Assembly (NCBI GenBank): GCA_963749705.1
Contig: CAVVNQ010000006.1
Coordinates: 32,001-96,000, forward strand
Direction of reading: 5' to 3'
Length of the DNA: 64,000 nucleotides
Source: an uncultured Chloroflexia bacterium
Lineage (GTDB): Bacteria > Chloroflexota > Limnocylindria > Limnocylindrales > CSP1-4
Program-made: the position numbers and the translations under genes
In this document: positions 1 to 64,000 of the stretch, in pieces
How the letters are laid out: each line of letters opens with the position of its first letter
How positions within the stretch are numbered: the first letter of the stretch is position 1
Notes under the pieces: model-generated
The model's database searches: none
Told to the model about the DNA's origin: nothing
Seen by the model: only the letters and a program-made list of their open reading frames with translations

Positions 1-86
1 CTCGGGCAGGCGATCGTCCAGGAGCAGGCGCCGTCGAGCGCGGTGCCGGCCACCACGCGTCCGCTGTAGGTCGCACGCCAGGTCAC
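1..86 (-). CDS. 5' fragment of a gene downstream of carB (runs off the window; possibly a pyrimidine-pathway gene such as PyrK)
   Basis: GTG at 86 opens MTWRATYSGRVVAGTALDGACSWTIACP to the window edge; identity guessed from context only. Confidence 0.25.
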   Translation of the reverse strand, partial: MTWRATYSGRVVAGTALDGACSWTIACP

Positions 87-120
87 TCGCCAGGTCGCTC
101 GCCGTTCGCGGCGCGTGCCG

Positions 121-3100
121 CTAGTCCGCCCGGTCGATCCCCGGCTTCGGTGGCACCCAATCCGTGATCGGCCGCACCATCGAGATCCCCGACGCCAGCG
201 CGGGGTCGAGCGCCTCGGCGGCCGCGATCCCCGTCTCGATCGCGGTCAGACACAGGATGCCCTCGGCAATCGCGGTGTGCCGGATCTCCGCGGCGTCGCG
301 GACGGCGCCGGACCGCGGCGTGGGGGTGTTGACGACGAGGCGGATCCGGGCGCCCGAGATCAGGTCGAGGATCCCGGCCTCGTCGCCCAGCGGGGTCACT
401 CCGAGCTTGGCCACGGGCTCAGCGGCCAGTCCGGCCGCCTCGAGCGCGGCTCGGGTGCCTGCGGTTGCGGCCAGCCGGTAGCCCGCTCGGGTGAGCGCCG
501 TCGCCAGGTCGAGGAGCCCCCACTTGTCGCGATCTGCGATCGACAGCAGGGCCAGCGGCGGCTCGCCGTCCCCCGGGCGAGGCGGGATGAGCGATGCCCC
601 GGTCAGCGCCTTGGCCATCGCCACGCGCGGGTCCTCGGCGATGCCGATCACCTCGCCCGTCGACTGCATGAACGGTCCGACGGAGGGGTCCACGCCCTTG
701 AGCTTCGCGGTCGAGAATGCCGGTGCCTTGACCGCGACGAACGCGGGCTCCGGGAGCAGCCCGTCCGGCCAGCCGAGGTCGATCAGCGTGGCACCCAGCG
801 AGATCCGCACCGCGAGCTCGACCATCGGGACGCCGGTGACCTTGGACAGGAACGGCACCGTGCGGCTCGCGCGCGGATTGACCTCGATCAGGTAGACGCC
901 ATCGTCCCGCACGATGAACTGGGCGTTGACCAGGCCGCGAGCCCCGAGGGCGAGGCAGATGCGTTCCATCGTGGCCACGATCAGCGCCTGGTCGCCCTCG
1001 GAGACGTGCTGCGGCGGGAACACCGCGATCGAGTCGCCCGAGTGGATCCCGGCGCGCTCCACGTGCTCCAGGAGGCCCGGGATCAGGACCCGCTCGCCAT
1101 CGCTCACCGCATCGATGTCGACCTCGATCCCCTCGAGGAAGCGGTCGATCCGCACCGGGCGATCCGGGTCGACGATCGCAGCCGCCGCAAGGTGGCGGAC
1201 CAGGTCCTCGGGCGAGTACGCGAAGTCGATGGCGAGGCCGCCGATGACGAAGCTCGGCCGCACGATCACCGGGTAGCCGATCCGCTCGGCGAGCGTCAGG
1301 GACTCCTCGACCAATTCGGCCATCCCTCCCTCCGGCTGCGGGATGCCCAGGCGGTCCAGCAGGGCGGCGAAGCGCGTGCGCTCCTCGGCCTGGTTGATCG
1401 CCTCCAGGTCCGAGCCGAGCAACGGGACGCCGGCGGCCACGAGCGGACCCGCGAGGTTGAGCGGCGTCTGGCCGCCGAAGGCGACGACCGCGGGGAGCGG
1501 GCGGCCGATGCCGGCAGCCTCACGGGGGCTCAGCCTGGCGACCGCCCGCCCCTGACCGGCACGGGTGCGGCCACCCCTGTCCGCGATGACCGTCGCCGCA
1601 TCGGCGGGATGCACGTCGGCACGGGTGCGGCCACCCCTGTCCGCGATGACCGTCGCCGCATCGGGTGGCGTTCCCGCGGTCCCGCCCGCGCCCCGGGCGA
1701 TGCGCGGACGCTCATCGCCAACGGGGGTGGTTGTGGCCGTGGCCGGACTGGCGGACGCCGCCGCGCTGGCAGACGCCGCCGCGCTGGCAGACGCCGCCGC
1801 GCTGGCAGACGCCGCCGCGCTGGCAGACGCCGCTCCGCCGGCCGTGGCCACGCCGGCCGCATCGGCGCCGGCTGCACTCCCCATCGCCACGGGCAGGCCA
1901 CCTTCGAACTCGAGGATGTCCTCGACGCTCTCGGCATCGAGCGGCTCGAAGTACAGCCGGGTGGAGGCGTCGAAGTCGGTGGACACGGTCTCGGGGTTGG
2001 AGTTGACCATGACGGCGCTCCAACCCTCGCGCCGGAGCACGTCAGCAGCCTGGACCGCGCAGTAGTCGAACTCGATCCCCTGCCCGATCCGCACGGGACC
2101 GCTGCCGATGACGAGTGCACCGGGCCGCGGCACCGGCGCTGCCTCCGGCGGCGATCCCGCCGCGGCATAGGTCGAGTAGAAGTACGGGGTCTCGGCGGCG
2201 AACTCGGCGGCACAGGTATCGACCATCGCGTAGCCGGGCGCGAGCCCGAGCGTTCGCCGGGCGGCGCGGACATCCGCTTCGCGGACCCCCGCGAGCCGTG
2301 CCAGGTCATGGTCCGCGAACGCCGCGCGCTTGGCGGTCGCCAGCAACGTCGCCGCCTCGGGGTCGGCGGCATCGGCGAACCGCGGGCCGATCGCCTCCAC
2401 ATCGTGCTCGAGCACGATGTTGCGTCCCATCTCGGCGAGAAACCAGGGCGAGATCCCGGTCGCCGCGCGGACCACCTCCTGCGGGACGCCCCGGCGCAGC
2501 AGCCCGAGCACCCGCCACAGTCGCGAGTCGGATGGCTCGAGGAACTGGCGGAGCACGATCGGCGCCGCGGACCGCTGCGCGAACCGGGTGCTCTCGCACG
2601 CCTCGCCACGCTCGTCGGTCCAGCGGATGACGGCATCTTCCTCGAGGCCGAGTGGATCGATGGTCACGGCGACGCTGGAGGCGCCCATGCCCGGGTCGCC
2701 ACCGGCGTAGACCGCGGACAGGTAGTCGAGGCTCGGCTGCCACGACGCATCCTCGCCGAGCGGCCCGGCACCCGCCTGCTCCAGGCCCCGAAGCGCCTTG
2801 TTGAGCGCGGCGCCGAACGTCCGGTCGATCGCCATGACCTCACCGGTCGCCTTCATCTGCGACCCGAGCCGCCGGTCGGCCGCCGGGAACTTGTCGAACG
2901 GGAAGCGCGGCAGCTTGACCACCACGTAGTCGAGCGCCGGCTCGAACGCCGCCACGGTCGTGCCGGTCACCACGTTGGGAATGTCGGCGAGCGTGCGCCC
3001 GGCCGCGATCTGCGCCGCGACCCGAGCGATCGGATAGCCCGTCGCCTTGGATGCGAGCGCGCTCGAGCGCGAGACCCGGGGGTTCACCTCGATCACCGCA

Positions 3101-4044
3101 TACTCGGTCGAATCGGGCGACAGCGCGAACTGGACGTTGCAGCCGCCCTCGACGCCCAGCGCCCGGATGATCGCGAGCGCCGCGCTGCGCAGCCGCTGGT
3201 GGACGGAGTCGGTCAGCGTCTGGATCGGGGCGACGACGATGGAGTCGCCGGTGTGGACGCCCAGCGGGTCGACGTTCTCCATCGAGCACACGGCGATGCA
3301 CGTGTCGTCGGCGTCGCGCATCACCTCGTACTCGACCTCCTGCCACCCGACCAGGCACTGCTCGACCATGACCTGGTGGATGGGGCTGGCCCTGAGCCCG
3401 GACCGCACCCGTTCGCGATAGGCAGCTTCGGTCCCGACGATCCCGCCGCCCGTGCCGCCCAGCGTGAACGCAGGGCGGATGATCGCCGGCAGCCCGATCT
3501 CGGCCAATGCCGCATCCGCCGACACGAGGCGGGCTGCCTCATCGGCTCCTTCCACGATCGCCGACGGCGCATACGGCTGGCCGATCCGGTCGAGCAGGTC
3601 ACGGAACGCCTCGCGGTCCTCGGCCATCCGGATCGCCTCGAGCGGCGTCCCCAGGAGGCGGACGCCGTGGCGCTCGAGCACGCCCGCCTCGGACAGCGCC
3701 ATCGCGAGGTTGAGGGCGGTCTGCCCCCCGAGGCCGGCCAGCAAGCCTTCCGGCCGCTCGCGGGCGATGACGGCCTCGATCGCGTCGACCGTCAGCGGCT
3801 CCAGGTAGACGACATCGGCGACCGTGGGGTCGGTCATGATCGTCGCCGGGTTGGAGTTGACGAGGATCGTGCGAACGCCCTCGGCGCGCAGCGCACGGCA
3901 CGCCTGCGTCCCGGCATAGTCGAACTCGGCCGCCTGGCCGATGACGACCGGTCCCGATCCCAGGATGAGGACGGATGCGGGCTTCAGCCGGCGCGCCGCC
4001 CGGGGGGCGCCGAACGGACGGGACGCGGGCTGCGGCGGGTTCAC
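121..4044 (-). CDS. carB: Carbamoyl-phosphate synthase large subunit (with two insertions)
   Basis: LILGSGPVVIGQAAEFDYAG, NSNPATIMTD, EVNPRVSRSSALASKATG, second GSGPVRIGQGIEFDY repeat, C-terminal MGS domain; GTG 4044 overlaps the carA stop. Confidence 0.97.
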   Translation of the reverse strand: MNPPQPASRPFGAPRAARRLKPASVLILGSGPVVIGQAAEFDYAGTQACRALRAEGVRTILVNSNPATIMTDPTVADVVYLEPLTVDAIEAVIARERPEGLLAGLGGQTALNLAMALSEAGVLERHGVRLLGTPLEAIRMAEDREAFRDLLDRIGQPYAPSAIVEGADEAARLVSADAALAEIGLPAIIRPAFTLGGTGGGIVGTEAAYRERVRSGLRASPIHQVMVEQCLVGWQEVEYEVMRDADDTCIAVCSMENVDPLGVHTGDSIVVAPIQTLTDSVHQRLRSAALAIIRALGVEGGCNVQFALSPDSTEYAVIEVNPRVSRSSALASKATGYPIARVAAQIAAGRTLADIPNVVTGTTVAAFEPALDYVVVKLPRFPFDKFPAADRRLGSQMKATGEVMAIDRTFGAALNKALRGLEQAGAGPLGEDASWQPSLDYLSAVYAGGDPGMGASSVAVTIDPLGLEEDAVIRWTDERGEACESTRFAQRSAAPIVLRQFLEPSDSRLWRVLGLLRRGVPQEVVRAATGISPWFLAEMGRNIVLEHDVEAIGPRFADAADPEAATLLATAKRAAFADHDLARLAGVREADVRAARRTLGLAPGYAMVDTCAAEFAAETPYFYSTYAAAGSPPEAAPVPRPGALVIGSGPVRIGQGIEFDYCAVQAADVLRREGWSAVMVNSNPETVSTDFDASTRLYFEPLDAESVEDILEFEGGLPVAMGSAAGADAAGVATAGGAASASAAASASAAASASAAASASAAASASPATATTTPVGDERPRIARGAGGTAGTPPDAATVIADRGGRTRADVHPADAATVIADRGGRTRAGQGRAVARLSPREAAGIGRPLPAVVAFGGQTPLNLAGPLVAAGVPLLGSDLEAINQAEERTRFAALLDRLGIPQPEGGMAELVEESLTLAERIGYPVIVRPSFVIGGLAIDFAYSPEDLVRHLAAAAIVDPDRPVRIDRFLEGIEVDIDAVSDGERVLIPGLLEHVERAGIHSGDSIAVFPPQHVSEGDQALIVATMERICLALGARGLVNAQFIVRDDGVYLIEVNPRASRTVPFLSKVTGVPMVELAVRISLGATLIDLGWPDGLLPEPAFVAVKAPAFSTAKLKGVDPSVGPFMQSTGEVIGIAEDPRVAMAKALTGASLIPPRPGDGEPPLALLSIADRDKWGLLDLATALTRAGYRLAATAGTRAALEAAGLAAEPVAKLGVTPLGDEAGILDLISGARIRLVVNTPTPRSGAVRDAAEIRHTAIAEGILCLTAIETGIAAAEALDPALASGISMVRPITDWVPPKPGIDRAD
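1557..1664. repeat. Two identical 48-bp copies at 60-bp period inside carB
   Basis: cggcacgggtgcggccacccctgtccgcgatgaccgtcgccgcatcgg at 1557 and 1617. Confidence 0.9.
1748..1833. repeat. 18-bp tandem repeat (~4.8 copies) inside carB, encoding (ASAAAS)n
   Basis: ctggcagacgccgccgcg units. Confidence 0.92.
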
Positions 4045-5204
4045 GCGCCGCGCCCGCACGCCTCGACGAACCGGTCGAACACGGCCAGCGCGTCGAGCGG
4101 GCCGGGGGCGCCCTCGGGGTGGTACTGGACCGTCTCGATCGGCTTCTCGGCGTGGCGCAACCCCTCGACCGAACGGTCGTTGAGGTTGATCTGCGAAACG
4201 CGGAACCCCGAGCCCGCGGGCAGGGTGTCCCCGACCACCTGGACCTCGTGGTTCTGCGCGGTCACCTGCACGTACCCGGTGTCGAGGTCCTGCACCGGGT
4301 GGTTGGCGCCGTGGTGCCCGAATCGGAGCCGCCGGGTGTCCGCGCCGGCCGCCCTGCCCACGATCTGGTGCCCGAGGCAGATCCCCAGCAGCGGCCGCCC
4401 ATCGTCGATGATCGCCCGGGCGAGCGCGACGGGACCGGACAGACGCGCAGGATCACCCGGACCCGGCGACAGGACGATGCCAGCGATGTCGGGCGCGAGG
4501 ACGGTCGCGGGGTCGGCGGTGTGGGGCAGCACCCGGACCCGGACACCCCGCCGCCGCAGCGAGCGCACGATGTTCGCCTTGAGCCCGTAGTCGATGATCG
4601 CGACGAGCGGCGATGACGGATCGTCGCCCACCTCGCGCACGTCCGCCGGCGAGACCTGGGCGACGAAGTCCTGGTCCTCCCAGCGCGGCACCGCCCGGGC
4701 GAGCGCGACCGCCGCGGCCCGGTCGGAGACACCCGGCTCGGTGATGATCCCGCGCAGGCAGCCGTTGGCGCGCAGGTGACGCGCGAGGGCGCGGGTGTCC
4801 ACGCCCGCGATCGCCGGGATCGACGCCTCGCGGAGCAGCGTCGCCAGCTGGCGTGCGTCGTCGAGGACCGCGGCCGTGGCATGCGCGACCACGAGCCCCC
4901 GCAGCCACGGGCGCGCGGACTGGTCCTCGTCAAGCAGGCGCCCGTAGTTGCCGATCAGCGGATACGTCATCGCGACCACCTGGCCCGCGTAGGACGGGTC
5001 GGTGGCGATCTCCTGGTATCCGGTCTGCGACGTGTTCACGACGAGATCGCCACCCGAGGCAACCGGCGCGCCGAACGCGATGCCGGGGAACACGGCGCCG
5101 TCCTCGAGCGCGAGCAGCGCGGGCCCGGAGCTGCCGACCCGCGGGTCGGCGAGCGCGTCGGCACGCGGCAGCGGCGGATGGCCGACGGACGGTGGGGCGA
5201 TCAC
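4041..5204 (-). CDS. carA: Carbamoyl-phosphate synthase small (glutaminase) subunit
   Basis: GYQEIATDPSYAGQ, SPGPGDP, GICLGHQ nucleophile, QNH, QYHPE. Confidence 0.97.
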   Translation of the reverse strand: MIAPPSVGHPPLPRADALADPRVGSSGPALLALEDGAVFPGIAFGAPVASGGDLVVNTSQTGYQEIATDPSYAGQVVAMTYPLIGNYGRLLDEDQSARPWLRGLVVAHATAAVLDDARQLATLLREASIPAIAGVDTRALARHLRANGCLRGIITEPGVSDRAAAVALARAVPRWEDQDFVAQVSPADVREVGDDPSSPLVAIIDYGLKANIVRSLRRRGVRVRVLPHTADPATVLAPDIAGIVLSPGPGDPARLSGPVALARAIIDDGRPLLGICLGHQIVGRAAGADTRRLRFGHHGANHPVQDLDTGYVQVTAQNHEVQVVGDTLPAGSGFRVSQINLNDRSVEGLRHAEKPIETVQYHPEGAPGPLDALAVFDRFVEACGRGA

Positions 5205-5254
5205 GGGATCCCGGCGGGCCGCGGCGAGCGAGCGCCGCAGGCGGGCATGCGCAC
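5201..5254 (-). CDS. Putative 17-aa leader ORF translationally coupled to carA
   Basis: AGGAGG 10 nt before GTG; VRMPACGARSPRPAGIP*; its TGA overlaps the carA GTG (GTGA). Confidence 0.45.
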   Translation of the reverse strand: MRMPACGARSPRPAGIP

Positions 5255-5272
5255 GAGTATCTGGCCTCCTCG

Positions 5273-5312
5273 CCGGCCTCTCTGGACCGGTACGCCGGCC
5301 TCACAGGACCGG
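5273..5312 (-). promoter_or_regulatory. Two tandem PyrR-binding hairpins in the carAB leader
   Basis: Minus-strand CCGGTCCTGTGAGGCCGG and CCGGTCCAGAGAGGCCGG match the PyrR loop RUCCNGNGAGGY; TGcTATCGT -10 at 5330-5338. Confidence 0.8.
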
Positions 5313-5514
5313 CCCTCAGGATGGCCCTGACGATAGCACGCTGGCGGGATCGTCATCGCGGGCCGGGGGCCGCGGACCGGGGGCCGCGAGCCGGGCCGCG
5401 AGCCGGGCCGCGTGGCTGCGGCTCCTGACACCGCGTGAGCGCCTCCCGCCGGGCATGCACGGATCCGCCAACGCGTATCGTGGGCTCGAGCACCGGGGAG
5501 AGCTGGGGCCGAAC

Positions 5515-8292
5515 TTGATCGAGGTACGCGTTCTCGGGCCGCTGGAGATCGTCGGACGGGAAGGGCCCATTGCGCTCGGCGCGCGCAAGCAGCGCCAGCT
5601 GCTGGCGGCGCTCCTGGTTCGACGCGGCGATGCCGTGTCGACCGACTGGCTGATCGATGCACTTTGGGGCGAGGAGCCTCCGGATTCGGCGAGCAAGCTG
5701 GTCCAGGTCTACGTCTCGGCGCTCCGCAAGCGATTGCCTGACTCGATCTCGATCCGGACGCAGCCCGCGGGCTACGCTCTCGAGTGCCCGCCGTCGAAGG
5801 TTGACGCGGACCGGTTCGAGCACCTCGTCGACGAAGCAGGGGCCGGCGCGGCGACCTCACACCCGGCCCGAATCGCCCTGCTGCTCTGGCGCGCACTCGA
5901 GCTGTGGCGCGGACCCGCCTACGGCGAGTTCGCTGACGAGCCGTTCGCGGTGGCCGAGGTCGCACGCCTGGACTCGGTCCGGCTGGCTGCGATCGAGACG
6001 CGAAACGAGATCGAGCTCGGGCTGGGTCGGCACATGGCCATGCTGCCCGAGCTCCAGGTGGTCGCGGACGAGAACCCGTTGCGCGAGCGGCTGCAGGCCC
6101 AGCTGATGCTCGCGCTGTATCGCGCCGGCCGTCAGGCGGATGCCCTCGAGCGTTACCTCGAAACCCGACGCCACCTTCGGGACGAGCTGGGCATTGACCC
6201 GGGCGAGGAGCTCGAGGTTCTGCAGCATCGGATCCTGCGTCATGATCCGGAGCTCAGCGTGGCGACGAGCCGGGACGAGGTGCCGGATGCCTTGCCCGTC
6301 CCCCCGACTCCCCTGATCGGACGGCGGCGGGAGCTGGCCGACCTCCACGAGCTGCTCCTCGACGACGGGATGCGGTTCGTCGTCCTTGCCGGTGCCGGCG
6401 GCTCGGGCAAGACACGGCTGGCGCTCGAGGTCGCACACGATGTGGCGCGCTCGTTCGCGAATGGGGCCGTGTTCGTGGACCTGGCGCCGGTCCACGATCC
6501 GGCACTGCTCGCGGAGACGCTGGCTCGGGCGCTGGGCGCGACCACGGCGACCGGCGACCCCCTGGAAGCGGCCGTGGAGTACCTCGCGCCACGTGAGATG
6601 CTGGTGCTGCTCGACAACGCAGAACAGCTGCGTGCCGCCGGACCGCTGCTCGCGCAGCTCCTGGCGCGGGCGCCACATCTCAAGATCCTGGTGACCAGCC
6701 GGGTGGTGCTCCACGTGCGCGGCGAGCACGTCTATCCGGTCGGGCCGTTGCCCGGGGACGACGCAGCGGCCCTGTTCCAGCAGCGCATGCGGGAGATCGA
6801 GCCACGCCTGGAGCTGACGGCCGAGGACCAGAACGCGATCCGGCACATCTGCCGGCGCCTGGACGGGCTGCCGCTCGCGATCGAGCTCGCGGCAAGCCGC
6901 GTGCGGGCGCTGTCACCGTCGGAGCTGGTCCGGCGGCTCGAGCCGCGGCTGCCGCTCCTGGTGGGCGGACCGCGTGATCTGCCCGCTCGCCAGCAGACCC
7001 TGCGCGCGACCATCGAATGGAGCCACGACCTGCTCGACCCGATGGCCCGGCAGGCACTGGCGCGACTGTCCGTGTTCGTCGGCGGCTTCACGCTTCAGGC
7101 CGCTGAGTCCATCGCCGGTGTCGAGCTCGACGCGCTCCAATCGCTGGTGGAGCACAGCCTGTTGCGACGCGCGGACCAGGTCGTCGGTCCGGGCCTCGAT
7201 CGGCAATTCATGACCCTCGAGACCATCCGGGAGTTCAGCGCCGAGCGGCTCGACGAGTCCGGGGAGCGCGAGTCGATCAGCCGACGGCACGCGGAGTTCT
7301 TCCTGGGCGTGGCGGAGTCAGCGGGGCTGCTTTGGGAGTCCGACCGACCCCAGCAGTACGACCTGGTCGCTGCCGAAATCGACAACCTGCGCGCGGCGAT
7401 CGACTGGGCGGCCGGCCGGGACGTCGAGCTGGCGCTGTCGATCGCGACTGCGCTGGAGGCATTCTGGGCGACCGTCAGCCCGTTCGAGGGCGCGCGCCTG
7501 CTCGAGTCCCTGATCAGCGGCGCCTCGGGCCTGCCCGGCGACCTGCGAGCCCGAGCGCTGCGAGTGTGGGGCGCAGGGCTGACACGCAGCGGCCACATCG
7601 AGGCTGGCACGGAGCGCTACGAGCAGAGCCTGCGCGAGTTCCGCGGGTTGGGAGATCAGCGGGGTGCAGGCGGCGTGCTCACGCGTCTGGCGGGCGCCGC
7701 GCTCGCGACGGGCAACCGGTCGGAGGCCCGCCGCCTCGCCCAGGAGGGCCTCGAGCTGCTGCATCGCTCGGGCTTTCCGAAGGGCGAGTCGGTCGGGCTC
7801 ACCATGCTTGGCGAGATCGAGTTCCTGGAGGGCGATCACGATGCCGGGCTGGCGACGATCCAGGCGAGCGTGGCCATGGCCGGCACAGCCGGCTTCGCCT
7901 GGTGGCAGGCACAGGCGCTGTTCCTGCTCGCCGAGTTGACGCACTCCGTCGGACGCCGTGCCGAGGCCATGGGTTGGTGCCGCGAGACGCTTCGGATCAG
8001 CCACCGGATCGGCGATTGGATCCTGAGCGTGTCCTGCATCGCGCTGATCACCTCGATCCAGGACGAGACGGGTGACGGGCTCCTGGCCGCCCGGCTGCGG
8101 GGTTTCGTCGAGCACGAGCTGGCGAGGCGACCGCCGATCACCGGGTGGTTGCCCGAGCGGCACGCGTTCGAGCCTGCGGTGAGCCGAGGCGATCCGCCGG
8201 CGATCCGCGCCGCGCGCGAGGAGGGTGCGCAGCTTTCCCTGTCCGCGGCGGTCGCGCTGATCCTCGGCGACGAGGCGGCGACAACGCCCTGA
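5515..8292 (+). CDS. AfsR/SARP-family regulator (wHTH-BTAD, P-loop ATPase, TPR-like C-terminus); start approximate
   Basis: VRVLGPLEI, ALELWRGP, PLRERL..QLMLALYRAGRQADAL, Walker A GAGGSGKT, LLDNAE, LDGLPLAIELAA. Confidence 0.92.
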   Translation: MIEVRVLGPLEIVGREGPIALGARKQRQLLAALLVRRGDAVSTDWLIDALWGEEPPDSASKLVQVYVSALRKRLPDSISIRTQPAGYALECPPSKVDADRFEHLVDEAGAGAATSHPARIALLLWRALELWRGPAYGEFADEPFAVAEVARLDSVRLAAIETRNEIELGLGRHMAMLPELQVVADENPLRERLQAQLMLALYRAGRQADALERYLETRRHLRDELGIDPGEELEVLQHRILRHDPELSVATSRDEVPDALPVPPTPLIGRRRELADLHELLLDDGMRFVVLAGAGGSGKTRLALEVAHDVARSFANGAVFVDLAPVHDPALLAETLARALGATTATGDPLEAAVEYLAPREMLVLLDNAEQLRAAGPLLAQLLARAPHLKILVTSRVVLHVRGEHVYPVGPLPGDDAAALFQQRMREIEPRLELTAEDQNAIRHICRRLDGLPLAIELAASRVRALSPSELVRRLEPRLPLLVGGPRDLPARQQTLRATIEWSHDLLDPMARQALARLSVFVGGFTLQAAESIAGVELDALQSLVEHSLLRRADQVVGPGLDRQFMTLETIREFSAERLDESGERESISRRHAEFFLGVAESAGLLWESDRPQQYDLVAAEIDNLRAAIDWAAGRDVELALSIATALEAFWATVSPFEGARLLESLISGASGLPGDLRARALRVWGAGLTRSGHIEAGTERYEQSLREFRGLGDQRGAGGVLTRLAGAALATGNRSEARRLAQEGLELLHRSGFPKGESVGLTMLGEIEFLEGDHDAGLATIQASVAMAGTAGFAWWQAQALFLLAELTHSVGRRAEAMGWCRETLRISHRIGDWILSVSCIALITSIQDETGDGLLAARLRGFVEHELARRPPITGWLPERHAFEPAVSRGDPPAIRAAREEGAQLSLSAAVALILGDEAATTP

Positions 8293-8575
8293 GATCACCA
8301 ATGACGACGTGACGTGCGACGACGTCCCTGAACACCGGCGCGGGTGTCAGGAACGACCCGGCAGCGGCGGCCAGCGGCTGCCATTGCCGGTTGCGATAGG
8401 CCTCCCAATCGTGCTCGCTCTCCCACACCTCGACGATCCGGTATCCCTCGTCGGTGGGACCGGCGACGTGCAGGAGCAGCCCCGGGGGGCGCATGGCGAT
8501 CCGTGCAGCCGCCGTCAGCTCGTAGTGCTCCCAGGTTGCACCGATGTCGTGGACGAACGCGTACACCATGCCCAT
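8138..8575 (-). CDS. Small ferredoxin-like/ABM-type (dimeric alpha-beta barrel) protein; 3' end uncertain
   Basis: PPGLLLHVAGPTDEGYRIVEVWESE motif; GGGAG RBS; open frame overlaps the SARP gene 3' end by ~155 bp. Confidence 0.7.
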   Translation of the reverse strand: MGMVYAFVHDIGATWEHYELTAAARIAMRPPGLLLHVAGPTDEGYRIVEVWESEHDWEAYRNRQWQPLAAAAGSFLTPAPVFRDVVARHVVIGDLRALSPPRRRGSARPPRTGKAAHPPRARRGSPADRLGSPQARTRAARATTR

Positions 8576-8622
8576 CTCCCGTTGTCTCGGCCAGCACCGC
8601 CGAGCGGAGCGTCCGGGTTGCG

Positions 8623-8693
8623 GGTAAAGGGGAGGTATAGCGACGCGGGCAGGCGGAGCTGGTGGCACGAGCCGGCTATACCGACGCTAAACC
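8623..8693. promoter_or_regulatory. Two oppositely oriented heptamer direct-repeat pairs (11-bp period), putative SARP boxes
   Basis: + strand CTATACC-N4-CTAAACC at 8676-8693; - strand CTATACC-N4-CTTTACC at 8640-8623. Confidence 0.6.
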
Positions 8694-8759
8694 CGCCTCC
8701 CGCAAGGTTCCGGCAGTGGTTCGTCCTGGTCGGACCGCAAGTCACACGGAGGCAGACGC

Positions 8760-9248
8760 ATGAAGCGGATCCTGGTCGTCCTCACGCTCGCAGCCATCGG
8801 CCTGAGCGTGGTTCCCACGGCAATGGCCACGACGCCGAGCAGCGTCAGGTTTGAGGTGTCGGTCGCGCTCAACGGCAACCTCACGGCATCGACCACCTCG
8901 GGCACGTTCGTGGCGTCGGGTGCGATCGCATCGAGCGGAACGGAGCAGGGCCATGGCTGGTTTGCCGGCCTGGGCCACCTCAAGACGGGTGATCCCAACT
9001 CGTTGCACGCGGCGATGACGCTGACCGATGGCAGCGGGTCGATCTCGCTCGATCTGGTCGGCCTGTTCGGTCAGCTGCCCGCCCCGATCGCGACCGGCGA
9101 GGGACGCTGGTTGATCACCGGCGGCACCGGGGCGTACGCGGGGATCCAGGGCGAAGGCTCGTGGTCCGGCACGGCCGACTTCCGGGCTGCCATCGCCGGC
9201 AACGGCCCGCCGATCGTCACGTTCGTCGAGCTGGGGCAGGTCCACTAG
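8760..9248 (+). CDS. Secreted beta-rich protein (dirigent/allene-oxide-cyclase barrel-like)
   Basis: Sec signal peptide (MKRILVV...AMA), W.ITGGTGAYAGIQGEG motif, GGAGG RBS. Confidence 0.75.
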   Translation: MKRILVVLTLAAIGLSVVPTAMATTPSSVRFEVSVALNGNLTASTTSGTFVASGAIASSGTEQGHGWFAGLGHLKTGDPNSLHAAMTLTDGSGSISLDLVGLFGQLPAPIATGEGRWLITGGTGAYAGIQGEGSWSGTADFRAAIAGNGPPIVTFVELGQVH

Positions 9249-9438
9249 CGGGGCGATCCACGTCGCCGCTGGCACCGGCCGAGCGCGCGCCATCGAAGCG
9301 GGTCAGGCGGGTTCCCGGACCATGAGGCGCCCGCCTGCATGCTGATCCTGCACACGACGCCTTCCGACCTCGCACGAGTCGGGAGGCGTCACGCCGTTCC
9401 GGATGACCCGACCCGGCCCGAACGTGGCGAACGACGTG

Positions 9439-10863
9439 TCATCGGGTCGTGGTCGCAGCGGTGCCCTCGCTGGCTGCCGGGCCTGGCCTGGCCGGCAGCT
9501 CGACCCGGAAGGCCGCGCCCCCCTCGGGACGGTTGGCAACGCCGATCCGGCCCTGGTGCCGGACAACGATCCAGTGGGCGATCGCGAGGCCGAGGCCCGT
9601 CCCGCCCGACGGCGCGCCGGGTGCCCGCCAGAACCTGTCGAACACGTGGGGCATGTCCTCGGGGCGGACGCCCGGCCCCTGGTCGGCCACCTCGACCGAC
9701 ACGATCGGGCCGGCGGCGCGCACCGTCACCCCCACCTCGCCACCGCGCGGGCTGTGGCGGACCGCGTTGTCGACCAGGATCATGACCAGCTGGCGGAGGC
9801 GCTCCGGATCGCCATCGACCATCGCCGGCTCCGGGTCCACGGTCACCTTGACGCCGCGAGCGTCGGCAGCGCGGCCGAGCGTCGACGCGGCATCGAACGC
9901 GATGTCGCCGAGGTCGAGCGGCTCCGACGCGAGCGCGACCGCGCCCGAATCCGACCGGGCGAGCAGCAGCAGGTCGTCGACGAGCGAGGCCATCCGGCTC
10001 ACCTCGGCATCGATGTCGTCGAGGGCCTCGCTGGACTCGCCGATCGGGCGATCCCGGTGCCGTGAGAGATGCTCCACCGACGAGCGGATCACGGTCAGCG
10101 GGGTCCGCAGCTCGTGGCTTGCGTCGGCCGCGAACTCGCGCTGGCGGCGCAGCGCGTCGCGCTGCGCGACCAGCGAGTCACGGATCGGGACCAGCGCGCG
10201 CCGCGCGTACACCGTCCCGAAGCCGAACGCGACCACCACCACCAGCACGCCGCCCACGAGCAGCACCGTGAGCAGCGCATTGAGGGTCTGCACCTCGGTG
10301 GTCCGGTCCTGGAGCACCTGGAGGAAGTAGGTGTTGCCGTCCTGCTGGGCGACGACCTTCCAGGTGAGGATCCGGATCGGCACCGTGGTCGACTCCCCGA
10401 CCGCCGTGCCGAGGGACAGGTTTGCGGTGCGCACGTCGCGGCCGTCGGCCGCGGTACGTGCGGCCGCCATGCCATCGTCCTCGGGCAGGCCGGTGGGCAC
10501 GACCACAGGCCCGCGGCCGACCTGGACGGGCGTGCCCGAATCGTCGAACGCGAACAGCAGGGTGTTGCCGCCACCGAACACGAACCCGAGCGTCGGCCGG
10601 TCCTGGTCGCCCGCGGACGGACCCTCGAGCGCGTCGACGAGCGGGCGTGCTCGATCCGAGAGCTGCTGGACCGAGGCGCCCGCCAGCGTGTTGGCAACGG
10701 CGGCGTAGAGCACGGCACCCAGCACGACGAGCACGACCAGCGTCGAGGCCCCGCTCCACGCCACGAGGCGCCAGCGGACGCGCCGGATGAGCCGCGCCTC
10801 CCCCGCCAGGGCGGCCTGCTCGGCACCGTCCTCGACGGGATCGATGCGGGTGCCGTCAGCCAC
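9439..10863 (-). CDS. Membrane sensor histidine kinase (MprB-like)
   Basis: Two TM helices, FAADASHELRTPL H-box, LVDNAVRH, DQGPG, GTGLGLAI. Confidence 0.95.
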   Translation of the reverse strand: MADGTRIDPVEDGAEQAALAGEARLIRRVRWRLVAWSGASTLVVLVVLGAVLYAAVANTLAGASVQQLSDRARPLVDALEGPSAGDQDRPTLGFVFGGGNTLLFAFDDSGTPVQVGRGPVVVPTGLPEDDGMAAARTAADGRDVRTANLSLGTAVGESTTVPIRILTWKVVAQQDGNTYFLQVLQDRTTEVQTLNALLTVLLVGGVLVVVVAFGFGTVYARRALVPIRDSLVAQRDALRRQREFAADASHELRTPLTVIRSSVEHLSRHRDRPIGESSEALDDIDAEVSRMASLVDDLLLLARSDSGAVALASEPLDLGDIAFDAASTLGRAADARGVKVTVDPEPAMVDGDPERLRQLVMILVDNAVRHSPRGGEVGVTVRAAGPIVSVEVADQGPGVRPEDMPHVFDRFWRAPGAPSGGTGLGLAIAHWIVVRHQGRIGVANRPEGGAAFRVELPARPGPAASEGTAATTTR

Positions 10864-11533
10864 TGGACAGGCGATAGCCGATGCCGCGGACGGTCTCGAT
10901 CTGCGAGCCCGCGTCGCCCAGCTTCGTCCGGAGGTAATGCACGTACGCGTCGACCGCGTTGGGGGTCACGGCCACGCTGAACGGCCAGGCGTGATCGAGC
11001 AGCTGGTCGCGCGTGAGCGTCTGGCCCGGGTGACGGAGGAGCGCCTCGAGCAGCGAGAACTCGCGCGGGCTGAGGTCGACGTTGCGGCCGTCGACGGTCA
11101 CCCGGCGCGCGGTCTCGTCGAGGGCGATGGCACCGCTCTCGAGGCGTGGTGCGGGGCGACGGGGACCGGGCTCGGCACGCCGGGCCAGGGCCCGCAATCG
11201 CGCGGCGACCTCCTGGTACGCGAACGGCTTGACCACGTAGTCGTCCGCGCCGGCGTCGAGGCCTGTCACCCGATCGTTGACCGTGTCACGCGCGGTGAGC
11301 ATCAGGATGTTGACGTCCATCTTGTCCCGCCGCAGCCGGCGTGCGACGTCGAGACCCGACATGTCGGGCAGGCCGATATCGAGGATCACGACGTCGAGCC
11401 CCTCGATGGCCGTCGCCAGCTCGAGCCCCGTCCGCCCGTCAGGAGCGTGCTCGACGACGTGCCGATCCTCCTCGAGCAGGCGGGTCAGGGAGCGAGCGAG
11501 GCGTTCGTCGTCCTCGACCAGAAGCAGGTGCAT
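10856..11533 (-). CDS. OmpR-family response regulator (MprA-like)
   Basis: LLVEDD, ILDIGLP, LMLTARD, GADDYVVKPF, ETVRGIGY. Confidence 0.96.
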   Translation of the reverse strand: MHLLLVEDDERLARSLTRLLEEDRHVVEHAPDGRTGLELATAIEGLDVVILDIGLPDMSGLDVARRLRRDKMDVNILMLTARDTVNDRVTGLDAGADDYVVKPFAYQEVAARLRALARRAEPGPRRPAPRLESGAIALDETARRVTVDGRNVDLSPREFSLLEALLRHPGQTLTRDQLLDHAWPFSVAVTPNAVDAYVHYLRTKLGDAGSQIETVRGIGYRLSSG

Positions 11534-11559
11534 GACGTTCCCCAGCGTCGATCGCGTTC

Positions 11560-11576
11560 CTGAGAGCGCGCTGAGA
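11560..11576 (-). promoter_or_regulatory. MprA-like box TCTCAG-N5-TCTCAG upstream of the response regulator
   Basis: ctgagagcgcgctgaga on the + strand. Confidence 0.7.
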
Positions 11577-11682
11577 GGCATTCTGCCGGAAATGGCGGCC
11601 GCCGCTCCCGGGGTGTTCGGGAGCGGCGGTCTGATCCGGGTGGCGTCTCACCCGGATGTCGACACTCGGGCGCCCAGCGCGA

Positions 11683-12714
11683 TCAGGCGCCCTGCCCGGC
11701 GGTGGCGATGGCGATGAGATCCGAGGCATCGTTGATGGGGATCGCGAAGCCGAGGCCCTGGGCGCTCGACGCGATCGCGGTGTTGATCCCGATCACGGCG
11801 CCGGTGCCGTCGAGCAGCGGTCCCCCGCTGTTGCCGGGGTTGATCGCAGCGTCGGTCTGGATCAGGCCACTCAGGGTCGTCGACTGGCGGGTGGCCTCGT
11901 CGGCGACCGTGATCTGGCGGCCCAGGCCGGACACGATCCCGCGGGTCACGGTCTCGGTATAGGTGCCCAGCGGGCTGCCGATGGCGAGCGCCGTCTGGCC
12001 GACCTGGATGCCACCGGAGTCGCCGACCTTCGCCGCAGTCAGGCCAGTCGCATCGATCTTGATCAGGGCCAGGTCGTTGTCGGACGCCTGCTTGACGATC
12101 GTGGCCGGGAAGGTCCGGCCGTCGGACAGCTCGACGCTCAGGCTGGTGCTGTTCGCGACCACGTGGCGGTTGGTCAGGATGTATCCGTTGGCGGTGAGGA
12201 TGATCCCGGACCCGATGCCGCTGGTGGGCTGGCCGAAGGGCGAGAACCGGCTGGTCGAGAGGCCGTCGGCCGTGATGGTCACCACCGATCGCTGCGCCGC
12301 GGCCACGATCGAGGTGAGGTCGGTGCTCTGGATGGTGGTCGTGCTGGTGGTGGTGGCGGTGCCGATGGTGGCGGCGGGCGCGCTCGCGACCTGAGGGATG
12401 AGCTGCTGCACGACCAGCGCCGTGCCGCCCGAGGCCAGCGTCGCGCTGAGCAGCGCCGCGGCGAGGATCGGGCCGAACCGCCGACCCGCTCCGCGGCGTC
12501 CGTGATCCGTCCGCGCCGGCGGTGCCGCGGAGCTCGAGAACTCAGCCGGCTGGCCCGTCGACGCGAACGGCTGCGCCGTTGGCGATGCGGGCCCCGCCGG
12601 GTACCCCGGCGACCCATCGGGGGCGATGCCTGCGGCGCGGGACGGCGGCGCAGGTGGAGCCGAGGGAATGAACGGGTCCGGCTCGGGGTCGGCGGGGGTG
12701 AACGGTGGGATCAT
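11683..12714 (-). CDS. htrA: HtrA/PepD-like membrane-anchored serine protease lacking a PDZ domain
   Basis: Pro-rich N-terminus, TM helix, TNRHVV, NDLA, QTDAAINPGNSGGPL; ends right after the protease domain. Confidence 0.92.
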   Translation of the reverse strand: MIPPFTPADPEPDPFIPSAPPAPPSRAAGIAPDGSPGYPAGPASPTAQPFASTGQPAEFSSSAAPPARTDHGRRGAGRRFGPILAAALLSATLASGGTALVVQQLIPQVASAPAATIGTATTTSTTTIQSTDLTSIVAAAQRSVVTITADGLSTSRFSPFGQPTSGIGSGIILTANGYILTNRHVVANSTSLSVELSDGRTFPATIVKQASDNDLALIKIDATGLTAAKVGDSGGIQVGQTALAIGSPLGTYTETVTRGIVSGLGRQITVADEATRQSTTLSGLIQTDAAINPGNSGGPLLDGTGAVIGINTAIASSAQGLGFAIPINDASDLIAIATAGQGA

Positions 12715-12771
12715 CGGATGTGGCTCCTGGCGAGGAGGTCGTTGCCTTGATGTCCAGTCAACGCCCGGTGC

Positions 12772-12788
12772 CTGAGAGTGACGTGAGA
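12772..12788 (-). promoter_or_regulatory. MprA-like box (one mismatch) upstream of htrA
   Basis: ctgagagtgacgtgaga. Confidence 0.6.
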
Positions 12789-12931
12789 GGCGGGCCACCA
12801 GCGCGCTCAAACACTGATCAGGCGCCGTTGTGGTCAGGCACGGCCGACGCCGTCCACATGATTCCGCGGCCCTCTGGGTGGGGAGGAGGCCACCCGGAGT
12901 GCCGCGGTTGCCCATATTCAAGCGCTCAACC

Positions 12932-12948
12932 CTGAGAGGTCGCTGAGA
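12932..12948 (-). promoter_or_regulatory. MprA-like box upstream of htrA
   Basis: ctgagaggtcgctgaga. Confidence 0.65.
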
Positions 12949-12952
12949 GCCG

Positions 12953-13723
12953 TCAGCCCCGGGTGAGCTGTAGCTGGAGCTCCATCGTGCCGTGGTCCTC
13001 GACCGACAGCACGGGCCCGGCCCGGGGTCGCTGGATCCCGAAATCGGAGAACAGGATCGGGAGCGAACCCGCAACCGTGATCACCCCATCCTGGACGCGC
13101 GCCTGGAGCGGGATGCCCACCGACCGGGTCTGTCCGTGGAGCGTGAGGTCGCCGGTCGCTGTGACCTCGACGATCTGCCCCTCGGCGGGCATGACGCCCA
13201 GCTCGATCGGTGAGGTCAGGATGAACGTGGCATTTGGGAACCGCGAGGTCTCGATCGCCTGACGTGCCAGCTGGCGATCACGGTTCGACTCGTCACTTCG
13301 CAACGTGGTCAGGTCGGCGGTGACCTCGGCCGCCGTGATCGTCGTGCCGTCGATCGTGATCGATCCCGTCACATCGGGCGTCCGACCCACGGCCTCGGCG
13401 GCCCCGATCGTCGCCAGCACCTCTCGCACCCGGTAACCCACGAACGACCCCGACCCGTCGGCCAACGAGCCGATCGAGGCGTCGACCCGCCACGTCCCGC
13501 CGATCCCGGCGGGTGTCGCCCCCGGCGTCGCCGCGCCGTCGGCACTCCCCGGCGAGCCCACGGCAGGCGAGCCGGTTGCGGGCAGGCTGGCGAGGGACAC
13601 CGGCGGCGGTCCGGCAGGTCGGAAGAACAGGTACCAGACGCCCGCGCCTGCGCCGATGGCCAGCACGAGGGCGAGGATCGCGACGATCCCGGCCCAGCGT
13701 CTCCGGAGCCAGGGTTGCGTCAT
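12953..13723 (-). CDS. Membrane-anchored YceI-family lipid/polyisoprenoid-binding protein
   Basis: TM helix, SFVGYRVRE, RD..L, FPNATF, TGDLTLHGQTR. Confidence 0.9.
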   Translation of the reverse strand: MTQPWLRRRWAGIVAILALVLAIGAGAGVWYLFFRPAGPPPVSLASLPATGSPAVGSPGSADGAATPGATPAGIGGTWRVDASIGSLADGSGSFVGYRVREVLATIGAAEAVGRTPDVTGSITIDGTTITAAEVTADLTTLRSDESNRDRQLARQAIETSRFPNATFILTSPIELGVMPAEGQIVEVTATGDLTLHGQTRSVGIPLQARVQDGVITVAGSLPILFSDFGIQRPRAGPVLSVEDHGTMELQLQLTRG

Positions 13724-13822
13724 CTGCAATTCCTCCTGCGAGGTGCTGGCTCCGCGGCGAGGCAGGAAGCACCTTGGTGCGCCGGGCAAGCGACGGATGT
13801 CCGACCGGCCGGTGGGCGTCGT

Positions 13823-14278
13823 TCAGCCGCCCGCCTTGTAGGGGTACGTCACCCACTCGTCGACGGTTGCCGCGTAGTGGTCCGGGCGGCCACCGACCCG
13901 CGACCGGCCGGGCTTGTAATGGATGACCGCCGAGGTCGCCACGCCGCCGGCGGCACGGACCCGGGACACCACCTCGGTCATCGTCTCGCCCGTCTCCCAC
14001 ACCTCGTCGACCACGAGGACCCGCTGGCCGGACAGCAGCTGCGACTCCGGAAAGTGCCCGATCCTCGGCGCCTCGTGGGTGCGACCGTCGGCGAGGTAGA
14101 ACTCGGCGCCGGCAACGAGGATCTCGCGCAGGCCCAGGCGATACGCGAGCATCCCCGCCGGCACGAGCCCGCCCCGGGTGATCGCGAGCACCAGGTCGTA
14201 GTCACCTCCCACACCCTCGGCAAGGCGCCCGACGAGCGCGTCGAGCGCCTCCCAGCTGACCACGAGCGTCTGCGGCAT
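13823..14278 (-). CDS. Type I phosphoribosyltransferase (xanthine/guanine PRT-like)
   Basis: AITRGGLVPA, VLVVDEVWETGET PRPP loop, WVTYPY. Confidence 0.9.
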   Translation of the reverse strand: MPQTLVVSWEALDALVGRLAEGVGGDYDLVLAITRGGLVPAGMLAYRLGLREILVAGAEFYLADGRTHEAPRIGHFPESQLLSGQRVLVVDEVWETGETMTEVVSRVRAAGGVATSAVIHYKPGRSRVGGRPDHYAATVDEWVTYPYKAGG

Positions 14279-14331
14279 GACCAGATCATCGCCTACCCGC
14301 CGTCGCCGCGTCGTCCGGGATGACCGGCGAC

Positions 14332-14394
14332 CGCGCGGCCTCAGCCGGTCGCGGTGTCCAGCGCGCGGCCTCAGCCGGTCGCGGTGTCCAGCGC
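14332..14394. repeat. 30-bp tandem duplication that includes the modB stop codon
   Basis: cgcgcggcctcagccggtcgcggtgtccag twice. Confidence 0.9.
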
Positions 14395-15213
14395 TCGTCC
14401 CCAGTGGAGCGCCCGGACCGCGAGCAGGACGCCGGCCGCGGCGAGCACCAGCACCGCGGCCGCGGCGATCGAGGCATCCAGGTCGCCGCCCTGGAACTCG
14501 CCATACACGAGCAGCGGCAGGGTCTGGGTCCGCCCCTCGACGTTGCCCGCGAACATGATCGTGGCGCCGAACTCGCCCAGCGCCCTGGCCCAGGCCATGA
14601 CCAGCCCCGCGGCGAGCGCGGGCGCGGCGAGCGGGACCGAGATCCAGCGGATGATGTCCGCCTCGGTCGCCCCGTCCACGCGCGCGGCATCCTCGACATC
14701 GCGGTCGACAGCCGCCAGCCCCGCGCGAGCGGACCGGATGAAGAACGGCGAGGCGACGAACACCTGGGCGATCACCACCGCCAGCGTGGTGAACGGGATG
14801 CTCAGGCCGAGCAGGTCCAGCGGTGCACCCAGGAGGCCCCGCCGGCCGAGCACGAGCAGCAGCGCAAGCCCCGCGACCGCCGGCGGCAGGACGATCGGCA
14901 GGTCGACCACGGTCTCCAGCAGCGCGGACCCCCGGAACCGGCGCCTGGCGAGGACGAACGCCAGGGGCATCCCGATCGCGATCGTGACTGCCAGGCTGCA
15001 TGCCGTGGTCCCCAGGCTCAGCACGAGCGCGTCGACGACGGCGGCGGAGCCGAGCATCGCCGCGAACGACCCGCCCGCGATCGCCCGCCCGACGAGCACG
15101 ACCACGGGCAGCGCGAGCAGCAGCCCGAGGACCCAGGCCACGGCGAGGGAGGCGCGACCGGCGCGCCGCGAGCCGCGCGCGGGCGATCCCCCGAGCGCCG
15201 GGATGGCGGTCAC
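14371..15213 (-). CDS. modB: Molybdate ABC transporter permease
   Basis: DLPIVLPPAVAG, EDAARVDGA, ARALGEFGATIMFAGN. Confidence 0.93.
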   Translation of the reverse strand: MTAIPALGGSPARGSRRAGRASLAVAWVLGLLLALPVVVLVGRAIAGGSFAAMLGSAAVVDALVLSLGTTACSLAVTIAIGMPLAFVLARRRFRGSALLETVVDLPIVLPPAVAGLALLLVLGRRGLLGAPLDLLGLSIPFTTLAVVIAQVFVASPFFIRSARAGLAAVDRDVEDAARVDGATEADIIRWISVPLAAPALAAGLVMAWARALGEFGATIMFAGNVEGRTQTLPLLVYGEFQGGDLDASIAAAAVLVLAAAGVLLAVRALHWGRALDTATG

Positions 15214-16073
15214 GGTGCCAGGAACCCGAACGGACGCAGGACCGCCTGCCCGGCCTCCCCGGCGACCCAGTCGAGGAAGTCGGCTGCCGCATCGACGCGA
15301 CCACCTCGGATCACGACCCCCGCGTACCGGGCACGCACCTGGGCCCCCGCCGGGATCGCGATCGAGCCGACCTTCGTGCTGCTGGCGGCATCCGTGGCAT
15401 AGACGAACCCGGCATCGCCTTCACCCAGCTCGACCTTCGCCAGGACGGCTGCCACGTTGTCCTCGCGACTCACCGTGTTCGCCTCGAGCGCCGCGACATA
15501 GCCCGGCGGGTACCCGGTGATCGAGCCGAGGTTGGCGATCACGCGGTCGGCATAGGTCGTGATCGGGACCCGGGCGCCCGCGGCGACCAGGCGGATGCCG
15601 GGGCGGGCGAGGTCGGCGGGCGTGGCGATCTCGGCGGGGTTGCCGGCCGGCACGACGAGCGCGACCGAGTTGCTCGCGAACGGGATCGGATCCCCGGCCG
15701 TGAGGCTCTCGTCGGCGAGGGCCTGCGGGTTCGCCTCGTCGGCGGACAGGAACACGTCGAACGGAGCGCCCTGCTCGACCTGGGTGCGCAGCGCTGCCGA
15801 CGATCCGGTGGCAACGGTGACCGTGGTCCCGGGATGCGCGGCGCTGTACGCGTCGCCGAGGGCGACGATCGCGGTCCGGAGCGAGGCAGCCGCTGCGACC
15901 CGAAGCTCGATCGAGGCGCCCGGCGACTGGGCGTCGCCCGATGCCGACGCCGGCGCGCATCCCGCCGGCACCCCGGCGGCGAGGAGCGCAAGGATGACGA
16001 TCCGGCTCGCGATCGCGCCCCGGCCGGCCGCGGTCACCCGGGCGGCCGCGGTCGCCTTGACGGCCGCGGTCAC
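15210..16073 (-). CDS. modA: Molybdate ABC transporter substrate-binding lipoprotein
   Basis: Lipobox PAGC, VAAAASL, GSSAALRTQVEQGAPFDVFLSA, DAGFVYATD. Confidence 0.93.
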   Translation of the reverse strand: MTAAVKATAAARVTAAGRGAIASRIVILALLAAGVPAGCAPASASGDAQSPGASIELRVAAAASLRTAIVALGDAYSAAHPGTTVTVATGSSAALRTQVEQGAPFDVFLSADEANPQALADESLTAGDPIPFASNSVALVVPAGNPAEIATPADLARPGIRLVAAGARVPITTYADRVIANLGSITGYPPGYVAALEANTVSREDNVAAVLAKVELGEGDAGFVYATDAASSTKVGSIAIPAGAQVRARYAGVVIRGGRVDAAADFLDWVAGEAGQAVLRPFGFLAP

Positions 16074-16501
16074 CCTCGGGTCTCGCGCCTCGACGCGACC
16101 TCCACCACGACATTGGTCGCCTTGACGACGCACACGGCATGGTCGCCGACCCGCAGCCCGAGCTCGTCGACCGCCTCCGCCGTCATCAGGCTGACCACCC
16201 GGTGCGGACCCGCCAGCACCTCGACCACGGCCGCCACCCGGTCCTTCTCCACCCGGGTGACGATGCCCTCGAACCGGTTGCGTGCCGATTGCGCGACGAC
16301 GGGCCGGTCCGCCGTCTCATTGCGTCGCTCGGCGAGCAGTCTCGTCACCTCGGCGACCGGTACCAGCCGCTGGCCGCCCGGTGATCGATCAACCTCCAGC
16401 CGGCCCTCCGCCTCCCAGCGCCGCAGCGTCTCGACGGTGACGCCGAGCATCTCCGCGGCGTGGCCGACCCGGAGCAGATGTGAGGACGACGATCCGGTCA
16501 T
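16070..16501 (-). CDS. MerR-type HTH plus TOBE molybdate-responsive regulator
   Basis: AAEMLGVTVETLRRWE, SARNRF, VVKATNV; leaderless TAGTAT -10 at 16508-16513. Confidence 0.92.
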   Translation of the reverse strand: MTGSSSSHLLRVGHAAEMLGVTVETLRRWEAEGRLEVDRSPGGQRLVPVAEVTRLLAERRNETADRPVVAQSARNRFEGIVTRVEKDRVAAVVEVLAGPHRVVSLMTAEAVDELGLRVGDHAVCVVKATNVVVEVASRRETRG

Positions 16502-16557
16502 CCCCAGATACTAGATCCAGAATCGCCGATTGAACAGCGGTATGACAGCCCTGGTAC

Positions 16558-17283
16558 CTAGGTCCCGTCGCCGGACTGCGTCGCGCCAGGGGCGGGCAGC
16601 GTCGGCGTCGCTCCGGCCCGGTCCATGTCATGGCACAGGACGCAGGTGTCGTCGGCGCGCAGCGCGTGGTCGATCGGGAGGGCCCCGACGTTCGACGCCT
16701 GGTGACACGACCGGCAGGTCAGGTTCGGGTTGTTGGGGTGCGGCTCCTGGGGTGGCTTCTCGGCGGCCGGCTTGTGACACAGCCAGCAGTCATCCTGGTT
16801 GCGCCCGACCATGCTCGACGGCAGGTGCGCCACGCTCCCGTGGCAGTCCAGGCATGGCCGGTCGAGCTCCGAGTGCGCCTGCGTGATCGCCGGCCCCGGC
16901 TGCGCCACCGTGTGGCAGTTGAGGCACTCCGACTGGGCGATGCCTTCGTGACCCGGCGCCTTGCGACCCAGGTCCTCGTTGGTGTGGCACACCAGGCAGG
17001 CCTGCCAGCCGTCCAGCGGATGACCCAGGGCCGGGATCGGCTTGAGACCGCCTTCACCGCCCTTGTCGTGACACAGGAGGCAGTCGCTCGAGGTCGGGAT
17101 GTGGGCGAGCCCCATCTGCATCAGGTCGGCGGACGGCGCCGCGGACGCGCTCGGGCTCGGCTGGGCGTCGAAGTCAGGCAGGATCTGGAGCCATCCGGCA
17201 ACCATGATGCTCGCGAGCGCGGCCACGACGAGAAAGTTCGCCACGATCAGGGCACGCAGCCCCCGGTCGAGCCCGGTCCTCAT
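16558..17283 (-). CDS. Membrane-anchored 7-heme c-type cytochrome
   Basis: N-terminal TM helix; seven CxxCH (CLLCH, CLVCH, CLNCH, CLDCH, CWLCH, CRSCH, CVLCH); ATGA overlap with the protease gene. Confidence 0.92.
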   Translation of the reverse strand: MRTGLDRGLRALIVANFLVVAALASIMVAGWLQILPDFDAQPSPSASAAPSADLMQMGLAHIPTSSDCLLCHDKGGEGGLKPIPALGHPLDGWQACLVCHTNEDLGRKAPGHEGIAQSECLNCHTVAQPGPAITQAHSELDRPCLDCHGSVAHLPSSMVGRNQDDCWLCHKPAAEKPPQEPHPNNPNLTCRSCHQASNVGALPIDHALRADDTCVLCHDMDRAGATPTLPAPGATQSGDGT

Positions 17284-17849
17284 GACGCCGCTCCTGCCAG
17301 CTCCGCCGGCCGTGATGACAACCTCGATGCGAGGGCCACGGCGTGGGCCGTTCGACGGACGGCTTCGACCGCCGCCGGCAGCGCCGCGACGACCCCGCGC
17401 GACAGGCCGGGCCCGACATCGATCGCGCCCGCCTGGACACCCACCAGGACGACCTCCGGCGGCAGGATCGCGAGCAGCTTCGCGGTCGCGAGGAGCTCGC
17501 CGACCCCGCCCTGGCGGGACAGGGCCCGGAACCCGCCTGCGGCGGTCAGCCGCTCGCCGCGCACCACGGTGACGGTTCCCGGTGCATGGCCGAGGTCGAC
17601 GGCGTCGACCAGCACCAGCGCCCCTGCGTGCTCCACGTCGGGCAGCAGGTCGAGCCCGAGCGTGCCGCCGTCGAGCAGTCGGGTGCCGGGGGGCAGCGCG
17701 CCGGGATCGTGCTCGGCCGACCGGCCCAGCGCCTCGACCACGCGCACCCCGACACCATCGTCGCCCAGCAGCACGTTGCCCACGCCGATGACCACCACCG
17801 GGCGGTCGTCGATGCGGTCCGGCGTGCCCGGGCCGTCGTCGCGGGTCAT
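17280..17849 (-). CDS. hyaD: Hydrogenase maturation endopeptidase (HyaD/HybD family)
   Basis: VIGVGNVLLGDDGVG, DGGTLG, VDAV. Confidence 0.93.
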   Translation of the reverse strand: MTRDDGPGTPDRIDDRPVVVIGVGNVLLGDDGVGVRVVEALGRSAEHDPGALPPGTRLLDGGTLGLDLLPDVEHAGALVLVDAVDLGHAPGTVTVVRGERLTAAGGFRALSRQGGVGELLATAKLLAILPPEVVLVGVQAGAIDVGPGLSRGVVAALPAAVEAVRRTAHAVALASRLSSRPAELAGAAS

Positions 17850-18682
17850 TCCACGCGCTCCAGGAGCTCTTCGCCGCCGTCACGCGACTCGACGACCTCT
17901 TCCCGGGTCGGGAACTTGTAGCCGCTGAAGATGCTCGACATCAGGCCGTTCTTCTCGATGTGATCGACCAGCACGCAGCTGTACACGTGGAACAGGGCGA
18001 TGGCGAGGATCGCCCACATCGCGAGGTGGTGGACCAGGCGCAGCAGCTGCGGACCCATCAGCTCGCGCAGCCAGCCGAACAGCGTCGCGCCGGGCTCCGA
18101 GCCCATCAGGCCATCGAGGGCAAACCCGGTCACGGTCTCGACCAGGAGGAGCGCGAACAACGCGACGTACGCGGTGGCAGCCAGCTGGTTGTGGCCGAGG
18201 ACCTTGGGGATCTCCTTGCGGATGAAGCCGTAGAACCCGGCCTGTCGGAACAGCTCCATCGCCTGGTAGCGCGAGGTCGGGATGAACGCCGACCAGCGCG
18301 CGAACCGGTTGCCCGCCAGCAGCCACCAGGTTCGGAGCAGGCCCGAGACGAGGAACGTGAACGCGGCAAGGATGTGGATCAAGCGGATCGTGGTCATCAC
18401 GCCCCCGCCCGGCGCGATCAGGAACGGATCTGCGATGTAGCCACCGGTCAGGCTGAGCACCACGATGCAGCCGGCGGTCAGCCAGTGCGTGAGCCGTACC
18501 GGCACCTGCCACACGTACAGCCGGACGCGCTCGTCCGGCCGGTCGATCGCATGGGCGAGGTCCCCGGCGGCCGACGGCGCCTCCGACTGGGCGGGCCGAG
18601 GCGCGGGAGACGGGACCGGCAGGACGGGCGGCGTCGGCCGAACCTCGACGCGACCCGGCAACGGCTTCTGGATGGTCGTCAT
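17846..18682 (-). CDS. hyaC: Ni/Fe-hydrogenase b-type cytochrome subunit
   Basis: YVWQVPVRLTHW, RLIH, GHNQLA, RLVHHL, FHVY, SSIFSGYK. Confidence 0.95.
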   Translation of the reverse strand: MTTIQKPLPGRVEVRPTPPVLPVPSPAPRPAQSEAPSAAGDLAHAIDRPDERVRLYVWQVPVRLTHWLTAGCIVVLSLTGGYIADPFLIAPGGGVMTTIRLIHILAAFTFLVSGLLRTWWLLAGNRFARWSAFIPTSRYQAMELFRQAGFYGFIRKEIPKVLGHNQLAATAYVALFALLLVETVTGFALDGLMGSEPGATLFGWLRELMGPQLLRLVHHLAMWAILAIALFHVYSCVLVDHIEKNGLMSSIFSGYKFPTREEVVESRDGGEELLERVE

Positions 18683-20451
18683 CGGGCGGGCTCCGTACGG
18701 TTGACGCAGATCTCGATCGGGCCGCCGGCCCGCGGATCGAAGGCGTGGACCGCGCAGGCCACGCATGGATCGAACGAGTGGACCGTGCGCAGGATCTCGA
18801 GCGGCTGGCCCGGGTCGGCGACGCGGGTGCCCACCAGCGCCTGCTCGAGCGGGCCGCGGGTTCCGGTGTCATCGCGCGGGGAGGCGTTCCACGTGGTCGC
18901 GTCGACGATCTGGTAGTCGCCGATGACGCCGTCGTGGATCGAGACCCAGTGGCCCACGGCGCCCCGCGGCCCCTCGCCCAGCGACGAGCCCTCCGCCGAC
19001 GCCGGCCACGAGCCCGGATCCCACGATCCCCCATCGACCAGGGCGAGATCGCCGCTGGCGAAGTTGTCCTGCAGGTCGATCAGCCAGGCGCCGGCCTGTT
19101 TCGCCATGACCTTTGTCTCGACCGTCCTGGCGAGCATCCGACCGAGCGTGCTGAACAGCTCGGCCGGCTCCAACCCCAGCGTGGTCAGCGCCGTGTTCAT
19201 CGCGGCCCGGACGTCGATCTGGCCGTCGGCGTAGGCGACCGCCATCCGCGCCAGCGGGCCAACCTCCATCGGCTGCCCGTTGTAGCGCGGGGCCTTGAGC
19301 CAGCTGTACCTGGCCGCTCCCTCGAGCGAGGTCAGCGGAAGCGCAGGCCCGGAGTACGCAGGATCCGTTCGCCCGTTGACCGGTCGACGCGGTTCGCCAC
19401 TGTCGTCGTCCGCGTACCACGAGGCGGCCACGGATTCTGCAACCGAGCTCGCGTTCATCTCCGACAGCGACGCCAGGTTGCCCCCGAGGATCCGGCCCCT
19501 CGGCAGGTACAGCTTGCCGGTCTCGACGGCGGCACCCGGATAGTCGCCGAACGCCAGGTAGCTGCCCGACCCGACGCCGGTCTTGCCCCAGTCCGGATAC
19601 GCCTCCGCAAGCCGGAGCATGTCCGGCATCGCGACCCACGAGATGAACGTCTGGGCCTTGCTGATCAGATCGTTGATCAGGGTGAGTCCCGCGTCGCTCA
19701 GCGCCGACGGCGTGTTGCGGTCCGGCAGCTGGGGATGCTCGCCGGCGCGCCGGGCGGGCGGCCCGCCCCAGGGCGGCGTGAGCGAGACGCCGCCGACGAG
19801 ATACGACTGCGGATGCGGATCGCGACCGCCCAGCAGCGTGTGGATGCGCATGAAGTCGCGCTGCCAGTCGAGCGCCTCGATCGCATGTGCCAGCAGGACC
19901 AGGCTCAGCTCCGGCGACAGCCGGTAGCCCGGGTGACCCGCGAACGACGCCCCGAACGGGCCAGCCTGCCCGGACGAGGTCGACGCGGCAAGCCGGTCAC
20001 GGACACCGGCGAAGTACGACGGGCTGGACTTCGGCCAGTCGCTCATCGAGCGTGCAAGCGCCGAGGCTGCCTCGGGGTCCGCGCCCAGCGCGACCGTCGT
20101 GTCGGCCCAGTCCGGGAGCTGGGCGAGGTAGAACCGGACGATGTGGTCGCGAACCGCGAGCGTGGCCGCGAGGATGTTGCGCACCAGCCGGGCGTTGTCC
20201 GGGATCGTGATGCCCAGCGCGTCCTCCACCGCCCGCACCGATGCCAGGGCGTGGACACCCGTGCAGGTGCCGCACACGCGGTCGGCGATCATCCAGGCAT
20301 CCCTGGGATCCCGTCCCCGGAGGACCAGCTCAAGGCCCCGGAACATGGTCCCGGCGCTCCACGCATCGCGGACCTCGCCGCCGACGACGTCAGCCTCGAT
20401 CCGCAGGTGGCCGCCGACGCGGGTGACCGGGTCGATGGCGATGCGGGCCAT
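18679..20451 (-). CDS. hyaB: Group 1 [NiFe]-hydrogenase large subunit (divergent)
   Basis: RVCGTCTGVH and SFDPCVACAVH, RGLE, YSWLKAPRY, EVGPLAR, PRG, 21-aa C-terminal extension. Confidence 0.95.
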   Translation of the reverse strand: MARIAIDPVTRVGGHLRIEADVVGGEVRDAWSAGTMFRGLELVLRGRDPRDAWMIADRVCGTCTGVHALASVRAVEDALGITIPDNARLVRNILAATLAVRDHIVRFYLAQLPDWADTTVALGADPEAASALARSMSDWPKSSPSYFAGVRDRLAASTSSGQAGPFGASFAGHPGYRLSPELSLVLLAHAIEALDWQRDFMRIHTLLGGRDPHPQSYLVGGVSLTPPWGGPPARRAGEHPQLPDRNTPSALSDAGLTLINDLISKAQTFISWVAMPDMLRLAEAYPDWGKTGVGSGSYLAFGDYPGAAVETGKLYLPRGRILGGNLASLSEMNASSVAESVAASWYADDDSGEPRRPVNGRTDPAYSGPALPLTSLEGAARYSWLKAPRYNGQPMEVGPLARMAVAYADGQIDVRAAMNTALTTLGLEPAELFSTLGRMLARTVETKVMAKQAGAWLIDLQDNFASGDLALVDGGSWDPGSWPASAEGSSLGEGPRGAVGHWVSIHDGVIGDYQIVDATTWNASPRDDTGTRGPLEQALVGTRVADPGQPLEILRTVHSFDPCVACAVHAFDPRAGGPIEICVNRTEPAR

Positions 20452-20452
20452 G

Positions 20453-21739
20453 TCAGCGCACCCCCGGATCGTCGCCGGCAGGCGGGGCGGGTCGCTCGTC
20501 CATCGGGACATCGGTCGATGCGGCGTGCTCAGGTGCGCTCGCGGCGGACGCGCCGGGCCCCGCGGCCTCGGGCGGCGGCGTGATGGTCGTGCCGGTCGAT
20601 GGCGGGACGGCGACCGGCGTCGCCTCGGCGGCGGCAGCGGCGGCAGCCGCTTCCGCGGCTCGTCTCTCCGCTCGCGCGCCGAGACGCGTGCGCGCGTACA
20701 TCCCGACACCGTGGGCGGCCGCCACGGCGCCGATGCCGCCGACGAGCGCCGTGCCGACCCCGTCCGCGGTCACGTTGGGGAAGAACGGCACGGGCGACGG
20801 GAGGCGCCGGTAGAACGGGCTCATCGCGTCCCAGAAGTCCGGCATCGTGCACCCGATGCAGCCGTGGCCGGCGTGGATCGGCCAGCTCGTGCCCTGGGCG
20901 AACCGCTGGGTCGCGCAGTTGCCGAACGACTCGGGTCCCTTGCAGCCCATCTTGTACAGGCACCAGCCCTTCTGGGCACCCTCGTCGCCCCACGCCTGCA
21001 CGAACTCGCCGAACTCGAAGTGCGGCCGGCGCTCGCACTCGTTGTGGATCAATGGGCCGTAGGCGAACAGCGGTCGACCCCGTCCGTCGGTCGCCGGCCA
21101 CTCGCCGAGGGTCAGGTAGTGGACGATCGTCGCGGCCAGGTTGTCGACGTTGAGCGGACAGCCCGGGAGCGCGATGTAGGCGCCGCCGCCCGACGTGATC
21201 TCGCGCACGCCGCGGGCGTCCGTGATGCCGCCGCCCGCGCCCGGAGCCCCACCGTCGAACGCACAGGCGCCGACGGCGATCGTGGCCAGCGCCCCGTCGC
21301 ACACCTCGCGCACGATGTCGGCGAACGGACGCCCGCCCACCATGCAGTACGCGCCGCCGGCCCCGGTCGGGATCGATCCCTCGACCACGGCCAGGTAGCC
21401 GTTCGGGAAGCGGTCCATCGCGTTGGTGCGCGCCAGCTCGGCGGCGGCACCCGACGGAGCCATCAGCGTCTCGTGGTACTCGACGGACAACAGGTCGAGC
21501 AGGAGCGATGCTGCCGTCGGGTCGGCCGCGCGGAGGAACGCCTCCGTCTCGCCGCCACAGTCCTGGCCGCGCAGCCAGATCACGGGCAGGCGCGGCGCGT
21601 TGGCGACGGCCTCCGCGATCCGGGGCGCGTACGTGGCCGGCAGCGCGAGGGCAGCCGCCATCGCGGTCGAGAACTTGAGGAATGAGCGCCGGGTCATCCC
21701 ACGCCGGACCAGCGCGGCGTAGAGCCCGTCGTCAATCAT
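20453..21739 (-). CDS. hyaA: Group 1 [NiFe]-hydrogenase small subunit, Tat-exported and membrane-anchored
   Basis: TRRSFLK, YHETLM, GAC, PGCP, HNEC, CLYKMGCKGP, WP..AGHGCIGC, C-terminal TM helix with His. Confidence 0.95.
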   Translation of the reverse strand: MIDDGLYAALVRRGMTRRSFLKFSTAMAAALALPATYAPRIAEAVANAPRLPVIWLRGQDCGGETEAFLRAADPTAASLLLDLLSVEYHETLMAPSGAAAELARTNAMDRFPNGYLAVVEGSIPTGAGGAYCMVGGRPFADIVREVCDGALATIAVGACAFDGGAPGAGGGITDARGVREITSGGGAYIALPGCPLNVDNLAATIVHYLTLGEWPATDGRGRPLFAYGPLIHNECERRPHFEFGEFVQAWGDEGAQKGWCLYKMGCKGPESFGNCATQRFAQGTSWPIHAGHGCIGCTMPDFWDAMSPFYRRLPSPVPFFPNVTADGVGTALVGGIGAVAAAHGVGMYARTRLGARAERRAAEAAAAAAAAEATPVAVPPSTGTTITPPPEAAGPGASAASAPEHAASTDVPMDERPAPPAGDDPGVR

Positions 21740-22267
21740 CACGTCAAACTCGCTCGTTCGCCGTGGCGGGCGGGTGCCGGAGGCCCCACATCGGCCACAG
21801 CATGATCACGGGACGCCGGTACCGATGATGGAAGACACGGGGCCCGGATGGGCGTGCCACTGGTCGCCGTCCGGCCCTGCCAAGGGCATGGTTCGAAGGC
21901 CCGGATGGCCACGGGCGGCGGGTCGGACGGCAGGGTCCGGCCCGACGCCGGGGGTTCGCGACACGATCCCCGGGGGTTTCAAAAGCGTGACGATTTGCGG
22001 CTCCTGGTCGGCGGCCGGCCGGGCGAGCCAGCCGAGCGAGCCAGCCGCCTGCCGATCGGGGCGAGCAACCCGCAGGAGCGCCCGGGCTCGCCCGTCACCC
22101 GCGGCGGGCCGTGTTTCGCGCGGTCCGCAGGGGGACGGGTGCCGCGCCTGCCGCGTCCATGCAAGGTCGCCCCATCGCCATGGTCGTCGTCGCGGGGCTA
22201 GCATCCACGGACAACCGACCGCGTCCCCGCGGCCAGTCCACCATCGGCGAAATGGAGGAGGGCACTC

Positions 22268-25200
22268 ATGCCGAACGCGCGGCTTGCCCACAGGCGCGCG
22301 GCGATTCTCGCCGTCGCGGCAGCTCTGGTAGCGGGATCGGCAGGTGCGGCCCTGCCCACTCCGGCCGCTGCCGCATCACCCGACGTCGTCATCAGCCAGG
22401 TCTACGGCGGTGGCGGCAACAGCGGCGCCACGTACACCAACGACTTCGTGGAGCTGTTCAACCGCGGGACCTCGACGGTCTCCGTGGACGGCTGGTCCGT
22501 GCAGTACACGTCGGCGACGGGGACCGGCAACTTCGGTGCCAACACCGGCCAGATCACCCCGCTCGCCGGCTCGATCGCGCCCGGCCAGTACCTCCTCGTC
22601 CAGGAGGCCCAGGGGTCCGGTGGGACGACCTCGCTCCCGACACCCGACGTCACCGACGCGACGGCGATCAACATGTCCGGCAGCTCGGGCAAGGTCGCGC
22701 TTGTCAACACGGACGCGTCGCTCGGCTGCAACGGCGGCAGCAATCCCTGCGACGCGTCGCAGCTCGCCCAGATCGTCGACCTCGTCGGCTGGGGCAGCGC
22801 GAACTTCTTCGAGGGCTCGGCCGCCGCACCGGGAACCTCGAACACCACCGCCGTCCTGCGCGCGAGCGGCGGCTGCACCGACACCGATGACAACAGCGCC
22901 GACTTCACGGCGGACGCCCCGACGCCGCGCAGCTCGGCCTCGCCGCTTCACAGCTGCACGGGTCCGACGGACCCGAGCGGCGTCGGCACCGCGACGCCGA
23001 ACAGCCTGTTCGCCGGCAATTCGACGCTGCTGACGGTCGATGTGACGCCGGGCGCGAACCCGGCCAGCACCGGCCTGGCCGTCACCTGCGACCTGACCGC
23101 GATCGGCGGCTCCGCGACCCAGTCGCTGGTCGACGACGGCACCGGTGGTGACGCTGTGGCCGGCGATCTGACGTTCTCGTTCGAGGCTTCGCTCGCCAAT
23201 GACACGGCCGGCGGGGAGCTCAGCCTCCCGTGCACGGTCACCGACGCCCAGTCGCGCACCGGCAGCGCGACGATCGCGATCACGGTCCTGGAGATCCTTC
23301 CGATCGGGACCGTCAATGGTCCGGTCCTGAACGGCGACAGCGGGACCGCGCACGTGTCGCCATACGCCGGAAAGACCGTGACCGTCCAGGGCGTGATCTA
23401 CGAGAACACCCTGCAGGCGATCAGCAACTCCTCGAACACCTACAAGGGCTTCTTTCTCCAGAACACCGCCGCGACGGCCGACGGCGACGCGACGACGTCC
23501 GACGGGCTGTTCGCGTTCATGGGCACGTTCGGCGACATCTTCGACTCGAGCGGCGGCTTCTACGTTCCCCAGGTCGGTGACGAGGTCGTCGTGTCGGGCC
23601 GTGTCAGCGAGTACTACAACATGACCGAGCTTGGCAGCCTGCGGCTGATCAAGGTCGTGCGCCAGCGACGTTTCCATCGACGCCGAGATCCCGGCCGCGG
23701 TCGCGAACCCACCGGTCTCGCTCGCCGACGCCAACCGCTACTGGGAGCGCCTCCAGGGCAGCCGGGTGCAGGTCCCCGCGGGCAGCATCGTGCTCGGCGG
23801 CCGCAACGTGTTCAACCCGGCCGATGCCGAGATCTGGGTCGCACGATCCGACAGCACGATCGCGCAGCGCCCCAAGCTCTACTGGCGCCGCGCCTTCCGC
23901 GACGCCCATCCGCTCGATGACAACTACGACCCGACCAGCTGGGACGGCAACGGGTACCGGATCCTGATGGGCAGCCTGGGTATCAAGGCGGCCGAGGCCG
24001 ACGGCCAGGCGCTGATCGACCCGGCTCGGACGTTCGACACGCTCACCAGCGCGCCGTCCGGCGGGCTCAACTACACCTTCGGCAAGTACCGGGTCGAGAT
24101 CACCGAGCAGCCCGTGCTCAGTGAGGGCGTCGACCCATCGGCCGACAACCCGCCGCAGGCCTTCGATCGAAGCCTGCGCTACAGCATCGCCGACTACAAC
24201 CTCGAGAACCTGTACGACTACCGCGACGACCCGTTCTCCGGCTGCGACTTCACCGGTGACAGCGGGTGCCCCAAGGTCTACCCGTTCCTCGGACCGGTGA
24301 GCGCGCCGTTTGACTACGTGCCGGCCAGCGACGCCGCGTACCAGGCGCGGCTGGGCGACATCGCGCACCAGGTCATCACCGACCTCCACAGCCCGGACAT
24401 CCTGATGGTCCAGGAGGTGGAGAACCAGGACATCTGCACCGTGGCTGCGGGCGCGCTCGCCTGCGGCACGACCAACAACGCGGACGGCAAGCCCGACGTG
24501 CTCCAGGAGCTCGCGCTCCGGATCAGTGCCATGGGCGGCCCCGCCTACGATGCCGCGTTCGACCGCGACAGCTCGGACCTGCGGGGCATCGCGCCGGCGT
24601 TCCTCTACCGCACCGACCGGGTCGAGCTCCTGCCACCGGCGGGTGACCCGGTCCTGGGCGCCGACCCCGCGATCGGCGGCTTCACGTCGGTCCCGTACGA
24701 CGCAGACGTGTCCAACCCCAAGACCCTCAACGCCGAGCTGCCGGCCGGTGTCTCCGCGTGCGAGACCGCGTGGGTCTTCCCGCGCGCGCCCGGCGTCGCC
24801 CTGTTCCGGATCCACGGCACCGGGCTCGACGCCGATCTCCACCAGGACGTGTACGTGGTCAACAACCACTTCAAGAGCGGGCCGGACTCGTGCGTCGACC
24901 ACCGCACCGAGCAGGCCAGCTACAACGCGGCGCTGGTGGCCTTCCTCGAGCATGCCAACCCGAACGCCCGGGTCGTCGTCGGCGGCGACCTGAACGTCTA
25001 TCCGCGACCGGACGACCCGTTCGCGCCCATCGGACAGGCCGGCTCGAGCGACCAGCTCGGCGCCCTCTACGACCCGGGTCTCGGGCTGAAGAACCTGTGG
25101 GAGGTCCTGCTCGGCCAGGCCCCCGCGTCCGCCTACTCCTACGTCTACCAGGGGATGGCGCAGACCCTCGACCAGATGTTCGTGACCCCCGCGATGCTCG

Positions 25201-25655
25201 CGAACCTCGACCAGTTCCGCATCGCCCACATCAACAGCGACTTCCCCGCCGACTACACGGGCGACGTCGCGCGCGGAACCAGCGACCATGATCCGGGCGT
25301 CGCCACATTCGTGGTCCCGTTCCCGTTCAGCGGGTTCGGACCTCCGGTCGAGCCCGCGCCGGCGTTCAACGTCGCCAAGGCGGGCCGGACCGTGCCCGTG
25401 AAGTTCAGCCTCGGCGGCGACCGAGGGCCGGACATCTTCGCCAGCGGGCCGACGGCGACGCCGATCTCGTGCGCGGATGGAACGCCGACCGGCGCCGCCG
25501 TGGCCGCAATGGGCAGCCTCCGGTATGACCGGGTCGCCGACCAGTACGTCTACACGTGGAGGACCGACAGGTCATGGGCCGGCACCTGTGAACAGCTGAG
25601 CTTCACGCTCGTCGACGGGACGTCGCACGAGGCCTGGTTCGACTTCCGGAAATAG
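22268..25655 (+). pseudogene. Extracellular ExeM/NucH-like nuclease (lamin-tail, OB-fold, EEP and PxKF domains), split by a +1 frameshift near 23660
   Basis: Signal peptide, VVISQVYGGGGN, NLENL, VQEVEN, NNHFKS, GDLN, TLDQ, SDHDP, VPVKF; coding sense continues in the next frame (SDVSIDAEIPAAV...). Confidence 0.8.
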
Positions 25656-25684
25656 CGCGTCGTCGCACGACGACCGTCCATCCT

Positions 25685-25709
25685 GGGCCCCGGCACCGCC
25701 GGGGCCCTT
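25685..25709. terminator. GC hairpin between convergent genes
   Basis: gggccccggc-acc-gccggggccc. Confidence 0.6.
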
Positions 25710-25715
25710 CGGCGT

Positions 25716-26003
25716 CTAGCCCCGCAGGGCGCCCGCGCCGTGGAACACGACGAGCGTCTCCCGGCGGCTCCCCGAGCCGACCTGTTGGTCGGCAACCACG
25801 GCGTGACCGGACAACGTTCGACCGCCGGCGGTTCGGCCGGTGAGCTCGCCGTCGGCCACGGCCGGGCATGCGCGCGTCAGCACGCGAGCGACCCATTGCG
25901 GCTGACCCTGGGGGTCGTTCCAGCAGTCCATGGTCGCGCTGGGCAGCGGGACCCCGGCGAAGGTCACGTCAAGGAGGGCAAAGCGCTCGTGTTTCAGGGC
26001 CAC
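25716..26003 (-). CDS. Hypothetical protein (95 aa)
   Basis: Globular-looking ORF with a TACTGT -10 six nt before GTG. Confidence 0.65.
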   Translation of the reverse strand: MALKHERFALLDVTFAGVPLPSATMDCWNDPQGQPQWVARVLTRACPAVADGELTGRTAGGRTLSGHAVVADQQVGSGSRRETLVVFHGAGALRG

Positions 26004-26039
26004 GTGCCAACAGTACTCCCGGTTGCGCCCGAATCGAAG

Positions 26040-26061
26040 AACCCCTCCGCCCGGAGGGGTT
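26040..26061 (-). terminator. Intrinsic terminator downstream of the tRNA
   Basis: aacccctcc-gccc-ggaggggtt followed by a T-rich run on the minus strand. Confidence 0.75.
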
Positions 26062-26083
26062 GGTTCGTGGATGCGACCGGGGT

Positions 26084-26158
26084 TGGTGAGCGCGCAGGGA
26101 TTCGAACCCTGAACCTAGTGATTAAGAGTCACTTGCTCTACCGTTGAGCTACGCGCCC
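26084..26158 (-). tRNA. tRNA-Lys(CTT)
   Basis: GGGCGCGTAGCTCAACGGTAGAGC-AGTGA-CTCTTAA-TCACT-...GGTTCGAATCC...ACCA cloverleaf with encoded CCA. Confidence 0.97.
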
Positions 26159-26394
26159 GGACCGGCGGAAGGATAGCGCAAGTCCCCCGCCCAGCGCGAT
26201 GGCGGCGGTGCCGCACCAACCCGGGCCGCTGACGCCCACCACGCATCAATTCTCGACGACGCGCGTCGGTTCGATCCCTCCCGGGCATCGTCGCGACGAG
26301 TTGAGGGACCGAATCGGTCGACCTGATGTCCACCAGGCGCCGAGCGGACGTCACCCGGCCAATGTTGATGCCGCCGGGGCATCACCTCGGTCGC

Positions 26395-27903
26395 TCAGCC
26401 CGGCTGGTTGTCGATCTGCGCGCGCTGCAGCCGGCCGCTGAAGTCGACGTACACGGCCTTCCACTCCGTGAACGTGTCGAGCGCCACGTGGCCCGCCTCG
26501 CGGTGGCCGTTCCCGGTGTTCTTCCAGCCACCGAACGGCAGGTGGGTCTCGGCGCCCGTCGTGCCGGCATTGACGTACACGATCCCGGTCTCGAAGTCGC
26601 GCATCGCGCGGAAGGCGAGGTTCACGTCGCGGGTGTACACCGATGCCGACAGCCCGTACCGAACCTGGTTGGCGGCCGTCATCGCCTCGTCGTAGCCGTC
26701 GACCGGCACGACCGAGAGCACGGGGCCGAAGATCTCCTCCTGGGCGATGGTTGCCATCGGGGCGACGCCGTGGAAGATGGTCGGCTGGAAGAAGTGGCCA
26801 TGGTCCAGTTCGGCGCCGGTCGCACGCGCGCCACCGGTGACCAGCTCGCCCTCCCGGTTGCCGATGGCGACGTAGCGCTCGACCTTCTCGGAGGCTGCGG
26901 CGTTGACGAGGGGCCCGACATCGACCGTCTCATCGAGCCCGGAGCCCAGGCGGAGCGCCCTCGTCCTCGTCTCGAGGCGCGCCACCAGGTCGTCGGCGAC
27001 GGCCCGGTCCACGATCACCCGCGAGCACGCGGTGCACCGCTGGCCCGTCGTCCCGAACGCCGACCACAGGATCCCGTCGACCGCGAGGTCGAGGTCCGCA
27101 TCCCGCAGCACGACGACGGCGTTCTTGCCGCCCAGCTCGAGGCTGAGGCGCTTGAGCCGCCGGCCCGCTCGTTCCGCGATCGTCCGGCCCGTCGAGGAGG
27201 AGCCGGTGAACGAGATCACCTCGATGTCCGGATCGTCCACGATCGGGTCGCCGACGTCCGCGCCCGACCCGGTGACCAGGTTGACGACGCCCGGCGGGAA
27301 CCCGGCCTCATCCATCAGCTCGACCAGGAGCGTCGCGCAGTGGGGCGCATCGCTCGAGGGTTTGAACACGACGGCGTTGCCGGCGACGAGCGCGGGCATC
27401 ATCTTCCAGCACGGGATCGCGATCGGGAAGTTCCAGGGCGTGATGATCCCGGCGATCCCGATCGGCTGGCGGATGCTCATCGCCCACTTGTCGGGCAGCT
27501 CCGAGGGGACCGTGTCGCCGAACATCCGGCGACCCTCGCCCGCCATCAGGAACGCGATGTCGATCCCTTCCTGGACGTCTCCCCGAGCCTCGGCCAGGAC
27601 CTTGCCCATCTCGCGGGTCATCGCCCGGGCGAGCCGCTCCTTGTGCTCCGCCATGAGCGCGCCGAAGCGGTACAGCAGCTCCCCGCGCTTGGGGGCGGGC
27701 GTCGCCTTCCATGCCGGCAGCGCCATGTCGGCCGCGCGGACCGCCATCGCCACGTCGGCCGGCGTGCCCGCCTGAAAGCGCCCGACGACATCTCGCGTGT
27801 CGGCGGGGTTGACGCTCTCGAACGTCTCGCCGGACACGCCATCGACCCAGCGGCCGGCGATGAACAGGCGAAAGGTGTCGGTGGTTGCGGCTGCCTCGGG
27901 CAT
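26395..27903 (-). CDS. NAD(P)-dependent aldehyde dehydrogenase
   Basis: ITPWNFP, FTGS, LELGGKN, GQRCTA, EEIFGP, PFGG. Confidence 0.96.
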   Translation of the reverse strand: MPEAAATTDTFRLFIAGRWVDGVSGETFESVNPADTRDVVGRFQAGTPADVAMAVRAADMALPAWKATPAPKRGELLYRFGALMAEHKERLARAMTREMGKVLAEARGDVQEGIDIAFLMAGEGRRMFGDTVPSELPDKWAMSIRQPIGIAGIITPWNFPIAIPCWKMMPALVAGNAVVFKPSSDAPHCATLLVELMDEAGFPPGVVNLVTGSGADVGDPIVDDPDIEVISFTGSSSTGRTIAERAGRRLKRLSLELGGKNAVVVLRDADLDLAVDGILWSAFGTTGQRCTACSRVIVDRAVADDLVARLETRTRALRLGSGLDETVDVGPLVNAAASEKVERYVAIGNREGELVTGGARATGAELDHGHFFQPTIFHGVAPMATIAQEEIFGPVLSVVPVDGYDEAMTAANQVRYGLSASVYTRDVNLAFRAMRDFETGIVYVNAGTTGAETHLPFGGWKNTGNGHREAGHVALDTFTEWKAVYVDFSGRLQRAQIDNQPG

Positions 27904-28035
27904 CGGGGTCCTCGGGCTGGTGGTCGGCGGATGGGTTGATCGTCAGCGGTGCAGGCGCGCTTCGTCAATGACGGCGTTGCAGGGGGTGGGTCCACGCGGC
28001 CGGGGTCGGATCCCTGGTTCGACAGCGCTGCCCTC

Positions 28036-28299
28036 GTGATCGAGAATCGGCGTCAGGAGGACGTGCGCGTGGCCCTGGAAGTCGAGGCGATCAACCCCAT
28101 CCGGATCGGCGCGTTCCCCCCGAACCTGCTCTACGTGTTCGTGCGCTGGGAGGTGACCTGCGCGTTCTGCCGCACGCGCTTCCGTCGCTGGGCCCTGGAG
28201 CTGTTCTTCGGCTCGCGACTGAGCTGGGTCGGCTGTCCGGCGTGCGGGACGCACAACCTGCTGCCCCACCACCCGAAGCTGCGCGACCGGGGGTCGTGA
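28036..28299 (+). CDS. Small zinc-ribbon-like protein
   Basis: CAFC...CPAC pairs; GC3-rich codons. Confidence 0.6.
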   Translation: MIENRRQEDVRVALEVEAINPIRIGAFPPNLLYVFVRWEVTCAFCRTRFRRWALELFFGSRLSWVGCPACGTHNLLPHHPKLRDRGS

Positions 28300-28364
28300 C
28301 CTTCGTTCGGGCGGGGTCATTCCCTCGTGCCTCGCCGTCGCCGTCGCCGTCGCCGGCGCCCAGG

Positions 28365-29600
28365 TCAGACGCGTTCGAACGCCATCGCGACCGATCCCCC
28401 ACCGCCGAGGCACAGCGTCGCCATCCCGTAGCGGCCCTCCCGCCGGCGCAGCTCGTGCAGGAGCGTGGCCACGATCCGCGCGCCAGACGCCCCGATCGGA
28501 TGCCCCAGCGCGATCGCGCCGCCGTTGACGTTGACCCTGGACCAGTCGAAGCCGAGCTCGCGCCCGTCGGCCAGCGTCTGGGCAGCGAACGCCTCGTTGA
28601 TCTCGATCAGGTCGAAGTCGGCGGGTGAAAGCCCCGTCTTCGCCTCCAGTCCGCGCACCCCCTGGATCGGCGCGAGGAACAGCCACCTGGGCGTGACCTC
28701 GGCCTGCGCGTAGCCGACGATCCGGGCGAGGGGCTTGAGGCCGTGCTGCTCCACCGCGCGCTCGGACGCGACGACGGTGGCCGCACCGCCGTCCGTGATC
28801 CCGGGGGCGTTGCCGGCCGTGACGGTGCCGCTGGTCGCGTCGCCGCGATCCTCGCCGGTCGGGAGGTCGAACACCGGCTTGAGCCTGGCCAGCGCCTCGG
28901 CCGTGGTGTCGCGGCGCGGGCTCTCATCGACCGCCACGACGGTCTCGCGCCCCTTCGCGTCGCGGATCGTGACCGGCGCCATCTCGTCGTCGAAACGGCC
29001 CGCGTCGATCGCTGCGACGGCCCGCAGGTGGCTCTCGAGCGCGAGCGCATCCTGGTCCTCGCGGCTGACGCGGTTGGAGATCGCGACGCGCTCCGCGTGG
29101 GTGCCCATGTGGCAGTCCTCGACCGAGCACCACAGGCCGTCGAGGACGGTCGAATCCTCGAGCGTCCCGTTGCCCAGTCGGTAGCCGAAGCGCGCCTTGC
29201 GCAGCAGGAACGGCGCCTGGTTCATCGACTCCATGCCGCCCGCGACGTACACGTCGCCGTCGCCCGCGCGGATCCCGGCCGCCGCGAACATGATCGACTT
29301 GAGCCCGGAGCCGCACACGCGGTTGATCGTGGTCGCAGGGGTCGTGTCCGCAAGCCCGGCCCGAAGCAGCGCCTGGCGCGCCGGTGCCTGGCCCGCGCCC
29401 GCCTGCAGGACCTGGCCCATGATCACCTCGTCGATGGGCGAGCCCTCGGGGAGGCCCGATCGTTCGACCGAAGCGCGGATGGCGGTGGCACCCAGCTCGA
29501 CGGCGGGAACGCCGGCGAGCGCGCCGCCGAACTTGCCGATTGGGGTGCGCGCGGCGCTGACGAGATAGACGTGGCCATTGGGCCCGCTCGAGTGCTCCAT
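28365..29600 (-). CDS. Acetyl-CoA C-acetyltransferase (thiolase)
   Basis: RTPIG, NRVCGSG, GGMESM, NEAF, GHPIGASG, CLGGG. Confidence 0.97.
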   Translation of the reverse strand: MEHSSGPNGHVYLVSAARTPIGKFGGALAGVPAVELGATAIRASVERSGLPEGSPIDEVIMGQVLQAGAGQAPARQALLRAGLADTTPATTINRVCGSGLKSIMFAAAGIRAGDGDVYVAGGMESMNQAPFLLRKARFGYRLGNGTLEDSTVLDGLWCSVEDCHMGTHAERVAISNRVSREDQDALALESHLRAVAAIDAGRFDDEMAPVTIRDAKGRETVVAVDESPRRDTTAEALARLKPVFDLPTGEDRGDATSGTVTAGNAPGITDGGAATVVASERAVEQHGLKPLARIVGYAQAEVTPRWLFLAPIQGVRGLEAKTGLSPADFDLIEINEAFAAQTLADGRELGFDWSRVNVNGGAIALGHPIGASGARIVATLLHELRRREGRYGMATLCLGGGGSVAMAFERV

Positions 29601-29682
29601 GGCCGCAATCTACACCGCGGGAGCGCCGGGGGCCGGCCACTGGAGCGGCGGGTCGTTGCCTGGACCACGGGTCGTCACCTGT

Positions 29683-29756
29683 CCGCGGGTCCTCGCCTCG
29701 GCCGCGGGTCCTCGCCTGCCCGCGGGTCCTCGCCTGCCCGCGGGTCCTCGCCTGCC
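29683..29756. repeat. ~18-bp tandem repeat, four copies
   Basis: ccgcgggtcctcgcctgc units. Confidence 0.9.
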
Positions 29757-30067
29757 GAATGTCCGCCAAGCGGACGCTAGCCGGCGTCGAGGCGCGGCCG
29801 GCAGCGATCCAGCCGACAGCGCCATGACGAATGCCCGCCAGGTGGACGCATTGCAGTCGGTTGGGGCGATTCGGCGCGGCCAAACCCGGAGACGCGGTCG
29901 GGACCCAGCCCGGACGCTGGCGAACGCTCGCGTGGCGGTCAAATGACATGCTGCCGGGGCGCATCGGGGTCAAGGCAACGCTGTGCTCGGCGGCGTGCTC
30001 ACATCGAAATTCGCCGCCCCGGATGCCCGGTGAGCCGCGGGTAAGCCTTCCTCGCGAGACTGCAGCG

Positions 30068-30838
30068 ATGGACGATGTCGCGGTCGGCCGAATGGTTCGA
30101 GCCGTACGCCATCGCCTCGGGAGGCGGCAGCAGGACATCGCCGATGCGACAGGCGTTTCGCGCCAGGTGGTGTCGCGGATCGAGCGTGGGCGGATCGACG
30201 AGGTATCGATCACGGCGCTGCGGGCGGTCGCTAACCGGCTCGAGATGCGGGTGGATTTCGCGGTCCGGTGGCGCGGGGGCGAGCTCGATCGGCTCGTCAA
30301 TCGTCGACACGCGGCGATGCACGAAGCCGCGCTGGCGATGTTCGCGGGCCGCGGTGGCTGGCAGGTCGTATCGGAGCTGTCGTTCAACGAATGGGGCGAG
30401 CGAGGCATCATCGATCTGGTGGGCTGGAATGCCGAACATCGCGCGCTGGCGATCATCGAGCTCAAGAGCGCCATCGTCGATCCGGGCGAGCTCGTCGGAA
30501 CGATGGACCGGCGGCGACGGCTCGGACAGCCGATCGCGCGGTCGCGAGGCTGGGATCCCGAGGCGGTCGGCAGCTGGGTGATCGTCGACGATACGCGCAC
30601 CAACCGTCGCCATCTCGCCGCGACCCGGCGGCTCCTTCGAGGCGCCTTCCCGGCCGACGGTCACGCATTGCGTCGATGGCTCAGCACCCCGTCGGCGCCG
30701 ATCGCGGGCCTCGCGTTCCTGACATCCGCCCGCAGCATGGACACTAGCCAGCGTGTCCGCCCTGGTCAGCCGGCCGCTGGCCGGAATCGCGGCGATGTCC
30801 AGGCATCCCGTCCGTCACGTGGGCGGATGACACGGTGA
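30068..30838 (+). CDS. XRE-family HTH fused to a PD-(D/E)XK nuclease-like domain
   Basis: QQDIADATGVSRQVVSRIERG; E...GERGIIDL...IIELKS. Confidence 0.8.
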   Translation: MDDVAVGRMVRAVRHRLGRRQQDIADATGVSRQVVSRIERGRIDEVSITALRAVANRLEMRVDFAVRWRGGELDRLVNRRHAAMHEAALAMFAGRGGWQVVSELSFNEWGERGIIDLVGWNAEHRALAIIELKSAIVDPGELVGTMDRRRRLGQPIARSRGWDPEAVGSWVIVDDTRTNRRHLAATRRLLRGAFPADGHALRRWLSTPSAPIAGLAFLTSARSMDTSQRVRPGQPAAGRNRGDVQASRPSRGRMTR

Positions 30839-30999
30839 CGGGGCTATCTCAGAGGCACACCGCCATGTGACGCCGGCGAACGCTCGCCCGATGGAAATCT
30901 GGCAGGCAGGACGCCGGCCCGCGCAGGCAGGATGCGGACGCCGGCCGGCGCGGGCAGGCGCAGGCGGCCGGACGCGCGTGGGAGCGGACGGCCTCCGCC

Positions 31000-31860
31000 T
31001 CAGCGCGGGTACGTGTGGAACCCGCGGCCCGTCTTCTGGCCCAGATGCCCCGCGTCGACCAGCTCGATGAGAACCTTGGGCGGCGTGAACTGCGACCCCC
31101 CGATCCCCTCCTCGAGCACGCGCATCACGCCCAGGCACACGTCGAGCCCGATGAAGTCGGCGAGCTGGAGCGGGCCCATCGGGTGGTTGAGCCCGACGCG
31201 CGCACCGGTGTCGATGTCCTCGGCCGTGCCCAGGCCCTCCTCGTATGCGCGCATCGCCTCGGCGAGGAGCGGCATCAGGATGCGGTTGACGATGAACCCC
31301 GGCCGGTCCGCGGACACGATGACCTGCTTGCCGAGCTCCTCGGCCAGCTTGCGGATCGTCGCTTCCGCCGCGTCCGTCGTCGCCGAGCCGCGGATGAGCT
31401 CGATCAAGGGCATCACCGGCACCGGGCTGAAGAAGTGCATGCCGACGAAGCGCGCGCGGCGCGGCTCCCCGACCGCAGCGGCCAGGCGGTCGATGGAGAT
31501 CGACGACGTGTTCGAGGCGAACACGGCATCGGCGGGCGCGATCGCGTCGAGCGCCGCCCACAGCGTCGTCTTGACGTCGACGTCCTCGAACACGGCCTCG
31601 ATCACGAGTTCGGCATCGCTCGCGGCCGCGAGGTCGTCGGTGGTCGAGATCCGCCCGAGGATCGCGTCTCGCTCGTCGACGCCGATCTTGCTCTTGGCGA
31701 CGGCACGATCGAGGTTGCCCGCGATCCGCGCCAGGCCGGCATCGGCCCGGGTGAGATCGGGCTCGTACAGCGTGACCCGCTTGCCCACGGCGGCGTGAAC
31801 CTGGGTGATGCCGTGGCCCATCAGGCCGGCACCGGCGACGAATACGTGCTCGATGTTCAT
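31000..31860 (-). CDS. hbd: 3-hydroxybutyryl-CoA dehydrogenase
   Basis: GAGLMGHGI, IEAVFE, ASNTSS, GMHFFSP, PGFIVNR, HPMGP. Confidence 0.95.
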   Translation of the reverse strand: MNIEHVFVAGAGLMGHGITQVHAAVGKRVTLYEPDLTRADAGLARIAGNLDRAVAKSKIGVDERDAILGRISTTDDLAAASDAELVIEAVFEDVDVKTTLWAALDAIAPADAVFASNTSSISIDRLAAAVGEPRRARFVGMHFFSPVPVMPLIELIRGSATTDAAEATIRKLAEELGKQVIVSADRPGFIVNRILMPLLAEAMRAYEEGLGTAEDIDTGARVGLNHPMGPLQLADFIGLDVCLGVMRVLEEGIGGSQFTPPKVLIELVDAGHLGQKTGRGFHTYPR

Positions 31861-31900
31861 GGTTGGCAGCGTAGCGCGCGCAACCGCCTGTTGCCCGCCG

Positions 31901-33169
31901 TCAGCCCTGGGCGATGAGCAGCGGAACCTTGAGCTCGGCGCGGTCGAGCCCGCCGTGGAAGCCGACGAGGCGCAGCTCCCACGGAAAGCGGCGACGGTCG
32001 AAGATCCCTGCCGCGTGGCCGGCGATCGCGACCACATCGCCCACCCGGAGCCGCACAACGTCGTCGACGCGCGGCCCGAACAGACCGGCATCGATGGCCT
32101 CGTCTCGGCCGAGCACGATCCATCCCCCGTCCAGGCCGTGTCGCCACGCGTCCAGGACCTCGGCCTCACGACCCGGCTGCGCATGGACGTGCCGCGCCCG
32201 TGGATCACCGCTGAGCGCCGCCACGCCGTCGGACAGATCGTCGCGATCCGCGAGATCGATCCGGGCCGCGGCTGACAGATCGATCGCGCCATGGTCCCCG
32301 GTCACGAGGAGCAGCCCGTCGCGCGGCAGCGCTCGGGCGAGACGCGCCGCAACGCGATCGACCTCGCGCAGCGCGTCGCGCCATTCATCGGACGCGACCC
32401 CGTGCCGGTGGGCTTCGGTGTCGAGGCGGGCGTCGTACGTGTACACGAGCGTGCGTCCGGAGCGCCTGAGACGATCCGTGACCCGCGCCGCCCGCCCGTC
32501 GAGGTCGTCGAAGCCGGCGATCGGGTCGAAGTCGGCGCCCCTGAACGCCGCCCGCGACAGGCCCGACGCGACGTGCTCGGCGAGCGACACGACCGACGCA
32601 GCGATCCCCTGCGCCGCGGCGGCTGCGAACAGCGGCTCGTGGGGCTGGAGCACCTCCGGGGGCAGCTGGTCGAGCAGCGACTCGTTCGTTCCGTAGCGCG
32701 TCCATGCCAGGCACTCGAGCACGTCGGGGACCGGCGGCACGCGCATCGTGAACCCGACGATCCCGTGGTCCCCGGGCGGCCGGCCCGTCGCCAGCGAGGA
32801 GAGGCTCACCGGCGTGCTCGACGGGAAGCCGGCGTCGAGCTCGATCGAGGTCGGCAGGAGCGACCGCAGGAACGGCGCGGACCTCGGATCCGCCCCAATG
32901 AGCAGGTCGAGGCCGAGGCCGTCGATGAGGAACACGCACACGCGGCGCGCCGGCGGCAGCGTGATGGACGACGAGGGGACGATCGCGTGAGAAGCGGTTG
33001 CCCCCGGCGGGAGGGCACTCCCGGGTGGCAGGCCGTTCGCGAGGTCGCTCTCCGGCGTCGCAGCGGCGGCGACGGCACCCATCCCGGCGAGGACCGCCGG
33101 CAGCACGTCGGCCAGCGTGCCGCGGCCCCACGCCGGGACCACGAACGACGCCGCGCCCGAAGGGTTCAC
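31901..33169 (-). CDS. Alkaline phosphatase superfamily / nucleotide pyrophosphatase-phosphodiesterase
   Basis: LIDGLG, FPSST, D..AH.HG, TGDHG, GFHGG. Confidence 0.88.
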   Translation of the reverse strand: MNPSGAASFVVPAWGRGTLADVLPAVLAGMGAVAAAATPESDLANGLPPGSALPPGATASHAIVPSSSITLPPARRVCVFLIDGLGLDLLIGADPRSAPFLRSLLPTSIELDAGFPSSTPVSLSSLATGRPPGDHGIVGFTMRVPPVPDVLECLAWTRYGTNESLLDQLPPEVLQPHEPLFAAAAAQGIAASVVSLAEHVASGLSRAAFRGADFDPIAGFDDLDGRAARVTDRLRRSGRTLVYTYDARLDTEAHRHGVASDEWRDALREVDRVAARLARALPRDGLLLVTGDHGAIDLSAAARIDLADRDDLSDGVAALSGDPRARHVHAQPGREAEVLDAWRHGLDGGWIVLGRDEAIDAGLFGPRVDDVVRLRVGDVVAIAGHAAGIFDRRRFPWELRLVGFHGGLDRAELKVPLLIAQG

Positions 33170-33179
33170 CGCCGGGCGC

Positions 33180-34241
33180 TCATCGGCCCGATCGACCACC
33201 ACCGAGCGAGGCCAGCAGGCGGTCGGCCGCCGTGTACGGATCCAGCTCGTGGCCGGCGACCTCGGTGATCGCCGCCTCCGTGACCGGAGCCAGCTCCGCG
33301 GAACCGAGCCGCTCCCACAGCCGTTCGACCAGCAGCGCGCGGATCTGTGCCGCAGCGCGCGCTCGCCGCGCTGCCGTGGTCGCGCCCTCGCCACCTGCCG
33401 CCCGATGCCGGTCGAGGGCGACCAGCAGCTCCGGGATCCCGGCGCCGGTCGAGGCCGTGGTGACCAGGACCTCGGGCCGCTTGGGCGTCGGTCGCGCCGG
33501 GTCCGCGTCGGACCGCGCAACGGAGGGAACGAGCATCGCGCGCAGCTGGGCGGCGGTCCGCTGGGCGCCGGGCCGATCGCCCTTGTTGACGACGACCAGG
33601 TCCGCCACCTCGAGCAGCCCCGCCTTGATCGCCTGGACCTCGTCGCCCATCTCGGGCGCCTCGAGCACCACCGTCGTGTCGGCCGCAGCCGCGACCTCGA
33701 CCTCACTCTGACCCGTGCCCACGGTCTCGAGCAGGACGATGTCGAACCCGGCCGCATCGAGGACGGCGGCGGCGGCAGTCGATGTCGACGCCAGCCCCCC
33801 TGCGTGCCCGCGCGATGCCATCGAGCGGATGAACACGCCGTCATCGGCGGCGTACGCCTGCATCCGGACCCGGTCGCCGAGCAGCGCGCCGCCGGTGATC
33901 GGCGACGACGGGTCGACCGCGACGACCGCGGCGGTACGACCCGCACGCCGGAGCTCCGCGATGAGCGCGGCGACGAGCGTTGACTTGCCGGCGCCCGGTG
34001 GACCCGTGATCCCGACCAGGTGCGCCGCCCCGGCCAGCGGGTACAGGCGGCGAAGCGCGTGCTCGGCAACGGGGGTTCGGTTCTCGACCGCCGTCAGCAG
34101 CCTCGCGAGCGCCCGTCGGTCACCGGCCCGGGCGGCATCGGCGAGAGCCGTCGCCCGATCAGCGGCCGCGTCGGCGGCCTCGGCCGCGACCCGGGCGCGA
34201 CCGTCGGCGGCCCGCACGCGGTCCTCCGGTGCGTCGGCCAC
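33180..34241 (-). CDS. meaB: MeaB-family GTPase chaperone for B12-dependent acyl-CoA mutase
   Basis: GPPGAGKST, VDPSSPITGGALLGDRVRM, ETVGTGQSE, NKGD. Confidence 0.95.
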   Translation of the reverse strand: MADAPEDRVRAADGRARVAAEAADAAADRATALADAARAGDRRALARLLTAVENRTPVAEHALRRLYPLAGAAHLVGITGPPGAGKSTLVAALIAELRRAGRTAAVVAVDPSSPITGGALLGDRVRMQAYAADDGVFIRSMASRGHAGGLASTSTAAAAVLDAAGFDIVLLETVGTGQSEVEVAAAADTTVVLEAPEMGDEVQAIKAGLLEVADLVVVNKGDRPGAQRTAAQLRAMLVPSVARSDADPARPTPKRPEVLVTTASTGAGIPELLVALDRHRAAGGEGATTAARRARAAAQIRALLVERLWERLGSAELAPVTEAAITEVAGHELDPYTAADRLLASLGGGRSGR

Positions 34242-34645
34242 TACTCGCGTGGCTTCGCGTTCGCGCGGATGAAGTCGGCCACCTCGCGGATCGTCGTCCC
34301 GGGCCCGAACACCTCGGCCACCCCCGCCTCGCGCAACGCCGGCACGTCGTCGTCGGGGATGATCCCGCCGACCGTCACCAGCACGTCGTCGAGCCCCCGA
34401 TCCCTGAGCTGCGCGCAGACCTTCGGCACGAGCGTCATGTGCGCGCCCGACAGGATCGACAGTCCGACGACGTCGACGTCCTCCTGGAGCGCGGCGGTCA
34501 CGACCATGTCCGGGGTCTGGCGGAGGCCCGTGTAGACGACCTCGAAGCCCTCGTCGCGCAGGCCGCGCGCGAGGACCTTGGCGCCCCGGTCGTGGCCGTC
34601 CAGCCCGGGCTTGGCGATCAGCACCTTGAGCGGTCGGTCGGTCAT
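34241..34645 (-). CDS. icmB: Cobalamin-binding small subunit of acyl-CoA mutase
   Basis: [21 protein letters not shown]. Confidence 0.93.
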
Positions 34646-34781
34646 GGCTCGATTGTAGGGCGTGGATCGCGTCGCGAGACGATGGGTCGGCGCGTCGGCG
34701 GTGCGTACGGTGCGCGGCGCGGCACCCGAGGCCGCCTCCCGCCGAATGCGTGGCGCGGACCCCGAGGCCGCTTCCCCTCTG

Positions 34782-34983
34782 CATGCGTACCACGCATGGC
34801 CAGCCCCGGTTTCGAGACCGGCATTGCGTCGCCGCCCCAGCCCTCGGCGCCCACGGCCCTGGCATGCGTACCAGGCATGGATCGACATTGCACGCCGGCC
34901 CATCGATCGCGTTGTGGCCGTCGTGCGCACGATGAGGCCGGCGGTCGCCGTCTTCGCGGCCCGGTATGCGTGGCACGCATACC
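34782..34983. repeat. Three related short palindromes (ATGCGT-N3-ACGCAT)
   Basis: 34782-34798, 34863-34879 (1 mismatch), 34963-34983. Confidence 0.75.
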
Positions 34984-35030
34984 CGCGGAAGAGGAGGATC
35001 GGGGTCGGCCGAGGACGAGGAACAGGGTTC

Positions 35031-35091
35031 GAGCGGACGAGGACGGGCGCCGACGAGCGGACGAGGACGGGCGCCGACGAGCGGACGAGGA
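35031..35091. repeat. 24-bp tandem repeat, ~2.5 copies
   Basis: gagcggacgaggacgggcgccgac units. Confidence 0.9.
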
Positions 35092-35125
35092 GCCGCGCGG
35101 AACGGGGACGACGCCGAGGCGAAGG

Positions 35126-35809
35126 TCAGGCGCCGGTCGTCGGCCGGGCGAGGTGCGAGTAGAACTCGGCGCGGGTCTTCTCGTTGCGCCGGAACAGGCC
35201 GAGGACCGCGGCGGTCGTCATCACCGTGCCCGGCTTTCGCACCCCGCGCATCGCCGCACACAGGTGGGTCGCCTCGAGGACGACGCCGACACCCCGGGGC
35301 GCCACGGCGTCCATCAGGAAGTCGGCGACCTGCTGCGTCATCCGCTCCTGGACCTGGAGCCGGCGCGCGTACATCTCGACGATGCGCGGGATCTTGGACA
35401 GCCCGATGACGCGGCCGTTGGGGATGTACGCGACGTGGGCAGCGCCGAAGAACGGCAGCAGATGGTGCTCACACAGCGAGTAGAAGGGGATGTCCTTGAC
35501 GACCACCATCTCCGAGTAGTCAACCTCGAAGATCGCGCTGTTGACGAGTCGGTCCGGGTCGACGTGGTAGCCGGCGGTGAGCTCGAAGTACATCCGGTGC
35601 ATGCGCTCCGGGGTCCCGGCAAGGCCCTCGCGGTCGGGATCCTCGCCGATCTCGGACAGGATCTCGCGCACCGAGGCCTCGATCCGGCCGTTGGTGCCGG
35701 ACCCGGGCGCGGGCCGACCCGGCTCGTCGTCGCCGATCTCGCTCTCGATCTCCTCGACGATGAGGCGGATGTGGTCGGGCAGGTCGCGGATGTCGGGGCG
35801 GTCGGTCAT
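35126..35809 (-). CDS. folE: GTP cyclohydrolase I
   Basis: [38 protein letters not shown]. Confidence 0.97.
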
Positions 35810-35923
35810 CGTCGGGCGATGGTAGCGCGCTCGTGGGGATCCCAGCACAGGCGGGCGAGCTGCCCGGCTCGAGCGGGTGAGCTGCACACCTCGCGCGGTG
35901 CCGTGCGAGTACGGCTGCTCGAG

Positions 35924-37027
<1,104 letters not shown>

Positions 37028-37116
37028 CGAGCTCTCCGGGCGGCGGGTGATGCGCCGATGCTAGCGAGACGTCGGGGAGCACGGGCATCGATCCCGGCCC
37101 GCGAGGCCGGTCAGGG

Positions 37117-38085
37117 TCAGCCGGCGACGTCGAGGACCGCGGCCGCCACGTCGGCCGGCCGGTAGCGCATCAGGTTGTGGGCGTCGGACGGGAACGACGC
37201 GACGTGGATCGGTCCGCGACCCGCCGCCACCCGCATCGCGGCCGTCCGGCGCAGCTCGGACAGCCGCGCGTCCACGTTGCCGGCACCCAGCGCGACCAGC
37301 GCGATGACCGGCGCCACGACCTGGGCCAGCACGATCCCGGGCTCGTACTCGAACATCGTCCGGACCATCGCCTCGACGACGTGTGGCCGGACCGCGCGCA
37401 CGACGTGCCCGGCCGCCGTCTCGACCACCGCGTCGCGCGCGGCGCGATCCTGGTCGCCGTCCCAGGTCGCGGCATCGAAGGCTCGCCGGTCCGCGAGGTA
37501 CGCGTCCATCGAGCGCATCACCTCCGGCGGCTCGTCGATCCCCCGCAGAAACTCGTCGACATCGACGTCCAACGTCGTCTCCAGCCGTTCCCAGCCGCCG
37601 TCGACGAGCACGAGGCCGGCGCACCGGTCGCCGAGCGTGAGCGCGGTCGCCGCCGCGACGATCCCCCCGAACCCGTGCCCGGCGATGGTGATCGGCCGCG
37701 AGCCCATGATCCCGGCGCCCTCGGCGACCGCGGTCGCATCGCCGGCCAGCGTCTCGAGGTCGTAGGCCTCCAGCGGCGAATCCGACAGCCCGTGCCCGCG
37801 CAGGTCGGCCACGATCGTGCGGCGGTCAGCGGCCAGGCGTCGGGCAACCGGGGTCCACGACCAGGCGGGCTGGAGCAGGCCGGGCAGGAGGAGCACGCCG
37901 CCGCCCTCGGACGGTCCGGCCCAGTCGAGGAAGTGAAGCCGGACATCGCCGTCCGCGACGACCACGAACCCCTCGGGAACGGCGTCGGGGTCCGCGCCGC
38001 GGGCGCGAGCCGGGTCCGGCGACCACGGGAGAAGCGCTTCGGTTTCGGGCGCGCCGGTCGGATCGACGGCGGGACGGTGACTCAT
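37117..38085 (-). CDS. Alpha/beta-hydrolase-fold protein lacking the nucleophilic Ser
   Basis: DLRGHGLS, elbow reads AGHGFGG, LVLVDGG, late AHN. Confidence 0.88.
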   Translation of the reverse strand: MSHRPAVDPTGAPETEALLPWSPDPARARGADPDAVPEGFVVVADGDVRLHFLDWAGPSEGGGVLLLPGLLQPAWSWTPVARRLAADRRTIVADLRGHGLSDSPLEAYDLETLAGDATAVAEGAGIMGSRPITIAGHGFGGIVAAATALTLGDRCAGLVLVDGGWERLETTLDVDVDEFLRGIDEPPEVMRSMDAYLADRRAFDAATWDGDQDRAARDAVVETAAGHVVRAVRPHVVEAMVRTMFEYEPGIVLAQVVAPVIALVALGAGNVDARLSELRRTAAMRVAAGRGPIHVASFPSDAHNLMRYRPADVAAAVLDVAG

Positions 38086-38106
38086 CGCCGCTAGGATACG
38101 GGCGCG

Positions 38107-38526
38107 ATGAGCAAGCGCCGCCGCGGCTCCCGAACCTCGCCCCGCAGGCCGCATCCCGACCGCCACCAGCGCTTCGAGCACCTCGTCGATCGCGCCGTGG
38201 CCGGGATCCCGGCGCCGTTCCGGGCCGCGCTGGATGAGATCGCGCTGGTCATCGCGGACGAACCCAGCCCCGATCAGCTCCGCGAGAACGGCCTGGGGCC
38301 GGACGAGACGCTGTACGGGCTGTACGAAGGCGTCCCCCGGAGCGAGTACGGGGCCGACTGGGCGCCGTTCCCGAACCGGATCCTGATCTTCCGGCTGCCG
38401 CTGGAGGAGGACTTTCCCGACCCGGACGACATCGCGGACGAGGTCCGGATCACGATCCTCCACGAGCTCGCGCACCACCTCGGCATCGAGGACGAGGATC
38501 GCCTGGAGGAGCTCGGGATCGACTGA
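38107..38526 (+). CDS. Minimal zincin-like metallopeptidase (DUF1025-type)
   Basis: LYGLYEGVP, I.IFR.PL, HELAHHLG. Confidence 0.92.
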   Translation: MSKRRRGSRTSPRRPHPDRHQRFEHLVDRAVAGIPAPFRAALDEIALVIADEPSPDQLRENGLGPDETLYGLYEGVPRSEYGADWAPFPNRILIFRLPLEEDFPDPDDIADEVRITILHELAHHLGIEDEDRLEELGID

Positions 38527-38607
38527 GCGCCGGTATCGGCGTGCGGCACGGCGGCAAGGCGCGGCACGAATGCCTCCGCCGCGCAACCACCCCCGCGAGC
38601 GAGGCGG

Positions 38608-39795
38608 TCAGGTCGGCAGTGACGCGATCCCGGCGAGCAGCGCGACCAGCGCGATCGCGCCGCCGATCGCGAGCCCGGGCGTGATGTACGGCTCCCAAAC
38701 ATGGTCGGTACGCAGTGGCTCGCGTCGCCCGATCTCGAGCCCCCGCGTGTAGTGCGTCAGTGCGGCGAACGCGTACACCGCCGGCGCCGCGGCGATCGCC
38801 TGGACCAGGAACACGAGGGTGCCCAGCGCGAACACCAGCGCCGCGATCACCAGGATGGCCAGCACGGGCGGGAACGTGTCCGCGAGCCCGGCGCCGGTGG
38901 CCACGCGGACGACCGCGTCCAGCCCCGAACCGAGCCCGAGCACGACGATGAACTGGGACAGGACGCCGAACAGCGTGACCACCACGGCCAGCGCCTTGCG
39001 CGCCCGAACGAGCGCGAACGAGCGGCGGATGGCCGTCCCTACGCCGACCTCGCCGATCACGATCCCGGCGGTGACGTACACGAACGGCGCGCCCACGACG
39101 AGCCCGACGGCAAGGGACAGCCCGAAGTCGATGTCATACACGGACCCGATGCTCGCGTCCACGACCGTGCTGACGATCAACGACGCGACCGAGGTCACGA
39201 TGCCGGTGATGACGCTTGCCCCCAGCACGCGCCAGAAGCGCCGGCGCACGATCGCGATCGACTCGGCGAGCCGGAGCGGCCGTCCCTCGGCCCGGCCGCC
39301 GATGACCGTGGTGGCGAGGGCCGTCGCCTCCACGCTCGCGACGAAGTAGCCGAGCACCGCGGGGAACGCCGCGAGGTACAGCCAGCCGACCCATGGCCCG
39401 GGCTGGACGTAGGGCGACGGGTACTCGAACCACACGAACGCCGTGTCGCCCAGCGTGAGCCACGCGAGAGCGATCAGCGTGATCGCCGGGGCGACGGTCA
39501 TCAGCATCAGCAGGCCGATGTAGAAGGACGCCGAGCGCAGCCCCGAATCGGACCGGGTCAGCAGGTCCAGGGCCATCGCCACGAGCTTGCGGGTGCCCAG
39601 CGGGATGGCGAGGACGGCGTCGGTGACGGGCGGCAGCGCGGGCTGGAGGAATACCGGCGGGGAACCGGGTGGCGGTGGCGGTGGCGGAAGGATCGGGCCC
39701 ACGAAGCTGCCGTCGAACCGGAGCTCCGGGTGGGCAGGCGAGGACGGTGGTGGTGGCGGGGGGGTCGGGATGTCCACGTGTGTCTCGCGCGTCAC
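38608..39795 (-). CDS. Multi-pass membrane protein with a proline-rich N-terminus
   Basis: Poly-Pro stretches followed by ~7 hydrophobic segments; GTGA overlap with the upstream gene. Confidence 0.8.
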   Translation of the reverse strand: MTRETHVDIPTPPPPPPSSPAHPELRFDGSFVGPILPPPPPPPGSPPVFLQPALPPVTDAVLAIPLGTRKLVAMALDLLTRSDSGLRSASFYIGLLMLMTVAPAITLIALAWLTLGDTAFVWFEYPSPYVQPGPWVGWLYLAAFPAVLGYFVASVEATALATTVIGGRAEGRPLRLAESIAIVRRRFWRVLGASVITGIVTSVASLIVSTVVDASIGSVYDIDFGLSLAVGLVVGAPFVYVTAGIVIGEVGVGTAIRRSFALVRARKALAVVVTLFGVLSQFIVVLGLGSGLDAVVRVATGAGLADTFPPVLAILVIAALVFALGTLVFLVQAIAAAPAVYAFAALTHYTRGLEIGRREPLRTDHVWEPYITPGLAIGGAIALVALLAGIASLPT

Positions 39796-40811
39796 CGGCG
39801 CCGGCCCGGCAATGGACCGGCCTCCGCCAGCAGCGTGCCCAGGCCCTCGACGGCGACGTTCCCGCCCGAGAGGATGACGCACACGCGATCCCCGTCGCGG
39901 ATCGGCACCGCGCCCGTGAGCACGGCCGCAAGCGCGGCTGCCCCGGCCGGCTCGACGACCTGCTTGAGACGCTCAACCGCGAAGCGCATGCCGGCGAGGA
40001 TCGTCGCGTCCTCGATCAGGACCACGTCCTCGACATAGCGTTGCGCGACCGCCAGCGCCAGCCGCCCCGCTGTCGGCGCACCGAGCCCGTCGGCGACGCT
40101 CACGGGCGTGATCCGGACGGGCTCGCCCGCGTCGAGACCCTTGCGCATCGCGTTCGATCCGACCGGCTCGACGCCGAACACCCGGATCGATGGCCGGCTC
40201 TCCTTGAGCGCGACGGTCACGCCGCCCAGCAGACCGCCGCCGCCCACCCCGACGACCACGACATCGACGTCCGGCAGGTCCTCGAGGATCTCCAGCCCGC
40301 AGGATCCGTTGCCGATCAGGACCTCGGGGTCGTCGTACGGGTGGACGAGCGTCAGCCCCCGCTCCTCGCGCAGGCGCTCGAGGTGGACCAGCGATTCGCC
40401 GACGTGGGCGCCGCGGAGCACGACCTCGGCGCCGTATTCCAGGCAGGCCGCGATCTTCGACCCGACGGCCCCCTCGGGCATGACGACCGTGACCGGGACG
40501 CCCGCCTCGCGCCCGGCCCACGCGTAGGCCTGTCCGGCATTGCCGGCGGAGATCGTGATCGCCCCGCGCTTGCGCTCCGCGGCCGTGAGCGACCGGATCC
40601 GCGCCAGCGCCGCCCGCGGCTTGAACGAGCCGGTCTTCTGGAGGTGCTCGGCCTTGAGGTACAGCCGGCTGTCCCCCAGCCGGTGACCGAGGGCGGCGCC
40701 CGCCATCCGTGCCGCCGTCGCCGATGACAGCATCGGCGTGTGATGGATCCGGCCGCGCAGCAGCGCGCGGGTCTCGCGGATGGCGGCGAGGGTCACGGGC
40801 TGGTCGCGCAC
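39792..40811 (-). CDS. PLP-dependent threonine/serine dehydratase family protein
   Basis: KAEHLQKTGSFKPR, SAGNAG, GVGGGGL, EPAGA, SGGN. Confidence 0.93.
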   Translation of the reverse strand: MRDQPVTLAAIRETRALLRGRIHHTPMLSSATAARMAGAALGHRLGDSRLYLKAEHLQKTGSFKPRAALARIRSLTAAERKRGAITISAGNAGQAYAWAGREAGVPVTVVMPEGAVGSKIAACLEYGAEVVLRGAHVGESLVHLERLREERGLTLVHPYDDPEVLIGNGSCGLEILEDLPDVDVVVVGVGGGGLLGGVTVALKESRPSIRVFGVEPVGSNAMRKGLDAGEPVRITPVSVADGLGAPTAGRLALAVAQRYVEDVVLIEDATILAGMRFAVERLKQVVEPAGAAALAAVLTGAVPIRDGDRVCVILSGGNVAVEGLGTLLAEAGPLPGRRR

Positions 40812-40959
40812 GATCGGGAGTATGCCGCCGCGGGCCGCCGCCCCGCTCCGGTTTCTCGAGCCCGAACCGCCGCCGACGCCCGCGCCATCTCCGCCGACAC
40901 CGGACCTCATCGTCCACGATGCACTTGCGTTCTTGCGCAACTAGTGACAGACTTCGGGC

Positions 40960-41256
40960 GTGATCGACATCGACGCAGACCGGGAAACCGAACGACAGCG
41001 GTCCGCCGCCGTCGCCAGGGCGCTCGGTGACCCCAAGCGGCTGTGCGTCCTCGAGTCCCTCGCCGGTGGCGAGGCCTCGGTGGGCGAGCTCGCCACGCGG
41101 GTCAGCTGCCAGGTGCCGAACATGAGCCAGCATCTCGCTGTGCTCCGGTCGGCCGGCCTCGTCACGACCCGTCGTGACGGGAACACGGTCTACTACCGCC
41201 TTGCCGATCCTCGGGTCGTCGAGGCCTACCAGCTACTACATACGCTCGCCCGCTGA
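40960..41256 (+). CDS. ArsR/SmtB-family transcriptional regulator
   Basis: ALGDPKRL, SQHLAVLR.AGLV, R.G..VYY. Confidence 0.93.
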   Translation: MIDIDADRETERQRSAAVARALGDPKRLCVLESLAGGEASVGELATRVSCQVPNMSQHLAVLRSAGLVTTRRDGNTVYYRLADPRVVEAYQLLHTLAR

Positions 41257-41302
41257 CCGGGTCGGGATGTCCCACCGTCCGGTGGGAGAAAGGAGCCGCC
41301 GC

Positions 41303-41653
41303 GTGGCGGAGATCAAGCAGGCGACCGACGACACCTTCGAGGCGTTGGTCCTGAACAACGACAAGCCGGTCGTGGTCGACTTCTGGGCCACCTGGTGCGG
41401 GCCCTGCAAGATGGTCGCGCCCGAGATGGTCAAGCTCGCCGAGAAGTACGACGGCGTGGTGGACGTCGTCAAGGTCGATGTCGATGCCAACCCGCGGCTG
41501 TCGCAGGCGTTCGGGATCATGAGCATCCCCACCATCGCGTACTTCAAGCCCGGCGCGCAGCCGCAGGGCGTGGTCGGCTTCCGGCCCCTCGAGCAGCTCG
41601 AGACCGCGTTCGGGCTCACCAGCCTCGCGGCGACCCCCAAGGCCACGGCCTAG
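41303..41653 (+). CDS. trxA: Thioredoxin
   Basis: DFWATWCGPC, SIPT; AAGGAG RBS. Confidence 0.96.
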   Translation: MAEIKQATDDTFEALVLNNDKPVVVDFWATWCGPCKMVAPEMVKLAEKYDGVVDVVKVDVDANPRLSQAFGIMSIPTIAYFKPGAQPQGVVGFRPLEQLETAFGLTSLAATPKATA

Positions 41654-41696
41654 ACGGGCTCGCCGGGGACCAACCCGGCGTCGTTCCAACGGCACG

Positions 41697-41725
41697 CGAC
41701 CCCGGTCATCGACCGGGGTCGTTTC
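41697..41725 (+). terminator. Intrinsic terminator after trxA
   Basis: cgaccccggtc-atc-gaccggggtcg-tttc. Confidence 0.7.
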
Positions 41726-41942
41726 GTGCGCGCTGCTCGCCGCCCCGCCCTGCCCCACCCGGCCCCGACTCACCCCCGCCCCGACTCACCGGGTGCATCA
41801 ATAGCGTGCCCAGCGTGGCGGCTCCGGGCCAGATCGACGCGAGATCACCGCGAAACCCGTGTCCCGGGACCGTGGTGATGCGCTGCGTGAGTCAAGGTGG
41901 TGGAGGCGGCCGCGGATCGCCCGCGGATCGCCCGCGCCAGCG

Positions 41943-42371
41943 CTACGTCGCGCGCCCGACCGCCCTGCGGTGCGCGCTGCGAACCCACGCCTCCGCGCGA
42001 TCCAGGGCGAACCGATCGATATCCTCGGGCGTGAACGCGATCCAGCCGTCGCCACGTGTCGAGCGCAACGTGTTCGCCGTGCGGAGCGCAGCCGCACCGA
42101 TGGGCGGGTCGAGCGATACCTCCAGCACGTCCTGCATCAGCACCGCGAACGCCGTGCCGCCCGCGACGTACGTCACCGACTCGCCGTCGCGCCGTCGCTC
42201 CACCCCGTCCAGGTCTGCGATGACGGCCTCGACCCGCTCATCCAGCGACTCGTCGGCCTCGGCCAACGCCTCGGCCGCCGCCGCGGCCTCCTCCGATGCA
42301 TCGAGCGGGCGGTCATCGTCTTCGCCGTCGTCGTCCGGATCGAAATGGCCGTTGCCGGACACGTCGGTCAC
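41943..42371 (-). CDS. Hypothetical protein with acidic N-terminus
   Basis: GTGA-coupled to the upstream gene; globular C-terminal half. Confidence 0.7.
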   Translation of the reverse strand: MTDVSGNGHFDPDDDGEDDDRPLDASEEAAAAAEALAEADESLDERVEAVIADLDGVERRRDGESVTYVAGGTAFAVLMQDVLEVSLDPPIGAAALRTANTLRSTRGDGWIAFTPEDIDRFALDRAEAWVRSAHRRAVGRAT

Positions 42372-42850
42372 GATGCCGCCGCCAGGATCGCCTGCAACGC
42401 CGGCAGGTGCTCCTCGTAGTGCTCGGTCGTCTCGCCGAAGAAGTACTCCTGGGTGTCGGCGTTCTTGATCCAGCGGATCTCGGGGACCACGGTGAGATAG
42501 CCACGCAGCTCGCCTGACACGTTGCGGAACTGCTGGCGCACCTCGGCCATCGGCATCGACCGGAACCGCGCCAGTGCTTCCTCATTGATCCGGTCGCCCT
42601 CGCCCGGGATGTCCCACTGCGCGTTGAGCCGCTCCATGGTCGGGCTCGTCTCCCCCATCGCGAGCTCCTTGGCGGTCGCGAGGGCGGCCTCCTGCCACAC
42701 GACCAGGTGGCCCATCAGGTCGCGTCCGGACCAGCCGCCCGCGGCCTCGACGGGCTGGTCGAGCTGTTCGTCCGTGAGCGCCTCCAGGGCTTCGTAGGCA
42801 CGGAACGCATCGCGCTCGTCTTCGAGAAAGGAGAGGGCATCGAGGTACAT
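42368..42850 (-). CDS. DinB/ClbS-like four-helix-bundle protein
   Basis: GWSGRDLMGHL..W, EHYEEH. Confidence 0.85.
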   Translation of the reverse strand: MYLDALSFLEDERDAFRAYEALEALTDEQLDQPVEAAGGWSGRDLMGHLVVWQEAALATAKELAMGETSPTMERLNAQWDIPGEGDRINEEALARFRSMPMAEVRQQFRNVSGELRGYLTVVPEIRWIKNADTQEYFFGETTEHYEEHLPALQAILAAAS

Positions 42851-42917
42851 GCGTGCATCGTAGCCCCGGTCGGCCCCGCCGCGGCGGCCTGTCGCAGGGC
42901 TTCGCGTGGCCGAGGAC

Positions 42918-44696
42918 TCAGACCGCGACCGGCTCCCGGTACTCCCCGAACACCTCGCGCAGCACCTGGCACTGCTCGCCGAGGGTCGCGTACCGCTCGG
43001 CGCAGCGGAGGAAGTGCGGCATCAGGTTGGTCTCACTGGTGCCCGGACGCGCGGCGGCCTCGCGCAGGCCCTCGAGCGCGGCCGCCACCGCCTCGCCGTC
43101 GCGCTCCGCGCGCGTCCGCTCCAGCCGGGCGAGGTGCCGTTCCAGCGACCCCTCGGGCACCTGGAGCACCGGAACCGTGATCGGCTCCGGGTTCTGGTAG
43201 CGGTTGACGCCCACGATCACCCGCTCCCCGGCGTCGAACTCGCGCTGGAAGCGATATGCCGAGTCGGCGATCTCGCGCTGGGGGTAGCCCTCCGCGATCG
43301 CCTTGACCATGCCACCACGCCGGTCGATCTCGTCGAGGTAGCGCCAGACCTCGCGCTCGACGCGGTTCGTCAGCGACTCCACGAACCACGAGCCGCCCAG
43401 CGGATCGACCGTGGAGGCGACCCCCGTCTCCTCGGCGAGGATCTGCTGCTGGCGGAGTGCGAGCATCGCGGCGCCCGCAGTGGGCACGGCGAGCGCCTCG
43501 TCGTAGGCGTCGGTGTGCAGGCTCTGCGTGCCGCCCAGGATCGCCGCCAGCGCCTGGGTCGCGACCCGGGTCAGGTTGTTGAGCGGCTGCTGCGGGGTCA
43601 ATGACACGCCCGCGGTCTGGGTGTGGAAGCGCATCCAGGTCGAGCGCTCGTTCTCGGCGCGATAGCGCTCGTTCATGAGCTTCCACCAGATCCGGCGCGA
43701 GGCCCGGAACTTGGCGATCTCCTCGAAGAAGTCGGAATGGCTGTTGAAGAAGAACGACAGCCGGGGCGCGAACTCGTCGACCCGCAGCCCGCGCGCCATC
43801 GTCGCCTCGACATAGGCCATCCCGTCGGCGATCGTGAACGCCAGCTCCTGGACCGCGGTCGAGCCCGCCTCGCGGATGTGGTAGCCGCTGATCGAGACCG
43901 TGTTCCACTTGGGCAGCTCGCGCGTCCCGAACTCGATCGTGTCAACGACCAGCCGCATCGACGGGTCCGGCGGGTACAGGAACTCCTTCTGCGCGACGTA
44001 CTCCTTGAGGATGTCGTTCTGGGTCGTGCCCTCGAGCGCGCCGCGCGGGACCCCGGCCTTCTCCGCCGCCGCGATGTACATCGCCCAGATCGGCGCGGCC
44101 GGGGCGTTGATCGTCATCGACGTGCTCACCCGATCGAGCGGCAGCCCCTCGAGCAGGAGCTCCATGTCGGCGAGGCTGCTGACCGCCACGCCGCACGTCC
44201 CGAACTCGCCGTCCGCCTCTGGATCGTCGGTGTCGTAGCCGTACAGCGTGGGCATGTCGTACGCGATCGAGAGCCCGGTCTGGCCGGCATCGAGCAGCTG
44301 ACGGAACCGGGCGTTGGTGTCCTCGGCGCTGCCGAAGCCCGCGAACATGCGCATCGTCCACGGGCGCGACCGATACCCGGTCGGGTGGACGCCACGCGTG
44401 AATGGCGGCTCGCCCGGCAGCCCGATGTCACGCAGCGCATGGACGTCCGCGTAGGCGCCGGCGCCCTGGCGGAGCGGATCGCCGTGGTGGTCGACCTCGG
44501 TGGGGCCGCCCGGACCGGCCGGCTCGCCATCGGCACCCGGCTCCGCGTCCCATGGCCCGTAGAGGCCCTCGACGGGCAGGTCGCCGAGCGTGGCAAAGCG
44601 CGGACGGCGCTCGGGAAGTCGTTCGAGGGAGGGCGCGAGGCGCTCGATGCGCCAGGCTCGCCGGCGCGCGGCCCAGGCGTCGGGACGGTCGCTCAT
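42918..44696 (-). CDS. icmA: B12-dependent acyl-CoA mutase large subunit (isobutyryl-CoA mutase signature)
   Basis: [47 protein letters not shown]. Confidence 0.92.
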
Positions 44697-44869
44697 CGTG
44701 GGCCGACTCTAGCACGCAGGGGCGCGACCGACGCCGACTGCGGGCTTCGCCAGGTCCATCGGAAGCCCCTGTCAGGCATCGCTCGTGATCGGTCATTCGC
44801 CTCTTGCGCTGCCGTGGCAGACGCGTACGCTGTCCTGCGTCGGGACGGATTCCGTCCAGGGGGTGATGC

Positions 44870-45295
44870 GTGTTCCTGACCCAGGTCAACTACCTCTGGC
44901 GCGACCTCGGCCACGGCAATGGCCGCCGCGCCGCCCTCCTCGTCCTGGCGCCCTGGTTGCTGTTCGCGGCGCTCGCGCTGCCGACCGCGCTGGGTGCGAG
45001 ACCCGCGATCGCCGGCCATGCCGAGCTCTCCGGCACGGATGCCAGCATCGGGCCCGAGATCCACCTCAGCGACAGCTACCGACTGACCGTCACGATGCCC
45101 GCGAAGGCCGGCTGCTCCTATGAGGCGGCGGTCGTCCCGTACGGCTTCCCGCTGAATTCGGACGCGAGCGGCGCCCAGCTCCGCGGGACGGCGGCATCGA
45201 CGTTGGCTGTCACCGGGTTGCAGGACGGCCTGTATCGGATCTCGATGACGGCGACCGGTTGCGGCGCCTGGACGGTCGCGCTCGACCGAAGCTGA
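44870..45295 (+). CDS. Hypothetical exported protein
   Basis: Hydrophobic N-terminal segment, beta-rich domain with two Cys. Confidence 0.65.
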   Translation: MFLTQVNYLWRDLGHGNGRRAALLVLAPWLLFAALALPTALGARPAIAGHAELSGTDASIGPEIHLSDSYRLTVTMPAKAGCSYEAAVVPYGFPLNSDASGAQLRGTAASTLAVTGLQDGLYRISMTATGCGAWTVALDRS

Positions 45296-45373
45296 GGGCT
45301 GACCGGGCGCGGGTCGGCCGCCGACGCGGTCATTGCCGCCGACGTCGTCATCCCGACGGGTGCGGTCGGTCGA

Positions 45374-45994
45374 TCAGTTAGCGCCGAACGCCGCCAGCGC
45401 CTCGAGCACCCTGGCGTCGCCCAGGTCGGCGGCCAGCAGCACGTGCACCCGGCCGGGCTCCGTGGCCGGCCACGTGACCACGGTCTGGCCCGTTCCATCG
45501 CTCTGGAGCACGTCCAGCCGGTGGGCCGCCGCGCCGCCGACGGTCAGCTCGCTCGTCGCCAGCTTCTCGGTCTTGCTGTTCTGGGTGGCGCCATCCCGGT
45601 AGAAGGCGAGCATCTCCGAGGCGTCGAGCCCGCCGGCCTCGAACACCGCGACGGTCAGCGCCGTGGTGCCGCCGAGGTCCCACGTCGCGCCGGCGAAGCG
45701 GACGCCCGTGATCCCGGCATCGGCAAGGGTCCCGAGCGCGCCCGTCGTGCAGTTGCGGCCCGAGTCAACGCTGACCGGCGGCTGGCCCTCGTACGCCTTC
45801 GGCAGCACCGCCTCGAGGTCCGGATAGGCGCCAGGCTGGCGTCCGTCGGTCGTGCACGGGGTTGACGGATCGAAGGTCGCGATGGGGATCTTCGAGCCCG
45901 CGCAGCCGGCGACCAGAATCGCTGCGACCAGGGCGAGGAGCGGGGCAAGAAGCTGGCCGGCCGCGAGCGGAGATCGGCGGTGGAGGCGGGGCAT
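45374..45994 (-). CDS. Putative lipoprotein
   Basis: Signal peptide with LVAGC lipobox; TAGCCT -10 six nt before ATG. Confidence 0.8.
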   Translation of the reverse strand: MPRLHRRSPLAAGQLLAPLLALVAAILVAGCAGSKIPIATFDPSTPCTTDGRQPGAYPDLEAVLPKAYEGQPPVSVDSGRNCTTGALGTLADAGITGVRFAGATWDLGGTTALTVAVFEAGGLDASEMLAFYRDGATQNSKTEKLATSELTVGGAAAHRLDVLQSDGTGQTVVTWPATEPGRVHVLLAADLGDARVLEALAAFGAN

Positions 45995-46551
45995 GGATTG
46001 AGGCTACCGGCGATGACGCCGATACGCCGCCGCACGTCGGCGGCCGACCACGCCTGCTGCCCGGCACGGGCGCGGATGAGGGCCGTCCGCCGGCCCAGCC
46101 GATGGTCTCGGAGGTGCTGGGTCGATGGTCCCGGCGGTGCCTGCGTGCGCCTGACGATCGCCCATGGGGCCCCCATGACCTGCCGCCCATTGCCTTTGGC
46201 CCGGGCCGGTCGTACGTTGACGTTCGCGTTCGATACGCGCCGACCCCACGAACCACCGGGGGAACACCTGGGGCGTCGGCCACGGATCGAGGGCCGGACA
46301 ACCCGATCGTCGGGGACGCTCGACGGCACGGGGGTTCCGGGTCCGCGATCACGAGCCGAGTAACCAAGGATCGACCGGCCAGCAGGCCCGGTCGTGGGGC
46401 GGCAGCACTGATCGGTCCTTCATTGGCGCCCTCGGCATATGCCGGGGGCGCAGTCATGTCCGTTGGGCGACGGGGTTCGACATGGCCGGCCTGAGCGCCG
46501 CGGCAGGCCGGTGTCGAGGGCTCAGGCCCTGCCCGGCCCGACCGGCTTCTG

Positions 46552-47310
46552 CTACCCGAACGGGTTCGAGTGCCAGCCGGGTCGGGCGGGCCGGTGAACA
46601 CGGCGGATCCCGCGGCGGTCCAGCTCGTCGCGGATGACGCGGGACGCCATCGCGATCTCGGGCTCGCGGGTGATCGTGGTCGCCAGCCAGTCGATGTACG
46701 AGGGCTCGAACGCGGCGATCTCCCCCAGCGTGTGGCCGTGGAACTTGCCGAACTCGACCTCGATCTCGAGCGCGTCGTCGAGCGAGGGAGGCTCGGGCGC
46801 CACGTGGCCCGGGAGGTGATCCCGCTCCATCGGCCCCGATGGCTGTGACGCCCGGAGCTCCGGCGCGGACCGGTCCCAGCGCAGCGGCGGCTGGCCCGTG
46901 AGCGGGATCCGCGTCCCGGGCGGCGTGATCGTCTGGTTTCGCGGCCGGACGAAGTCGCTCATGTCGAGGCGGCCGGTGACCGGTCGGGTCGGCTTCGGGG
47001 GCGGGGGTCCGGCGGACGCGCCGTTGCGCCGGCCCGGCGGGCCTGATGTCGCGCCGGCGGCCCCGCTGCCCGATCGCCGTCGCGCGCCCGCGTCGCGCTG
47101 GCCCTCGACCGTCTCGCCGGCCCGGGTGAGCGCCGCGTAGGCGGCGTTGATCTCGGCCATCCGCCGCGTGGCGCGCCGGACCGCCTCGGGATCGTCGCCA
47201 GTCAGATCGGGATGGTGCTGGCGGGCAAGCCCGCGCCAGGCGGCCTTGATGTCATCCGGGGTCGCGCCATGCTCCACGCCGAGCACGGCGTGCGGGTTCT
47301 TGGGGGCCAC
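46552..47310 (-). CDS. J-domain protein with a C-terminal FGK(F/Y)-type small domain
   Basis: HHPD, INAAY; FGKFHGHTLGEI...PSYIDWL. Confidence 0.88.
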   Translation of the reverse strand: MAPKNPHAVLGVEHGATPDDIKAAWRGLARQHHPDLTGDDPEAVRRATRRMAEINAAYAALTRAGETVEGQRDAGARRRSGSGAAGATSGPPGRRNGASAGPPPPKPTRPVTGRLDMSDFVRPRNQTITPPGTRIPLTGQPPLRWDRSAPELRASQPSGPMERDHLPGHVAPEPPSLDDALEIEVEFGKFHGHTLGEIAAFEPSYIDWLATTITREPEIAMASRVIRDELDRRGIRRVHRPARPGWHSNPFG

Positions 47311-47369
47311 GTCCAGAGTGTAGCCCCGGCCCGCTTGACAACCGGCACGGCACGCGGTCCTCTTGCCAC

Positions 47370-48494
47370 ATGCTTCCGCTCCTCCGCTCCCGGCGCGCAG
47401 GGCTCGTGGCGGCGCTCGCCGCGCTGCCCCTGGCGGCCGCCTACCGTTTCGCGCTCGTGTACCGGGTCCGGGCCGGCTACCCCCGCCGTCACCCGCCCAC
47501 CTGCACGCCGGCGGCGCTCGGGCTGCCGTTCGAGGCCGTCGATGTCCCGACCGACGACGGCCTGATCCTGCCGGGCTGGTTCATCCCCGCTGGTCCCGCC
47601 CTGGCTCCGGGCGTCGTCCTCGTCCATGGCTGGGAGTCGGCCCGGGACCGAACCCTGCCGCATGCGCAGGTCCTCCATGCCGCGGGGTTCCACGTCCTGA
47701 CCTTCGATGTGCGAGGCCACGGCGCGAATGGGCCCGAGGCGCTGCCGATGTCGGTCGGCGAGTACGCCGCCGACGCTCGGGCCGGGATCGCGGCCATCCT
47801 CCGGCGGTCGGAGGTCACGAAGGCTGGGCTGCTCGGGCACTCCATGGGTGCCGCCGGCTCGTTGGTCGCCGCCGCCGCGGACCCCGACATCGCCTCGGTG
47901 ATCGCGGTCGCCGCGCCCGCGGACCCGCATCGCCTCACGCGCCAGACATTCCGGCTCGCGCGCCTGCCGATCCCCGGCCCCATCGCCTGGCCATTGGCCT
48001 GGCTGACGACGCGCGTCTACCTCAGGCCGCGCGGCCACACCGTGTCGTCGGTCAGCGCCAGCCGCGCCGTCCGCGAGATCCCGGTGCCGGTGATGCTCGC
48101 CCACGGCAGCGAGGACGGGGTGGTTCCGGTGGCCGATGTCGCGAGGCTCGCCGAGGCGCGCCGCGAGGCCCTGCCCGACGCGGTGACCGAGGTCATGGTC
48201 GTCGAGGGTGGCCACCACTCCTGGCTGTACGAGTTCCCCGCGTATCGGGCAGCGATCGCCCGGTTCCTCACGACGACCCTGGGCGGGCCGCTCGGGCCCG
48301 ACGCCGCGGCGGCCCTTGCCGAGGCGGTGCCGGCCGAGCGGCTTCCCGACCCGGAGCGCCTCACGACGCTCGACGAGGAGCCCGGCGGGTTCCGGTCGCT
48401 CGCGCGGATCATCGGTCACCGCGGGCGCGGGGCCATCGCCGCCCCACAGGGCGCCGTGCCCGCCGCGGCCGATCCGGGAGCGCCGGCCCGATGA
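47370..48494 (+). CDS. Alpha/beta hydrolase
   Basis: VHGW, FDVRGHG, GHSMG, HGSEDGVV, GGHH. Confidence 0.92.
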   Translation: MLPLLRSRRAGLVAALAALPLAAAYRFALVYRVRAGYPRRHPPTCTPAALGLPFEAVDVPTDDGLILPGWFIPAGPALAPGVVLVHGWESARDRTLPHAQVLHAAGFHVLTFDVRGHGANGPEALPMSVGEYAADARAGIAAILRRSEVTKAGLLGHSMGAAGSLVAAAADPDIASVIAVAAPADPHRLTRQTFRLARLPIPGPIAWPLAWLTTRVYLRPRGHTVSSVSASRAVREIPVPVMLAHGSEDGVVPVADVARLAEARREALPDAVTEVMVVEGGHHSWLYEFPAYRAAIARFLTTTLGGPLGPDAAAALAEAVPAERLPDPERLTTLDEEPGGFRSLARIIGHRGRGAIAAPQGAVPAAADPGAPAR

Positions 48495-49024
48495 CCGCCT
48501 GGGACGCCATCAACCACAAGCGCGCCGTTCGCGAGTTCGCCGACCGGCCCATCGAACCGGACCGGCTCGAACGGATCCTCGACGCCGGCCGGCGAGCGCA
48601 CAGCGCCAAGAACCTGCAGCGCTGGGCGTTCATCGTCGTCCGCGATCGGGAGCGGCTGCGCGAGCTGTCGACGCTCGGCCCGTTCGCGGGGCACCTGGCC
48701 GGCGCGGCAGTCGCTGTCGCGCTCGTGACTCCCGACCCGCGCGGGCCGAAGGGCTCGCTGAGCATCATGTGGGACATCGGCGGGGCGGCGGCGCAGATGA
48801 TGGTCGTGGCCTGGGAGCTGGGCATCGGCAGCTGCCCCGCAACGGTGTACGAGGCGGACCGTGCCCGGGAGCTGCTCGGGTACCCGGCGGACATGCACTG
48901 CGAGCACATCCTCTCGTTCGGGTATCCGCGCGACCCGTCGGTCATGACGCGGCCCAATCGCCCGGGAGGCCGGCGGCCGACGGGCGAGCTGGTCCACGAG
49001 GACCACTGGCGAGACGACGGGTGA
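48491..49024 (+). CDS. Nitroreductase family protein
   Basis: KRAVREF, AHSAKNLQRWAF, LGIGSC, FGYP; ATGA overlap. Confidence 0.92.
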   Translation: MTAWDAINHKRAVREFADRPIEPDRLERILDAGRRAHSAKNLQRWAFIVVRDRERLRELSTLGPFAGHLAGAAVAVALVTPDPRGPKGSLSIMWDIGGAAAQMMVVAWELGIGSCPATVYEADRARELLGYPADMHCEHILSFGYPRDPSVMTRPNRPGGRRPTGELVHEDHWRDDG

Positions 49025-49031
49025 CGGGAAG

Positions 49032-50297
49032 CTAGCTCGTCGCCCCCTCGTAATCGTCGTCGTCCGGCTCCACGTCGAGCGTTGCCAGGATCTCGTCCGC
49101 CGACGTCACCGCATCCCCCGGGTCCTGAGCCCCTTCAGCGAGGTACGACTCGACGGCAGCGTCGAGGCCGACATCCTTGCCGGCCTGCTCGGACAGCAGC
49201 CATTTGTGCATGAGCACGTCACAGTAGGCCTGGACGAGGTCGCGCTCGGGGCCGACCGCGCTCGCGATCCGCGCCTGGGTCGGTCGGTAGACCCCGCGCA
49301 GCCAGCGCTCCGCGGCTTCCTCCGGCGAGATCGGGCGCCGCTCGTCGAACTCCAGCCAGGCGGCGTATTCGTTGAGGTCGTTGAGCAGGATCCGCGCCTG
49401 GCCCTCGAGCGCCCGCAGCCGCGTCCGGCGCTCCAGCTCGTTGGCGTGGTAGCGACGCGTGGTCACCGAGGTCCGCAGCCGGACGGATCCGAGCGTGCCC
49501 ACGGGGTCCACCTCGACATCGACCGAGAAGCCCAGCTCATTGAGCCGCCGCAGCCTGGCGCGGATTGCCTGGCGATCGCCCGGGATGAGATCGGGCTCGT
49601 CGTGCAGCTCGTTCCACACCGCCTCATAGCGCGTCCGGACGGATTCCGCGGCATTGATCGCGTCGTCGATGTCCTCGGACCCCTGGTACGCCGCGAGATC
49701 GGCCAGTCCGAACGCCACGTTCTCGACCAGGATGTCGAGGTCGAACCGCCGCTGGCCGTCCGAGAGACCCGGGTGAACCTCGCTCGTCTCGGCGTCGACG
49801 AGATAGGCCTGGATCCGGTCGCCATCCGGTTGGAACAGCGTGTTGGCGAGCGAGCAGTCGCCCCAGTACACGCCGCCACGGTGGAGGTCGACCAGCAGGA
49901 GGGCCATGGCGTCGAGGAGCCGGTCGCGGTCGTCACGGCGCACGATCCGGAACCGCATCAGGAGGCGGCGGTACTGCATCGAATGCCTGAGGTACTCGGT
50001 GACCAGGATCGCGGCACCATCGGATCGCTCCGCCAGCCCGACCGCCCTGACCCCGGGCAGGCGCGCGTCCTCGAGGTGGCGCAGGACCGCGTACTCCTTC
50101 TGTGCGATCTCGGCCGGCTCCTCCTTGAGCGCGTAGATGGTGCCCTCCGAGACCATGAACCTCACCAGGTGCCGCGACGGGCCGACGGGGATCTCGCGGA
50201 ACCGGTGCGTGTCCACCTCCCACTGGCCGAGCGGGCGCTCCCAGGGAAGGTCGAGCAGCCCGGCGACCTCGTCGCGCAATCGGAGCCGGGGAAGCAT
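49032..50297 (-). CDS. DUF4032 / LPS-kinase-like protein
   Basis: LLDLPW..PL..W, SRHLVRF, WGDCSLANTLF, AYLVDAET, HKWLLSE. Confidence 0.88.
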   Translation of the reverse strand: MLPRLRLRDEVAGLLDLPWERPLGQWEVDTHRFREIPVGPSRHLVRFMVSEGTIYALKEEPAEIAQKEYAVLRHLEDARLPGVRAVGLAERSDGAAILVTEYLRHSMQYRRLLMRFRIVRRDDRDRLLDAMALLLVDLHRGGVYWGDCSLANTLFQPDGDRIQAYLVDAETSEVHPGLSDGQRRFDLDILVENVAFGLADLAAYQGSEDIDDAINAAESVRTRYEAVWNELHDEPDLIPGDRQAIRARLRRLNELGFSVDVEVDPVGTLGSVRLRTSVTTRRYHANELERRTRLRALEGQARILLNDLNEYAAWLEFDERRPISPEEAAERWLRGVYRPTQARIASAVGPERDLVQAYCDVLMHKWLLSEQAGKDVGLDAAVESYLAEGAQDPGDAVTSADEILATLDVEPDDDDYEGATS

Positions 50298-50340
50298 CAG
50301 ACGGCAATCGGCGGTGGGACGCCCGGCAGGGTCGGCCCGC

Positions 50341-50777
50341 TCAGGTCCGCTTCCGCAGGTAGGTGGTGATGCCGGCGTCGTAGCCAAGCGATTCGTACAG
50401 CTGGCGCGCCTCCGGGCGATGATGCCCGGCCGTGATCTCCAGGTACGCGGCACCCTCGTCGGTGGCCACCCGCTCGGCCTCGGTCATCAGGACCCGGCCG
50501 ACACCGCGCTCCCTGACGAGCGGGTCGACGACCAGGGTGACGATCCTCACGAAGCGATCGTCCGTCTCGAAGCGCGGGATGACGTGGAACGCGATGAACC
50601 CGGCCACGTCCCCGCCCGCCTCGGCGACCACGACCCGCGACCCGGCTGCCGAGAATCGCTCGATCCGGGCGGCCAGGTCCGTTGCCCCGGCCGGATAGCC
50701 CTCGTCAGTGAGCAGGGTCGCGAGACGCTCGGCGTCTTCCTCGCGGGCGTCGCGGAGCGAGATCCGGGCTGCGTCGT

Positions 50778-50781
<4 letters not shown>
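50341..50781 (-). CDS. GNAT-family N-acetyltransferase
   Basis: LVVDP..RERGVGRVL, LYESLGY. Confidence 0.9.
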
Positions 50782-51565
<784 letters not shown>

Positions 51566-51569
<4 letters not shown>

Positions 51570-52396
51570 TCGAGCAGCATGTCCGGCGCCTCGCCGATCG
51601 ACGCGAACCCCAGCCGCTCGTACATGCGCCGCGCCGGCACGTTGCCGCTGAACACGCCGAGGTACGTGAACCGCACGTCGGGGCGCGCGGCGGTCGCCAC
51701 CACCTGTCGGGTGACAAGCGCCCCGAGCCCGCGCCCGCGGAACCCCGGCCGGGTGCCGATCGACGACAGATAGGTGCAGCCGTCGAACGTGGTCGCCTTG
51801 GCCACGGCGGCCGGGACCCCGTCGACGCGCGCGAGCGCCAGCGCGATCCGGGGATCATCGAGGGTCAGCCGGAGATCACCGGCCAGCTCGTCGGTGCGGC
51901 GGGGCGGGGCGCCGAACGCATCCACCAGGACGCCCGCCACGTCGGCGACATCGTTCACCGTTGCGTCCGTGGGTCGCGTGATCGGTTGGACCGACACGCC
52001 AGCGTCGAGCTCGCCGTCGGCGATCGGTGCGCATGCCGCCGGATCCCGGAGCACCATCACGTGTCCCCCGCCGACGTCCTGGAACCCGTTCGCTTCGAGC
52101 CGCTGCACGAGATCGGACGGCCGCGCGTGATCCGGCGACGGCCAGATGTGCGGCCTTCTGGCGACCAGCCCGAACAGCGCCAGGGCTTCTGTCAGCCGCC
52201 GGTCGAACGCCGCCGGGTCATCGGGCCAGCGGATGCTCACCATGCGGTTCCAGAACGGGTCGACGTCGCGCGGGTCGAGCAGCAACAGTGCGTCGCCGAG
52301 GTCACGTACCTCCCGAGACGGGATGGCGTGGGCGTCGGTCTCGTGCCGCTCGAGGCGTCGGATGGTCGCGTCGTCGAGACGCAGCGTGCGGGTCAC
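51566..52396 (-). CDS. GNAT-family N-acetyltransferase (C-terminal domain)
   Basis: IGTRPGFRGRGLG, N.PARRMYERLGF; TATCGT -10 seven nt before GTG. Confidence 0.88.
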
Positions 52397-52665
52397 GTCG
52401 CCCACGATAGCCAACGGGTGCTCGGCCGCCGCACCACGCGCAACGCGCCCGCCCACCAACCCGCCGCCACTCCCGCCCGCCGCGACCCTCGCCCGCCGCG
52501 ACTCACCTGGCGCGTCAGATCTCGGGCCAGCCTGGCGGATTGGGACGTGATCGGCCACAGATGCCGCCAAAACCCGCGTCTGGGGGCCGGCCCGATGCGC
52601 CTCGTGAGTCAGGAGCTCGCCGCGGCGAGCGGCGCCGATCGAGCGAACCGCGCGGTGCGCCCGCC

Positions 52666-53676
52666 TCAGTCGCGCTGGAGGACGATCGCCGACGCCCCGG
52701 ATGGCAGGTCCAGCAGCTCCGGCGTCGGCAGGCCCGCGGCGGAGAACCAGCCGAGCGCCTCGGACCGGGTCACCAGGCGCGTGCCCTGGAGCAGCTCGTC
52801 GAGCTGGACCCCGGCGATCAGCTCGCCATGGCGCGTTCTCAGCTCATCGGGGTCCGACGGCAGGTACCAGTCCAACGCCACGAGCCAGCCTCCCGGGCGG
52901 ACCGCAGCCCACGCGGCACGCAGCGCGGCCGCCGGGTCCGGCAGCTGGTGGAGCGCGTACTGGTAGTACGCGAGCTGGACCTCGCCCACGTGGTCGATCG
53001 AGGTGACATCGTTCTGCTCGATCGTGATCCGAGTCGAGAGCCCGGCCGCCTCGACGTTCGCACGCGCCCGGGCCACGGAGTCCGGCTCGAACTCGACGCC
53101 GATCAGCGACACGTCCGGGAAGCGGCGCGCCATGTTGATCAGCCAGCGTCCGCCGCCGCAGTGGATGTCGAGGATCCTGGCGCCGGCCACCAGACCCACC
53201 ACCAGCTGCGGCAGGGCGGCCAGGACCTCCTGGAAGAACACGGCGATGTCCTGGACGGTCAGCCGCTCGATGGCCACGCGATACCGCTCGGGACGGCTTG
53301 CGACCGGCTTGCCGGTCCGGAACACGTCGAGCAGCGAGCCGTAGTCGAGGCTCCCGGTCGCCGCATGACGGAACTGGCCACCGAGGTACTCGGACGAGTT
53401 GGGCTCGAGCAGGATGGCCCCGATGTCGTCGGGCATGCAGAGCCTGCCGTCCGCGATCTCGACCAGGTCGTGCGCGTCGGCACCCCAGGCCCAGCGACCC
53501 ACGAGCTTCGCCGACGTCCCGGTCGCCGCGGCCAGGTCTGCGGTCGTGAGGCCCGATGCGCCGGCCTCACGGAGCCGCGCGAACAGCCCGAGCTCCAGGC
53601 CCACGAACACGTACCACGTCCTGTAGAAGCCGCCGAGGCTGGCGACCATGTCGTCGAAGCGGTCGTCGAGGCTCAT
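52666..53676 (-). CDS. Class I SAM-dependent methyltransferase with N-terminal winged helix
   Basis: GLELGLF, ILDIHCGGG, ALHQLPDP, RPGG. Confidence 0.88.
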   Translation of the reverse strand: MSLDDRFDDMVASLGGFYRTWYVFVGLELGLFARLREAGASGLTTADLAAATGTSAKLVGRWAWGADAHDLVEIADGRLCMPDDIGAILLEPNSSEYLGGQFRHAATGSLDYGSLLDVFRTGKPVASRPERYRVAIERLTVQDIAVFFQEVLAALPQLVVGLVAGARILDIHCGGGRWLINMARRFPDVSLIGVEFEPDSVARARANVEAAGLSTRITIEQNDVTSIDHVGEVQLAYYQYALHQLPDPAAALRAAWAAVRPGGWLVALDWYLPSDPDELRTRHGELIAGVQLDELLQGTRLVTRSEALGWFSAAGLPTPELLDLPSGASAIVLQRD

Positions 53677-53752
53677 CAGGCCGATTGTGACATGCTCACC
53701 CGGATGCCCCCGCACCGCAGCGCACCCGCGGTTGCCGCTCACGTGACCGGCC

Positions 53753-53780
53753 TGCAACCGCGGAACGGCCGAGCGTGTTA
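53753..53780 (+). promoter_or_regulatory. Putative ECF-type autoregulatory promoter
   Basis: TGCAAC ... CGTGTTA just before the sigma start. Confidence 0.4.
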
Positions 53781-53789
53781 CAGATGGTG

Positions 53790-54368
53790 ATGGACGACAC
53801 GGAGCTCACCGAGCGCCTCGCGCGCGACCTCGACGGCGCATTCGAGACCCTGGTCCGGACGCACGTGGATCGATGCCACGCGATCGCGCTCCGGGTGCTG
53901 GGCAACCCGCACGATGCCGAGGAGATTGCCCAGGATGCGCTCGTGCGTGCCTACCGCGCCCTGGCGGGATACGAGCCGGACCGGATCCGGGCGCTGCAGA
54001 TCCGGCCATGGCTGGCGACGATCGTCGTCAACCTGTGCCGCAACCGTGTCCGCCGCCACGCCCTGCCGACGACGCCCCTTGCGCCGCTGGTCGAGGCGGG
54101 TCGCGAGCCGGCCGCCGGTGCCTCGACCGATCCGGCGGGGCTGGCATCGCAGTCGGCCGTCACCGACCGGCTGGCGGCGCTGCTGGCGGCCCTTCCCGAT
54201 CGCTACCGGATACCCGTCGTCCTGCGCCACGTCGATGACCTCTCGTACGCCGAGCTGGCGCAGGTCCTCGGGCGCCCCGAGGGAACGCTCAAGGCCCAGG
54301 TCCACCGGGGTCTCGCGCTCCTTCGGGCGTCCGCGACCCAAACCGAGCTCGAGGAGCTGACCGCATGA
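53790..54368 (+). CDS. ECF sigma factor
   Basis: DAEEIAQD, WL.TI..NLCRN, LSYAELAQVLG.PEGTLKAQVHRG. Confidence 0.94.
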   Translation: MDDTELTERLARDLDGAFETLVRTHVDRCHAIALRVLGNPHDAEEIAQDALVRAYRALAGYEPDRIRALQIRPWLATIVVNLCRNRVRRHALPTTPLAPLVEAGREPAAGASTDPAGLASQSAVTDRLAALLAALPDRYRIPVVLRHVDDLSYAELAQVLGRPEGTLKAQVHRGLALLRASATQTELEELTA

Positions 54369-55204
54369 CACGATCGAATGGCACCGTGACCGACGCGCCC
54401 GCAGCGCTCACGGCCCTCGCCGCGGACCGGCCCGGGTCCCTCGCGCTCCTCGCGACCCCCGCACCGGCCCACCTTGCCGACGACGTCCTGGTCGAGGTCG
54501 GGCTGGTCGACCGGATGGCGCCGCTCGCCTCCCCCATCGGCACGCTCTGGATCGCGTGGAACGGCCGCGGCGTGTCCGAGGTCGAGCAGGCCGAGGATGG
54601 TCCTGCTGCCGCCGCTCGTCACGAGGCGGCCGTCGGCCGCCGCACGGTGCTGGCGGCGACCCTCCCCCGATCCCTGGCCGATGCGATCGCACGCCGGCTC
54701 GCCGGTGAGCGGCGGGTGCGGATCCCGCTCGACCTCCGCGGCCGAACCGAGTTCGAGGTCGCGGTGTGGACCAAGGCGCTCGAGATCCCGCGGGGCGAGG
54801 TGCGGCCATACGGCTGGATCGCCGCCGAGATCGGGCGCCCGAAGGCGGTGCGGGCGGTCGGGACGGCGCTCGGGCACAACCCGGTGCCGTTGATCGTCCC
54901 CTGCCACCGCGTGGTTCGCACCGACGGCACCATCGGCCAGTACTCGCTGGGCGGACCGCACAACAAGCGGACCATCCTGAGCGCGGAGGGACTGGATCCC
55001 GACGCGCTCGAGGGCGCCGCCCGGCGCGGCGAGCGGTTGAGCGGCTCGACCACGACGCGGATCGTCTGCTGGCCGACCTGCCGCCACGCGCGACGGGTCC
55101 AGGAGCGGTACCGGGTCTCGTTCCGGTCGCTGCGCGACGCGACGCAGTCGGGGTACCGCCCCTGCCGCATCTGCCGCCCGACCGCCATCGACACGGCCGC
55201 GTAA
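54365..55204 (+). CDS. ogt: O6-methylguanine-DNA methyltransferase with C-terminal Ada metal-binding domain
   Basis: IPRGEVRPY, RAVG, PCHRVV; then VCWPTC...GYRPCRICRP; ATGA overlap with the sigma gene. Confidence 0.92.
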   Translation: MTRSNGTVTDAPAALTALAADRPGSLALLATPAPAHLADDVLVEVGLVDRMAPLASPIGTLWIAWNGRGVSEVEQAEDGPAAAARHEAAVGRRTVLAATLPRSLADAIARRLAGERRVRIPLDLRGRTEFEVAVWTKALEIPRGEVRPYGWIAAEIGRPKAVRAVGTALGHNPVPLIVPCHRVVRTDGTIGQYSLGGPHNKRTILSAEGLDPDALEGAARRGERLSGSTTTRIVCWPTCRHARRVQERYRVSFRSLRDATQSGYRPCRICRPTAIDTAA

Positions 55205-55396
55205 GCCGCGGTCGACACGGCCGCACAAGCCGCGCTCGCCGACATCCCGCGGAGGCACACCCCGGGAACGACCCGCTGGCACTCGCCGCACCACGGCGAC
55301 CGGGCCGCTGCCTGCCCCGTAACTTGGACTATTCCGCTGGCACAAGCCGCCGCCGCTGGATACACTCCGCAAATCGATCACCAGGAGCCCCGAGCC

Positions 55397-56443
55397 ATGC
55401 GCCCGTCCGCCAGCCCCGTCGCCATCTGGGCAGGGATCATCGTCCTCTACTTCGTGTGGGGATCGACGTACCTGGGGATCCGGGTGGCCGTCGATACCAT
55501 TCCCCCGTTCGTGATGGGGTTCCTCCGGTTCGTCCCGGCTGGCCTGCTCCTCGCGGGTGCGATCGCGATCCGCAACCGGGCGACGATCCACCGCCCCAGC
55601 CCCCGCGAGATCGTCGACACCACGATCGTCGGCGGGATGCTGATGCTGGGTGGGATGGGCCTGGTGGCCTGGGGCGAGCAGACCGTCGCGTCGGGGATCG
55701 CCGCGCTCCTGATCGGCCTGCTGCCGATGTGGCTGGCGGTGTTCGGCTGGGTGTTCTTCCGCGATCGCCTGCCGTTCGCCGTCGTCGTAGGAATCGTGAT
55801 CGGCGTCGCGGGCGTGGCCATCCTTGCCTGGCCAACGGACGGCGTCGCCACGCTGGACCCGGCCGGCCTGGCCGCCCTGATCGTCTCGCCGATGTGCTGG
55901 TCGCTGGGCTCCCTGTACTCCGCGCGCAGGGCGGTGCTCCCGGCTCCGGCACTGTTCGCGACCGGGCTCGAGATGGTGGCCGGCGGGCTCATCCTGCTGA
56001 TCGCGGCGATCGTGACCGGCGAGATGGCGACCTTTGATCCGGCCGCCGTGTCCGCCGAGAGCTGGACCGGCGTCGCGTACCTGCTGGTGGTCGGCAGCCT
56101 CGTCGGCTTCACGACCTTCTCGTGGCTGCTGACCGTGGCGCCGCTGTCCAGGATCGCCACCTACGCCTACGTCAACCCGATCGTGGCCGTGTTCCTGGGC
56201 TGGCTGATCCTGGGCGAGCCGCTGACCGCTCGCACCGGGATCGCGGCGGTCGTGATCGTGGCCGCGGTCGCGCTGATCGTCACGGCGCGCGGCCGCGCGA
56301 CCAGCCGCGAGACCCACGAACCGGCGGAGGTGCTCGTTCCGGACGCAGAGCCGGTCGCGGAGCGCATCGCGCCCGCGACGGAGTCGCGCGTCGGAGCGAC
56401 GGAGTCGCGCGTCGGAGCGACGGAGCCGGCCGGCCCCGCCTGA
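55397..56443 (+). CDS. EamA/DMT-family transporter
   Basis: VWGSTYLGI, ~10 TM helices, TYAYVNP. Confidence 0.93.
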   Translation: MRPSASPVAIWAGIIVLYFVWGSTYLGIRVAVDTIPPFVMGFLRFVPAGLLLAGAIAIRNRATIHRPSPREIVDTTIVGGMLMLGGMGLVAWGEQTVASGIAALLIGLLPMWLAVFGWVFFRDRLPFAVVVGIVIGVAGVAILAWPTDGVATLDPAGLAALIVSPMCWSLGSLYSARRAVLPAPALFATGLEMVAGGLILLIAAIVTGEMATFDPAAVSAESWTGVAYLLVVGSLVGFTTFSWLLTVAPLSRIATYAYVNPIVAVFLGWLILGEPLTARTGIAAVVIVAAVALIVTARGRATSRETHEPAEVLVPDAEPVAERIAPATESRVGATESRVGATEPAGPA

Positions 56444-56455
56444 TCCGCCCGCCGC

Positions 56456-57664
56456 TCAGGCCGTCGGGCGCTCGAACCCCTGCGCGGGCCACGGCTCGCA
56501 GCGGAGCGGCCGGTCCTCCCGGTACCCAAGCGCGTAGTCCGCCTGGATCAGCGTGTGGAGCTGGCTGGTGCCTTCGTAGATGACCGCCGCCTTGGCGTTG
56601 CGCAGATAGCGCTCCACCGGGAACTCGTTGGAGTACCCGTTGGCGCCATGGACCTGGATCGCGTCCAGCGCGCACTGCACCGAGTGGTCCGTCGCGTGCC
56701 ACTTGGCGAGCGACGTCTCGCGCGTGTTGCGCAGGCCCTGGTTCTTGAGCCATGCAGCGCGCCACACGAGCATCCGGCCCATGTCGATCCCGCGGACCAT
56801 GTTGGCGATCATCTGCTTGACCAGCTGGTGGCGACCGATCTCCTGGCCGAACGTCTCCCGCTCGTGCGCATACCGAAGCGACGCGTCCAGGCACGCCTGC
56901 GCCAGCCCGACGGCACCGGCGGCAACGGTGAACCGGCCCTGGTCGATCGCGGTCATCGCGACCACGAACCCCTCGCCCTCCTCGCCGATCCGGTTCTCGA
57001 TCGGGACGCGGACGTTCTCGAAGTCGATGAGGCCGGTGTTGCCCGCCCGGATGCCCATCTTGCCGTGGAGGGTTCCGGTCGTCAGGCCGGGCATCCCCCG
57101 CTCGACCACGAATGCGGTCACGCCCTTATGCCGTTTCGCCCGGTCCACGGTCGCGAACACGAGGAAGTGGTCCGCGATGTCCGCCAGCGAGATCCAGATC
57201 TTGTGGCCGTTGAGGACGTAGCTGTCGCCGTCGCGACGTGCGGTGGTCGCGAGGCTGCCCGCATCGGTGCCCACGCCCGGCTCGGTCAGCGCGAACGTGG
57301 CGATCCTGTCGCCCTTCGCCTGGGGCACCAGCCAGCGCTGGCGCTGCTCCTCGGTGCCCCACTGGAGGAGGGTCAGGCTGTTGAGGCCGACGTGGACGCT
57401 CTGGATGACCCGGAACGCGGTGTCGGCGCGCTCCAGCTCCTCGCACAGCAGCGCGAAGCTGACGTAGTCCATCCCCGACCCGCCGTACTGCTCGGGGACG
57501 GGGGCGCCCAGGAACCCGAGCTCCGCCATCTTCCCGAACACCTCGCGATGGACCTCGCCCTGCTCGTCCCAGTCGCGGATGTGCGGCAGGATCTCGGCCT
57601 CCACGAACGCGCGGGCGGCGTCGCGGACGAGGCGGTTCTCGTCGGTCAGGGTGAAGTCGATCAC
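56456..57664 (-). CDS. Acyl-CoA dehydrogenase
   Basis: FALTEP..GTD, LNGHKIWI, R.TFG, HGANGY, IYEGTS. Confidence 0.96.
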   Translation of the reverse strand: MIDFTLTDENRLVRDAARAFVEAEILPHIRDWDEQGEVHREVFGKMAELGFLGAPVPEQYGGSGMDYVSFALLCEELERADTAFRVIQSVHVGLNSLTLLQWGTEEQRQRWLVPQAKGDRIATFALTEPGVGTDAGSLATTARRDGDSYVLNGHKIWISLADIADHFLVFATVDRAKRHKGVTAFVVERGMPGLTTGTLHGKMGIRAGNTGLIDFENVRVPIENRIGEEGEGFVVAMTAIDQGRFTVAAGAVGLAQACLDASLRYAHERETFGQEIGRHQLVKQMIANMVRGIDMGRMLVWRAAWLKNQGLRNTRETSLAKWHATDHSVQCALDAIQVHGANGYSNEFPVERYLRNAKAAVIYEGTSQLHTLIQADYALGYREDRPLRCEPWPAQGFERPTA

Positions 57665-57805
57665 GGTCGGGAAGGCCTCGATGACGGGCGCGAGCGGGCA
57701 TGTCCGGGGAGCGGTGGACGTCGCCTCATGCTACCGCTCGGCACTGCCGCGGGTGGGCCGCCCGGCACCTGACGAACTCCCGATCCGGCTCCCTATACTC
57801 GCTCC

Positions 57806-59110
57806 GTGGATACCATCGACAGCCCCTCCGACACCATCGATCTCGCGGCCCTCGCCGGCCCCAACCTGTCGCCGGTCCTGGGCCGGTACATGGACAAGAG
57901 CTGGTCGCACGGGATCGGCCACCGGCTGTACGACACGGCCGGCCGCGCGTACCTCGACTTCGCCAACGGCATCGCCGTCACCGCGCTCGGTCATACCCAC
58001 CCGCGCGTCACGGCCGCCATCCACGCCCAGGTGGACCGGCTGGTCGGGCCCGTGCACGCGATCGGGTTCGCGGAGTCGACCGTTCGCCTGGGCGAGCTCC
58101 TGGCCGGCACGTTCCCCGCGCCGCTGGACTCGGTGCTGTTCCTCAACTCCGGGTCCGAGGCCATCGATGGCGCGATCAAGCTCGCCCGACGGGTCACCGG
58201 GCGGCCCGCGATCCTCGCGTTCCGGGGCGCGTTCCACGGCCGGACGATCGGCGCCACCAGCATCACCAGCTCGAACCTCAACTACCGCAAGGGGTACGAG
58301 CCGCTCCTGCCGGCGGTCTACCAGCTGCCCTACCCGGCGGTCTACCGCGACTTCGACGGCGACGCGGCGCGGGCCACGACGGCATGCCTCGAGGCGATCG
58401 ACGACCTGCTCGAGACGACGGTCTCCCCCACCCAGGTTGCGGCCGTGGTCATCGAGTGCGTCCAGGGCGAGGGCGGGTACAACCCGGCACCGCCGGCGTT
58501 CGTCAAGGCGCTCCGCGCGCTGTGCGACCGGCACGGGATCCTGCTCATCGCCGACGAGGTGCAGTCCGGGTTCGGGCGGACCGGCGACATGTGGTCGTTC
58601 GAGGCGGCGGGAATCGTTCCCGATGTCGTGTGCGTGGCCAAGGCGATCGCCAACGGGCTGCCGCTGTCCGCGATCGTGACCAGCCGCGACCTCCAGGAGC
58701 GGTGGGGAAAGGGCGCCCACGGCACGACGTACGGTGGAAATCCCGTTGCGTGCGCGGCGGGTGTGGCCGTGCTCGAGACGATCCGCGACGAGGATCTGGT
58801 GGCGAACGCCCGCGCCCGGGGCGCCGAGCTGTCCGGCGGCCTGCGCGAGCTGATGGCCGACTACCCGGGCATCGGCGACGTGCGCGGACCGGGCCTCATG
58901 ATCGGCGTGGAGTTCGTCAAGGACCGCGCCACGCGCGAGCCCGACGGCGCGACCGCGGAGGCGGTGGCTGCCCGGGCGACGGATGCGGGGCTGCTGCTCC
59001 TCAACTGCGGGCTCCACCACGAGGTGATCCGCTGGATCCCGCCGCTGGACGTGACCGTTCCCGAGATCGAGGAAGCGCTGGGACTGTTCGAGGCCGCGCT
59101 CAAGGGCTGA
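57806..59110 (+). CDS. Class III aminotransferase (4-aminobutyrate aminotransferase-like)
   Basis: NSGSEA, FHGRT, QGEGG, DEVQSGFGRTG, AKAIANG, TYGGNP. Confidence 0.95.
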   Translation: MDTIDSPSDTIDLAALAGPNLSPVLGRYMDKSWSHGIGHRLYDTAGRAYLDFANGIAVTALGHTHPRVTAAIHAQVDRLVGPVHAIGFAESTVRLGELLAGTFPAPLDSVLFLNSGSEAIDGAIKLARRVTGRPAILAFRGAFHGRTIGATSITSSNLNYRKGYEPLLPAVYQLPYPAVYRDFDGDAARATTACLEAIDDLLETTVSPTQVAAVVIECVQGEGGYNPAPPAFVKALRALCDRHGILLIADEVQSGFGRTGDMWSFEAAGIVPDVVCVAKAIANGLPLSAIVTSRDLQERWGKGAHGTTYGGNPVACAAGVAVLETIRDEDLVANARARGAELSGGLRELMADYPGIGDVRGPGLMIGVEFVKDRATREPDGATAEAVAARATDAGLLLLNCGLHHEVIRWIPPLDVTVPEIEEALGLFEAALKG

Positions 59111-59197
59111 CCGCCCACCGGGGAGAGGACCGCCCGGGACCGCCGCCGATCGACGGTCCGTGCGCCGCTCCGCCTGCTCGGGCCGGCTTCCGCAACG

Positions 59198-61156
59198 CTA
59201 TCCGGACTCGCCGGTCCCGGCCTTCTCGCGGATGGCGTCCACGATCCCGCTGTCGGCGAGGGTCGTGACATCACCCAGCGGTCGGTGCTCGGCGATGTCC
59301 CTGAGCAGCCGGCGCATGATCTTGCCCGAACGGGTCTTGGGCAGCTCCGGCGTGAACAGGAGCTGCTTGGGCCGCGCGATCGCACCGATCTTGGCCGCGA
59401 CGTGCGCGCGGAGCTCGGTTGCGAGTGCCTCGGACGGCTCGATGTGCGACTTGAGGATCACGAACGCCGAGATCGCCTCACCGGTGACCGGGTCGGCTCG
59501 CCCCACGACGGCGGCTTCGGCGACCGATTGGTGGTCCACGAGCGCGGATTCCACCTCGGTGGTGCTGATCCGGTGCCCGGAGACCTTCATCACGTCATCG
59601 ACACGGCCGAGCAGCCAGAAGTAGCCGTCACTGTCGACCTTGCATCCGTCACCCGCGAAGTACATCCCGGGGAAGCGACGCCAGTAGGTGGACATGAACC
59701 GCTCGGGGTCCTTGTAGATGCCGCGCAGCATCGCGGGCCACGGCCGGGTCAGGACGAGGTAGCCCCCGCCGCCGCCGTTGGGGACGTCGTTGCCGTCGGC
59801 GTCGACCACCTTCGCCGCCAGACCCGGGAACGGGACCGTCGCCGAGCCGGGCCTGAGGGTCGTGACCCCCGGCAGCGGCGCGATGAGGATCATGCCCGTC
59901 TCGGTCTGCCACCAGGTGTCGACCACCGGGCACCTGCCGCCGCCGATGGTCGCGTGGTACCAGAGCCAGGCCTCCGGGTTGATCGGCTCGCCGACCGTAC
60001 CCAGCAGGCGCAGCGACGACAGATCGTGCTTCGCCGGCCAGGCTTCGCCCTGCTTCATGAACGCGCGGATCGCGGTCGGAGCGCAGTACAGGATCGAGAC
60101 CTTGTACCGCTCGATGATGGACCACCAGCGGTCCGGCTCCGGAAACTGGGGCCCGCCCTCGTACATGACGCTCGTCGTCGCATTGGCGAGCGGCCCGTAG
60201 ACGATGTAGGAATGGCCCGTGACCCAGCCGATGTCGGCCGCGCACCAGTACACGTCGTCCGGCTTGATATCGAAGATGTAGTGGTGCGTCGTGCTCACGC
60301 CGGTCAGATACCCGCCGGTGGTGTGCATGATGCCCTTGGGCTTCGCCGTCGTCCCGGACGTGTGCAGCAGGTAGAGCAGGTGCTCTGCGTCGACCTGGAC
60401 CGGATCGCACTGGTCCGACTGGCCGTCGACCAGCTCGTGCCACCAGTGATCCCTGCCCGCCTTCATGGTCACGTCGTTGCCGGTGCGCTTGACGACGAGG
60501 ACGTTCCTGATCGTCGGGGCGTTCGCGGCTGCCGCATCGGCGGCCGACTTGAGGTCCAGGACCTTGCCGTTGCGCCACGCGCCGTCGGAGGTGACGAGCG
60601 CGACTGCCTCGGAGTCGATCATCCGCCCCTCGAGGGCGTCGGAGCTGAAGCCGCCGAACACCACCACGTGAGGCGCGCCGATCTTGGCGCAGGCCAGCAT
60701 GGCGATCGGCAGCTCGGGGATCATCGGCATGTAGATGCCGACCCGATCCCCGGTCTTCACGCCCAGTGACGTCAGCGCGTTGGCGCACTTGTTGACCTCT
60801 CGCTGGAGGTCCGCATAGGTGAGCGTGCGCGTGTCCCCGGGCTCACCCTCCCAGTAGTACGCGACCTTCGAGCCGAGCCCGTTCTCCACGTGGCGATCCA
60901 CGCAGTTGTACGTCGCGTTGAGCTGACCGCCGAGGAACCACTTGGCATAGGGCAGGTCCCACTCGAGGACCTTGTCCCACGGCTTCATCCAGGTCAGCCG
61001 GCGCTGCGCCTGGTCGGCCCAGAACGCCTCCAGGTCCTGGTCCGCCTGCGCGTAGAGCTCCGCCGTCGCGTTGGCGTGCGCCGCCAGACCCTCGGGCGGC
61101 TTGAACTCCCGCAGCTCCTCGGACAGAGCCTCGATCTCGGGCCGCGTCACGCCCAT
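59198..61156 (-). CDS. acs: Acetyl-CoA synthetase (AMP-forming)
   Basis: [38 protein letters not shown]. Confidence 0.97.
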
Positions 61157-61331
61157 GTATCACCTCCGGCAGCCCGCTACGGTGCTGGGACGAAGGCACG
61201 CGCCAGATCGCCGGCGCCGCAGCTCCGGATCCCAGCAGGGGGATTGACCTCGAACAGTAGTCAGCGGCGCGGCCCTGTCAAGCAGCGGCGCCGGCGTGTC
61301 AGGTGGACGCCCGATCAGGGTCCGGCTCCGA

Positions 61332-62507
61332 CTACAGACCGCCGCGCTCGGCCAGGATCGCCAGCGCATGGTCCATCGCCCGGCGTCCCGTCGCGACGTT
61401 CGCCGCCATCAGCCCGGGCGGCTCCGGGCGGGCCACGCCAACCGGATCCAGCATCGTCGCGGGTGGCGGGCCCTGCTGGTAGCGGGCGGCCTCAGCGGAC
61501 CATCGCTCCCGCCAGCCGGCCGGGGTATCGACGGGAACGGGTCTGTGCGCCTGGGCCAGCCACACCAGCGACCAGGCTCTGGGCACCACGCGATAGACGT
61601 CGTAGCCGCCGCCGCCCGTGGCCAGCCAGCGACCCCCGGCGTGCTCATGGGCAATGCGATCCAGCAGGCGTGCCGCACGATCCATGGCACTCGTCGTCAC
61701 CTCGAGGTGGGCCAGGGGGTCGAACGCGTGACTGTCGCTGCCGTGCTGGGTCACCAGGAGCGTCGGTCGGAACGCCGCCGCGAGCCGCGGCACGACGAGC
61801 TCGATGACCGCCAGCCACGAGGCGTCGGACGAGCCCGGCTCGAGCGGGACGTTCACCGCGCTGCCGTACGCCTCGTGGCCACCGCGGTCGTCGACGAACC
61901 CGGAGCCCGGGAACAGTGCGAGCCCGGTCTCGTGAAACGAGAGCGTGAGCACGTCCCGGTCGTTCCAGAAGATCCCTTCCACGCCGTCGCCGTGATGGAC
62001 GTCGAGGTCGACGTACAGCACGCGATGGCCGGCGTCGCGCGCCCGGAGAATCGCGCAGGCCAGGTCGTTGTAGATGCAGAACCCGCTGGCTCGGGCCGGG
62101 AATGCGTGGTGCAGCCCGCCTCCCGGGTGAAAGGCATGCAGCTGGGCGCCCGACAGGATGTGGTCGATCGCGGCGAGGGAGCCGCCGACGACGGTTGCCG
62201 CGGCCTCGTGCATCCCGTAGAACGCCGGTGTGTCCGAGCTGTCGAAGCCCATCACGGCGGCTGCGTCCGGGTAGTCGGAGAGCGTCCGGACCTCGGCGAC
62301 GTAGTGGCGGTCGTGGACGCGCGCGATCTCGTCATCGGTGGCCGCGACGGGCGCCTCGAAGCTCGTCGCCCCGACGGCCTCGAGGAGGTCGATGCCGGGG
62401 CCGAAGCGCCGAGGCGTGAACGGGTGGTTCAGACCGAAGTCGTAGTCACGCGAGGCGGCGCCGTAGATGACCAGCGGCTGCCCGGGATCCGGGTGCGCGA
62501 AGGGCAT
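61332..62507 (-). CDS. acuC: AcuC-type Zn-dependent protein deacetylase
   Basis: HPF.P.R, GGLHHA, GFCIYND, DLDVHHGDG, DPLAHL, GGGGY. Confidence 0.93.
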   Translation of the reverse strand: MPFAHPDPGQPLVIYGAASRDYDFGLNHPFTPRRFGPGIDLLEAVGATSFEAPVAATDDEIARVHDRHYVAEVRTLSDYPDAAAVMGFDSSDTPAFYGMHEAAATVVGGSLAAIDHILSGAQLHAFHPGGGLHHAFPARASGFCIYNDLACAILRARDAGHRVLYVDLDVHHGDGVEGIFWNDRDVLTLSFHETGLALFPGSGFVDDRGGHEAYGSAVNVPLEPGSSDASWLAVIELVVPRLAAAFRPTLLVTQHGSDSHAFDPLAHLEVTTSAMDRAARLLDRIAHEHAGGRWLATGGGGYDVYRVVPRAWSLVWLAQAHRPVPVDTPAGWRERWSAEAARYQQGPPPATMLDPVGVARPEPPGLMAANVATGRRAMDHALAILAERGGL

Positions 62508-62776
62508 GGTCGTGGATCGAGCTCCTGCTGGGCATGGCGCCTGTCGGGTTACCATCGCGGCGACCTGGACCGGAGCCGACAATGGATCGGAAGGCAGGAG
62601 CAGCATGCCTCACAGCAGCGCGGCCGTCATCCCGTGGACCCTCCGGCCCGGAATCAGGCTCGGTCGGCTCTGGTGCGACGTGGCGGCGGAGGTGACTGTT
62701 GGCTGAAGGTCCCGCCCGGGCTGCTGGACGCCCCGGCAGCGGCCAGGGCGGAGGAACAGCGAGCCAGGAGGCGACC

Positions 62777-64000
62777 ATGCTCGGTGCCGGCGCGGCCAGG
62801 TCCCAGGATCGTGCCCGAGACACGATCCTGCGCGACGGCGCCGCGATCCGGGTCCGCGATGCCGCGGCGGCCGACGAGGCTGACCTCGTCGCCTTCCTGC
62901 AGGGCCTCGACGCCGAGTCCCGGCGCCTCCGGTTCGCGAGCATGGGCACGGACCTCGTGGCGCGCGCGCATCGGTGGGCCACACCCGAGAGCGCCGAGGG
63001 CTGCTCTCTCGTCGCGTTGACCGGGACGACCGACACTGGGTCTGCGGAGATCGGGACAGCCGACCGGATCATCGGCAATGGGAGCTACGACCGCATCGAC
63101 GCCGACTCGGCGGAGGTCGCCTTCGTGGTCGCCGACGATTTCCAGGGCCGCGGCGTCGCCACCCTGCTGCTCGAGGAGCTGGCGCGCCGGGCCAACGAAT
63201 CCGGCATCACCACGTTCGTCGCCGAGGTCCTGCCCGAGAACGTGCGCATGCTCGAGGTGTTCAGGGCGAGCGGCTTCCCGGTTCGCGTTCATGCCGAGCC
63301 CGGATCCATCGACGTGGAGTTCCCGACCGAGCTCACCGGACCCGCCCGTGAGCGGTTCGAGCGGCGGGAGCAGGCAGCGGCCGCGGCGGCCGTCAGGTCG
63401 CTGCTCCACCCGTCGGCCGTCGCCGTAATCGGCGCATCCAGGCGCCGGGGCACCGTCGGCGGCGAGCTCTTCCACAACCTGCTCTCGAGCGGCTTCACCG
63501 GGCCGGTCTACCCCGTCAACCCGGCCGCCGATGTCGTGCAGTCCGTCGCCGCCTACAGATCGGTGCTCGACATTCCGGGGCCGGTCGACCTGGCCGTCAT
63601 CGTCCTGCCCGCCGCAGCCACCCTCGAGGCGGCTCGCGCCTGTGCCGGCAAGGGCGTCAGGAGCGTCATCGTCGTCTCGCCCGGCTTTGCCGAGACAGGC
63701 CCCGAGGGCGTGCAGCGACAGCGCGACCTCGTGGCCGTGTGCCGGAGTGCCGGTATGCGGCTGGTGGGCCCGAACTGCATGGGTGTGATCAACCTCGAGC
63801 CGGAGATCCGCCTCAACGCCACCTTCTCCCCTACCCTGCCGATCGAGGGTCGAGTGGGGTTCCTGTCGCAGAGCGGCGCCCTCGGCCTCGCGATCATCGA
63901 ACACGCGAACCGGCTCGGCCTGGGGCTCGCCAGCTTCATCTCCATCGGCAACAAGGCGGACCTGTCGGGCAATGACTTCCTCCAGTACTGGGAGTCGGAT
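62777..64000 (+). CDS. Protein lysine acetyltransferase (N-terminal GNAT plus CoA-binding/NDP-forming acyl-CoA synthetase domains), truncated by the window edge and absent from the ORF track
   Basis: AGGAGG RBS; ILRDG..IRVR, ESRRLRF, EVAFVVADDFQGRGVA, AVIGAS, YPVNP, GPNCMG, SQSG, GNKAD. Confidence 0.9.
   Translation, partial: MLGAGAARSQDRARDTILRDGAAIRVRDAAAADEADLVAFLQGLDAESRRLRFASMGTDLVARAHRWATPESAEGCSLVALTGTTDTGSAEIGTADRIIGNGSYDRIDADSAEVAFVVADDFQGRGVATLLLEELARRANESGITTFVAEVLPENVRMLEVFRASGFPVRVHAEPGSIDVEFPTELTGPARERFERREQAAAAAAVRSLLHPSAVAVIGASRRRGTVGGELFHNLLSSGFTGPVYPVNPAADVVQSVAAYRSVLDIPGPVDLAVIVLPAAATLEAARACAGKGVRSVIVVSPGFAETGPEGVQRQRDLVAVCRSAGMRLVGPNCMGVINLEPEIRLNATFSPTLPIEGRVGFLSQSGALGLAIIEHANRLGLGLASFISIGNKADLSGNDFLQYWESD

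What the first reader, a model, noticed from the sequence alone, without database searches (positions are those of the whole stretch)
16558..21739. Candidate new system: divergent membrane-bound [NiFe]-hydrogenase operon wired to a 7-heme cytochrome c
Seen: five tightly coupled genes (small, large, cytochrome b, protease, heptaheme cytochrome) with intact frames, a Tat signal, all four Ni-Fe Cys and the PRG Arg. Normally conserved functional residues are changed in three of the proteins (see the separate findings), and no hyp genes are in the window. Known: group 1 enzymes usually pass electrons through cytochrome b to quinone. Inference: the coordinated changes plus a second extracytoplasmic electron conduit suggest a repurposed enzyme (different proton path, bias or substrate, or an electron-relay role) rather than random decay.
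Basis: partly seen in the sequence, partly recalled or inferred. Interest (0 to 1): 0.8.

Follow-up and report, generated by a model that had tools for sequence, protein, structure and literature searches.

The report
Glutamate-less hydrogenase operon with heptaheme cytochrome
A soil and sediment Chloroflexota lineage carries a conserved, apparently expressed membrane hydrogenase that has lost the glutamate regarded as the universal proton gate of these enzymes and has gained a seven-heme cytochrome partner, so it is a natural test case for how such enzymes move protons and electrons.

Summary
Window 16558-21739 (minus strand) holds five translationally coupled genes: a Tat-signal small subunit, a large subunit, cytochrome b, a maturation protease and a membrane-anchored 7xCxxCH cytochrome.

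Against E. coli Hyd-1 and Hyd-2, the large subunit has Gly for the proton-gate Glu. The small subunit has Glu for one proximal-cluster Cys. The protease lacks the HybD His93 equivalent.

This is not decay. It marks one of three operon types in a Limnocylindrales family. In 27 'type A' loci the Glu loss, V78T, A507G, L512V, V530D, the protease His loss and the heptaheme gene go together. In 14 canonical paralogous loci (types B and C) none of them occurs.

dN/dS is 0.10-0.24 for four genes and 0.19-0.49 for the protease. Type A branches from within Glu-bearing paralogues (quick tree). The Arg-Asp-His-Glu alternative proton route is intact in 27 of 27. Sediment metatranscriptome contigs cover pieces of all five genes.

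The small-subunit change is a known group 1f trait (PMC5364354). hypFCDE lies elsewhere in the genome.

Verdict: a real, apparently undescribed variant of a known enzyme class. Its activity is untested.

The parts
20453..21739 (-). [NiFe]-hydrogenase small subunit. It has a Tat signal (RRSFLK), three Fe-S cluster sites, a C-terminal membrane helix and an Ala/Pro-rich tail. The second proximal-cluster Cys is replaced by Glu50 (numbering of P0001, which starts at 21697).
   Evidence: The ATG at 21739 gives an N-region like that of E. coli HyaA (alignment, sequence).
18679..20451 (-). [NiFe]-hydrogenase large subunit, 590 aa. It keeps all four Ni-Fe Cys and the PRG Arg. It has Gly13 for the proton-gate Glu, Thr62 for Hyd-1 V78, Val499 for L512, Asp517 for V530 and Ala518 for P531. 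A 21-residue C-terminal extension follows the final His.
17846..18682 (-). Ni/Fe-hydrogenase b-type cytochrome subunit. The likely start is Met29 of the longest ORF, which forms an ATGA overlap with the large-subunit stop. The longest ORF starts at 18766. The four His that align with HyaC His residues are invariant.
17280..17849 (-). HyaD/HybD-family maturation endopeptidase homologue. It has Arg112 at the HybD His93 position and Asp31 at the Glu16 position. It is the least constrained of the five genes.
16558..17283 (-). Membrane-anchored heptaheme c-type cytochrome, 241 aa. It has one N-terminal helix and seven CxxCH motifs. Six further His are conserved across all 26 aligned sequences (five invariant, one nearly so); a seventh, in the AHIP stretch, is kept only in the orthologues and not in the three paralogues.

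Best explanation
The locus encodes a lineage-specific derivative ('type A') of a group-1f-like, Tat-exported, membrane-bound uptake [NiFe]-hydrogenase of a Limnocylindrales (Chloroflexota) family.

Shown:
- Type A arose from within Glu-bearing paralogues of the same family (types B and C).
- It then fixed a package of changes around the active site. The proton-gate Glu and four of the five His of the His-rich motif were lost. The canopy Asp of DPCxxC was mostly lost. V78T, A507G, L512V, V530D and P531G/A were fixed.
- The protease lost its metal-ligand His.
- A membrane-anchored heptaheme cytochrome c was recruited. Its paralogues sit elsewhere in multiheme-NrfC-NrfD modules.
- All parts remain under purifying selection.
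- The catalytic subunit now evolves faster than its electron-transfer partners.

Inferred mechanism:
- The enzyme still binds Ni-Fe(CO)(CN)2 and oxidises H2 on the outer face of the membrane.
- Protons leave through the conserved Arg496-Asp102-His103-Glu445 route, and/or through water in the cavity left by Gly13, instead of through the Glu gate.
- Electrons pass down the three Fe-S clusters to dihaem cytochrome b and so to quinone.
- Electrons also pass through the heptaheme cytochrome to an extracytoplasmic acceptor or a c-type respiratory partner.
For: Gene identities.

Clade-wide loss of the Glu:
- 0 of 119 homologues with an N-terminus (56-97% identity) have Glu in the motif.
- 0 of 27 type A loci have Glu (G 19, N 5, S 2, D 1), against 14 of 14 B/C loci and 2 of 2 E. 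coli enzymes.

Co-occurrence:
- The heptaheme gene is full-length in 26 of 27 type A loci (one locus is deleted) and in 0 of 14 B/C loci.
- The protease has His at the H93 column in 0 of 25 type A loci.
- V78T, A507G, L512V and V530D are fixed in 27 of 27.

Retained catalytic core:
- C76, C79, R509, D118, H119, the Glu436(Av) equivalent and H229 are kept in 27 of 27.
- C576 and C579 are kept in 26 of 27.

Selection:
- dN/dS is 0.13-0.18 for the small subunit, 0.17-0.24 for the large subunit, 0.12-0.22 for cytochrome b and 0.10-0.17 for the heptaheme gene.

Phylogeny and context:
- On the quick tree, type A is monophyletic (SH-aLRT 96). Its sister is an unnamed Glu-less protein. Next out come type B (99) and type C.
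- An alternative Arg-Asp-His-Glu route was tested by mutagenesis in T. roseopersicina, where Glu14Gln had a 'less pronounced' effect (PMC3325256, passages).
- hypFCDE, ResB and CcsA are present in the genome.
- Metatranscriptome contigs at 95-100% identity cover pieces of all five genes. They bridge the cytochrome b/large and large/small junctions. The RNA runs show almost nothing in the outer flanks.
Against: - No activity, metal-content or spectroscopic data exist.
- The Glu is described as essential or 'universal' (PMC8020662, passages). Its loss, together with loss of the canopy Asp in 23 of 27 loci, could mean very slow or no H2 turnover.
- The large subunit accumulates about 3-8 times more amino-acid change than the canonical paralogue in the same genome pairs. 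It is less conserved than its own partner subunits. This fits relaxed demands on catalysis.
- hypA and hypB were not found in this genome, which is 88% complete.
- The RNA evidence is contigs from one study and could include DNA carry-over.
- The tree is the quick version. The careful search did not finish.
- The claim that L512, V530 and P531 line the Fe-ligand pocket is recalled from D. vulgaris Miyazaki F structures. It was not confirmed by any search (one search found nothing).
Confidence: 0.6

Rival explanations
1. The complex is no longer mainly an H2-oxidising enzyme. With the proton gate gone, it turns over slowly or hardly at all. It would then serve as an H2 sensor or redox poise device, or as an Fe-S/haem electron relay between the quinone pool and the outside, with the Ni-Fe subunit kept mainly as a scaffold.
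For: - The Glu gate is lost in 27 of 27 loci and the canopy Asp is not Asp in 23 of 27.
- Within type A, the large subunit is the least conserved of the three subunits compared (identity 0.50-0.73, against 0.57-0.80 for the small subunit and 0.67-0.82 for cytochrome b; the heptaheme gene was not compared there). In the canonical paralogues the large subunit stays at 0.79-0.98.
- The protease is degenerating. Its dN/dS is up to 0.49. It is absent from L138 and frameshifted in L105.
- Putatively sensory [FeFe]-hydrogenases that lack proton-path residues were found in a search (listing and abstracts only).
Against: - All four Ni-Fe Cys, the Arg, Asp118 and His119 are kept across the clade, with dN/dS of about 0.2. 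This conservation is hard to explain for a mere scaffold.
- Known H2 sensors are cytoplasmic and lack a Tat signal, a membrane anchor and cytochrome b (recalled).
- No regulator gene is linked. The flanks are housekeeping genes.
Confidence: 0.22
2. It is an ordinary group 1f uptake hydrogenase. The substitutions are neutral lineage drift without functional consequence, and the heptaheme gene is only a co-transcribed neighbour.
For: - The operon order small-large-cytochrome b-protease matches the canonical paralogues.
- Cys to Asn/Asp in the small subunit is a known 1f trait (PMC5364354).
- In T. roseopersicina the Glu is less critical (PMC3325256).
- A few other Glu-less sequences occur in unrelated branches.
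Against: - The package is fixed in 27 of 27 type A loci and absent from 14 of 14 paralogous loci, often within the same genomes.
- The heptaheme gene has co-segregated with it down to 51% large-subunit identity, with dN/dS of 0.10-0.17.
- Drift does not give invariant V78T, L512V and V530D.
Confidence: 0.13
3. The operon is decaying, a pseudogene cluster in the making.
For: Single broken copies exist:
- L104 (G003) has a deletion from the large-subunit C-terminus into the heptaheme gene.
- G028 has TGA stops in its match.
- L105 has a frameshifted protease.
Against: - The frames are intact here and in most relatives.
- dN/dS is well below 1.
- The functional residues are invariant.
- RNA contigs cover the operon.
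Confidence: 0.03

Closest known systems
E. coli hydrogenase-1 (HyaABCD; group 1d) and hydrogenase-2 (HybOC, HybD)
   Same: - The small, large, cytochrome b and protease families are the same and, for Hyd-1, in the same order.
- It shares the Tat signal, the four Ni-Fe Cys, the PRG Arg, Asp118/His119 and the medial and distal cluster ligands.
- Identity is about 40% for the small subunit and 31-38% for cytochrome b and the protease.
- The E. coli large subunits align over nearly their whole length.
   Different: - There is no six-Cys proximal cluster.
- The Glu28, V78, L512, V530 and P531 equivalents are changed, and D574 is changed in most of the clade.
- The protease His93 equivalent is lost.
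- A heptaheme gene is added, and there are no hyaE/F-like genes.
Group 1f [NiFe]-hydrogenases (Roseiflexus, Geobacter, Frankia; as described in PMC5364354 and PMC6776052)
   Same: - The proximal-cluster Cys is replaced by a non-Cys residue.
- The group occurs in Chloroflexota, including the class formerly called Ellin6529. The equation of Ellin6529 with Limnocylindria is recalled.
- The sister operons, types B and C, carry Asn at that site and are otherwise canonical.
   Different: - In type A the residue is Glu in this sub-clade and Asn, Asp or Ser in the rest.
- Type A also lacks the Glu gate and has the heptaheme gene.
- Placement against named 1f references could not be tested.
Allochromatium vinosum membrane-bound [NiFe]-hydrogenase (PDB 3MYR)
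   Same: It is the best solved-structure match for the large subunit (E 8.7e-155, aligned over residues 3-569). The Arg487-Asp103-His104-Glu436 chain described for it is conserved here.
   Different: It has the canonical Glu and other canonical residues (alignment). It has no heptaheme partner in the entry.
Proton-gate variants made in the laboratory (E. coli Hyd-1 E28Q; D. fructosovorans Glu to Gln; T. roseopersicina Glu14Gln)
   Same: The same position is altered. These variants show what loss of the carboxylate does (PMC8020662, PMC3325256; passages).
   Different: Here the change is natural and clade-wide. It is a change to Gly, Asn or Ser, and it comes with further fixed second-shell changes.
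Desulfovibrio periplasmic hydrogenases with cytochrome c3 / high-molecular-weight cytochrome c (Hmc, PDB 1H29)
   Same: A periplasmic [NiFe]-hydrogenase hands electrons to multihaem c-type cytochromes (recalled). Hmc is the best solved match for the heptaheme profile (E 4.7e-5 over about 167 residues).
   Different: The similarity is very weak. Here the cytochrome is membrane-anchored, has seven haems, is encoded in the operon, and coexists with a cytochrome b subunit.

Membership tests
Group 1 membrane-bound uptake [NiFe]-hydrogenase | Large subunit of family PF00374 with the two CxxC pairs that bind Ni-Fe | tested here: met
   PF00374 E 6.4e-176. C76 and C79 equivalents are kept in 27 of 27 loci, C576 and C579 in 26 of 27.
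Group 1 membrane-bound uptake [NiFe]-hydrogenase | Small subunit with a Tat signal and a C-terminal membrane anchor | tested here: met
   TAT_signal and TIGR01409 both match; TIGR00391 scores 382.7 bits. A hydrophobic stretch follows the last Cys motif.
Group 1 membrane-bound uptake [NiFe]-hydrogenase | Conserved Glu of the N-terminal RxEGH motif (proton gate) | tested here: not met
   Gly13 here. Glu is present in 0 of 27 type A loci.
Group 1 membrane-bound uptake [NiFe]-hydrogenase | Four Cys ligands of the proximal [4Fe-4S] cluster | tested here: not met
   The second Cys of the N-terminal pair is Glu50. Relatives have Asn, Asp or Ser there.
Group 1 membrane-bound uptake [NiFe]-hydrogenase | b-type cytochrome subunit with four haem-ligand His | tested here: met
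   TIGR02125 scores 130.7 bits, above the cut-off of 121.5. H94, H131, H246 and H260 are invariant. Their role as haem ligands is recalled.
HydDB group 1f | Proximal-cluster Cys replaced by Asn or Asp | tested here: inconclusive
   The same position is replaced, but by Glu here; most relatives and types B and C have Asn. The criterion comes from a passage of PMC5364354.
HydDB group 1f | Phylogenetic grouping with named 1f reference sequences / HydDB classifier | not testable with these tools
   No named 1f reference sequence or classifier was available. The tree only places type A next to types B and C and near the E. coli Hyd-1 clade.
Group 1d O2-tolerant hydrogenase | Two extra Cys at the proximal cluster (six-Cys motif) | tested here: not met
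   The alignment with HyaA shows Gly and Glu where HyaA has the extra Cys and the ligand Cys, and Asp-Gly-Gly where HyaA has Trp-Gly-Cys.
HyaD/HybD maturation endopeptidase | Family match plus the metal-binding triad (Glu16, Asp62, His93 of HybD; triad recalled) | tested here: not met
   The family is matched (TIGR00072, 117 bits). Asp31 stands for Glu16 and Asp82 is kept. His93 is Arg112 here and is His in 0 of 25 type A loci.
H2-sensing regulatory hydrogenase (group 2b) | Cytoplasmic, with no Tat signal, no membrane anchor and no C-terminal extension; linked to a kinase/regulator (recalled) | tested here: not met
   A Tat signal, a membrane anchor, cytochrome b and a C-terminal extension are all present. 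The flanks are housekeeping genes.

The most novel reading that the evidence does not exclude
A whole bacterial family maintains an active, exported [NiFe]-hydrogenase that works without the 'universal' glutamate proton gate. It would use the Arg-Asp-His-Glu route and/or a newly fixed Asp (V530D) beside the Fe ligands. It would deliver electrons not only to quinone but also to a dedicated membrane-anchored heptaheme wire on the cell surface. This would be a natural redesign of both the proton path and the electron exit of the enzyme.
Probability: 0.4. Interest if true: 0.8.

Novelty: new variant of a known kind. Interest (0 to 1): 0.66.

Why it matters
The Glu next to the terminal Ni-Cys is treated as the universal first proton acceptor of [NiFe]-hydrogenases, and the competing proton routes are still debated. 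Here nature supplies dozens of orthologues that dropped the gate but kept the alternative Arg-Asp-His-Glu chain. Several of the genomes also carry canonical paralogues, which makes a built-in comparison set.

If the enzyme is active, it shows which route suffices and what the fixed second-shell changes (V78T, L512V, V530D, loss of the canopy Asp) do to bias, affinity and O2 response.

The obligate heptaheme partner also suggests a route by which soil and sediment Chloroflexota could couple H2 to extracytoplasmic acceptors. Metagenomic surveys that count such genes simply as uptake hydrogenases may be misreading their function.

Tried and rejected
- The search for related loci with the single protein returned only two close loci. 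The other 78 were enterobacterial, Aeromonas, Haemophilus and similar canonical enzymes.
- The AlphaFold2 model of the heptaheme cytochrome was poor (mean pLDDT 59; only the N-terminal helix was confident). No fold search was run on it.
- Complex prediction with small subunit, cytochrome b and heptaheme gave no verdict (score 0.00; controls not run). It is neither support nor evidence against binding.
- The consensus promoter and terminator scan of 16000-22400 found nothing.
- Literature searches found no paper describing a Glu-less group 1 clade, or a hydrogenase-heptaheme operon in Chloroflexota. This holds only for the library searched.
- One search found no open text confirming the recalled roles of the D. 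vulgaris Leu482/Val500/Pro501 equivalents.
- A Pfam family, PF27537, is precomputed for type B proteins but for almost no type A protein. It is not in the local Pfam copy, so it could not be identified.
- The careful tree search did not finish, so only the quick tree is reported.
- The cytochrome b dN values for the canonical paralogues are partly artefacts (values near 3 or -1) and were not used.
- RNA runs show little or no depth in parts of the operon. With contigs this proves nothing.
- hypA and hypB were not found in an 88% complete genome. This is not evidence of absence.


Full report
**What is there**

The window is 70-74% G+C. On the minus strand, between 16558 and 21739, lie five genes.

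- A small subunit with Pfam TAT_signal, Oxidored_q6 and NiFe_hyd_SSU_C, and TIGR00391 at 382.7 bits.
- A large subunit (PF00374, E 6.4e-176).
- A b-type cytochrome (TIGR02125 at 130.7 bits, above its cut-off of 121.5).
- A HyaD/HybD-family endopeptidase (TIGR00072, 117 bits).
- A 241-residue protein with weak multihaem-cytochrome matches.

The coordinates give three ATGA overlaps: large/cytochrome b at Met29 of the longest ORF, cytochrome b/protease, and protease/cytochrome c. The small and large genes are separated by a 1-nt spacer. The small subunit most likely starts at the ATG at 21739, which gives an N-region like that of E. coli HyaA.

The last protein has one confident N-terminal helix at residues 2-34 and seven CxxCH motifs. 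Six further His are conserved across all 26 aligned sequences (five invariant, one nearly so). A seventh, in the AHIP stretch, is kept only in the orthologues. This would allow bis-His ligation of most or all seven haems.

**The residue changes**

I aligned the proteins with solved structures and with E. coli K-12 Hyd-1 and Hyd-2 (loci L085 and L086).

- The large subunit has Gly where the RxEGH motif has Glu.
- The small subunit reads C-G-G-E where HyaA and HybO have the C-x-x-C pair of the proximal cluster. All other cluster ligands are kept.
- The protease has Arg112 where HyaD and HybD have the conserved His, and Asp31 for the Glu. That these are the metal ligands of HybD is recalled, not tested.
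- Cytochrome b keeps every His that aligns with HyaC.

**Not unique to this genome**

The 120 best homologues out of about 5.8 billion proteins are 56-97% identical. None of the 119 with an N-terminus has Glu in the motif. Most read RxGGH, and others have Asn, Asp or Ser at that position or Gln for the His. Sources name them only 'nickel-dependent hydrogenase large subunit' of Candidatus Limnocylindrales or Chloroflexota MAGs.

In whole genomes, 31 of 36 genomes of the same genus-level group have a homologue at E <= 1e-50, and many have two. I fetched 40 such loci and the two close loci. One of the 40 duplicates a locus. I did not fetch G004, G017:C74, G028, G036, G014:C27, G026:C3 or G021:C130.

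**Three operon types**

tblastn with the five window proteins, followed by a read-out of motif columns, separates three types.

- **Type A.** This comprises the window plus 26 distinct loci used for counting, with large subunits 51-89% identical, plus the 95%-identical L006. The gene order is small, large, cytochrome b, protease, heptaheme.
- **Type B.** Four loci, 53-54% identical.
- **Type C.** Ten loci, 48-49% identical.

Types B and C have small, large, cytochrome b and protease genes, the canonical RIEGH and CGVC motifs and the protease His. They have no heptaheme gene. In the tree and context they are paralogues of type A, and several genomes hold A together with B or C.

All three types have a non-Cys residue at the small-subunit site. 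Types B and C have Asn there. Most type A loci have Asn, while the window's own sub-clade has Glu and a few loci have Asp or Ser. A passage of PMC5364354 says that group 1f enzymes of Roseiflexus, Geobacter and Frankia have Asn or Asp at this Cys. This change is therefore a known trait, not part of what is special here.

**The type A package**

Column counts compare 27 type A, 14 B/C and 2 E. coli large subunits. Hyd-1 numbers are taken from the alignment offset.

| Position (Hyd-1) | Type A (27 loci) | Types B/C and E. coli |
|---|---|---|
| E28 | G 19, N 5, S 2, D 1 | Glu in all |
| V78 | Thr, 27 of 27 | Val |
| A507 | Gly, 27 of 27 | Ala |
| L512 | Val, 27 of 27 | Leu |
| V530 | Asp, 27 of 27 | Val |
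| P531 | Gly or Ala, 27 of 27 | Pro |
| D574 (DPCxxC) | Asp in only 4 of 27 | Asp |

Four of the five His of the HxHxxHxxHxH motif are also lost.

Type A keeps the following:
- C76, C79, R509, D118, H119, H229 and the equivalent of A. vinosum Glu436, each in 27 of 27.
- C576 and C579, in 26 of 27. The exception is L104, whose large subunit loses its C-terminus to the internal deletion described under Degeneration at the margins.

D118, R509 and D574 are the 'canopy' residues. The Hyd-2 equivalents are named in PMC5902676, and E28, D118 and R509 are highlighted in PMC8020662.

I recall, but could not confirm from any call, that the D. vulgaris Miyazaki F equivalents of L512 and V530 line the pocket of the Fe-bound CO, and that P531/T532 contact a CN ligand. 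If so, the pocket of the diatomic ligands is remodelled.

In the protease, His is absent from the H93 column in 25 of 25 type A sequences, and Glu16 is Asp in 25 of 25.

**Selection and rates**

Pairwise dN/dS (NG86) among the four closest type A loci:

| Gene | dN/dS |
|---|---|
| Small subunit | 0.13-0.18 |
| Large subunit | 0.17-0.24 |
| Cytochrome b | 0.12-0.22 |
| Heptaheme cytochrome | 0.10-0.17 (leaving out the frameshifted L006 copy, which gives 0.48) |
| Protease | 0.19-0.49 |

This is purifying selection, weakest on the protease.

In genome pairs that hold both A and a canonical paralogue, the type A large subunit has about 3-8 times the dN of the paralogue. For G025-G027, dN/dS is 0.030/0.17 for type A against 0.010/0.11 for the paralogue. 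For G008-G016 it is 0.087/0.54 against 0.024/0.32.

Within type A, the large subunit (identity 0.50-0.73) is less conserved than the small subunit (0.57-0.80) and cytochrome b (0.67-0.82). In the canonical operons the large subunit stays at 0.79-0.98. Constraint on the catalytic subunit is thus relaxed relative to its electron-transfer partners, but it is far from lost.

**Origin**

I searched 1.84 billion representative proteins and built a quick maximum-likelihood tree of 62 rows. The rows were:
- 10 of the 27 type A loci.
- All 4 type B loci.
- 3 of the 10 type C loci.
- The 2 E. coli enzymes.
- 43 of the 150 representatives, namely those of 480-660 aa with both Cys motifs.

The tree gives the following:
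- Type A is monophyletic (SH-aLRT 96).
- Its sister is an unnamed Glu-less protein, P0127, which also has Asp at the V530 column (95).
- Next out is type B (99), then type C (88), then the clade holding E. coli Hyd-1.
- Type A tips are several times longer than B or C tips.
- A few other Glu-less sequences sit in unrelated branches, so the loss has happened more than once but is rare.

The careful tree search did not finish.

**The heptaheme cytochrome**

In 401 genomes drawn across the phylum, matches at E <= 1e-10 occur in 13. High-identity orthologues (58-72%) occur only in the window's family: 8 of 23 sampled genomes plus the window's own. The two I fetched (L138, L139) sit in type A operons.

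Paralogues at 38-45% identity are not beside hydrogenases. In the window's own genome, one paralogue is the last gene of a multihaem cytochrome, 4Fe-4S protein, NrfD-like membrane protein and multihaem cytochrome module. The partner was therefore recruited from a family of membrane-anchored cytochromes that serve quinone-linked modules.

Its best solved relative is the Desulfovibrio high-molecular-weight cytochrome c, but only at E 4.7e-5.

**Genome context**

- The genome is 3.6 Mb in 22 contigs and 88% complete.
- It has hypF-hypC-hypD-hypE on contig 7 and ResB plus CcsA for cytochrome c maturation.
- It has two haem-copper oxidases and a cytosolic group-3b-like hydrogenase.
- No canonical group 1 paralogue was found, and no hypA or hypB.
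- The operon's flanks are housekeeping genes, and the neighbourhood is conserved across relatives.

**Expression**

Contigs from three sediment metatranscriptome runs of one study match at 95-100%. They cover pieces of all five genes, and pieces of run X1 bridge the cytochrome b/large and large/small junctions. In the outer flanks (15800-16020, 16242-16462, 21988-22400) the RNA runs have no depth, whereas a DNA run covers part of the downstream flank. This is a weak hint of transcription from a single study, and DNA carry-over is not excluded.

**Degeneration at the margins**

- In L138 (G312) the type A large subunit ends at the final His, with no C-terminal extension, and there is no protease gene. 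Cytochrome b is followed directly by the heptaheme gene.
- L105 has a frameshifted protease.
- L104 has an internal deletion.

The protease thus looks dispensable when the extension is gone. This fits its relaxed dN/dS.

**Mechanism**

*Shown:*
- An exported, membrane-anchored Ni-Fe-type enzyme core with all metal ligands.
- A conserved electron chain of three cluster sites, dihaem cytochrome b and a heptaheme cytochrome.
- Loss of the canonical gate.
- Conservation of the Arg-Asp-His-Glu chain. Mutagenesis in T. roseopersicina implicated this chain as an alternative proton route, and Glu14Gln had a less pronounced effect there (PMC3325256, passages).

*Inferred:*
- H2 is oxidised outside the membrane.
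- Protons leave by that chain and/or by water in the Gly cavity. Hyd-1 E28Q is rescued when water or hydroxide enters near the carboxamide (PMC8020662, passages).
- Electrons go to quinone and to an extracytoplasmic acceptor through the heptaheme cytochrome.

The main rival is that catalysis has become slow or secondary (a relay or sensor role). The faster evolution of the catalytic subunit favours this rival. The invariance of the metal ligands and of the Arg favours the main reading.

**Comparison and novelty**

The operon works like, and descends from, group 1 uptake hydrogenases of the 1f kind. It fails two usual defining residues (the Glu gate and a four-Cys proximal cluster), and its protease fails the His. 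I found no paper describing a Glu-less group 1 clade or this hydrogenase-heptaheme operon. Supplementary tables were closed and may list it under group 1f.

I rate it a new variant of a known kind, real and conserved, with activity unknown.

Noticed in passing
own genome G000, contig 7 (locus L127 5433-10498) and genome-wide: hypF, hypC, hypD and hypE are clustered. The Pfam HypA model found nothing in the genome. The TIGR00073 HypB model gave only a 19-bit hit, below its cut-off. The genome is 88% complete. In the same-genus sample, HypA passes its cut-off in 27 of 41 genomes. The window's closest relatives (G020, G009, G034, G005) are among those without it.
   Followed up: partly
relatives, e.g. 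G010:C3, G029:C1, G032:C5, G014:C1, G016:C17, G024:C3, G031:C5: Where HypA is present, it often lies about 37-57 kb from the type A operon on the same contig. This is conserved long-range synteny rather than an operon.
   Followed up: no
own genome G000 contig 4, locus L128 8499-12776 (minus strand): A second hydrogenase of cytosolic group-3b-like make-up. It has a Fer4_22/NAD-binding/DHODB Fe-S subunit, a small subunit and a large subunit, with a cNMP-binding regulator gene next to it.
   Followed up: partly
own genome G000 contig 7, locus L140 9106-12958 (minus strand): A module of multihaem cytochrome c, 4Fe-4S protein, NrfD-like membrane protein and multihaem cytochrome c. Its last gene is a 37-39% paralogue of the operon's heptaheme cytochrome. 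A LuxR-type response regulator lies upstream.
   Followed up: partly
L138 (G312:C1) 5691-10168: A type A operon with no protease gene. Its large subunit ends at the final His, so it has no C-terminal extension.
   Followed up: partly
L104 (G003), L105 (G031), G028:C22:84027-85755, L006 (G020): Broken or doubtful copies. L104 has a deletion from the large-subunit C-terminus into the heptaheme gene. L105 has a protease split over three frames. G028 has two TGA inside its match. L006 has apparent frameshifts in the large and heptaheme genes. These may be assembly errors.
   Followed up: no
L109 (G026) and L090 (G007): Open frames run through gene borders. L109 has large subunit plus cytochrome b in one 857-aa frame. 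L090 has small plus large subunit in one 1029-aa frame. These are natural fusions or sequencing errors.
   Followed up: no
type A loci, C-termini of small and large subunits: The cytoplasmic low-complexity tail of the small subunit and the C-terminal extension of the large subunit both usually end in Glu-x-Arg or Glu-x-x-Arg. Types B and C end differently. The meaning is unknown.
   Followed up: no
window 15210-16501 (minus strand): A molybdate-type periplasmic binding protein gene and a MerR-HTH plus TOBE-domain regulator gene sit directly downstream of the heptaheme gene. In most relatives the gene next to the heptaheme gene is instead the homologue of window 13823-15304, a protein with a phosphoribosyltransferase domain.
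   Followed up: partly
window 22268-25655 (plus strand): Upstream and divergent lie a secreted Lamin-tail-domain protein and a protein of the endonuclease/exonuclease/phosphatase family. They are shared only with the closest relative, L005.
   Followed up: no
representative proteins P0168, P0170, P0205, P0210, P0216, P0240, P0254: Other [NiFe] large subunits without the motif Glu occur in unrelated parts of the tree or list. They suggest rare independent losses in other lineages.
   Followed up: no

What the first reader, a model, noticed from the sequence alone, without database searches (positions are those of the whole stretch)
18679..20451. Large subunit has lost the proton-gate glutamate and most of the His-rich motif
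Seen: DPVTRVGGH replaces DPVTRIEGH (codon GGC at 20413-20415, two changes from GAG, so not a single-base error); RDHIVRFYLAQLPDW replaces the His-rich HDHxxHFYHLHxLDW; DRVCGTC replaces (E/Q)RICGVC; VDATTWN replaces VVP(S/T)TWN near the Fe CO/CN pocket. Known: this Glu (E28 in E. coli Hyd-1) is near-universal and important for proton transfer. Inference: catalysis is likely to differ substantially from standard H2 oxidation.
Basis: partly seen in the sequence, partly recalled or inferred. Interest (0 to 1): 0.75.

Follow-up and report, generated by a model that had tools for sequence, protein, structure and literature searches.

The report
Hydrogenase clade lacking its proton-gate glutamate
This gene encodes the catalytic subunit of a membrane-bound nickel-iron hydrogenase from an uncultured Chloroflexota lineage in which the glutamate regarded as the universal proton gate is missing from every member while a new invariant aspartate and a conserved loop have appeared, so it is a natural test of how these enzymes move protons.

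Summary
All four sequence statements are correct at the stated coordinates. Gly13 (GGC, 20413-20415) sits where E. coli Hyd-1 has Glu28. The gene is not decayed. It keeps the four Ni/Fe cysteines, canopy Arg496, Asp102 and Asp561, the C-terminal His and a cleavable tail. It lies in a translationally coupled operon: TAT small subunit, large subunit, cytochrome b, its own maturation protease, seven-haem cytochrome c.

The Glu loss is a clade trait. None of the 120 best homologues with an N-terminus (56-97% identity) has Glu. All 127 clade sequences carry Asp517 where relatives have Val, plus an insertion with invariant Trp228 and His239. They form one branch with support 1.0, sister to normal-Glu enzymes of the same bacterial family.

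The one histidine of the His-rich motif that mutagenesis found important is kept. So is the whole Arg-Asp-His-Glu alternative proton route (PMC3325256).

Best reading: an active H2-uptake enzyme with a re-routed proton relay. Whether Asp517 compensates could not be tested, because no model coordinates were available. I found no description in print. This scan met the same lineage earlier on other genomes.

The parts
18679..20451 (-). [NiFe]-hydrogenase large subunit, 590 aa (P0001)
   Evidence: PF00374 E 6.4e-176. Best solved relatives are 3myr_B, 4c3o_A and E. coli Hyd-1. AlphaFold model: pLDDT 88.5, TM 0.90 to 3myr.
20413..20415 (-). Gly13 codon GGC at the position of the proton-gate Glu (Hyd-1 Glu28)
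   Evidence: Clade counts: G 116, N 5, D 4, S 1, gap 1 of 127, and no E.
20263..20283 (-). DRVCGTC: L1 motif with Ni ligands Cys60 and Cys63; Thr62 where relatives have the gas-channel Val
   Evidence: Both Cys 119/119. Position 62 is T 76, S 18, A 15 of 119 in the clade against V 38 of 49 outside.
20107..20151 (-). Remnant of the His-rich motif: Asp102 and His103 kept, four His replaced
   Evidence: D102 121/127, H103 124/127. The other positions vary within the clade.
19717..19782 (-). Clade-specific insertion LTPPWGGPPARRAGEHPQLPDR with invariant Trp228, Gly230 and His239
   Evidence: Absent from 62 of 62 close outgroup sequences. W228 and H239 are 127/127. Model confidence is low for residues 234-245.
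19117..19119 (-). Glu445, equivalent of Glu436 in the T. roseopersicina alternative proton route
   Evidence: Alignment to 3myr_B numbering. E 126/127.
18964..18966 (-). Arg496, the canopy arginine (Hyd-1 Arg509)
   Evidence: R in 110 of 127; 15 members have Gly and 2 have Lys.
18886..18906 (-). VDATTWN, with invariant Asp517 (18901-18903) replacing Val, and Ala518 replacing Pro
   Evidence: D 127/127 in the clade. No Asp among the 62 close outgroup sequences, where Val is in 55.
18745..18771 (-). DPCVACAVH: Ni/Fe ligands Cys563 and Cys566, and C-terminal His569
   Evidence: Both Cys 119/119. H569 127/127.
18682..18744 (-). 21-residue C-terminal extension, the expected substrate of the maturation protease
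   Evidence: A protease gene lies in the operon.
20453..21742 (-). Small subunit with TAT signal, FeS domains and a C-terminal membrane helix; Glu65 where the proximal-cluster ligand Cys20 is expected
   Evidence: PF10518, PF01058 and PF14720. Alignment with E. coli HyaA.
17846..18682 (-). Cytochrome b subunit; its ATG overlaps the large-subunit stop (ATGA)
   Evidence: PF01292 E 1.8e-26. Start read.
17280..17849 (-). HycI/HyaD-type hydrogenase maturation endopeptidase
   Evidence: PF01750 E 6.8e-18. It is the only copy found in the genome.
16558..17283 (-). Membrane-anchored cytochrome c with seven CxxCH motifs
   Evidence: Translation. Cytochrome c7, c3 and paired-CXXCH families. Present in 5 of 5 clade loci read and 0 of 3 sister loci.

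Best explanation
This is a working, exported, membrane-bound H2-uptake [NiFe] hydrogenase. It belongs to a clade of uncultured Chloroflexota. Source labels on relatives read 'Chloroflexia', 'Limnocylindrales' and 'Chloroflexota'.

The common ancestor of the clade lost the canonical proton-gate glutamate. On the same branch it gained an invariant aspartate (Asp517), two residues before the CN-binding Thr, and a roughly 20-residue loop with invariant Trp and His.

H2 is still split at a normal Ni-Fe(CO)(CN)2 site. The four Cys, Arg496, Asp102 and Asp561 are all present in this protein. Electrons leave through three FeS clusters to cytochrome b and to a seven-haem cytochrome c.

The protons, I infer, no longer go Cys to Glu. 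They leave by a re-routed relay made of two elements. One is the retained Arg496-Asp102-His103-Glu445 chain, the route proposed for the T. roseopersicina enzyme. The other is a new element built around Asp517, probably with water in the cavity opened by Gly13.

Shown: the residues, their conservation, the clade and the operon. Inferred: activity, and which residues carry the proton.
For: Metal site and maturation are intact.
- Cys60, Cys63, Cys563 and Cys566 are 119/119 in the clade.
- His569 is 127/127 and is followed by a 21-residue tail.
- A dedicated protease gene lies in the operon and is the only copy found in the genome.
- HypD is present in the genome.

The electron path is complete.
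- The small subunit has a TAT signal and all the ligands of the distal and medial clusters seen in E. coli HyaA.
- Cytochrome b and a 7-haem cytochrome c follow, joined by ATGA overlaps.

The gene is under selection: dN/dS is 0.22 against the 78%-identical homologue L001.

The Glu loss is a clade trait.
- No Glu appears at site 13 in the clade sequences (G 109, D 4, N 4, S 1, gap 1 of 119; G 116 of 127).
- Asp517, Trp228 and His239 are 127/127, and Glu445 is 126/127.
- The 127 sequences form one branch with FastTree support 1.0 and a stem of 0.20. The tree has 218 sequences and 574 columns.
- The sister group (L091-L093) has Glu, Val-Val-Pro and the full His motif.

The literature allows a Glu-independent route.
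- T. roseopersicina E14Q keeps about 50% of in vitro activity.
- An Arg487-Asp103-His104-Glu436 route is supported by mutagenesis (PMC3325256). All four residues align to residues kept here.
- In Hyd-1 E28Q, a water or hydroxide that enters near the site rescues the relay (PMC8020662).

Fragments of the operon at 99% identity or more occur in contigs of RNA-library runs from one study. This is weak evidence, because DNA can be present in such libraries.
Against: - No member of the clade has been assayed, so activity is entirely inferred.
- In D. fructosovorans the Glu-to-Gln variant is inactive (as cited in PMC3325256). In Hyd-1, E28Q is defective in proton transfer.
- The distance from Asp517 to any Ni-bound sulfur or to the Gly13 cavity could not be measured. 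From recalled structures, Asp517's position faces the Fe-bound CO rather than the Cys next to the Glu, so direct substitution of the gate is doubtful.
- Other Glu-less lineages among the representatives (P0164, P0201, P0212, P0225, P0236, P0250) have no Asp at this position. Asp517 is therefore not a general solution.
- Within the clade, second-shell residues drift: Arg496 is Gly in 15 of 127, and Asp561 is Ala, Asn or Ser in 54 of 127. Parts of the clade may no longer be ordinary catalysts.
- The proximal-cluster ligand Cys20 is Glu in this small subunit.
- dS is near saturation for the more distant pairs.
Confidence: 0.6

Rival explanations
1. The enzyme is an active hydrogenase, but the Glu loss is nearly neutral in this lineage. 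Protons use only the pre-existing Arg-Asp-His-Glu route found in its closest solved relatives. Asp517 and the insertion serve something else, such as tuning the Fe(CO)(CN)2 site, the Mg/water site, or contact with the small subunit.
For: - The closest solved structure is the A. vinosum Hyn-type enzyme.
- In its T. roseopersicina counterpart, E14Q keeps about 50% activity, and Arg487, Asp103 and His104 are the important residues.
- All four route residues are kept here and in at least 110 of 127 clade members.
- Site 13 itself varies (G, N, D, S), as expected for a position that no longer matters.
Against: - Asp517, Trp228 and His239 are invariant in 127 of 127 and appear on exactly the branch where Glu disappears. 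That fits a linked change better than drift.
- Fifteen members have lost Arg496, the head of the alternative route, yet keep Asp517.
Confidence: 0.25
2. It is no longer a turnover hydrogenase. It is a slow H2 sensor-like protein, or a redox module that uses the Ni-Fe site or its FeS wire for another purpose. Gene surveys would then over-count it as H2 oxidation.
For: - The proton gate is lost, and the gas-channel Val is changed to Thr, Ser or Ala in 109 of 119.
- The CO-pocket Val is changed to Asp.
- A proximal-cluster Cys is changed to Glu.
- Subclades further lose Arg509 and the His after the CxxC motif.
- Some members lack the C-terminal extension (P0123, L089, L096).
Against: - This particular protein keeps Arg496, Asp102, Asp561, His67, the extension and its own protease.
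- The operon has the export signal, the membrane anchor, cytochrome b and a cytochrome c of an energy-conserving uptake enzyme. No sensor kinase or regulator lies inside the coupled gene set.
- dN/dS is 0.22.
Confidence: 0.12
3. The Gly is a sequencing or assembly error, or the gene is a decaying pseudogene.
For: One close homologue (L002, 95% identical) has a disrupted N-terminal reading frame.
Against: - The open frame of 590 codons has no stops.
- The same GGC codon is found in three relatives.
- An independent contig covers the codon without a difference.
- The clade conserves the trait, and dN/dS is 0.22.
Confidence: 0.02

Closest known systems
Hyn-type membrane-associated [NiFe] hydrogenase of Allochromatium vinosum (PDB 3MYR) and Thiocapsa roseopersicina HynSL
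   Same: - It is the best sequence and fold match: E 8.7e-155, and TM 0.90 at 44% identity.
- It has the same four Cys, the canopy Arg, the Asp-His pair and Glu436.
- It is the one system in which the gate Glu was shown to be dispensable for about half of the in vitro activity.
   Different: - It has Glu14, the full HxHxxHxxHxH motif, Val-Val-Pro-Ser and CGVC, and no WGGP...H insertion.
- Its membrane partners, recalled as Isp1/Isp2, are not the cytochrome b plus heptahaem cytochrome c found here.
E. coli hydrogenase-1 HyaABCD (O2-tolerant group 1d)
   Same: - The gene order is small, large, cytochrome b, protease.
- It has a TAT signal and a C-terminal anchor on the small subunit.
- The model aligns to it with TM 0.89.
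   Different: - Hyd-1 has Glu28, Val530, Pro531 and the His-rich motif.
- Its proximal cluster has the extra Cys19 and Cys120. Here both positions are Gly, and Cys20 is Glu.
- It has no cytochrome c gene.
Normal-Glu membrane-bound hydrogenases of other Chloroflexota, including paralogues in the same bacterial family (loci L091-L095, L097, L099-L127). The literature calls the Chloroflexales enzymes group 1f (PMC6776052, passage read).
   Same: - They are 45-55% identical to this protein.
- L091-L093 form the sister branch with support 1.0.
- The small subunits read from this group also replace Cys20, by Asp or Asn.
   Different: - They keep RIEGH, VVP(S/T)TWN and HFYHLH, and they lack the insertion.
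- No haem c gene was seen within about 5 kb in the 3 sister loci read.
- I could not run the HydDB classifier or obtain a named 1f reference, so the subgroup label is not tested.
Earlier findings of this scan on other genomes (e1-5098787, e1-5219326, e1-2849864)
   Same: They describe the same lineage: it lacks the gate Glu, is under purifying selection, and has the heptahaem cytochrome operon.
   Different: - They concern other genomes and are unchecked AI notes.
- The counts, the tree and the Asp517/insertion signature given in this report were derived here.

Membership tests
[NiFe]-hydrogenase large subunit (Pfam PF00374), group 1 membrane-bound uptake type | Profile match over the curated cut-off and the large-subunit fold | tested here: met
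   586.7 bits against a cut-off of 25.8. TM 0.90 to 3myr.
[NiFe]-hydrogenase large subunit (Pfam PF00374), group 1 membrane-bound uptake type | Two CxxC pairs that bind Ni and Fe (RxCGxC and DPCxxC) | tested here: met
   Cys60, Cys63, Cys563 and Cys566. All are 119/119 in the clade.
[NiFe]-hydrogenase large subunit (Pfam PF00374), group 1 membrane-bound uptake type | C-terminal His followed by an extension that a specific endopeptidase removes | tested here: met
   His569 plus 21 residues. A PF01750 protease gene lies in the operon. Cleavage itself is not testable here.
[NiFe]-hydrogenase large subunit (Pfam PF00374), group 1 membrane-bound uptake type | Proton-gate glutamate in the N-terminal R-I/V-E-G-H motif | tested here: not met
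   Gly13. No Glu in 127 clade members.
[NiFe]-hydrogenase large subunit (Pfam PF00374), group 1 membrane-bound uptake type | Canopy Arg (Hyd-1 Arg509) and its Asp partners (Asp118, Asp574) | tested here: met
   Arg496, Asp102 and Asp561 are present in this protein. They vary elsewhere in the clade.
[NiFe]-hydrogenase large subunit (Pfam PF00374), group 1 membrane-bound uptake type | HxHxxHxxHxH motif of membrane-bound enzymes | tested here: not met
   Only His103 of the five is kept. The motif is described in PMC3325256.
[NiFe]-hydrogenase large subunit (Pfam PF00374), group 1 membrane-bound uptake type | TAT-exported small subunit with three FeS clusters, plus cytochrome b | tested here: met
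   PF10518, PF01058, PF14720 and PF01292. The ligands align with HyaA except that Cys20 is Glu.
[NiFe]-hydrogenase large subunit (Pfam PF00374), group 1 membrane-bound uptake type | H2 oxidation activity | not testable with these tools
   No assay is possible. No characterised member was found in the literature searches.
HydDB group 1f | Placement with named 1f references by the HydDB classifier or by phylogeny | not tested
   No named 1f reference sequence could be obtained. The clade is sister to unnamed normal-Glu Chloroflexota enzymes.
Group 1d O2-tolerant hydrogenases | Six-Cys proximal cluster (extra Cys19 and Cys120 in the small subunit) | tested here: not met
   Gly is at both positions in the alignment with E. 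coli HyaA.
Group 1l / 1h high-affinity hydrogenases | Closest to the 5AA5-type enzyme; for 1l, short transmembrane genes between the subunit genes and a Rieske-type partner (bioRxiv 10.1101/2020.08.06.239558, passages read) | tested here: not met
   5aa5_C matches only at E 1.8e-29 over part of the protein, against 8.7e-155 for 3myr. The subunit genes are adjacent and are followed by cytochrome b.

The most novel reading that the evidence does not exclude
The clade has moved its catalytic acid/base from the Ni side (Glu next to the terminal Cys) to the Fe side (Asp517, beside the diatomic ligands), helped by the WGGP...His loop. Proton abstraction then starts from a different atom of the active site than in every hydrogenase studied so far. 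That would make it a mechanistically distinct class of [NiFe] hydrogenase. It is common in soil and sediment Chloroflexota, and it may have altered bias, affinity or O2 behaviour, and its own heptahaem outlet for electrons.
Probability: 0.25. Interest if true: 0.85.

Novelty: new variant of a known kind. Interest (0 to 1): 0.7.

Why it matters
The Glu next to the terminal Ni-cysteine is treated as the universal proton gate of [NiFe] hydrogenases (PMC8020662). Mechanistic models, spectroscopic assignments and engineering work all build on it.

A large natural clade under selection does without it, and it shows exactly which other residues changed at the same time. This supplies ready-made hypotheses for alternative proton routes: Asp517, the WGGP/His loop, and the Arg-Asp-His-Glu chain. 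It also supplies a simple reciprocal experiment in E. coli Hyd-1.

There is a consequence for surveys too. These genes are counted as ordinary group 1 uptake hydrogenases in soil metagenomes. Their kinetics, and for some subclades their activity at all, are unknown.

Tried and rejected
- **Geometry.** The structure tool returned confidence values and secondary structure only, and no coordinate file reached the script box. What I say about Asp517 lying beside the Fe-CO pocket and two residues after the Mg-binding backbone carbonyl is recalled from solved Desulfovibrio structures and comes from no call.
- **Paper search for the CO-pocket residues.** The terms Val500 and Leu482 found nothing.
- **Organism names for homologues.** The cluster look-up gave none. 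Only two source names (P0071, P0092) and two record titles (L001, L002) name taxa.
- **HydDB subgroup.** This could not be tested.
- **Group 1l.** I considered it because a preprint places 1l in this lineage. I rejected it on similarity and gene order.
- **RNA evidence.** All runs were contigs. Parts of the operon without cover, and the lack of cover outside it, prove nothing.
- **Literature searches for a description of Glu-less hydrogenases.** Searches listed nothing relevant by title or abstract. The library lacks most subscription journals.
- **Supplementary files.** They were closed. The alignments in the supplement of PMC3325256, and Table S3 of bioRxiv 10.1101/2021.08.23.457424, might show whether such sequences were seen before.
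- **Counts and dropped rows.**
  - My motif filter passed 168 of the 197 sequences of 480-660 residues.
  - It dropped 2 of the first 121 proteins (P0014, P0106), because no CxxC was recognised in the first 200 residues. Both still read VGGH.
  - The truncated P0006 counts as a gap at site 13.
  - Of the 67 places listed in the phylum search, I read 52. The 15 unread are weak matches of 36-45% identity, most of them partial.
Full report
**1. The observation**

Window 18679-20451, minus strand, is an open frame of 590 codons that begins MARIAIDPVTRVGGH. I re-read each motif at its coordinates.

- Gly13 is GGC at 20413-20415.
- DRVCGTC is at 20263-20283.
- RDHIVRFYLAQLPDW is at 20107-20151.
- VDATTWN is at 18886-18906, with Asp517 (GAC) at 18901-18903.

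The protein matches Pfam PF00374 at E 6.4e-176. Its best solved relatives are the A. vinosum enzyme 3myr_B (E 8.7e-155), Salmonella Hyd-5 and E. coli Hyd-1. In those alignments Gly13 lies opposite Glu14 of 3myr. With E. coli HyaB (fetched) it lies opposite Glu28, and Asp517 lies opposite Val530.

**2. The gene is intact and sits in a complete operon**

The four metal-binding cysteines are present, as are Arg496 (Hyd-1 Arg509), Asp102, Asp561, Glu41, His569 and a 21-residue C-terminal tail.

On the same strand the genes run in this order:
- a small subunit with a TAT signal and both FeS domains (20453-21742);
- the large subunit;
- a cytochrome b (PF01292);
- a HycI-type maturation protease (17280-17849), the only one found in the genome;
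- a membrane-anchored cytochrome c with seven CxxCH motifs.

Three junctions are ATGA overlaps, and one has a single base between stop and start.

The genome (88% complete) also holds HypD. It has a second, cytoplasmic-type hydrogenase that keeps its Glu in an RVEGEG motif.

dN/dS against the 78%-identical homologue L001 is 0.22.

An AlphaFold model built on 89 sequences has pLDDT 88.5 and superposes on 3myr with TM 0.90. Only residues 234-245 and the tail are of low confidence.

**3. The loss is a clade trait, not a private mutation**

The word-indexed search found 7638 proteins at E of 1e-30 or better among 8000 scored, and it lists the best 120, at 56-97% identity. None of the 120 with an N-terminus has Glu at the site.

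In an alignment of 119 of them plus 49 wider representatives, site 13 reads as follows:
- clade: G 109, D 4, N 4, S 1, gap 1;
- outside: E in 40 of 49.

I then added genome-derived sequences. The tree has 218 sequences and 574 columns, built with FastTree under LG+gamma. In it, the 127 sequences that carry Asp at position 517 form exactly one branch. The branch has support 1.0 and a stem length of 0.20, and it contains no other sequence.

Its sister, also with support 1.0, is a trio of normal enzymes (L091-L093) from the same family and class. These have RIEGH, VVPSTWN and HFYHLH. The Glu-less state is therefore derived.

In a sample of 401 genomes of the phylum, 49 had a match at E of 1e-50 or better. 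I read 52 of the 67 places listed. The Glu-less type occurred in 8 genomes: G000, G079, G301, G349, G253, G221, G245 and G397. All are in family f1, which is the window's own family, with 24 genomes sampled. Five of the eight also carry a normal-Glu paralogue (L116-L120), and in a sixth, G397, the normal enzyme is L091.

Source labels on relatives read 'uncultured Chloroflexia bacterium' (L001, L002), 'Candidatus Limnocylindrales bacterium' and 'Chloroflexota bacterium'.

**4. What changed together with the Glu**

I compared the 127 clade members with 62 outgroup sequences of more than 38% identity. The positions fixed in the clade and rare outside are few.

- Gly13, where the outgroup has Glu in 59 of 62.
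- Asp517, where the outgroup has Val in 55 of 62 and never Asp.
- An insertion after the GGV segment that is absent from all 62. It contains Trp228 (127/127), Gly230 (127/127), Pro231 and His239 (127/127).
- Smaller shifts: Ser490, Gly492, Arg320 and Gly255.

In addition, the Val of the CGVC motif is Thr, Ser or Ala in 109 of 119 clade members. This is the position mutated in the D. fructosovorans V74 entries listed. The Pro after position 517 is Ala or Gly in 118 of 119.

Site 13 itself is not fixed (G, N, D, S), whereas Asp517 is invariant. That pattern fits a site that has become unimportant and another that has become essential.

**5. The His-rich motif**

Only the second His survives, as His103. 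Szori-Doroghazi et al. (PMC3325256; outline, section 10 and the first part of section 11 read) mutated all five histidines in T. roseopersicina HynL.

- Only His104 mattered.
- Cytoplasmic hydrogenases have just two of the five.
- They proposed a proton route Arg487-Asp103-His104-Glu436.
- E14Q kept about 50% of in vitro activity, unlike the inactive D. fructosovorans variant.

The A. vinosum chain carries the same numbering. By that numbering the route residues correspond to Arg496, Asp102, His103 and Glu445 here. Their conservation in the clade is 110, 121, 124 and 126 of 127. The other four motif positions vary freely within the clade.

The motif loss is real, but on published evidence it has little consequence.

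**6. How it most likely works**

- Shown: an intact metal site, a maturation system, an electron wire, the export and anchoring signals, selection, and a coherent set of clade-specific changes.
- Inferred: the enzyme oxidises H2 outside the membrane and passes electrons to cytochrome b and the heptahaem cytochrome.
- Inferred: protons leave by a re-routed relay. One element of it is old, the Arg-Asp-His-Glu chain. One is new, Asp517 and perhaps the Trp/His loop.

A water molecule in the space freed by Gly13 is plausible. In Hyd-1 E28Q, a water or hydroxide that enters near the residue restores the relay (PMC8020662, passages read).

From recalled Desulfovibrio structures, position 517 is the Val that packs against the Fe-bound CO. 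It lies two residues before the Ser/Thr that hydrogen-bonds a CN ligand, and two residues after the residue whose carbonyl binds the Mg ion of the classical Glu-water-Glu-Mg path. [quoted passage not shown] I could not check this, because no coordinates were available.

**7. Evidence that cuts the other way**

- No member of the clade has been assayed.
- Six other Glu-less representatives outside the clade (P0164, P0201, P0212, P0225, P0236, P0250) have no Asp at this position.
- Inside the clade the second shell keeps drifting. Fifteen members read APGGA in place of APRGA and so lack the 'strictly conserved' arginine, and most of these also have Gln for the His after the CxxC. Asp561 is Ala, Asn or Ser in 54 of 127. 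Some members end at the C-terminal His with no extension (P0123, L089, L096).
- In the small subunit, the residue aligned with the proximal-cluster ligand Cys20 of HyaA is Glu. It is Ser or Asn in other clade members, and Asp or Asn in normal-Glu Chloroflexota enzymes.

The window's own protein is among the more conservative members. Even so, the possibility that parts of the clade are not ordinary catalysts is real.

**8. Expression**

One run search found nine runs from three studies. Laid on the operon, contigs from an RNA-library run (X1) match at 99% or better over seven pieces between 17276 and 21741. One piece spans codon 13 with no difference. These are contigs from a library that may hold DNA, so this is weak support for expression. 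It is good support that the sequence is real.

**9. Comparison with what is known**

- It fails two features usually listed for them: the gate Glu and the His-rich motif.
- It is not group 1d, because it has no extra Cys19 or Cys120.
- It is not 1h or 1l.
- Chloroflexales enzymes of this general kind are called group 1f in the literature. I could not test that label.
- Five literature searches listed no description of a Glu-less clade. The library lacks most subscription journals, and supplements were closed.
- This scan has met the same lineage before on other genomes (e1-5098787, e1-5219326, e1-2849864, e1-3335028). Those are unchecked notes, and my own tests agree with them.

**10. Verdict**

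Proton routing must differ. The weight placed on the His motif is not justified. A substantial difference in catalysis is untested.
- The finding is a new variant of a known kind, not described in the papers searched, and it is directly testable.

Noticed in passing
window 21548-21550 (-), small subunit residue Glu65 in WLRGQDCGGETE: The residue aligned with the proximal [4Fe-4S] ligand Cys20 of E. coli HyaA is Glu. It is Ser or Asn in other clade members, and Asp or Asn in normal-Glu Chloroflexota enzymes. The positions of the extra Cys19 and Cys120 of O2-tolerant enzymes are Gly. The His13 and Glu16 positions read Arg and Asp (15 sequences).
   Followed up: partly
proteins P0026, P0040, P0046, P0049, P0053, P0054, P0060, P0061, P0062, P0075, P0079, P0086, P0092, P0110 and locus L096: A subclade reads APGGA instead of APRGA, so it lacks the canopy arginine held to be strictly conserved. 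P0056 and P0096 have Lys there. Most of the Gly members also have Gln for the His that follows the first CxxC.
   Followed up: partly
window 16558-17283 (-); loci L001, L135, L136, L137: A seven-haem membrane-anchored cytochrome c closes the operon in 5 of 5 clade loci read. It was not seen in the 3 sister (normal-Glu) loci L138-L140. Earlier scan notes describe the same operon on other genomes.
   Followed up: partly
P0123, L089 (G253), L096 (G221): Some clade members end at the C-terminal His, with no extension for the maturation protease.
   Followed up: no
G000:C4:279931-283191 (L082): The genome's second hydrogenase is a cytoplasmic-type enzyme that keeps the gate Glu (RVEGEG), with CGICP and DPCISC motifs. 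Its small subunit gene is adjacent.
   Followed up: no
L002 (95% identical homologue); P0006: The N-terminal 35 codons of this close homologue are out of frame in its record, so the deposited protein starts at Met36. This is either an assembly error or a recent disruption.
   Followed up: no
representatives P0164, P0201, P0212, P0225, P0236, P0250 (also P0206, P0231): Several unrelated, shorter [NiFe] large-subunit lineages also lack the gate Glu (they have His, Asn, Gly, Ala or Ser), and they have no Asp at position 517. The Glu is therefore less universal in metagenomes than in studied enzymes.
   Followed up: no
window 20266-20268 (-), Thr62 in CGTC: The Val at the end of the gas channel, which is the position of the D. 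fructosovorans V74 variants listed, is Thr here. It is Thr, Ser or Ala in 109 of 119 clade members.
   Followed up: no
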